A stretch of 32,353 bases of DNA from Acidimicrobiia bacterium (lineage in GTDB: Bacteria > Actinomycetota > Acidimicrobiia > Spongiisociales > JAHEDJ01). The notes beneath the pieces were generated by a model. It saw only the letters and a list, made by a program, of their open reading frames with translations, searched no databases and was not told where the DNA came from. Of the stretch, positions 1 to 32,353 are shown in pieces. The stretch's first letter is position 1. Each line of letters starts with the position of its first letter. The stretch covers positions 1 to 32,353 of the forward strand of contig JARGFH010000044.1 in NCBI GenBank assembly GCA_029210695.1, given 5' to 3'. The position numbers were made by a program, and so were the translations under genes.

Positions 1-73
1 ACAGTGGGTATTCCCTCTCAGGAGGTGGGGAATTTCAGTGAGCAGGTCTGGGGAGTTTCAATGAGCGTGGTCA
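1..73 (-). mobile_element. Terminal region (probably left end) of an IS21-family insertion sequence extending off the window
   Basis: The minus strand from 73 reads TGACCACGCTCATTGAAACTCCCCAGACCTGCTCACTGAAATTCCCCACC. It has a TG terminus and two 18-bp repeats (26-43, 49-66; 16/18 identical), then an SD-like GAGAGGGA and ...CACTGT at the edge, possibly a cut GTG start of istA. No transposase is in the window. Confidence 0.7.
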
Positions 74-205
74 CTGTGACAGAAAAGCATTGGAGGGGAC
101 CGTTTAGATGAAAAACCGCGAGAACACACTGGCAATTGGCAATTGGCTCCGTGCCAACAGAGGGACAAAACGAATCAGCCCCCTTTCGCTTTTGTCTGCT
201 GGCTT

Positions 206-533
206 GAGTTGCGCAGCAACTCACACCTGCCGGCGCAGCCGGCAGGCGGATACCCCCCCGATGTTTGGATCAGGAATCGGGACTCTCCATTTCGCCCAAC
301 GTCGCTTCGCTACCGGGGGAGGAAACCAGGCGGCATCAATAGCTGTTGCTGTGATTTCCCGCATCTCGCTCCTGATGGGCGGAAATACGCGCCTTTCAGT
401 CTCGCTTGTCTTTTCGACATACCTTCTTGGTCGTCGATTCTTCTTCGGAGGCCGGCCCAACATCGCTTCGCTCCTGTGCGCGAGGAAACCTGCTCCGTTC
501 AGCAACTCGCACCTGCCGGCGTAGCCGGCAGGC
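206..533. repeat. REP-like intergenic repeats with GC-rich hairpins
   Basis: A 34-bp repeat at 214-247 and 500-533 (2 mismatches) contains the hairpin CCTGCCGGC-N3-GCCGGCAGG. A second repeat GCCCAAC(G/A)TCGCTTCGCT..GAGGAAACC occurs at 294-327 and 455-490. Confidence 0.65.
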
Positions 534-1763
534 TCACATGCCCGCTCGCAGTGCATCCACCGGCTCCAGCCGGGCGGCACGGAGCGACGGGTAGAGGCCG
601 GCCAGCAATCCGACCACTGTTCCCAGCGCCGGGGCCGCCACGGGGACCCAGGGCTCGAGGACGGGCGTCCAGGTGCGGCTAGCGGCGACCCCGACGACGA
701 CCAGAACGCCGACGCTCGCTCCGACCACCCCGCCGATGAATCCCATCCCGGCGCTCTCGATGAGGAACTGGTAGGCGATGTGTCGACGGGCGGCGCCGAG
801 TGAACGGCGCAAACCAATCTCGCCGACCCGTTCGAGGACCGACACCAAAGTCACGTTGGCGATGCCGATGGCGCCGATCAGCAGCGACACTCCGCCGAGC
901 ACGAGGAAGAGGGCGTCGACGTCTTCCTCGACACCTGAAATCAGGCTGGTCGGATCCGCAGGCGCCTGCACCCGCAAACGACCCGGCTCATTGGGGTTGA
1001 GCGCAATCGGTGCCTGCTCGGCAATGAGTTGGGCAGCTCCGAGCTCGGCGCGGATATGCACTTCGTCGATTCCGTTCAGGCCAAAGAGCTTCCTTGCCGT
1101 CCCGTTCGGGATGATCACGGCGTCGAGTAGGCGGGGCTCCTTGGCCAGGTCATCGATGATGCCGACGACGATGAACGGGTGTTCCCCGATGAAGATGGCG
1201 GGTTGGTGGTCTACGCGATCGATGTTGAGGCGTTGCGCGGCACTTCTGCCGAGCAGTGCGACGGGGTCTGCCCGATCCGAGTGACCTTCATCGAAGAAAC
1301 GTCCGGTCCTGAGTTCGGCTACGAAGACTTCCAGCGTTCCCGGCGAGGCTGCCACGACATTCAATGCAAACTCGTTGCGGGCGAGCGGATCGCGCAGTGG
1401 GACCGAGCGAGTGAGGGATCCGGCGGTGTCGACGTTGGTCAGCGTTCCGGCGGCCACAACACCGTTCAAGCGTTCGAGTCTGTCCTGAGCATCCCACGGC
1501 AGCAGGTTGACTTCCGGTTGTGGCCCGAAGAACCCGAACTCCGACCGGTTCGAGACGGTCACGCTCGTGGCGATGAGCGGATCGAAGCGAGTCACGATCT
1601 GGTTGCCAGCCGTTTTGGCAATTCCGAGTGTGGCAACGATCGCTCCGATGCCGAGCACGGTCCCGAGAATGGTCAATATCGTGCGTCCCGGCCTTGCCAG
1701 CATCGAGGTCACAGCTTCGGCCACTAGATCGCGCACGGCAAAGCGGGGCTTCGGGTTGTTCAT
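534..1763 (-). CDS. ABC transporter permease, MacB/FtsX family
   Basis: N-terminal RTILTILGTVLGIGAIVA TM, large extracytoplasmic domain, C-terminal FtsX motif GIANVTLVSVLERVGEIGLRRSLGA and ending YPSLRAARLEPVDALR. Confidence 0.93.
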   Translation of the reverse strand: MNNPKPRFAVRDLVAEAVTSMLARPGRTILTILGTVLGIGAIVATLGIAKTAGNQIVTRFDPLIATSVTVSNRSEFGFFGPQPEVNLLPWDAQDRLERLNGVVAAGTLTNVDTAGSLTRSVPLRDPLARNEFALNVVAASPGTLEVFVAELRTGRFFDEGHSDRADPVALLGRSAAQRLNIDRVDHQPAIFIGEHPFIVVGIIDDLAKEPRLLDAVIIPNGTARKLFGLNGIDEVHIRAELGAAQLIAEQAPIALNPNEPGRLRVQAPADPTSLISGVEEDVDALFLVLGGVSLLIGAIGIANVTLVSVLERVGEIGLRRSLGAARRHIAYQFLIESAGMGFIGGVVGASVGVLVVVGVAASRTWTPVLEPWVPVAAPALGTVVGLLAGLYPSLRAARLEPVDALRAGM

Positions 1764-2446
1764 GTGCTGGTCTCGAGTTCGGTCAGGATCCCGTCCAGCA
1801 TCTCGACTTGACGCTCTGCATGGGCACCCACGGTGGCATCGTGAGTGACGACTACGAGTGTGAGGCCGTCGCGCCGCAGGTCATCAAATGCTGCAAGGAC
1901 CGATTCGCTGGTCTTGGTGTCCAGGTTCCCGGTGGGCTCGTCGGCGAGCAGGAGGCTCGGTTCCGCAACGATCGCTCTGGCGATGGCAACGCGCTGCCGT
2001 TCGCCACCCGAGAGCGTATCGGGCGTCTGCTCCATTCGGTGCCCCATGCCGACCCGCGCCAGAGCGGTTCGGGCAGCTTCTCGCCGCTCTTTTCGAGGGA
2101 ATCCGTTGTAGAGCAGAGCCGTCATGACGTTCTCGATGACCGTGCGGTGGCGTAGTAGGTGAAATGCCTGGAACACGAACCCGATCTTGCGGCCGCGTAG
2201 TGCAGTGCGTTCGGAATCAACCGCGGCCCGCACGTCGACTCCGTCGAGGAGGTACGACCCGCTGGTGGGCTCGTCGAGTAGGCCCAGCACATTGAGCAGG
2301 GTCGACTTGCCGGACCCTGACGGCCCCATGACCGCCACGTACTCGCCTTCATAGATCGCCAGGTCGACACTGCGCAAGGCGTGGACCGGTTGTGTTCCCT
2401 CGAACGTCCTCGAGACGCTTTCGAGGAGGACGACGGGGAGGCTCAT
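1760..2446 (-). CDS. ABC transporter ATP-binding protein, LolD/MacB type
   Basis: Walker [10 protein letters not shown], signature [14 protein letters not shown], Walker [13 protein letters not shown]-loop VTHD; 4-bp overlaps with neighbours. Confidence 0.95.
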
Positions 2447-4158
2447 GCGTCTGAGCTAGGCGCGGTGGGGGCCTGCTCCGTCCCGACGACTACCCGATCG
2501 CCTTCGTGGATCTCTCCATCCACGGCGTTGATCTCGGCGTATCCACCGGCGTCCAGGCCGATCGTCACGACGAGAAAGGTGGTTGTGCCGTCCTCGTGTT
2601 CGACTTCGATCCGCGTCGCGCCGTCTGCGGTCGCAGACAACGCGGCCAGCGGGACGGCCAGAACGTCCCCGCCCGTCGACTCAACGGGAATCGTCAGCTT
2701 GACGTTGAATCCCTCCGAGAGGTCTTCGTTTGGACTCACCTCGAGGTAGACGCGATCGCCATCGACGTTGTTGGTGCCGGGACGGTCTGCCTTTTTGGTG
2801 ACCACACCGGTGGTGGTGATGTCGCTGAATGAGTCCTCGATGATGACCTCGTCGCCGACGTCGATGAGGCCGGCATCGGCCACGGCGATCGACGTATCGA
2901 TGGCGAGTTCAGATCCGGTGACTTGCATGACCTCACCCGCGACGCCGTCGCCGCGTTCGACGAAGACGCGGTCGATACGAACGGGTAACCGTCGCATGAA
3001 CATGATTTCGGATCGCAAGGCGGTGACGCCCGTCTTGGCCAAGAGGCCGTTGTACGTCGCCTGAGCTTCGCTGAGGCGTTTGTTTGCATCGGAGAGCGCA
3101 GCGTCGGATTCGCTTGTGTCTGCCGGTGTGAGTGTCTCGCTGCGTCTGGCCTTTTCGATGGCGAGTCGGTCTTCGGCGTCTGCTACGAGATTGGCGTTGT
3201 TGCGGGCAGTCTGGTCTCGATCGATCAAGGACTGGGCCAGCCACGATTCCGCCTCCCGCAGCGCCATGGCGGCGTCGATCGACGCCTGCTCCAAAGCGGC
3301 GAGTTCTTCGGGTGTGAGCGGTGGCTCGGCTGCTTGCCCGGTGGCAAGCTGTTCGGCGGCGAGTGCTTTGGCGGCGGTTGCGTCCGTCACGTCTTGCTCT
3401 GCGGACGTAACCGCCGCCGCCGCAGCTGCGTCGGAGGCGCCGGCATTTGCCCTGGCGTCTTCCAGAGCCCGCTGGGACGATGCGACCGCCGCGTCGAGTT
3501 CCAGGATGGCTGATTGGGGCAGGGGCGCCTTGGCTGCCGCCAGGGCTTGTTTGGCGAACGTGACGTCTCTGGCCGCCGCGTCCACCGATGATTTGGCCGC
3601 GTCCAACTCGGCCTGCTCCTGCTCGTTCGGGCCGATCGGTTCATATCCGAGCGATCGGTACCAGGCGTCGACGGCGGTAGCTGTGTCTCCGCTGTAGGCG
3701 CCGTCGACTGCTCCCGGGTCGAAGCCGAGTCGTGCCAGCGCCTCCTCGAGCTGCAGGACGTCATCGCCTTCATCACCAGGGCGAATCGACCGGAACATGG
3801 GCAAGTCACCCTGCAACACGAGAATGGGCCGTCCCGACACTTCAATGACCAGGGACCCCTCCGTCAGGTCTGTGCCCTCGTCGGGCGCGAGAGTGACAAT
3901 CGACGCGCCCCCGAGTACAGCGGGCGGATCCGCCAGCGTGATGCCGGCCGGCTGATCGAACCGCACATCGCCTCTGATGATTATGTCGCGGCCAAGGGTC
4001 CGCATTTCGACCGGCACGGTGATGCGCGACGGAGGCGGAGGTTCAGCCTCCGCCGCTACCTGAGCCGGCGATTTGATCTGGCTTCCGGCGTACCATCCAC
4101 CACCCGCCGCCGCCACGACAGCGGCGAGTCCGATCGTGAGGGTTGTCGTTCGGCGCAC
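2443..4158 (-). CDS. Membrane-fusion/adaptor-like protein with peptidoglycan-binding domain and long coiled coil
   Basis: N-terminal anchor; PG_binding_1-like GDEGDDVLQLEEALARLGFDPGAVDGAYSGDTATAV; Ala/Glu-rich helical middle; MFP-like C-terminus (LAVPLAAL, GDRVVVG). GTG start. Confidence 0.85.
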   Translation of the reverse strand: MRRTTTLTIGLAAVVAAAGGGWYAGSQIKSPAQVAAEAEPPPPSRITVPVEMRTLGRDIIIRGDVRFDQPAGITLADPPAVLGGASIVTLAPDEGTDLTEGSLVIEVSGRPILVLQGDLPMFRSIRPGDEGDDVLQLEEALARLGFDPGAVDGAYSGDTATAVDAWYRSLGYEPIGPNEQEQAELDAAKSSVDAAARDVTFAKQALAAAKAPLPQSAILELDAAVASSQRALEDARANAGASDAAAAAAVTSAEQDVTDATAAKALAAEQLATGQAAEPPLTPEELAALEQASIDAAMALREAESWLAQSLIDRDQTARNNANLVADAEDRLAIEKARRSETLTPADTSESDAALSDANKRLSEAQATYNGLLAKTGVTALRSEIMFMRRLPVRIDRVFVERGDGVAGEVMQVTGSELAIDTSIAVADAGLIDVGDEVIIEDSFSDITTTGVVTKKADRPGTNNVDGDRVYLEVSPNEDLSEGFNVKLTIPVESTGGDVLAVPLAALSATADGATRIEVEHEDGTTTFLVVTIGLDAGGYAEINAVDGEIHEGDRVVVGTEQAPTAPSSDA

Positions 4159-4161
4159 CGG

Positions 4162-5355
4162 TCAATAGCCCAGCTCGTTCTGCATGTCCTTCTGTTTTTG
4201 GAGTAACTCGAAGTTCTCGAGAATGAACTGGGCTTCGTACTCCTCCTGGACTTCAGTTCTGAGATCCATCATGTCGCCACCGCACTCGGTGTCTGCCGCG
4301 GCAATCGCCAGTTCCTCATCGGCGAGGGCCTGGATCTGTTCTGGATCCACATCCGGTCCCCACGGACCGACGTTGGCGTATGCCTCCTCATAGAACGCCT
4401 CACGTTCGTCCTCGGGAAGGGCCTGGGCCTGAGCTTCGATCTGCTGGTAGAACTCATCCTGGCCGGACCAGAGGTCCTGGCCAAGCTCGTCCAGATACAT
4501 CCAGATGTCTTCCTGGGTCGTGAACGAGTATCCGGCGGCGGACATGCAAGCGGCCCATTCCTCGTTGGCTTCGACGATGCGTGGGTCGGATTCGATCCTG
4601 CTCCAGAGATCCTCATAGGCAGGTTCGAGCTGCTGCCAGATATCCTCGAGCTCCGGATCTGGTCCGAAGCCACCGTAGGTGTCCTCGTAGGCGAGGTTCT
4701 GGCAACCGCCGATCTCCGACCAATCCGGCTCCACCCAGACCTCGTTGCCTTCCTCGTCGAGGGTCGGGGCAACCTCTTCGAAGTTCTCCCAGTTCCCATA
4801 CAGGGCAACCTCGTAGGCCTGACGCTCAGAATCTGAGAGCGACTCCTGATACACCCAGTTGGGGTCGTCCTCTGGGTTGTATTGCTGATCGAACCCGCCC
4901 TCTTCGAAGGCTGCGGTTTCCTCGAGCATCATGGTGAAGTATCCGTATCCGTACTTGGCCTTCCACTCCTCTTCGGTGAGGTCCTCACCGGGACCGAAGT
5001 AGCCGAAGTCCTGGTCCTGGACGAACGGGGTGTACTCGAAGCCTTCCGCGGCCATACATTCGGCGATGGACTGCTGGACCTCCATCTCCTGCTCGCGATA
5101 GCGTGCTTCGTCGGCGGCCGGGTCGAAGTTCTCCTCACCGTATCCAAAGAAATCGGCAAGGGTCTTCGGGATATCCCCGGCGTCCGGACTGGTCGTCTCC
5201 GTCGACTGATCCCCGCTCGTGCCATCGTCGACGATGTCCGCAGCCACGTCCCCGCCGGTCGTTCCGCCACCGCAGGCGGCGGCCAATACCGACAGGATCG
5301 CCACCAGCGCGATCAACTTGAGCGTTACCCGGTTACCGCCAGAACGCGACATCAT
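4162..5355 (-). CDS. Highly acidic lipoprotein of unknown function
   Basis: Signal peptide with lipobox LAAAC-GG; Asp/Glu-rich; duplicated motif AECMAAEGFEY / AACMSAAGYSF; first gene of the export operon. Confidence 0.8.
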   Translation of the reverse strand: MMSRSGGNRVTLKLIALVAILSVLAAACGGGTTGGDVAADIVDDGTSGDQSTETTSPDAGDIPKTLADFFGYGEENFDPAADEARYREQEMEVQQSIAECMAAEGFEYTPFVQDQDFGYFGPGEDLTEEEWKAKYGYGYFTMMLEETAAFEEGGFDQQYNPEDDPNWVYQESLSDSERQAYEVALYGNWENFEEVAPTLDEEGNEVWVEPDWSEIGGCQNLAYEDTYGGFGPDPELEDIWQQLEPAYEDLWSRIESDPRIVEANEEWAACMSAAGYSFTTQEDIWMYLDELGQDLWSGQDEFYQQIEAQAQALPEDEREAFYEEAYANVGPWGPDVDPEQIQALADEELAIAAADTECGGDMMDLRTEVQEEYEAQFILENFELLQKQKDMQNELGY

Positions 5356-5385
5356 GATGCACCCCCGGTTGACTATCCCTTGTAA

Positions 5386-5411
5386 GACGCTCGGACACGC
5401 CTCTGAGTTCC
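5386..5411 (-). promoter_or_regulatory. Putative ECF sigma promoter (GGAAC-N17-CGTC)
   Basis: Minus strand GGAAC tcagaggcgtgtccgag CGTC, about 30 bp upstream of the lipoprotein start. Confidence 0.55.
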
Positions 5412-5465
5412 ATTAAACGCTAGACCGATGGTGCGGTGCAACGGGAATTCCACCACTAGCCTGCC

Positions 5466-6419
5466 ATGGCAATGTCCTCAGACGCCCATCTCGACGCCCG
5501 TTTCATCAGGTTCGGTCATGACGAATGGGCTGATCTACGCGCCAACACACCGATGACGCTGGACGAATCCGATCTTGATCGCTTGCGGGGCATCAACGAG
5601 AAGCTGTCGCTCGACGAGGTCGCGCAGATCTACCTTCCGCTCTCCCGACTGCTGAACCTCTACGTGGCCGCTTCCCAGCAGTTGTACAAAGTGACCGACA
5701 CGTTCCTCGGCCAACCCGCCGAACGAGTGCCGTACGTCATCGGGGTGGCAGGGAGCGTGGCAGTCGGAAAGTCGACGGTGGCCCGCGTTCTTCAGGCACT
5801 GCTGGCGCGTTGGCCTGACCACCCGAAGGTCGACCTCGTTACAACGGACGGATTCCTCTATCCAAACGCAGAGCTCGAACGACGCGGCCTCATGGACCGC
5901 AAGGGTTTTCCCGAGAGCTACGACGTACGTCGCCTCGTCCGGTTCATGGCGTCCGTGAAAGCCGGGGAGGGGGAGGTGGCGGTCCCGGTCTACTCGCATC
6001 TTGCCTACGACGTCGTGCCGGGGGAGCAGCGGCTGACCAACCGGCCGGACATCCTCATCGTCGAGGGGCTCAACGTCCTGCAGACCGGCGACGGAGGAGC
6101 TGTCCGGGCCCGGGTTTTCGTCTCTGACTTCTTCGACTTCTCGATCTATATGGATGCCGATGAAGACCACATCGTGCAGTGGTACGTCGATCGATTCCTG
6201 ACGCTGCGCACGACGATCTTCCAGGATCCCAACTCCTACTTCCATCGCTACGCACTTCTCAGTGAAGGCGAGGCGATCGAGACGGCGATGGACATCTGGA
6301 CACGGATCAATGGTCCGAATCTCCGCGAGAACATCCTGCCGACCCGCGAGAGAGCGCACCTCATCATCGAGAAGGATGCGGATCACACGATCAAGCAGGT
6401 CAGGTTGCGGCGGATCTAG
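5466..6419 (+). CDS. coaA: Type I pantothenate kinase
   Basis: [14 protein letters not shown]-loop [62 protein letters not shown]. The start may be the ATG at 5472. Confidence 0.97.
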
Positions 6420-6425
6420 CGGCGC

Positions 6426-6508
6426 TAGGCCGTAGGCTGTGGGCCGTAGGCCAGAAACGCCCAATACCTACAACCTATTACCTACAACCTTTTTACCTAC
6501 TACCTTTT
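6426..6508. repeat. Degenerate heptamer tandem repeats in two opposed tracts
   Basis: TAGGCCG/TAGGCTG/TGGGCCG/TAGGCCA at 6426-6453, then ACCT cores at 6466, 6473, 6480, 6487, 6495 and 6502. Confidence 0.7.
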
Positions 6509-6509
6509 C

Positions 6510-7073
6510 ATGCCAATTGCTCCATCGCACCTTCGAGATCTCCTCACCACGTTCGTCCCGCCTGATGAGCTCCAGGCGTCCTATCGGAGTCGGATGCTCG
6601 ATCTGACTCGCATAGACGGCGACCCGACGGCGGGCGATCTCTACGACCCCGGCCATTTCACGGCCAGCGGATTCGTGGCCGCACCCGACCGGGACGGCGT
6701 CTTACTCATCCACCACACCAAGATCGGTACATGGCTGCAACCAGGAGGTCACATCGAGCCCGACGATGTGTCGATCGAACGAGCGATACGTCGGGAGGTC
6801 GAAGAAGAGACTGGTCTGGCGGACATGGCATCACTCGGGCTGCTCGACATCGACATCCACCAGTTCCCGGCTCGCCGGGACGGTCCGGCCCACCTCCATT
6901 TCGATGTTCGGTTCGGGTTCCTGGCAGCTTCGGGGATTGTTACCTCCGGAGAAGGCACCAGGGACGTGCGTTGGGTTGAGTTTGACCACGTGAGCCTCTG
7001 GAACTCCGACGTGAGCGTGACGCGCCCCTGCATGGCACTGCAATCACTGGTACGACAATCCTCCGCCGGCTGA
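6510..7073 (+). CDS. NUDIX hydrolase
   Basis: HFTASGFV, LLIHHTKIGTWLQPGGH, Nudix box GGHIEPDDVSIERAIRREVEEETGL, DIDIH, HLHFDVRF. Confidence 0.93.
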   Translation: MPIAPSHLRDLLTTFVPPDELQASYRSRMLDLTRIDGDPTAGDLYDPGHFTASGFVAAPDRDGVLLIHHTKIGTWLQPGGHIEPDDVSIERAIRREVEEETGLADMASLGLLDIDIHQFPARRDGPAHLHFDVRFGFLAASGIVTSGEGTRDVRWVEFDHVSLWNSDVSVTRPCMALQSLVRQSSAG

Positions 7074-7190
7074 TCATCCGGTACCCATGCGAATGACGGT
7101 TTGCCAGGTGTCGGGTGGCTGTGGATGCGATCGAGATCGAATCGCCAACCCGGCCGGCTGTTACTCTGCCCGGACCGACAGAATGGGTTC

Positions 7191-7724
7191 ATGCTCGACC
7201 GGATCATGCGGGCCGCCCGGCTCGATCAGAAGCTCTATACCGAGGTGTTCTTCGATTCGGCGGCTACCGGGGACGCCGTGTTGCTGGTGGCCGGAATCTA
7301 TGCCGCCGTCTACCTGGCCCTGGTGGTCAGCGGATCGGTTGGTTTCGGTGTCGTCTTCTTTATCAGCCTGTTGCTCGGCGGCTTGATCGGATGGCTGGTC
7401 GTCTCGGGCGGCCTGTGGTTAGCCGGCACCAAACTCTTCGATGCGTCGGCGCGCGGTGCCACAGTGATCCGCCTCACCGGATACAGCCACGCTCCGCTTG
7501 CTCTGCTGGTCGTTGCGCCGTTCGTCGGGTCGGTACTAGTCGATGTGGTCGTAGCAGCTGCTTTGATCTGGTTCGTGGCGGCGATCGGAGCGGCCGCTCG
7601 GGTCGTGTTCGATTTCGACACCCGCAAGGCGATGGCAAGTGCCGTTCTCGCAGTTGCGCTGTGGTGGGTCGTGCAAGCGATCGGGATCGGCGACGGCCTC
7701 GCCTCTCTGCTCCGCTTCTTCTGA
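7191..7724 (+). CDS. Yip1-like multi-pass membrane protein
   Basis: MLDRIMRAARLDQKLYTEV start, about 5 TM segments, VIRLTGYSHAP motif. The ATG at 7191 follows a -10-like CAGAAT by 6 nt (leaderless); the ORF track start 7101 is probably too long. Confidence 0.75.
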   Translation: MLDRIMRAARLDQKLYTEVFFDSAATGDAVLLVAGIYAAVYLALVVSGSVGFGVVFFISLLLGGLIGWLVVSGGLWLAGTKLFDASARGATVIRLTGYSHAPLALLVVAPFVGSVLVDVVVAAALIWFVAAIGAAARVVFDFDTRKAMASAVLAVALWWVVQAIGIGDGLASLLRFF

Positions 7725-7725
7725 C

Positions 7726-8460
7726 GTGACCGTTTACCGGATGGATCTGGCCTACGACGGCTCCGGCTTCCGCGGATACGCCCGTCAACTGAACGTTCGC
7801 ACTGTGCAGGATGACCTCGAGGCTGCTCTCCATCGAGTTGTGCCGGGCGTCGCGACGGTGGTCGCCGGCCGGACGGACGCCGGAGTCCATGCCGACGGGC
7901 AGGTGATCAGCTTTGAGAGTGACCAGGACCTCGACACCGGGCGGCTCCTCCGGTCTCTCAACAAGATGCTCAACCCCGAGATCGCGATCACCGCATTGGT
8001 TGCGGCGGCTGATGACTTCAATGCCAGATTCTCAGCGATCTCCCGCACCTATCGCTACCGGATCGACAACGGCCGGGTGCTCGATCCGCAATGGCGGCAT
8101 CGAGCATGGCGCGTTTCGTATGCCCTCGATATCGACAGAATGGCAGCCGCGGCCAAGCATTTCGAAGGCTTGCACGACTTTGCTTCATTCTGCAGGGCAG
8201 CTCCCGGACGGTCGAGTGAGCGGAAAGTGCTGGCGACGGAATGGAGGTACCTCCAGGATGGGATCCTCGAGTTCGAGGTGGCCGCCTCATCGTTCTGTCA
8301 TCAGATGGTGCGGGCGATGGTGGTGGCGTGCGTTGAGGTCGGGCGTGGGCGGCTGCCTCCCGAAGCCATCCCGCGCTTTCTCGAGGCCAGAGATCGTTCG
8401 ACCACCGGAGGAGCGGCACCTCCGCACGGCCTGACGTTGTGGCACGTGGGATACCCGTAG
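7726..8460 (+). CDS. truA: tRNA pseudouridine(38-40) synthase
   Basis: YDGSGFRGY, AGRTDAGVHA (catalytic Asp), FNARFSA, GLHDFASFC, SFCHQMVR, APPHGLTLWHVGY. GTG start at 7726 just after the upstream stop. Confidence 0.96.
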   Translation: MTVYRMDLAYDGSGFRGYARQLNVRTVQDDLEAALHRVVPGVATVVAGRTDAGVHADGQVISFESDQDLDTGRLLRSLNKMLNPEIAITALVAAADDFNARFSAISRTYRYRIDNGRVLDPQWRHRAWRVSYALDIDRMAAAAKHFEGLHDFASFCRAAPGRSSERKVLATEWRYLQDGILEFEVAASSFCHQMVRAMVVACVEVGRGRLPPEAIPRFLEARDRSTTGGAAPPHGLTLWHVGYP

Positions 8461-8543
8461 TCGCGGGTCTGACGAGCTACCCGCGACGAGCAACCCGCGA
8501 CTATCGGAATGTCGGACCGGGCGGTGGCGTTGCTTCGGGTACG

Positions 8544-9068
8544 TTGTACCGTCCTGCTCACATCGTCCGTGCGTTGCTGCTCCAACCGGACTCCTACCGG
8601 GATGCGTCGCTTCGCCGCGCCGGATCCAACGTATCGTCGGTGCTGTTCGTCCTCACGGTCTACAGCCTGCTCGCTTCATGGGCGATGTGGCTCGACCGTG
8701 CGTCGGGGGCGGGATTCCGAACCGCTGCAGCATTCGTCGTCTGGGGATTGCTTCGTTGGGTCGTCGTTGCGCCGATCCTCTGGTTCATCGGCGTGCACGG
8801 CGTCGAAGGGGAAGGAACCCTCGGAGCGATGTACCGGGCAACGGCTCTGGCGCACGCTCCGCTCCTGCTCCAGGTCATGCCGCTAGACGTGAGCTTCGCC
8901 AATGTCGTCGCCGCCGTCTGGTTCGTGCTGGCGCTGATGGTGGCGGGCCGGGCGGTATTGGGACTCTCCGTCCGGCGGGCGGCCGGCACCGCGGTCATGG
9001 CGGCCGCCGGCCTGCTGATCGTATCGAATGTGTTTCTAGTCCCAATCGCCATCTTCGGGGTGGTGTGA
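8544..9068 (+). CDS. Yip1-like membrane protein (start uncertain)
   Basis: Hydrophobic ORF with MYRATALAHAPLLL, resembling the upstream Yip1-like protein. The frame is open from 8439; TTG 8544 avoids overlap with truA. Confidence 0.65.
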   Translation: MYRPAHIVRALLLQPDSYRDASLRRAGSNVSSVLFVLTVYSLLASWAMWLDRASGAGFRTAAAFVVWGLLRWVVVAPILWFIGVHGVEGEGTLGAMYRATALAHAPLLLQVMPLDVSFANVVAAVWFVLALMVAGRAVLGLSVRRAAGTAVMAAAGLLIVSNVFLVPIAIFGVV

Positions 9069-9070
9069 GG

Positions 9071-9152
9071 ACGCCCGATCGCCTATCGCCCAACGCCTAG
9101 GGCCCACTGCCTACTGCCACCGCCTATCGCCGGGTGCCAATTGCCAATTCCC
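9071..9152. repeat. Degenerate heptamer tandem repeat (GCCNNNN)
   Basis: GCC cores at 9081, 9088, 9095, 9102, 9109, 9116, 9122, 9129, 9136 and 9143. Confidence 0.65.
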
Positions 9153-9209
9153 ATTCTCCAAGAACCTATTGCTTATCTCTCGGGCCCATTGCTACGTTCC
9201 TCCCAACGT

Positions 9210-10415
9210 ATGCAGCGCACTCTTCTCCTCCTACTCACCACTCAGCCGTTTGTGAATCGGCGTCGAACCAGGCGATCGTGGCGGCCGAGCAGATGGGCGC
9301 TGGCCAATCCGATAGAACGGTCGGTCCAGGACACCCTTCGCTTGACTTATTTGACGGCCCGTCCGATGCGAGAGGGGCTCGATGCCCGGTCGGCCGCTCG
9401 ATCGGCCCGTGCTATCAGAGAACTCGTCGGAGTGGCGGCGGTTGCCATCACCGACGTCAAAGACGTTCTCGCCTACAGCGGCATCGGGCATCGTCATCAT
9501 GGAGTCGGAGACCTTCAGGTCTTTGAGATCGGTGAGGCGGCGATCCGGACCGGTGGATCCAGGGCGTCCAGATCGGGCCTGGTTTGTGATCGGCTCGATT
9601 GCCCGATCGGTGAAACCGTGGCCGTCCCCTTGCGGGCCGGGTCTGAGGTGATGGGTAGCCTCATTCTGCTGCGCCTGAAGGATCAGCCGGTGACCCTCGG
9701 CCTCATTCGCGCCGCCCGCGAGGTCGCCAGGCAGCTTTCAAATCAGCTCCAACTGGCGGAGGGCGACGTAACCCGCCAGGAGCTCCTGAGGGCCAGAACG
9801 GTGGCCCTTCGTGCTCAGATCAGCCCTCATTTCGCCTACAACACGCTCACCGCCATTGGAAGCATGGTGCGTAGAGATGCCGAGCGGGCCAGAGAACTAC
9901 TGATTCAGTTCGCCGAGTTCTCACGCTACATCCTGCGGAACGACCGCATCAACACGACGCTCTCGGACGAACTGCGCAACGTTCACACATACCTCGAACT
10001 TCAGCGAGCCAGGCACGGAGACCGGCTCGAGGTCGTATTCAGAGTCGATCCCGAGGTCTTGCCGATCACGATTCCGATGCTCCTGCTGCAACCCCTGGTG
10101 GAGAACGCGGTTCAACATGGTCTCGAGCGGCGTGAGGGGATCTGGCGGGTATCGATTGATGCGGAGGACCGGGACGACGACGTCTACCTGTCCGTGTCGG
10201 ACAACGGTGTCGGCATGTCCGATGAGGCGATTGCCTCGATCACGGCTTCAGTCGGCGAGCCTGGTGAAGGGTCGGTCGGTCTGGCCAACATCCAGGAGCG
10301 ACTCCGCTCGACGTATGGCGAGCATTACGGGCTACATTTCGAATCCGAGCCAGGTTCCGGCACGCGGGTCTCCATGCTCGTTCCCAAGTATCGTGCCGGG
10401 GTGATCCAACCGTGA
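9210..10415 (+). CDS. LytS/YehU-type histidine kinase (GAF, His_kinase, HATPase) without the 5TM sensor domain
   Basis: LRAQISPHFAYNTL H-box, LQPLVENAVQHG N-box, VSDNGVGM, VGLANIQERL, GTRVSM. Start uncertain (ATG 9210 or GTG 9252). Confidence 0.9.
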   Translation: MQRTLLLLLTTQPFVNRRRTRRSWRPSRWALANPIERSVQDTLRLTYLTARPMREGLDARSAARSARAIRELVGVAAVAITDVKDVLAYSGIGHRHHGVGDLQVFEIGEAAIRTGGSRASRSGLVCDRLDCPIGETVAVPLRAGSEVMGSLILLRLKDQPVTLGLIRAAREVARQLSNQLQLAEGDVTRQELLRARTVALRAQISPHFAYNTLTAIGSMVRRDAERARELLIQFAEFSRYILRNDRINTTLSDELRNVHTYLELQRARHGDRLEVVFRVDPEVLPITIPMLLLQPLVENAVQHGLERREGIWRVSIDAEDRDDDVYLSVSDNGVGMSDEAIASITASVGEPGEGSVGLANIQERLRSTYGEHYGLHFESEPGSGTRVSMLVPKYRAGVIQP

Positions 10416-11185
10416 TCTTCTCCAAGGTGCTCGTCGTCGACGACGAACAGCACGCTCGTGACGACCTGGCCTATTTGCTCGAGGCGGCAGGTGCAGCCGA
10501 AGAGATCCAGACGGCCGCCGGCGCAACCGAAGCTCTGGTCTTGCTGCAGGATGAACCTGCCGATGTCGTGTTCCTCGACATCCGGATGCCCGGCCTCGAC
10601 GGAATCCAACTCGCCAAGACGCTCGGGCAGTTCTCCGATCCGCCTGCTGTTGTGTTCGTCAGTGCCCACGAAGAGCATGCGGTGGAGGCGTTCGCGATCG
10701 ATGCAACCGATTACCTGCTCAAGCCCGTCTCAATGGAACGCCTCACGGCGACGCTTCGGCGTCTCGAGAGCCGGGTGGCAGGGAGGTCGGCCGGCGCCTC
10801 CGCGCAGGTTGGAGCAGAGCGCACAGAGGACGACGCGCTGCCCTTCGTCGCCGTCGAGGTAGCGGGCAAGACCCGTCTCATCGATCGGGGCGAGATCCGC
10901 TACGTCGAGTCCGAAGGCGACTATGTGCGCCTCCACACCTTCAAGGACTCATACCTGGTGCGCCGGTCGCTCTCGTCGCTGGCGGAACGGTGGTCCTCCG
11001 AGGGTTTTGTTCGCGTTCATCGCAGCTTCCTCGTGAATCTCCGCCACGTCATTGAGATTCAGCCGTACTTCAATCAGACCCTGATCGTGAGGCTCAACGA
11101 CTCAGGCGAGACCAAGATCCCGGTCAGTCGTCGGCGAGCAAGACAACTTCGTGAGCGCTTGGGCCTCGGTACCACGGGCCGATGA
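10412..11185 (+). CDS. LytTR-family response regulator
   Basis: Receiver VLVVDDE, VFLDIRMPGLDG, DYLLKP; LytTR domain YVESEGDYVRLHT, FVRVHRSFLVNL, IPVSRR. Confidence 0.95.
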   Translation: MIFSKVLVVDDEQHARDDLAYLLEAAGAAEEIQTAAGATEALVLLQDEPADVVFLDIRMPGLDGIQLAKTLGQFSDPPAVVFVSAHEEHAVEAFAIDATDYLLKPVSMERLTATLRRLESRVAGRSAGASAQVGAERTEDDALPFVAVEVAGKTRLIDRGEIRYVESEGDYVRLHTFKDSYLVRRSLSSLAERWSSEGFVRVHRSFLVNLRHVIEIQPYFNQTLIVRLNDSGETKIPVSRRRARQLRERLGLGTTGR

Positions 11186-11475
11186 GGGACGACCGCAACA
11201 CGGCACTCGATCCGATCTACCTTCGTACGGTTCTGAGGGTCAATTTGTCGACGTCGCTCTTCTATTTCGGGCTCTTCTTGCTCGTCATACTCGGCGGTCC
11301 GATCGTCTTCTGGCTGTTTCCATCGTTGGCGACGACCTACCTGTGGTCGCTGCCACTTCCGTGGCTGTTTCTCGGAGTCGCCGGATTCCCGATGCTGGTG
11401 CTCATCGCCTGGAGCTACCTCGGCGCAGTCGAGGAGGATGAGGACGAGTTCTCAGACCTGGTGGATACGCCGTGA
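11182..11475 (+). CDS. Small 2-TM symporter partner protein (DUF485-like)
   Basis: Two hydrophobic segments, LPWLFLGVAGFP, acidic tail EDEFSDLV; 4-bp overlaps on both sides. Confidence 0.75.
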   Translation: MRDDRNTALDPIYLRTVLRVNLSTSLFYFGLFLLVILGGPIVFWLFPSLATTYLWSLPLPWLFLGVAGFPMLVLIAWSYLGAVEEDEDEFSDLVDTP

Positions 11476-13181
11476 CATTGACGACGATCTTCGTAGGAGC
11501 GGTGATCGTCGCCACTTTCACTATCGGCCTGTTCGGCATAAGGATCGCCCGCACCACATCGGACTTCTTCGTCGCCACCCGGGCGGTCGGGTCGATCTGG
11601 AACGCTTCCGCCATCTCGGGCGAGTACCTCTCCGCGGCCTCTTTTCTCGGCATTGCCGGATTAGTCATGAAGTTCGGGGCTAGGGCGATGTGGTTTCCAC
11701 TCGGTTATGCGGCCGGGTATGTGATGTTGCTGCTCTTTGTCGCGGCACCCCTCAGGCGCTTCGGTGCCTACACGATCCCGGACTTCGCCGAGGGGCGCTT
11801 TGCCAGCCGGCGCCTCCGACGCATCGCCGCACTCCTGGTTCTCCTCATCGGGTGGTTCTACCTCGTTCCTCAGATGAAGGGCGCAGGTGTGACTCTCGAA
11901 CTCCTCGCCGGCGTGCCCTACTGGGTAGGCGTGGTCGTCGTGGGGGTCCTCGTCATTGCAGCCGTGGCATTTGGCGGGATGAAGGGCATCACCTATGTGC
12001 AGGCCTTCCATTTCTGGACCAAGCTCACTGCGATTTCATTCTCGGCTCTGGTTCTGCTGATTGCGCTCGGCTGGTCGTCCGGCGCTCGCACTCCATTTGC
12101 GGCCGGATTGCCGACTTTCCCCGATGACACAGAAGTTACCTTCGCTCGCGACACCCGGTTGGAGGTGCCGGAGTCGATCGTCGTTGCCGTCAACGGTGCG
12201 GCGGTTGTGTGGTCGGCGGGCGAAATCGAGGTGCCTGCCGGCACGAAGGCGGCGTTCGCCGCGGGTGACGTGGCTCCGACGGCGTCATCGATCGGCGCCA
12301 GGGACGGCACGGCCTGGACCGTGCCGTTCCCGGATGGTGAGCGGTACGGTCTGCTGGGCGCCGTTTCGCTCCTGATCGCCACCGTGCTCGGGACAATGGG
12401 GTTGCCACACATCCTCGTGCGGTTCTACACGAATCGCGACGCACCGTCGGCCAGGCGCACGGCAGTCGTGATCCTCGGATTTGTCGGGGTCTTCTACTTC
12501 TTCCCCTGGATCTATGGAGCGCTGGGCAGGGTGTGGGTTCCCGAGTTGTACGTGACCGGCGATACCGACACCGTGGTGCTGGCGCTGCCCCGTCTGCTCG
12601 ATGGGACCCTCGGCGAGTTCATCTCGGCGCTGGTGGCGGCCGGCGCCTTCTCCGCGTTCATCTCGACGTCATCCGGACTCCTGATCAGCGTCGCCGGGGC
12701 GTTGAGCCACGACCTCTACGCGCAACTCCTGCGCCCTGCCGCTTCGGCTGCTCGAAGGCTCTGGTACTTCAGGGCAGGGGCCGTATTCGGTGGGATCGTG
12801 GCGATCGGGCTCGGTTTGCTCGCCCGGCCGTTCGACATCAACATTCTGGTCGGATGGGCGTTCGCCATCGCCGCCAGCGCCTTCTGTCCGCTCTTGATTC
12901 TCGGCATTTGGTGGCGAGGGCTGGCCGCCCGCGGTGCCGCCCTTGGGATGATCGTTGGGGGAACCACCGCCACGGCCGCCATTCTCGTAACCATGCTTGG
13001 TGACGTCGATGGGTTGTTGGGGGCGCTACTGGCGCAGCCGGCGGTGGTGACGGTTCCTCTGGCGTTTGCCGTCATGATCCTGTTCTCCTGGCGGGCACGT
13101 CCCCCCCGTCACGCCGACCGCTTGCTGCTGAGAATGCACATGCCCGAACGTGCTTCGGAACTGCTGCGAATGGAGCTCTAA
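11472..13181 (+). CDS. ActP-like cation/acetate symporter (SLC5/SSF)
   Basis: SDFFVA, NASAISGEYLSAASFLG, YTIPDFAEGRF, GGMKGITYVQ, GTMGLPHILVRFYT, AFAIAASAFCP. Confidence 0.92.
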   Translation: MTLTTIFVGAVIVATFTIGLFGIRIARTTSDFFVATRAVGSIWNASAISGEYLSAASFLGIAGLVMKFGARAMWFPLGYAAGYVMLLLFVAAPLRRFGAYTIPDFAEGRFASRRLRRIAALLVLLIGWFYLVPQMKGAGVTLELLAGVPYWVGVVVVGVLVIAAVAFGGMKGITYVQAFHFWTKLTAISFSALVLLIALGWSSGARTPFAAGLPTFPDDTEVTFARDTRLEVPESIVVAVNGAAVVWSAGEIEVPAGTKAAFAAGDVAPTASSIGARDGTAWTVPFPDGERYGLLGAVSLLIATVLGTMGLPHILVRFYTNRDAPSARRTAVVILGFVGVFYFFPWIYGALGRVWVPELYVTGDTDTVVLALPRLLDGTLGEFISALVAAGAFSAFISTSSGLLISVAGALSHDLYAQLLRPAASAARRLWYFRAGAVFGGIVAIGLGLLARPFDINILVGWAFAIAASAFCPLLILGIWWRGLAARGAALGMIVGGTTATAAILVTMLGDVDGLLGALLAQPAVVTVPLAFAVMILFSWRARPPRHADRLLLRMHMPERASELLRMEL

Positions 13182-13297
13182 TAGCGCTGTCAAAGGGGGC
13201 GGCACCAGACGAAGCGACGGGTGAATTTCCGTCGAACCCATGAGCCAGAACTGAACGGCAGAACAGTTCTTCGTTGCACTCGCTTGGCTGCGCCGAG

Positions 13298-13398
13298 CGG
13301 TCCGTTCATCCGATGACCGGTCTGTTCGCCGCCGATTGACGCAGCAAAGCGCCGCTCAACGCATTCCCCCGCCGCGAAGAGAGATGGCGTCGTACCTT
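13298..13398 (+). promoter_or_regulatory. Putative LytTR-activated promoter of the DUF4212-symporter operon
   Basis: Direct repeats GCCGATTGACGCA (13331) and GCCGCTCAACGCA (13351); a further pair CGGTCCGTTC/CGGTCTGTTC (13298, 13318); -10-like TACCTT at 13393. Confidence 0.5.
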
Positions 13399-13458
13399 CC
13401 TCGTGACGAGCCCCCGGGTGCCCCAGGGGCACCCATGCATGGAAGGGAGGTCGAAGCG

Positions 13459-13734
13459 GTGGATCAAGCCATAAAGGACTACTGGCGACGGAACGTACGC
13501 CTCAAACTCATCTTGTTGTCGATCTGGGCGTTTGTCTCGATCGTCTTGTCGATTCTCTTGATCGATGTTCTCAACGAGGCATCAATCGGAGGATTTCCAC
13601 TCGGATTCTGGATGGCGCAGCAGGGATCGATCTTTGTGTTTGTTGTTCTCATCTTCGTATATGCGAAGACTATGGATCGCTACGACACGGAGCTTGAAGC
13701 AACGCTGCAGGGAATGTCGGGAGGTAGCGCATGA
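13459..13734 (+). CDS. DUF4212 small symporter subunit
   Basis: YWRRNVRL and GGFPLGFWMAQQGSIFVFVVLIFVYA motifs; GTG 13459 follows SD GGGAGG. Confidence 0.9.
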   Translation: MDQAIKDYWRRNVRLKLILLSIWAFVSIVLSILLIDVLNEASIGGFPLGFWMAQQGSIFVFVVLIFVYAKTMDRYDTELEATLQGMSGGSA

Positions 13735-15410
13735 GCGTCGAAGTCTGGACGTGGATCGTTGTCGGCCTGACCTTCGCGCTCTACATCTATATCGCTCTGC
13801 GACAGCGGGCGAGGGATACCGAGGGCTTCTACGTGGCAGGCCACGGAGTTCCCGCGGTCGCCAACGGCATGGCCGTTGCCGCCGACTGGATGTCGGCTGC
13901 ATCGTTCATTTCGATGGCAGGCATCATCGCCTTCCTCGGTTCGGACGGTTCCGTCTACCTCATGGGTTGGACGGGCGGCTATGTGCTGCTGGCGCTGCTG
14001 CTGGCACCGTATCTGCGTAAGTTCGGCAAGTACACCGTTCCCGACTTCGTCGGCGATCGCTACTACAGCCAAACTGCCCGCATTGTCGCACTGGTGGCGG
14101 CGATCTTCGTTTCGTTCACCTACGTGGCCGGCCAGATGCGCGGCGTCGGGATCGTGTTCTCGCGGTTCCTGAACCTCGATATCAACGTCGGTGTGTTCGT
14201 TGGCATGGCGATCGTCACGGTCTATGCCGTCACCGGCGGCATGAAGGGCATCACCTGGACTCAGGTAGCGCAGTATTCGGTGCTGATCATCGCCTACTTG
14301 ATTCCGGCCATTGCCATCGCCTCGAAGCTGACGGGAATGCCGATCCCTCAGCTTGGCTTCGGCGGCGTGCTCGACGATCTGAACGCGATCCAGACGGATC
14401 TCGGATTCGGAGCGTATACGGAAGCCTTTTCGTCACTTTCGACGTTGAACGTCCTGTTCATCACGATTGCGCTCATGACGGGTACGGCCGGGTTGCCACA
14501 CGTGATCGTGCGGTTCTATACGACGAAGACGGTGCGGGATGCCCGCTGGTCGGCTGGATGGGCTTTGTTCTTCATCGCCATCCTCTATACGACGGCTCCG
14601 GCAGTTGCGGCCTTCGCCAAGACGAACCTGATGGACACGGTGTCGAACCAGCCGTACGAGCAGGTCAAGGCTGAGAACTCCTGGTTCGGCTCATGGGAGG
14701 AAACCGGTCTGCTCAGCTTCGATGACAAGAACGGCGACGGGATCATCAACTACCAGGCAGGCGACGGCAACGAACTGACCGTCGACCGCGACATCATGGT
14801 GCTCGCCAACCCGGAGATCGCGGGTCTCGCCGCCCCGATCACTGCGCTTGTGGCGGCAGGCGGCCTGGCCGCTGCACTATCGACGGCGTCCGGTCTTCTT
14901 CTGGTGATTGGATCTTCGATCGGGCACGACCTCTATACGAAGGTGTTGAAACGAGGCACCAATGAGGCTCAGCGGCTGCGTGCCGGTCGGATCGCGATGG
15001 GCGGCGGCGTGCTGGTTGCCGGCTACTTCGGGATCAACCCGCCCGGGTTCGTTGCGGAGGTGGTGGCATTCGCCTTCGGCCTTGCCGCGGCGAGTTTCTT
15101 CCCGGTCATCGTGTTGGGGATCTTCTGGAAGAAGGCCACGAAGGAGGGCGCGATTGCCGGGATGGCCATCGGCATGACGTTCACCTTCGTGTACATCGTG
15201 ATGACGGCCAACGGTCTGATGGACATCGATCCCTGGCTCTTCGACATCTCGCCGCAGGGCATCGGGACGGTCGGTATGGTCCTCAACCTGGTCACCACCT
15301 ACGTTGTCTCGAAGATGACGAAGGAACCGCCCGCCGAGGTCCAGGAACTCGTCGAGAGTCTCCGGATCCCCGAGGTGGCCAGCGCCTACCTCAAGGAGGG
15401 CAAGGCCTAG
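13731..15410 (+). CDS. actP: Sodium:solute symporter, ActP-like VC_2705 subfamily (probable acetate permease)
   Basis: NGMAVAADWMSAASFISMAG, YLMGWTGGYVLLALLLAPYLRKFGKYTVPDF, GTAGLPHVIVRFYT, DKNGDG loop, DRDIMVLANPEIA; DUF4212 partner. The symbol is a family-level assignment. Confidence 0.92.
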   Translation: MSVEVWTWIVVGLTFALYIYIALRQRARDTEGFYVAGHGVPAVANGMAVAADWMSAASFISMAGIIAFLGSDGSVYLMGWTGGYVLLALLLAPYLRKFGKYTVPDFVGDRYYSQTARIVALVAAIFVSFTYVAGQMRGVGIVFSRFLNLDINVGVFVGMAIVTVYAVTGGMKGITWTQVAQYSVLIIAYLIPAIAIASKLTGMPIPQLGFGGVLDDLNAIQTDLGFGAYTEAFSSLSTLNVLFITIALMTGTAGLPHVIVRFYTTKTVRDARWSAGWALFFIAILYTTAPAVAAFAKTNLMDTVSNQPYEQVKAENSWFGSWEETGLLSFDDKNGDGIINYQAGDGNELTVDRDIMVLANPEIAGLAAPITALVAAGGLAAALSTASGLLLVIGSSIGHDLYTKVLKRGTNEAQRLRAGRIAMGGGVLVAGYFGINPPGFVAEVVAFAFGLAAASFFPVIVLGIFWKKATKEGAIAGMAIGMTFTFVYIVMTANGLMDIDPWLFDISPQGIGTVGMVLNLVTTYVVSKMTKEPPAEVQELVESLRIPEVASAYLKEGKA

Positions 15411-15431
15411 AGCACTCCGGGCCTGAACAGG

Positions 15432-15463
15432 AAAGCGGGGAAGTTGGTGCTTCCCCGCTTTTC
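15432..15463 (+). terminator. Intrinsic terminator
   Basis: Stem AAAGCGGGGAAG / CTTCCCCGCTTT with a 6-nt loop, ending in TTTT, about 20 bp after the stop codon. Confidence 0.85.
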
Positions 15464-15466
15464 TGT

Positions 15467-15564
15467 GTCGCGGGTCGCGGGTCGCGGGTCGCGGGTCGCG
15501 GGTCGCGGGTCGCGGGTCGCGGGTCGCGGGTCGCGGGTCGCTGGTCGCGGGTCGCGGGTCGCGT
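15467..15564. repeat. Near-perfect heptamer tandem repeat (GTCGCGG) x14
   Basis: 12 perfect units, one GTCGCTG variant and a terminal GTCGCGT. Confidence 0.95.
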
Positions 15565-15617
15565 GAAGCCCACATCTGCGGGCTCTGCCGGGCGAGTGCC
15601 CACTAACCTGCGTTTCG

Positions 15618-17384
15618 ATGCAACACGCAATCTTTCGGTTCCTATCCGAGATGACCGCGTTCGCCGGCGTTCGCCCGGCGGATATCGATGACTTGATCGA
15701 GGACATAACCGAAGCGGCTGCTGTCGGAGGCGAGGTCGTCACTCCACCAGGTCCCGTCGCCGTGATGTTCGGCGGGCTGCGGATCAGTGATCAGGAGGGC
15801 CGCAGCGTCGATGTCGTGGGCGCCGGCGAATTCTGGGTGCCGAGCCCGGGCCACACCGCCACGGCATCTTCCGCAACCACGTACCTTCTGCTCCCGGATC
15901 GGGCAATCGACCTGGCGTGGGAGGGCGAGGCAGGTCGGGCAGTTCTGGCCGGGCGGCAACGGACCGCCGGCGACGACCTTCGACTCACCTCGCGCCTGGT
16001 CTCCGACGTGATGGCCGCACCTCTCGTGGTCGGCGGGCACCTCGCGGCGCAGGCGGTGGCCGAGGCCATGACCCTGGAGGGGGCCACCGCAGCACTCGTC
16101 ACGGTTGGGGACCGTCTCGGAATCGTCACAGATCAGGACTTCAGGGCCAGGATGGTGGCGATCGGTCGGGACTCCTCCGGCCCCGTTCGTGACATCGCCA
16201 CCTTCCCGGTTACGACCATCGAATCCGGCGATCGTCTCCTGACGGCCCTGGAAGTGATGGTCGACCAGGGAATCAAGCACCTTCCCGTTCTGTTCGACGG
16301 TCGTCCGGTCGGCATGCTGGCCGATAGCGATCTATTCGGGACGATCGACGAGAGTCCATTCGCCATTCGCAGCGCGATTCGCAGCGCTCGGACCCCGGGC
16401 GCACTCGCCGAGGTCTATGCATCGATGCCCAGAATCGTTGAGCGGCTGCTGTCGCAGGGCATGGAAGGTATGGCCATCTCACGGCTGCTGGCCAACTTCG
16501 CAGAAGCCGCCACCGCCCGGGCCATAGAGTGGGCGACGGCTGAGCTCGGTCCCGCCCCCGGCTCCTACGCCTGGGTTGCCTTCGGGAGCCTCGCCCGGCG
16601 TGAACTCGCACTGCTTCCCGACCAGGATCACGCCCTCGTCGTGCCAAACGGGCTGGGCTCCAATCCCTGGTTTGATGGGATGGCCTCTCACGTGACCAGG
16701 GTTCTCGAGGAGGTCGGATACCCGCGCTGCAGTGGGGCGGTGATGGCCTCAGAACCGGATTGGCGCGGCGAGGAAGGCGAGTGGGAGCGGCGGTGGATTG
16801 CCTATCTGCTCGATGCCAGCCCGGTCCATCTTCTCGAATCGCAGATCGTCTTCGACTCGAGGGTCATCGCCGGAGATGCGACCCTGGCCGGTTCGTTCGC
16901 GGAGTTGCGTACGCGAGCCAGGAACGCAGGTCCCTTCCTCGCCTTGCTCGCCAAGCGGGCGGCCGACTTCCGTCCCCCGCTCGGGTTCATGGGGCGGATG
17001 CAGACCGAGCGGGGCGGCGACCACGCAGGAACGTTTGACCTCAAGGCGGGAGCGATCCTCCCGATTGTTCAGTTCGCCCGGATTCATGCCCTCGTCATCG
17101 ATGCTCCGATGGTCGGCACGATCGGCCGCCTGGAAGCGGCTGCGGCGGCGGGCGAGGTATCGGACGAGTTGTCCTCAATGCTCATCGAGGGTTACGAGCT
17201 TGCAACCACGATTCGTCTCGAACACCAGGTGGCACGCTGGCGGTTGGGCGAATCGCCAGACAACCGCATCAACCCCGACGAGTTGACGAGCTGGCGGCGA
17301 ATGGGCCTGCGGGAAGTGTTCAAGGCGATCAAGTCCGCCCAGGAGGCTCTGGCGCTCAACTTCTCGTCGGGGCTTGTGTCATGA
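15618..17384 (+). CDS. Degenerate cNMP-like / CBS pair / DUF294 nucleotidyltransferase / DUF294_C protein
   Basis: CBS motifs LGIVTDQDFR and GIKHLPVL; pol-beta NTase motif FGSLARRELALLPDQDHAL; GYPRCSGAVMASEPDW; C-terminal FDLKAGAILPIVQFARIHAL. Confidence 0.9.
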   Translation: MQHAIFRFLSEMTAFAGVRPADIDDLIEDITEAAAVGGEVVTPPGPVAVMFGGLRISDQEGRSVDVVGAGEFWVPSPGHTATASSATTYLLLPDRAIDLAWEGEAGRAVLAGRQRTAGDDLRLTSRLVSDVMAAPLVVGGHLAAQAVAEAMTLEGATAALVTVGDRLGIVTDQDFRARMVAIGRDSSGPVRDIATFPVTTIESGDRLLTALEVMVDQGIKHLPVLFDGRPVGMLADSDLFGTIDESPFAIRSAIRSARTPGALAEVYASMPRIVERLLSQGMEGMAISRLLANFAEAATARAIEWATAELGPAPGSYAWVAFGSLARRELALLPDQDHALVVPNGLGSNPWFDGMASHVTRVLEEVGYPRCSGAVMASEPDWRGEEGEWERRWIAYLLDASPVHLLESQIVFDSRVIAGDATLAGSFAELRTRARNAGPFLALLAKRAADFRPPLGFMGRMQTERGGDHAGTFDLKAGAILPIVQFARIHALVIDAPMVGTIGRLEAAAAAGEVSDELSSMLIEGYELATTIRLEHQVARWRLGESPDNRINPDELTSWRRMGLREVFKAIKSAQEALALNFSSGLVS

Positions 17385-17450
17385 TCATCGGTTGACGGCT
17401 GTGATGTGGCTCGCCCGGCGGCCATGTCTGCGACGGAGAGGAGGACGACG

Positions 17451-17639
17451 ATGGATCGTCGCGGTCAACGCCTGGCCGCGGTTTCCGTGTTCGGCGCGCT
17501 CGCCCTCAACTATCCACTGATGACGCTGGCGTCCTCGGATGGCACGTTGCTCGGAGTTCCGGTGCTCTACCTGTACTTGTTTGTTTGGTGGGCTGTGCTC
17601 ATCGGGGTCATGGCCTTCGTCATCGAGCGAAGGCGCTGA
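17451..17639 (+). CDS. Small 2-TM protein preceding the SLC5-kinase (CbrX-like position)
   Basis: Strong SD GGAGAGGAGGA; QRLAAVSVFGALALNYPL and GVPVLYLYLFVWWAVLI; stops 3 nt before the kinase start. Confidence 0.8.
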   Translation: MDRRGQRLAAVSVFGALALNYPLMTLASSDGTLLGVPVLYLYLFVWWAVLIGVMAFVIERRR

Positions 17640-17642
17640 GCG

Positions 17643-20429
17643 GTGTTCGGTTGGGTCATTGTTGGCTCGGCGCTCGCCTACATCGGCTTGCTGTTCTTGA
17701 TCGCCCGCTATGCAGATCGCCGCGCCGAGCGCGGTCACAGCCTCATCGCCAACCCGTACGTCTACTCGCTATCGCTCGCCGTCTACTGCACCGCCTGGAC
17801 GTTCTACGGCAGTGTTGGAAGGGCGGCCTCCGCCGGCATCGGTTTTCTTCCGATCTACCTCGGGCCAACCTTGATGGCGGGGCTCTGGTGGGTCGTTCTT
17901 CGCAAAATAATCCGGATCAGCAAGCAGAACTCGATCACGTCGATTGCCGACTTCATCTCGTCTCGATACGGGAAAGGACTAGCGCTCGGCGTGATCGTCA
18001 CCGGCATCGCCGCGGTGGGCATCGTGCCCTACGTTGCACTCCAACTCGACGGAATCGCTACCAGTTTTGCGTTGCTCTGGCACTACCCGGACGTCACGTC
18101 GAGTGCTGTTGGTTTCACCGACCTCTTCGGAGGGACCGCTTTCTGGGTGGCGCTTCTGCTGGGGACGTTTGCAATCCTCTTTGGGACCAGGCACCTGGAT
18201 GTCACCGAGCACCATGAGGGTCTCGTAGCTGCTATTGCATTTGAGTCCGTCGTCAAGTTGTTTGCCTTCCTCGCCGTTGGGGTGTTTGTCACCTGGGGGC
18301 TGTTTTCGGGACCGGGCGATATCTTTACGAGAGCGGCTGCCGATACCGATATCTCTTCCTTGCTCCGATTCGAAGGCGGGGTCGAGGAGTACTGGGACTG
18401 GGGATGGCTGATGGTGTTGTCTGCACTGGCCATCATGTTCCTGCCGCGGCAGTTCCAGATGGCTGTGGTCGAAAACACCGATGAGAGCCATCTGAACAAG
18501 GCGATCTGGCTGTTCCCTCTCTACCTGTTCGTTATGAACCTCTTCGTTCTTCCGATCGCCGTCGGCGGGCGCCTCACGTTCGAGGCGGGATCGGTGGACC
18601 CGGACAACCTCGTGCTGCTGCTTCCCATGGCCGACGGTCAGCGACTGCTTGCCCTTGTGGCGTTCATCGGCGGCTTGTCTGCCGCCGCCTCCATGGTCAT
18701 CGTGGCCACTGTTGCTCTCTCCACCATGGTCTCCAACGATGTGGTGATTCCGGTGCTGCTCAGAGTTCGCTCCTTCCGCCTGGCCGAGCGTGGGGACGTT
18801 TCTTCGCTCGTGCTGGGCACCAGGCGGATCACCATCCTTTCGGTCGTTCTCCTCGGATATTTCTACTTCCGGCTGACCGAAGGAGCTCTGCCCCTGGTTT
18901 CGATCGGGCTGATCTCGTTCGCGGCAATCGCGCAACTTGCTCCTTCGATGCTGGGTGGGCTCTACTGGAAGCCCGGCAATCGCCGAGGCGCCATTGCGGG
19001 GATGGTTGCCGGATTCACGGTCTGGGCTTACACGCTCGCCATCCCAACCCTCGTCGAGAGCGGGCTCATGTCCGACGCCTTCATCGAGTCCGGGCCGTTC
19101 GGGATCGAGGCTCTCCGGCCGTTTGCCCTGCTCGGTCTGGAGGGGTTCGATCCGATCACCAACGGATTGTTCTGGAGTCTGTTGATCAACGCCGGCCTAT
19201 TCATGGTGGTGTCAATACTCACGGACCAGACACCGATAGAGCAGCGACAGGCTTCGATCTTCGTGGACGTGTTCAAGGGAGCCAGCGAACGAACCCAGGC
19301 ATCGGTATGGCAGGGCACCGCCTCGTTCGTCGAGTTGCGGTCGATTCTCGAACGAGTGCTGGGCTCGCAAAGGGCAGACGCGCTTCTGATGCGGTATGCG
19401 GCCACGCGGGGCATCGCCGAGTCCGGCGACCTGGAGGCCGACGCGGATTTGGTCACGTTCGTCGAACAAAGACTCGCCGGGGCAGTCGGGGCAGTCTCCG
19501 CCCGAGCGCTGGTTTCATCTGCTGTGGAAGAGGCCGTCCTCAGCCGCGACGAGGTCCTCGATGTGCTGGATGAAACGACCCGCGTCCTCGCCTACAGCCG
19601 GCAACTCGAGCAGCAACAGCGCGAACTGGAACAAGCGACTGAGGAGTTACAGAACGCCAACCTGCAACTTCTCGAGCTCGATCGGATGAAGGATGACTTC
19701 ATGTCGGCTGTGACGCATGAGCTCCGTACCCCGCTGACATCGATTCGCGCATTCACCGAGATACTGGATGACAACCCCGACCTCGATCATGATCAGCGCA
19801 GCCAGTTCCTCGACATCATCCTCAAAGAGAGCGAGCGGCTGACCCGCCACATAAACCAGGTCCTCGATTTCGCCAAAATCGAGTCGGGTACGCTCGAGTG
19901 GAAGATAGAGCTGCAGCCGCTGGGGCCGGTGGTCGAGGAGTCGCTGCAGCGTGTGGGCGAACTGCTCCGCCGACGGCACATAGACATGAGCATCGACCTG
20001 GGCCCGTCGGACCTGCAGGCGGAGTTCGACCACGATCGACTCATTCAAGTGATCATCAATCTGGTCTCCAACGCGGTGAAGTTCAGCGACCCGGACGAAC
20101 CGAGGGTGTGGGTGACCCTCCAGCAAGTTGACGGAGAGGCGCGGGTAACGGTCGCAGACAACGGCCCGGGGGTGCCGCCTGAACACCACGAGCTGATCTT
20201 CGAGAAGTTCCAGCAAGTCGCAGATGGGGACTCGGGCAAGCCGCGCGGTACCGGGCTCGGACTGCCAATCTCGAAGGAGATCATCACGCAACTGGGGGGT
20301 CGCCTCTGGATTGAAACCGCTCCAGGACCCGGCGCAGTGTTCTGTTTTGCTCTACCGTTGGCGGCCAGTCCGCCGGCTGACGATCCGGGAGGAGGTGAGG
20401 CAGTTGAACGCACGGATACTGATCGTTGA
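17643..20429 (+). CDS. CrbS/CbrA-like SLC5-STAC-fused sensor histidine kinase
   Basis: [47 protein letters not shown]-like [15 protein letters not shown]-box [32 protein letters not shown]. No PAS or receiver domain visible. Confidence 0.93.
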
Positions 20430-20775
20430 CGATGAGCCGAATATCGTCATCTCGCTCGAGTTCCTAATGCGACACGAGGGCTATGAAGTCGAGGTTGCCT
20501 CCGATGGGGAAGAAGCGCTCGAGCTCCTTGCCTCGTTTCAGCCGGATCTCGTCTTGCTCGACGTCATGATGCCGAAGTTGTCGGGTTTTGACGTTCTGCA
20601 GCGCATCCGAAACGACGCCGATCTTCCGAACCCGGTGGTGGTCATGTTGACTGCCAGGGGTCGGGAGGCCGAGGCAGAAAAAGGAAGGGCGCTCGGAGCG
20701 GACGAGTACGTCACGAAGCCATTCGCGACTCGAGACCTCGTTGCCGTCGTACACCGGGCCCTCGAAGGTCGATGA
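20404..20775 (+). CDS. Single-domain response regulator (receiver only)
   Basis: [44 protein letters not shown] 20404 follows SD GGAGGTGAGG and overlaps the kinase end. Confidence 0.9.
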
Positions 20776-22865
20776 GAGGCCGCCGTTTCGAATCGACTGT
20801 GGCCGGCGTCGGCGCGGTCGCCACGGCCGTCGGCTATGTCGCTGCGTTGTGGATTGTCTGGGCGGGACTCGACGAAGCAGGTCGTGAGGGCTTCGGCGAG
20901 GTGCTCAATCTCCTGGTGCCTATCGGCCTGGCACTGGTGGCACTCGCCGGTGTCGTGGCCGGTCGGTTCTTTCGTTCGTTCATGGTGGCGACGCGCCGGA
21001 TGGCCGACGAAGTTGACCTCATCGCCACAGTCAATCCGGCCCACCGCATCGACCCGGGCGGTCCGACCCATCTGCGCAAGCTGGGGTGGTCCATCAATCG
21101 TCTGGCCGGGCGACTGTGGGAGAGCCTCGAGGATCAGGAGGCGGCGGTCGAGGCAGGCAGGAAAGCGGTCGGACATGAGAAGGAACGCCTGGCGGCGCTG
21201 ATGTCCGACCTCGCGCAGGGTGTCATCGTCTGCAACCTCGATGGACAGATCCTGCTCTATAACGGCGAAGCCCGGAACCTCCTGGCCGGCGAGGACGCGA
21301 ACTATGTCGGCCTGGGGAGGTCGGTTTTCGCGTTTCTCGATCGCAATGTCGTTCTCAATGCTCTGCATCATCTGCAACTGCGAGCCGAACGTGGTGCCAA
21401 AGTGCGTCCCCAACGCTTCGTCGCCACGATCCCTTCCGGCTTCGTCCTCCGCATGACCATGGTCGCCGTTCGCGATACTGCGGGGAGTTTCACGGGGTTT
21501 GTGCTGACACTGGAAGATGTGACGCACGAGCGAGCGGCCCGCGGCCGGCGCGATCAACTGCTTCGTTCCCTCACGCACGAGGCTCGTCAATCCGTCGCTG
21601 GAATCCGGGCGGCGATCGAGACCATCCTCTCGTATCCGGAGATGTCCGGCGGTGACATCGAGCGGTTCCGATCGGTGATCGCCGAGGAGGCCGAGCGGCT
21701 ATCGGCTCGGATCGACGACGTATCGGCCCAACACGCGGCAACACTCGAGTCGGCCTGGGAACTCGACGACATGCTCGGCGACGACCTTCTGCTGGCGCTG
21801 GCGAACCGGGTGGAGAGTTCCACGGGATTCCACGTGTCGACGGACGTCCGAGAGGATTCACTCTGGGTGAAGGTCGACGGTCTCGCCCTGATCGACCGAT
21901 TGGCCGCGGTGGCAGTCCACATGGCGGAACAGGTCGGGGCGGGCTCGATGGCCATCCGGATGCAGGAGGTAGGTCAGTTCGCCGCCCTCGACGTCGAATG
22001 GCCGGAGGCCGGAATCACTGAGTCCATGGTGGCTGCTTGCATGAAGGAGTCTTCGGTCGGCGAAAAAGATCTCGAATCTCTCGTCGCGTTGCACGGGGGC
22101 GAAGTCTGGTGCGAAACGGGGTCTGATGGGAATCCGTTCTTGCGAGTGCTTCTGCCGAAGGCCGTCGCAGTTCCGGCGCTGGCACTGCGGGTGCTCGATG
22201 AGGGTCGTCCGGAGTTCTACGACTTCGATCTATTCGAACAGCGGGAGACGGCATCCAGCCTCGACGATCGGCACCTGCGCGATCTGGTGTTCACCGTGTT
22301 CGACACCGAGACGACGGGACTCGATCCCAGCGGGGGAGACGAGATCATCTCGATTGGTGCCGTTCGGATCCTCAACGGGAAACTGCTCCGATACGAGGCA
22401 TTCGATCAGCTCGTCGATCCCCGTCGGTCCATTCCGGCCGAGTCGTACCAGATCCACAGAATCGACGCGGAGATGCTCGCCGGGCAGCCCACCATCGATG
22501 TCGTGCTTCCCCGCTTCGCCCGGTTCGTCGAGGATACGATTCTCGTCGGTCATAACGTCGCCTTTGATCTGAAGTTTCTTCAACTGAAGGAGGATTCCAC
22601 GGGGGTAACCCTCTCCAATCCGGTCCTTGACACCCTGCTGCTCGCCGCCGTCGTCTACCCGGAGTCGGATGTGCACAGTCTCGAGGCCCTCGCCCGACTG
22701 GTGGGAGTGCCGGTAACCGGACGGCATACCTCGCTGGGCGACGCACTGGTCACCGCAGAGTTGTTCCTGCAGCTCATCCCTCTGCTCGAGGCACGCGGCT
22801 TGCGCACGTTCGCGCAGGTGCAGAGAGCAGAGAAAGAGACGTTCTATTCTCGACTGGAATACTGA
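20772..22865 (+). CDS. Membrane-anchored HAMP/PAS/pseudokinase protein fused to a DEDDh 3'-5' exonuclease (DnaQ-like)
   Basis: Two N-terminal TMs; PAS-like [18 protein letters not shown] and FVLTLEDVT; DHp-like [17 protein letters not shown]; Exo[10 protein letters not shown], ExoII GHNVAFD, Exo[11 protein letters not shown]. Confidence 0.9.
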
Positions 22866-22878
22866 CGTTCGTAGGCTA

Positions 22879-22922
22879 CCTATTGCCTGTTGCCTGTTGC
22901 CTATTGCCTATTGCCTGTTGCC
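22879..22922. repeat. Heptamer tandem repeat (CCTRTTG) x6 between convergent genes
   Basis: cctattg cctgttg cctgttg cctattg cctattg cctgttg. Confidence 0.9.
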
Positions 22923-22925
22923 CGG

Positions 22926-25900
22926 CTAGCTGTGGACGATGCCCGCTTCGGCGATGAGTCGGCGCAGTTCCGGCTCGAGCAAGGTCAGCTCGGCCTGCAA
23001 ACTCGGCCACGCACTCGTCGCCCCTGCGAGGTCGCCGGCTTTGGCGATGTCGTTTAGATGGCGGGCGGCGCCAAAGGTGCCTGTAGCCCCGAGCAGCCCC
23101 GAGCTGCCCTTGATCCGGTGTGATGCCCCGGCGATAGCCGTCAGGTCGTTCCGGTCGAATCCTTCAGCGATCGCTTCCGAGAGCATCTTCGCTTCCTCCA
23201 GGAAGAGCTCGGCCATTTCAGCCAGCACGTCGAGCATTCCTTCGACCCGGGCCAATCCGTCTTCGCGGTCGAACACGACAGGACGGGGTTGCTCGGGCGC
23301 TGCCTCCGCCGGTGCACCGGAGACGCTTCCGTGTGGAACCATCTGCTCCAGAACGGCGAAGAGCTCCTCGGCTCGGAATGGTTTTGCCAGAAATCCGTCC
23401 ATTCCGGCTTCGAGGCAACGGTCGCGATCGGAGTCCATCGCGTGAGCGGTGAGAGCGATTATGGGCAGATGGTGGTCGGCGGCCTCGTTGGTGCGGATAA
23501 CCGCGGTTGCTTCCAGGCCATCCATTCCCGGCATCTGGACATCCATCAAGACTGCGTCGAAGCTCCCATCGGCGACCGCCCGAACGGCCTCGTATCCATT
23601 CTCGACTGCTACCGCGACGTGACCGCGCTTCTCCAGGAGCCGCAGCGCCAGACGCCGGTTGGTCGGGCTGTCGTCGGCAACGAGGACCCGCATCCTGGTT
23701 CTTCGTTCTCGAATCCAATGCCGCGTGACGAGGAGATCGGGACGGGAGGGGCCGGAGAGGACTCGAACAATCTCGAGTAGCTCGGATGAGCTGATCGGTT
23801 TGGCAAGGTAGCCAGATGCGCCGGCCGAACGGTATTCGCTAGCTTCGCCGCGTTGACCGGATGTCGGACAAACAACAACGGGTATGCCGTTGAAGGCCCC
23901 ATGTCCAGACACCCGGGAGGCCATTCCGAGGGTGTCTTGTTCGTGCTCGATGATGATCACATCCGGTCGACGACGGAGTCGCTCGATCTTCGTCATGACT
24001 TCGACCGCATCCGGGAGGCCCATCGCCCCGACGGACGACACCCCTCCCTGGCGGAGCATCTCTGTCAGGTTGCGCTGGGCGGCGGCGGAGTCGGTGATCA
24101 GCAGAGCATGAACATTGCCGGACGCTTCGGGACCGAGGGATTGCAGCAAGACTGCCTCGTCATCAGCCACGCCGAGTGAGGCTGTGAAATGAAAGGCGCT
24201 TCCAGAGCCGAGGGCGCTCTCCACCCAGATGCGACCGCCCATCTTCTCGACCAGTTCGGCAGTGATAGTCAGCCCGAGCCCCGTCCCTCCGAACCGGCGG
24301 GTGGTTGAACCGTCTGCCTGGGCGAATGCCTCAAAGATCTTCTCCTGCTTGTCGGCAGGGATTCCCACCCCGGTGTCTGCAACGGAGACATGGAGGTCGA
24401 TGTTGGAGTCGGTGAGCGCGGTGGCGTTGACAAACACGCTGATCCCACCGACATTGGTGAACTTCACCGAGTTGCCTACCAGATTGAACAGAATCTGACG
24501 GATCCGCCCGGGGTCTCCAACGACGGCGTCCGGTATGTTGGGGTCCAGTTGGTAGTTGAGAGCGAGGCCTTTGGCTGCGGCCCGCACGGCGATCGTCCGA
24601 ATGGTGTCTCCGACGGTCTCGGCGAGGCTGAAGGGGATGGCCTCCAGTTCGAGTTTACCTGCCTCGATCTTCGACACGTCGAGCAGATCGTTCACCAACG
24701 TCAAGAGGCTGTCGACCGACAACTTGACAGTTCCGAGGTACTCGCGCTGTTCCCCGGTCAAATCCGTCGCAAGTGCCAGTTCCGTCATCCCCTGAATAGC
24801 GTTCATCGGAGTCCGGATCTCATGGCTGACGTTGGCAAGGAATTGCGACTTGGCGTCTGTTGCCCTCTCCGCCGTCTCCTTCGCTTCCCGCAAGGCAGAC
24901 TCGGCGGCAACCCGCCTTTGCTCCGTCCTGATCGCATCCGTTAGGCCGGCGATCGTCGCGATGAACGGTTCGACCTGCTCGGCCAATTCTTGCGAGTACC
25001 CACCTGGACGATTGGCGATGGCGATGACCCCGACCACCGAGCCCGCTTGCCGGAAGGGAACGATCATTATCGAGTCGAGGTCATCGGCGTTGCCCGGATA
25101 AAGGGGAAGATCTTCGCGGGTGGGACGAGAGGCGATCACGGTTTCCTGGGTTCCCAGCGCCAGCCCGATCAGCCCCCCTGACGAAGCCGTTGTGCAGTCG
25201 GTCGCGTCGTTCTGCCACCCGGCGCCGCGGGCAGCGCGAACCAGTAGGTGGGATTCGTCGTCCACGGGAAGCATCTCCGCAATGAGGCCCCAGTTGCTGT
25301 TCGTCAGCCGGAGGAGGTCGTCGAGTAGGGATTCGAACTGATCAACCCGGCTTCCACTCGTGCGAATGAAGCGAAGCTGTGCGTTGGCGACGCTGTCGAG
25401 GAGTTCGTTTTTGGCGGCGAGATCTCGCTGCGTGTTTCTCAATCTGGAGACGTCGACGATGGAAACGAGGACCCGCCCGAGGTCGAGGCCGCCCTTGCCG
25501 TCGGGAGGCGCCTCCCAATGCATCACACAGTCGAACGGGTTTCCTTTCAATGTTGTGCCCGAGAAGTCGATGACGAGATGATCCTGTCTCGCCCAGATGG
25601 CAACGAGTTGCTGGAGGAACGACCTCCTGGCATCTTCGTCGACCGTCTCCGCATTGATCGATCCGAGCAGGTCCTCGGGGCCGTCGGCCTCCAAGAGAGC
25701 AACTGCGGCTTCGTTGACATCGATCACACGGATGGCGGCAAGAGCCTGGTCGAATACGTCGGGATTGTCGATCAGATGGCTGCGAAGGTCGACGACCCCA
25801 TCGGTCCGCAAACGATCGAGGATCGCGGCGGCGCCGCGGTAATCCTCCTGCCAGATCGACGTTGGAGCGCGGGCGAAGAGCGCCTGATAGCCGAGCTCAC

Positions 25901-26468
25901 TGTTCTGGACCGCGGTGGCGATCCGATGGAGAGCGCCGGCGATGACCACGAAGACCGCCACTTCGAGAGCCATGGTGAACAGGTGTGTCTGCCGGGCACC
26001 GGCAAAGACCCCCGATCCCTGGTCTGCCGCCCACAGGACCTGGAGAGCCCAGATGGTCCCCAGATAACCGAGGTAGATGACCAGCCGTCGGCCGCGGACG
26101 AACAGACTTCCGACCGCACCGAAGGCCGCCACACCCACGAGGAGGGGGCTCCAGCGCTCGGCTGGTTGAACGGGCATCTCGACGGCAGCCAGGGTTGCCA
26201 CAACGAGAATCAGTTGCGCAGCATTCACACTGCCTCGGTGCAACTGGAGAAACGCGAACCCGCCGGTTACGAGCGAGAGGGATGCCAGGAAGGCTATACC
26301 CGCGTCGGAAAAGGCGGCGGCGGCGATCAGGAGGGGTATGCCGAGGAGAACCCCGCCCCACTGAAGGCCGCGAACGACGGCACCTTCGATGGCGGCGGAC
26401 GTGCTTTCTACAACGTCGCGTTGCGAGACGGGTGCGATCTCCGCCCGGGTTCCCAGTGGCACAGCCAT
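22926..26468 (-). CDS. Hybrid sensor histidine kinase (TM, PAS, GAF, HisKA, HATPase, two receivers, Hpt)
   Basis: [51 protein letters not shown]; receiver [23 protein letters not shown]; Hpt SHRIKGSS. Confidence 0.95.
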
Positions 26469-26475
26469 AGTTGAC

Positions 26476-26502
26476 TTGTCGGCCGCGATCCGGCGGTCTT
26501 GA
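26476..26502 (-). promoter_or_regulatory. Putative sigma-28 (FliA/WhiG) promoter, leaderless
   Basis: Minus strand TCAA-N15-GCCGACAA, with the ATG 7 nt downstream; consensus is TAAA-N15-GCCGATAA. Confidence 0.6.
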
Positions 26503-26601
26503 CGACTTATCGATCACCGCCCCGGAGGCACGAAAGCCGGCTGAACGACCAAAGGGCGGTCCCGGTCACGTTGCACAACGAGACGTTGAGCTGGTCGAGG
26601 C

Positions 26602-27027
26602 CTACTGCCGGGTGCTCAGCAACTCCCGGCCACCGAGGAAGACGGTGTTGAGCGCACCCGCTCCGGTGATTATGAGTCCGAAGGCCGGCTGGCACAGGGT
26701 GCCTTCATCGAGGGTGCACTCGGAGGTGCCGGTCACCATCAGCCAGATAACCAACCCGAGCGCAACAGCTCCACCGAGTGCCGGCAAGAACCGGTAGAGC
26801 GTATGGCGGGTTGAGAACACCCCTGCCAGGCCAACAGCCGCTGCCCATAGCGAGATCATCCCCCAGTTGTCGAGGCCGTACACCGGACCGGCCACAGTGT
26901 TCCACCAGCGCAGCATGCTGCCGATCAGCACGACGAGAAGGCTCACGAGCAGCCAGATCTGCGTAGGTCCGAACCAGGGGAAACCTGGGCGGCGACGGGG
27001 CACTTTGGTGGACGGGGTTTCCGACAT
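26602..27027 (-). CDS. Hypothetical 4-TM membrane protein
   Basis: ATG-initiated 141-aa ORF with four hydrophobic segments ([19 protein letters not shown]) and a Cys pair in a loop. Confidence 0.7.
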
Positions 27028-27076
27028 GCGCCCATCCTCACGCGCGAAACGGGGTTCGGCAAACCGTTTGCGTCGA

Positions 27077-27165
27077 GTGGTTCAGCACCCGCTGCGGACC
27101 GCTCACCGCCCATATCGACCGGTCGGCGGCACTCCGTGGTGTAAGAGGTGGTGCTTCCGTAGCAT
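27077..27165 (+). promoter_or_regulatory. Putative LytTR-activated acs promoter
   Basis: ACCGCTCA (27098) and ACCGGTCG (27118), a weaker GTGGTTCA (27077), and -10-like TAGCAT at 27160. Confidence 0.5.
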
Positions 27166-27233
27166 GTCATTTGTCAGGGCGTGTCCCTCGAATTGTGATG
27201 TGCCCGCGTCGCGGGCGGCAGGAAGGAGCTTTT

Positions 27234-29195
27234 GTGTCAGACAGCAGCCGTCAGGCCATCGAGAACCTCTCCACGGAGAACCGGGTCTTCCCACCGTCCG
27301 ACGAATTTGCCGCGCAGGCCAACGCAAAACCAGGCCTTCACGAACAAGCTGAAGAAGACTGGCTCGGTTTCTGGGAGCAGCAGGCAAGGAGCCGGATCAC
27401 CTGGTTCAAGGAACCGACAGAGATCCTCGACGACTCGAATCCGCCCTTCTTCAAGTGGTTCAAAGACGGCGAGCTGAACGTCACCTACAACTGCCTAGAC
27501 CGTCATCTCTCCTCTCAAGGCGACAAGGTCGCCTATCACTGGATCGGAGAACCCGGCGACACCCGGACGTTCACCTACCGCGAGCTATACGAAGAGGTCA
27601 ATCGCTTCGCCAACGGGCTGGTAGAGCTTGGTGTCGCGAAAGGCGATCGGGTCGCCATCTACATGGGGATGATCCCCGAACTACCGATTGCGATGCTCGC
27701 ATGCGCCCGCATCGGCGCACCCCACTCCGTAGTGTTCGGCGGATTCTCCTCGGACGCGCTGGCCGACCGCATCAACGATGCAGAAGCCAAGGTCGTTATC
27801 ACCCAGGATGGGGCCTGGCGACGCGGGAGTGTGGTCCCACTCAAGGTGAACGCCGATGTTTCGGTAGCGCAAAGCCCATCGATCGAGCACGTGGTGGTCG
27901 TGAAGCGCACAGACAACGACGTGATAATGACCGAGGGTAGGGATGTCTGGTACCACGACCTCATCGAAGGGAAGCCGACGGAGTTCGAGCCGGCCGTGAT
28001 GAACGCTGAAGACCTCCTCTATATCCTGTACACATCGGGTACGACCGGAAAGCCGAAGGGAATCGTTCACACGCAGGGCGGCTATCTGGCGGGTGTGACT
28101 ACGACGCACAGTTACGTTTTCGATATCAAACCGGACGACGTGTACTGGTGCGCAGCCGACATCGGGTGGGTCACCGGCCACTCCTACATCGTCTATGGGC
28201 CACTCGCCAACGGCACGACCGGCGTGATGTACGAAGGTGCGCCCGACTGGCCGGAGAAGGACCGCCTGTGGAAGATCATCGAGGATTACAAGGTCACCAT
28301 CTTCTACACGGCTCCAACCGCGATTCGTGCCTTCATGAAGTGGGGCGACGAGTTCCCTGCGGGGCACGACCTGAGCTCGTTGCGCGTACTCGGCACGGTC
28401 GGCGAGCCGATCAACCCCGAAGCCTGGATGTGGTACCACGAGCACATTGGCGGCAGCAGCCGTCCGATTGTCGACACGTGGTGGCAGACCGAGACCGGTG
28501 CCATCATGATCACCCCGCTGCCCGGCGCGGTACCAACCAAACCCGGGTCTGCCACGTTTGCCTTCCCCGGAATCTCGGCAGACGTCATCGATGAAGAAGG
28601 CAACTCGGTCCCGCTCGGTGGCGGAGGGTTTCTGGCCATCCGGCGTCCCTGGCCATCGATGCTGAGGACCATCTACGGCGACCCGGATCGCTACGTGCAG
28701 ACCTACTGGTCACGCATGGAGGGCGTCTACTTCCCGGGTGACGGCGCCAAGCGAGACGAGGACGGCTACTTCTGGCTCCTCGGCCGTGTCGACGATGTCA
28801 TGCTGATCGCAGGCCACAACATTTCCACCACCGAGGTTGAGTCTGCTCTCGTTTCACACCGGGCAGTTGCAGAGGCGGCCGTCGTCGGCCGCAAGGACGA
28901 AATCACCGGCCAGGCAATTGCGGCGTTCGTCACGTTGCGCGCCGGTGAAATCGGAGACGACAAACTGCTCCACGAACTGCGGGATCATGTCGCGGAGAAG
29001 ATCGGTGCGATCGCCAAACCGAAGAGCATCGTGTTCACCGACGACCTGCCGAAAACCCGGTCGGGCAAGATCATGCGGCGTCTTCTCAAAGACATCTCGG
29101 AGGAGCGGCAGCTAGGCGATGTGACCACGCTGGCGAACGAATCGGTGGTGCAGGCGATTGCCGCCATGTCGCAGACCAAGCCGAGCGACGAGTAA
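27234..29195 (+). CDS. acs: Acetate--CoA ligase (AMP-forming acetyl-CoA synthetase)
   Basis: [71 protein letters not shown] 27234 follows SD AAGGAG. Confidence 0.97.
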
Positions 29196-29227
29196 CGACG
29201 CCGTCCGGATGGCAGGGAGGAGGAAAG

Positions 29228-31120
29228 GTGACATATCAGGAGATCTACGACCGGTCCTTGCGTGATCCGGCCGGGTTCTGGGCCGAGGCGGCTGAAGACA
29301 TCGATTGGATCGATCGGTGGGATACCGTCCTCGACGATTCCCGACCCCCCTTCTACCGCTGGTTCTCCGGTGGTTCTCTAAACACGTCGTACAACGCACT
29401 CGACCGGCACGTCGAAAGGGGGCGGGGCGATCAAAAGGCTTTGATCTACGACAGCGCCATGACCGACTCGGTGCGCTCCTATACGTACCGGGAGTTGCGC
29501 GACGAGGTGGCCCGGTTCGCCGGGGTGCTTCGCAATCACGGGGTCGACAAGGGCGACCGGGTGATCGTCTACATGCCGATGATCGCCGAAGCGGCAATCG
29601 CCATGCTGGCCTGCGCCCGCATCGGGGCAATTCACTCGGTGGTGTTCGGAGGGTTCGCAGCCAAGGAGCTTGCCACCCGCATCGATGATGCCAGGCCCAA
29701 AGTCATGCTGTCGGCCTCCTGCGGCCTCGAGCCGGGCAGGGTCATCGCCTACAAACCGCTGCTCGACGGGGCCATCGAGCTCTCGTCGCACAAACCAGAA
29801 AAGGCGATCATCCTGCAACGGCCCGAGCTGGAGGCGGAGCTGATTCCCGGTCGTGACCTCGATTGGAGGGAGGAGGAATCGAAGGCGTCTCCCGTGGATC
29901 CCGTTCCGGTAGCTGCCACCGATCCTCTCTACATCCTCTACACCTCCGGAACGACCGGCATCCCGAAGGGGGTTGTTCGTGACAACGGCGGGCATGCCGT
30001 TGCACTCAAGTGGAGCATGGACAACATCTACGACGTTCGGCCCGGTGAGGCCTATTGGGCGGCGTCGGACGTCGGTTGGGTGGTCGGTCACTCCTACATC
30101 GTTTATGCGCCGCTGCTTCACGGGAACACCACGATTCTGTATGAAGGAAAGCCGGTCGGAACGCCGGATGCCGGAGCCTTCTGGAGGGTGATTGCCGATC
30201 ACGACGTAGTGACCATGTTCACTGCCCCGACCGCGTTTCGGGCCATCAAACGAGAGGACCCCGACGGCAAGCTGCTGTCTGGATACGACCTCTCGAAGTT
30301 CAGGGCTTTGTTCCTGGCAGGAGAGCGCTGTGATCCCGACACATTGCAGTGGGCAGAGAACAAGCTCGGGGTTCCGGTGATCGACCACTGGTGGCAGACC
30401 GAGACGGGGTGGCCCATTGTCGCCAATCCGATGGGTATCGAGCCCTTGCCCGTCAAGGCCGGTTCTCCGACGAAGCCGGTTCCGGGCTGGGATGTTCAGG
30501 TGCTCGACGATTCAGGAAGCCGACTTCCGGCCGGCGAAATCGGCACGATCATGGTCAAACTGCCGCTGCCCCCTGGCACGCTGCCGACCCTGTGGAACAA
30601 CGACGAGGGCTATGTACATTCGTATCTCAACCACCACGAGGGTTTCTACCTGACCGGTGACGCCGGCTTCATGGATGAGGATGGATATATCTCGATCATG
30701 AGTCGCATCGACGACATCATCAATGTCGCCGGGCACCGCTTGTCTACAGGCGGCATGGAGGAAGTTCTGGCCAATCATCCAGACGTTGCCGAGTGCGCAG
30801 TGATAGGCGTCAACGACACCCTGAAGGGTCAGCTCCCGGTCGGGTTCGTTGTCCTCAACGCCGGCGCCAATCGATCTGCGGACGAGATCGAATCTGAGTT
30901 GATTGCCCTGGTCCGGGAGAAGATCGGTCCTGTAGCCACGTTCAAGACGGTGATGGTTGTCGACCGGCTCCCGAAGACCCGGTCGGGCAAGATCCTGCGT
31001 GGGACGATGCGAGCCATCGCCGACGGCGAGGAGTGGAAGATGCCCGCCACCATCGACGACCCGAAGATCCTGGACGAGATCACCCACTCGCTGGAGGGCG
31101 TCGGGTACCCGAAGGAGTAG
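29228..31120 (+). CDS. prpE: Propionyl-CoA synthetase
   Basis: [94 protein letters not shown]. Confidence 0.92.
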   Translation: MTYQEIYDRSLRDPAGFWAEAAEDIDWIDRWDTVLDDSRPPFYRWFSGGSLNTSYNALDRHVERGRGDQKALIYDSAMTDSVRSYTYRELRDEVARFAGVLRNHGVDKGDRVIVYMPMIAEAAIAMLACARIGAIHSVVFGGFAAKELATRIDDARPKVMLSASCGLEPGRVIAYKPLLDGAIELSSHKPEKAIILQRPELEAELIPGRDLDWREEESKASPVDPVPVAATDPLYILYTSGTTGIPKGVVRDNGGHAVALKWSMDNIYDVRPGEAYWAASDVGWVVGHSYIVYAPLLHGNTTILYEGKPVGTPDAGAFWRVIADHDVVTMFTAPTAFRAIKREDPDGKLLSGYDLSKFRALFLAGERCDPDTLQWAENKLGVPVIDHWWQTETGWPIVANPMGIEPLPVKAGSPTKPVPGWDVQVLDDSGSRLPAGEIGTIMVKLPLPPGTLPTLWNNDEGYVHSYLNHHEGFYLTGDAGFMDEDGYISIMSRIDDIINVAGHRLSTGGMEEVLANHPDVAECAVIGVNDTLKGQLPVGFVVLNAGANRSADEIESELIALVREKIGPVATFKTVMVVDRLPKTRSGKILRGTMRAIADGEEWKMPATIDDPKILDEITHSLEGVGYPKE

Positions 31121-31376
31121 GCACTCGGCTCCGGCCGTCGTCGAGAATCGGTGGATACCTGCAGCGAGGCCAACTGTTGAGATGCCGATTCCGTGGGCAT
31201 CCCTCCCTGCAGGAGAGGAGGGGCTAATCGCTCACACCCGGCTGCTTCTTGCCGACCTCCGAAGTGCCCGTCCCGGTTGTCGGCCGGTAGGCGTCCACTC
31301 CCGCCAGATCCCTATATTCTGCCGTTACGGCCTCAATCGGCCGGTTTCTGTCACTGGTGGGTCGTTTGTTGTATTC

Positions 31377-32315
31377 ATGGAACACGATTTCATGACCTCG
31401 ATGACAACCGATGTTCTGGAACGGCTGCTGATCGAACTCGAGTCGGCTGTTTCTCGCATCCGGGCCGGACAGATTCAGTTGCTGAGAGAGGCCGATCGCC
31501 GCCAAACTCCGCTGGCGGATGGATGCCGGTCTTTGCAGGAATGGACGGCCGGCAGATTGGACATTGCGCCGGAGACCGCCAAGACGCTGGTCTCGGCAGC
31601 TAGAACGTTGGCCGACCAACCTGACCTGGAAGACCGGTTGGAAACGGGAACGGTGTCGTTTGACCGGATTCTTGCTACCGCCACGTTGGCGGCGACGTGC
31701 GCAACAGAGGCACGGGTCGAGCAGTCTGCAGGGTTCGATATCCCCGGCGTAAGGCGCCTCACCGCGCTGCACCGGCATATGACCCGCTCCGATCAACAAC
31801 AAGTCTTCTCTGACCGGTTCCAGTCTATGCAGCCCACCCTGGACCGCACCGGATACCGGTTTTGGGGAAAACTGCCAGGGGTGGACGGTGAACTCGTCGA
31901 ACAAGCCCTCCTCACCCGGGCAGATTCACTTCCGCTCCTTCCTGATGGCGGCAAAGGCACTTTTGGTCAACGACACGCTGACGCTCTCGTATCCATCTCA
32001 CAGGATTCGCTCACATCCACTTCAGGAAGCGACAGTTCTGCTGGGCCGATTCTGTCGGTATTCACCACCACACAACAACCCATCTCATCAGACGGGGATG
32101 CCGGCGCGACCACAGCTTCAGGTCTCTGCGTCGGATCGCAGACGCTAGAGGAGATCTTTTGCAGCGGTTCGGTTGAACACATCACCTTCCGCAACGGCCA
32201 GCCCTTAGCTGCCGGGCGTACCACCAGGGTGATCCCACCCAGACTGCGCCGAGCCATCCTGTATCGGGATGGTGGATGTGTCGCCCGCCAGCGGGATGGG
32301 ACCACCTTGAGATGA
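31377..32315 (+). pseudogene. DUF222/HNH endonuclease (13E12-repeat type), truncated at the HNH domain
   Basis: DGCRSLQEW, GTVSFDR, QRHADALV, GRTTRVIPPRLRRAILYRDGGC; the expected GC..HH HNH motif is replaced by IS-like sequence and a stop at 32313-32315. Confidence 0.75.
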
Positions 32316-32353
32316 GTTTCGCCAGGGGGATGGGACCACCTGCTCGCCAGTGA
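32279..32353 (+). mobile_element. Terminal region of an IS21-like element extending off the window
   Basis: Starts TGTCGCCCGCCA; repeats CGCCAG(C/G)GGGATGGGACCACCT at 32286-32307 and 32320-32341, with a third starting at 32345; coincides with the break in the HNH gene. Confidence 0.65.

Follow-up and report, generated by a model that had tools for sequence, protein, structure and literature searches.

Architecture of a five-gene cassette in a carboxylate locus

The window, meaning the whole 32,353-nt stretch of DNA analysed here, contains a five-gene signalling operon on the forward strand, surrounded by genes for acetate and propionate uptake. The cassette and its flanking genes are as follows.

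11182..13181, +: 97-aa small protein and ActP/MctC-like SSF symporter (Pfam SSF 1.1e-53; NCBIfam ActP and MctC below cut-offs)
13336-13734, +: DUF4212 small subunit (TIGR03647, 100.7 bits)
13731-15410, +: VC_2705-family sodium/solute symporter (TIGR03648, 810.7 bits)
15618..17384, +: nucleotidyltransferase (NTase), 588 aa, with a degenerate cNMP-like barrel, CBS pair, DUF294 and DUF294_C helical domain (Pfam, alignment, AF2, Foldseek)
17406..17639, +: 77-aa membrane peptide with two hydrophobic helices, CbrX-like by position and shape only (ORF, helices)
17643..20429, +: SLC5-type transceptor histidine kinase, 928 aa, HisKA and HATPase_c (Pfam, PDB 10ED match)
20404..20775, +: receiver-only response regulator, 123 aa (Response_reg 1.4e-30)
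20772..22865, +: membrane-anchored sensor exonuclease, 697 aa, 2TM-PAS-DHp-(dead ATPase)-DEDDh (Pfam, AF2, Foldseek, alignments, PDB sequence matches)
22926-26468, -: hybrid kinase with Hpt domain, adjoining the cassette (Pfam)
27171-29195, +: acetyl-CoA synthetase (NF001208, 1011.8 bits)
29228-31120, +: PrpE-like acyl-CoA synthetase (NF007815, 776.9 bits, below the 955-bit cut-off)

The five cassette genes (15618-22865) are tightly packed or overlapping. Gaps of 21 nt (17384 to 17406) and 3 nt separate the NTase, peptide and kinase genes, the kinase end and receiver start overlap by 26 nt, and the exonuclease ATG overlaps the receiver stop (ATGA). Catalytic motifs are intact throughout, and Pfam and NCBIfam-type profile searches detected a DNA-binding domain in none of the five proteins. 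A preliminary description, made from the letters alone, had placed five co-oriented genes here, assigned their domains, called their motifs intact and noted the missing DNA-binding output; the gene calls, Pfam matches, invariant NTase and exonuclease residues and profile searches agree with it on each of these points. The window also carries a LytS/LytTR pair, with the LytTR regulator at 10412-11185, 4.4 kb upstream of the cassette.

Domains and catalytic residues of the encoded proteins

The NTase is a DUF294 family member (PF03445, 120.5 bits, and PF10335, 140.4 bits, both above cut-off; Pfam E-values 4.9e-10 for CBS, 6.3e-35 for DUF294 and 4.8e-41 for DUF294_C). Its pol-beta GS...DQD motif (G323 S324 / D335 Q336 D337) and D413 are invariant across 22 aligned relatives. 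The AF2 model (pLDDT 85.4) adds an N-terminal beta-barrel (residues ~30-91) missed by Pfam, and NTase homologues in two related loci (L002 and L010) carry a true cNMP_binding domain at this position. Outside the CBS region the best Foldseek matches are DrrA (2.7e-8) and GlnE (6e-8 and 7e-7), which agrees, at fold level, with the relation to GlnE proposed in the preliminary description. Membership of the GlnE/GlnD family was rejected (PRK14109 scores 15.1 bits against a 625-bit cut-off), and the NTase has no Pfam match to GlnE or GlnD_UR_UTase. The NTase thus resembles protein AMPylases by its modelled fold, and NMP transfer to a protein is a putative activity.

The kinase core is of functional type (HisKA 9.4e-20, HATPase_c 2.8e-30; H-box THELRTPL). 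With Pfam SSF the first 652 residues gave no match, even when E-values up to 10 were allowed, yet residues 11-470 match the CbrA SLC5-STAC structure (PDB 10ED; phmmer E=1.2e-65), and the earlier label 'SLC5-fused' is therefore right. The 10ED match ends at residue 470, and residues 471-680, where a STAC linker would be expected, have no Pfam match at E<=10; Pfam detected neither a receiver nor a PAS domain in this protein. The small peptide encoded immediately upstream has a weak DUF3311 match (E=0.042) and matches no PDB chain in sequence, not even CbrX. A tblastn search recovered a counterpart in 40 of 48 related loci where the kinase is present and the upstream DNA is long enough.

The likely receiver start is the TTG at 20404, preceded by GGGAGGAGG at 20387-20395. 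Alignment of 28 relatives shows no change at D9, D10, D53 or K105, and the 62 orthologues extracted all measure 117-129 aa.

The exonuclease protein begins with a transmembrane hairpin, long signalling helices and a PAS domain (150-249). In the AF2 model these are followed by a DHp-like hairpin (254-325, including H269) and an alpha/beta ATPase-like domain (332-464), and then by a disordered linker (467-495) and the DEDDh domain (506-697). Pfam recognises PAS and RNase_T (2.9e-33), with a weak HisKA match below cut-off (4.4e-05), and detects no HATPase_c; inspection of the ATPase-like domain found no N, G1 or G2 motif. By AF2 and Foldseek this dead-kinase module resembles whole histidine kinases (WalK, VicK, HK853) and has the DivL-type pseudokinase fold, a DHp plus an ATPase-like domain without ATP motifs. 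Its DHp aligns with that of the cassette kinase (E=2e-8), and no alignment was obtained with the DHp of the adjoining hybrid kinase.

All five DEDDh residues (D511 and E513 of the Exo I DxE, D599 of Exo II, H652 and D657 of the Exo III Hx4D) are conserved in 119 of 119 aligned relatives. The closest relatives of the domain are the nucleic-acid exonucleases PolC (2p1j, 1e-30), E. coli epsilon (8.6e-15), DinG and Cas2-DnaQ, with structural matches at 1.7-2.3 A rmsd (Foldseek).

The H-box requires a correction to the pseudokinase reading of the preliminary description, as the window copy keeps its histidine: H269 aligns to the phospho-acceptor histidine of the kinase itself. Across the 119 relatives this position is E in 81, Q in 17, A in 12, H in 7, R in 1 and S in 1, and replacement of the histidine is therefore true of the family and not of the window copy. 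Among 40 relatives searched, an Acidimicrobiia-type copy with the histidine occurs only in the window's own genus. The 'phosphorelay' of the preliminary description is thus doubtful for the family, since 112 of 119 relatives lack the histidine, whereas the window's genus, which keeps it, might use a His-Asp-His relay. Retention of H269 means that phosphotransfer to the exonuclease protein may occur in the window in place of mere docking.

Conservation and a candidate pathway with exonuclease output

The cassette is conserved across several phyla. Our synteny sample comprised the 79 best-scoring of at least 765 related genome loci, and was thus not random; it spans Actinomycetota, Chloroflexota, Alpha-, Beta- and Gammaproteobacteria and Desulfobacterales. 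In 62 of 69 testable loci the gene immediately 5' of the exonuclease gene is the receiver, and the two often overlap; the other 7 lack a receiver. SLC5 kinase and receiver occur together in 48 of 60 loci. Of the 79 loci, 46 carry an SSF2-like gene and 21 carry DUF4212. The DUF294 gene is present in 53 of 79 loci overall and in 34 of 45 with good flanks, and no nearby copy was found in the remaining 11; 35 copies lie <=700 nt downstream of the exonuclease gene and 14 upstream, most of the latter just before the peptide and kinase genes, as in the window. Outside the cassette, a short DnaQ-like exonuclease directly follows DUF294 in 4 of 5 further loci (three genomes). The association of these genes on which the preliminary description depended thus holds across genomes, and the recurrence of the DUF294/exonuclease pair near actP/acs, which it had also mentioned, is in print (available text of PMC9927547).

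We favour, at somewhat better than even confidence, a carboxylate-sensing two-component pathway in which the exonuclease is the output and the NTase its functional partner. Gene structure, domain content, intact catalytic residues and conserved synteny were observed directly, whereas all transfers and binding events along the pathway, and the nature of the substrate, are inferred. The hairpin peptide would rest against the SLC5 part of the kinase in the manner of CbrX on CbrA. Autophosphorylation of the kinase would be set when its SLC5 domain binds or transports substrate, and the kinase would in turn phosphorylate the bare receiver. The dead-kinase module of the exonuclease protein may then read the phosphorylation state of the receiver, as DivL reads DivK, and the output would therefore be 3'-5' exonuclease activity at the membrane and not transcription. 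We regard this wiring, from kinase through receiver to exonuclease protein, as probable. The adjoining Hpt hybrid kinase could also feed the receiver.

In Pseudomonas, CrbS/CrbR controls the short pair at the level of transcription and has no direct wiring to it (PMC9927547; PMC5715377). By analogy, the receiver might signal mainly to a transcription factor elsewhere, or do so via the Hpt hybrid kinase, with exonuclease and NTase merely co-expressed in a carboxylate regulon, and the presence of that kinase and of the LytS/LytTR pair within the window is consistent with this. However, the receiver gene keeps its place immediately 5' of the exonuclease gene across phyla, the kinase-like docking module of the exonuclease has no other obvious use, and none of the 79 related loci yielded the hybrid kinase at >40% query coverage. 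We consider such a passenger role improbable.

In the favoured pathway, the cNMP-like/CBS-gated, GlnE/DrrA-like NTase would be the partner of the exonuclease, most likely adding a nucleotidyl group that the exonuclease removes, and the shared substrate would tune carboxylate uptake or activation. An add/remove cycle of any kind is a tentative proposal, and it is doubtful that the modified substrate is a protein. The likeness of the exonuclease domain to DNA-proofreading exonucleases does not point to a protein-linked substrate.

The preliminary description proposed an NTase that writes and an exonuclease that erases under phosphorelay control, and as a whole it is partly supported. In its strict form, the NTase would NMPylate a protein of carboxylate uptake or activation (a symporter or symporter small subunit, Acs or PrpE), and the DEDDh domain would hydrolyse the protein-O-P-nucleoside bond under kinase control. 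The fold nearest to the NTase is that of the protein AMPylators DrrA and GlnE, and its C-terminal domain falls in the GlnD/GlnE/KNTase_C helical class (available text of PMC3710099). The chemistry appears feasible, as Tyr-AMP is a phosphodiester and its hydrolysis would free 5'-NMP. Removal of NMP from proteins is nevertheless not known for any DEDDh enzyme, and the nearest relatives of the exonuclease domain act on nucleic acids.

Deletions in P. putida, as given in the available part of a preprint (10.64898/2026.09.07.749794), bear on both sides of this proposal. On pyruvate, loss of the exonuclease resembles loss of actP-I or yjcH and loss of the NTase is silent, the phenotypes expected from loss of an eraser and not of a writer. 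However, each deletion lowers growth on propionate, an outcome not expected from simple antagonism. In our tree the short Pseudomonas-type exonucleases do not group with the long-form domain, although branches are long and placement is weak, and transfer of these phenotypes to the cassette therefore runs only through shared neighbours. We consider strict writing and erasing on a protein unlikely. Protein modification by a DUF294 enzyme had already been printed as speculation (available text of PMC5715377 and the same preprint).

Another reading starts from the DEDDh domain, which by its residues and relatives appears to be a bona fide nucleic-acid exonuclease. At the membrane it could trim or degrade the 3' ends of RNA, for instance of transporter or acs mRNAs or of a small RNA, with the NTase tailing these ends or switching the nuclease by NMPylation. 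MntA/HepT, the CCA-adding enzyme with RNase T, and PAPD5/PARN are precedents for control of this kind. The exonuclease nearly always follows DUF294, yet the long exonuclease also occurs where no DUF294 is near, which fits the nuclease as effector, and Henriquez et al. speculate that PP_0353 degrades mRNA (available text of PMC9927547). Against this, the structural neighbours of the NTase are protein AMPylators, with no CCA-adding enzyme, poly(A) polymerase or TUTase-type enzyme among the Foldseek matches listed, and the window has no RNA element at Rfam gathering thresholds. Control of RNA ends is, in our assessment, somewhat unlikely.

The nucleotide-sensing domains of the NTase (cNMP-like, CBS) would also suit synthesis of a signal, a small linear nucleotide or oligonucleotide, that the exonuclease would then degrade. 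Some DEDDh enzymes, Orn among them, clear dinucleotides. The Foldseek matches listed show no kinship to known signal-making NTases, and we find this role highly improbable.

Relation to known systems

CrbS/CrbR (MxtR/ErdR) of Vibrio and Pseudomonas shares with the cassette a sensor kinase of SLC5 type linked to the use of acetate, propionate and pyruvate (available portions of PMC9927547, PMC5715377 and preprint 10.64898/2026.09.07.749794). Its target PP_0354/PP_0353 (PA3233/PA3232; Pflu5625) likewise pairs a cNMP/CBS/DUF294 NTase with an RNase_T-family exonuclease near actP/acs-type genes, and in P. putida this short pair forms an operon under MxtR/ErdR (PMC9927547, in the part available). 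As described there, however, CrbS is a hybrid kinase, CrbR is a DNA-binding activator, and the target pair, with its short exonuclease, is controlled transcriptionally, whereas the kinase in the window carries no receiver domain, its regulator is receiver-only, and its exonuclease bears a TM-PAS-DHp-dead ATPase scaffold behind the receiver gene. The CrbS/CrbR system proper was ruled out for the window, where the kinase has no Response_reg and its partner is the 123-aa receiver.

CbrX-CbrA/CbrB of Pseudomonas (PDB 10ED) resembles the cassette in its SLC5 domain and in a small two-helix peptide gene immediately 5' of the kinase, and CbrX on CbrA is a precedent for the window peptide (available text of PMC13022988). 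The two differ in that CbrA, a sensor of histidine, acts through the sigma-54 activator CbrB, and in that the window peptide has no similarity to PDB chains and its kinase no Pfam-detectable PAS or STAC.

In Caulobacter, the pseudokinase DivL senses the single-domain regulator DivK, a precedent for reverse signalling (available text of PMC5361649). The cassette likewise encodes a DHp/ATPase module without kinase chemistry together with a stand-alone receiver, which suggests receiver-to-scaffold signalling. Unlike the window scaffold, which is fused to an exonuclease and keeps its histidine, DivL has no fused enzyme and controls CckA.

The two enzymes also have more distant counterparts. GlnE and the DrrA (SidM) AMPylation domain share with the NTase a pol-beta core, a helical domain and the GS...DxD motif, but at 13-14% identity and with regulatory domains other than its cNMP-like and CBS modules. 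The DnaQ/PolC proofreading domain shares all five catalytic residues with the window exonuclease, which differs in not being part of a polymerase, in its attachment to the membrane and to sensor modules, and in its genetic link with carboxylate metabolism. The tie between the short DUF294/exonuclease pair and CrbS/R was already known from the Pseudomonas papers (PMC9927547; PMC5715377, in the parts available); new here is an Acidimicrobiia-type copy that, like 7 of 119 relatives, retains the H-box histidine.

Gene layout and surroundings of the cassette

From its parts, we predict that the cassette is a two-component pathway whose output is an exonuclease, with an AMPylase-like nucleotidyltransferase (NTase) as partner. 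The five genes lie on the + strand from 15618 to 22865 with nearly no intergenic space, and encode a CBS/DUF294 NTase (588 aa), a 77-aa peptide, an SLC5-type histidine kinase, a receiver-only regulator and a 697-aa exonuclease protein (20772-22865). The co-orientation and close spacing noticed in the preliminary description were borne out. The NTase and the 77-aa ORF are separated by 21 nt, and that ORF and the kinase by 3 nt. The likely start of the receiver is a TTG at 20404, preceded by a Shine-Dalgarno-like GGGAGGAGG and giving a 26-nt overlap with the end of the kinase, and the exonuclease ATG overlaps the receiver stop (ATGA). The window has a G+C content of about 62%, and the public sequences nearest to it carry the label Acidimicrobiia. 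A simple scan of 13000-27300 revealed no promoter-like sites, terminator-like sites over the same interval were not in excess (8 versus 8.3 expected from shuffles), and the whole window was without an Rfam match at gathering thresholds. The cassette and its neighbours are as follows.

Features of the window around the cassette
9141-11185, + strand: LytS-like kinase (GAF, His_kinase) and LytTR regulator
11182-13181, + strand: 97-aa protein without a family and ActP/MctC-like symporter
13336-15410: DUF4212 small subunit and VC_2705-family symporter (810.7 bits for VC_2705)
15618-22865, + strand: the five-gene cassette
22926-26468, - strand: hybrid kinase of 1180 aa (GAF, HisKA, HATPase_c, two receivers, Hpt)
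27171-29195: acetyl-CoA synthetase (1011.8 bits)
29228-31120: PrpE-like synthetase (776.9 bits, below its cut-off)
30957-32315, + strand: DUF222-family ORF (1.3e-13)

The LytS-like kinase, LytTR regulator, 97-aa protein and ActP/MctC-like symporter form a second sensory unit upstream of the cassette (9141-13181) and may act as their own transcriptional circuit, serving a monocarboxylate importer. Downstream, the hybrid kinase sits between the exonuclease gene and acs; in the closest relative (locus L001) acs lies directly 3' of the exonuclease gene, and tblastn detected the hybrid kinase in none of 79 related loci (the best 79 of at least 765). The listed start of the DUF222-family ORF falls within the 3' end of the PrpE-like gene, and its true start is probably downstream.

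Components of the predicted pathway

That the kinase is fused to an SLC5 domain, as first proposed, is upheld by a match of residues 11-470 to the CbrA structure 10ED (1.2e-65) and not by Pfam SSF, which had no match to it; its HisKA/HATPase_c core is normal. The receiver is of canonical type: D9, D10, D53 and K105 are unchanged across 28 sequences, and all 62 orthologues extracted from the best 79 of at least 765 loci span 117-129 aa. The 77-aa protein has two hydrophobic helices, and 40 of 48 related loci (again from the best 79 of at least 765) encode a counterpart. By sequence it matched only bacteriorhodopsin in the PDB, at chance level (E>=0.4). In position and shape it is like CbrX, which is reported to bind the SLC5 domain of CbrA (PMC13022988).

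In its model (pLDDT 72) the exonuclease protein runs from a transmembrane hairpin through long helices to a PAS domain at residues 150-249 and a DHp hairpin at 254-325. An alpha/beta domain (332-464) comes next, and a disordered linker leads to the exonuclease at 506-697. Foldseek matched the N-terminal part to complete sensor kinases (WalK, VicK, LOV-kinases, HK853) and the exonuclease domain to the PolC, DinG, epsilon, Cas2-DnaQ and ExoX exonucleases; by sequence, the latter domain matched the T. maritima PolC exonuclease (1e-30) and epsilon (8.6e-15). The five DEDDh residues are kept in 119/119 full-length relatives (at least 600 aa; 119 of 120 listed proteins), in agreement with the intact catalytic motifs described initially.

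The pseudokinase assignment holds in part. HATPase_c found no match in the exonuclease protein and the N, G1 and G2 motifs were not seen on inspection of its alignment, but the H-box histidine (H269; codon 21576-21578) is kept in the window. It aligns exactly with the phospho-acceptor histidine of the cassette kinase (E=2e-8; 29% identity across 78 residues); no alignment was obtained between the DHp of the exonuclease protein and that of the adjacent hybrid kinase. At this position 81 of the 119 relatives have E, 17 have Q, 12 have A, 7 have H and 2 have R or S; the seven histidine bearers are the window's protein and the six sequences nearest to it (76-95% identity). Because E, Q, A, R or S occupies the site in 112/119, these alignments indicate that phosphorylation there cannot be a general requirement of the family. 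In the window's genus, a His-Asp-His step might operate, the dead-kinase module taking a phosphoryl group from the receiver. When exonuclease residues 245-470 and the receiver were modelled as a 1:1 complex, the scores were 0.09 and 0.08, the mark being 0.32, and we count this prediction neither way on binding.

Pfam divides the NTase into CBS, DUF294 and DUF294_C domains. Its pol-beta active site is intact because G323, S324, R327, E329, D335, Q336, D337, D413 and K476 are invariant across 22 aligned relatives; the G323/S324 and D335/Q336/D337 residues make up the motif already called intact. The AF2 model (pLDDT 85.4) contains an additional N-terminal beta-barrel without a Pfam name. At this position two homologues (loci L002 and L010) carry a true cNMP_binding domain (4.5e-7 and 4.2e-12), and on the model we read the window's barrel as a degenerate cNMP-like domain. 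Pfam no longer recognizes cNMP_binding there (15618-15992, + strand), and cyclic-nucleotide sensing may have been lost in this lineage. Outside the CBS pair, the best Foldseek match was the AMPylation domain of DrrA (2.7e-8, TM 0.68 on the target), with two GlnE halves also among the best (6e-8 and 7e-7), so the suggested kinship with GlnE stands at the level of fold. As this is the fold class of GlnE and DrrA, the model favours transfer of NMP onto a hydroxyl of a protein or small molecule. A search for fusion proteins of 1030-2940 aa that contain the DUF294 catalytic half gave none at E<=0.001, which is weak evidence.

Co-occurrence and distribution across genomes

Relatives of the exonuclease protein are about 700 aa at full length and share 40-47% identity with it; 736 of 7999 scored candidates matched at E<=1e-3. 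Scanning one genome per species gave at least 769 pattern matches, at least 765 of which encode such a relative. For synteny we used the best 80 of these at least 765, a top-scoring rather than random sample giving 79 loci, and the window's proteins served as tblastn queries for their neighbours (E<=1e-5, with coverage filters). By record title the loci belong to Acidimicrobiia, Thermoleophilia, Chloroflexota, many Betaproteobacteria, Thiothrix, Pseudomonas, Xanthobacter and Desulfobacterales.

The expectation that the genes co-occur held when checked in these best 79 of at least 765 loci. The receiver lies immediately 5' of the exonuclease in 62 of the 69 loci whose upstream sequence reaches at least 500 nt (absent from L011, L021, L026, L041, L042, L074 and L075), and SLC5 kinase and receiver are both present in 48/60 with at least 3.4 kb upstream. 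DUF294 occurs in 53/79 loci, and in 34 of the 45 that are flanked by at least 5.5 kb on the upstream side and 2.5 kb on the downstream side. Thirty-nine copies are 3' of the exonuclease (35 at <=700 nt; 21 on the same strand, 18 on the opposite one) and 14 are 5' of it, mostly at about 3.4 kb, where, as in the window, they immediately precede the genes for peptide and kinase. Symporters of the VC_2705 type were found in 46/79, DUF4212 in 21/79 and Acs in 16/79. In two of three genomes examined further the cassette has no nearby DUF294, and DUF294 genes are present elsewhere. One of the three, Cupriavidus necator A5-1, carries another complete cassette (L097), with kinase and receiver, and its L074 copy is without both. 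One 22-kb locus, L022, holds two long sensor-exonuclease copies (2087-4200 and 10001-12178).

The distribution of the exonuclease protein is patchy: among 40 searched relatives, it was found at E<=1e-30 in 4/6 other genomes of the window's genus and in 0/34 drawn from 11 further families of that order. Beyond the genus, the nearest relatives are in Chloroflexota and Proteobacteria (44-47% identity), and this spread is compatible with horizontal gain.

Short DnaQ-like exonucleases lie directly 3' of DUF294 in four of the five extra DUF294 loci in these three genomes (L092-L095, not L096). A tree was built from 24 RNase_T-family domains of four genomes. In it, the five long-form exonuclease domains formed one clade (99/99), and three short DUF294-adjacent domains were long branches within a polytomy, a placement that speaks neither for nor against a shared origin of the two forms. 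The short form of L094 did not reach the 1e-8 threshold and is not part of this tree.

Proposed pathway and relation to known systems

We propose that the SLC5 domain of the kinase would sense a carboxylate and the kinase would phosphorylate the receiver. The dead-kinase module of the exonuclease protein would then read the receiver, as DivL reads DivK (PMC5361649), and this reading would set exonuclease activity at the membrane. The tight, conserved order of peptide, kinase, receiver and exonuclease, and the resemblance of the docking module to the cassette's own kinase, argue for one pathway, and we consider the wiring from kinase through receiver to exonuclease protein probable. The NTase would be gated by its own nucleotide-binding domains and act as partner of both long and short exonucleases.

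The preliminary description went further, to a phosphorelay-controlled writer and eraser of nucleotidylation; its observations are confirmed and its interpretation is supported only in part. Published work on the short pair bears on this. In P. putida, the cNMP-CBS-NTase PP_0354 and the RNase_T-family protein PP_0353 are encoded in one operon, to which ErdR binds directly; deletion of either left growth on acetate unaffected, and deletion of PP_0353 delayed growth on pyruvate (PMC9927547). The pair adjoins actP/yjcH in P. aeruginosa (PMC9927547), which substantiates the recurrence near actP/acs stated in the preliminary description. PA3232-PA3235 rise about 16-fold on propionate (PMC9765439). 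A 2026 preprint reports that growth on propionate is lowered by deletion of either exonuclease or NTase, and that growth on pyruvate is impaired by exonuclease, yjcH and actP-I deletions (10.64898/2026.09.07.749794). On pyruvate, impairment of the exonuclease mutant and not of the NTase mutant is consistent with an enzyme that undoes the addition made by the NTase. The propionate phenotypes misfit simple antagonism and count against a protein-linked substrate, as do the likeness of the exonuclease to nucleic-acid enzymes and a tree that does not tie short to long exonucleases. The main rival is control of RNA ends at the membrane by exonuclease and NTase.

Weighing the pathway evidence with the nucleic-acid likeness, the propionate phenotypes and the tree, we regard a cycle of addition and removal by NTase and exonuclease as a tentative proposal, somewhat short of an even chance, and a protein as its target as unlikely. 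Slightly less likely still is the fullest version, in which the DUF294 enzyme and DEDDh domain place a reversible nucleotidyl tag on a carboxylate uptake or activation protein, the exonuclease being the first DnaQ-fold de-NMPylase, set directly by a transporter-kinase via a bare receiver docking on a dead-kinase scaffold. If true, this nucleotidyl-tag reading would describe a two-component pathway ending in post-translational, not transcriptional, control.

The short pair, its SLC5-kinase link and the idea of modification are already in print: nucleotidylation was suggested for Pflu5625 by Sepulveda and Lupas (PMC5715377), and the 2026 preprint speculates that PP_0354 modifies a protein and that PP_0353 acts in an RNase T-like way (10.64898/2026.09.07.749794). 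Our literature search, outside subscription journals, found nothing on the long sensor-exonuclease, its receiver-only partner or the writer/eraser pairing. We rejected literature on DUF2946, an unrelated family, as bearing on DUF294, and a Cupriavidus basilensis preprint, which concerns a different two-component system, as an account of the cassette.

The cassette gives direct access to the puzzling DUF294/exonuclease pair. Its substrate would reveal whether a nucleotidyl tag or RNA-end control at the membrane tunes short-chain fatty-acid uptake, and either outcome would be a new regulatory layer in acetate and propionate metabolism. Two-component systems usually read from kinase to transcription factor; here an exonuclease stands behind the receiver, with relatives in at least 765 species-level genomes.
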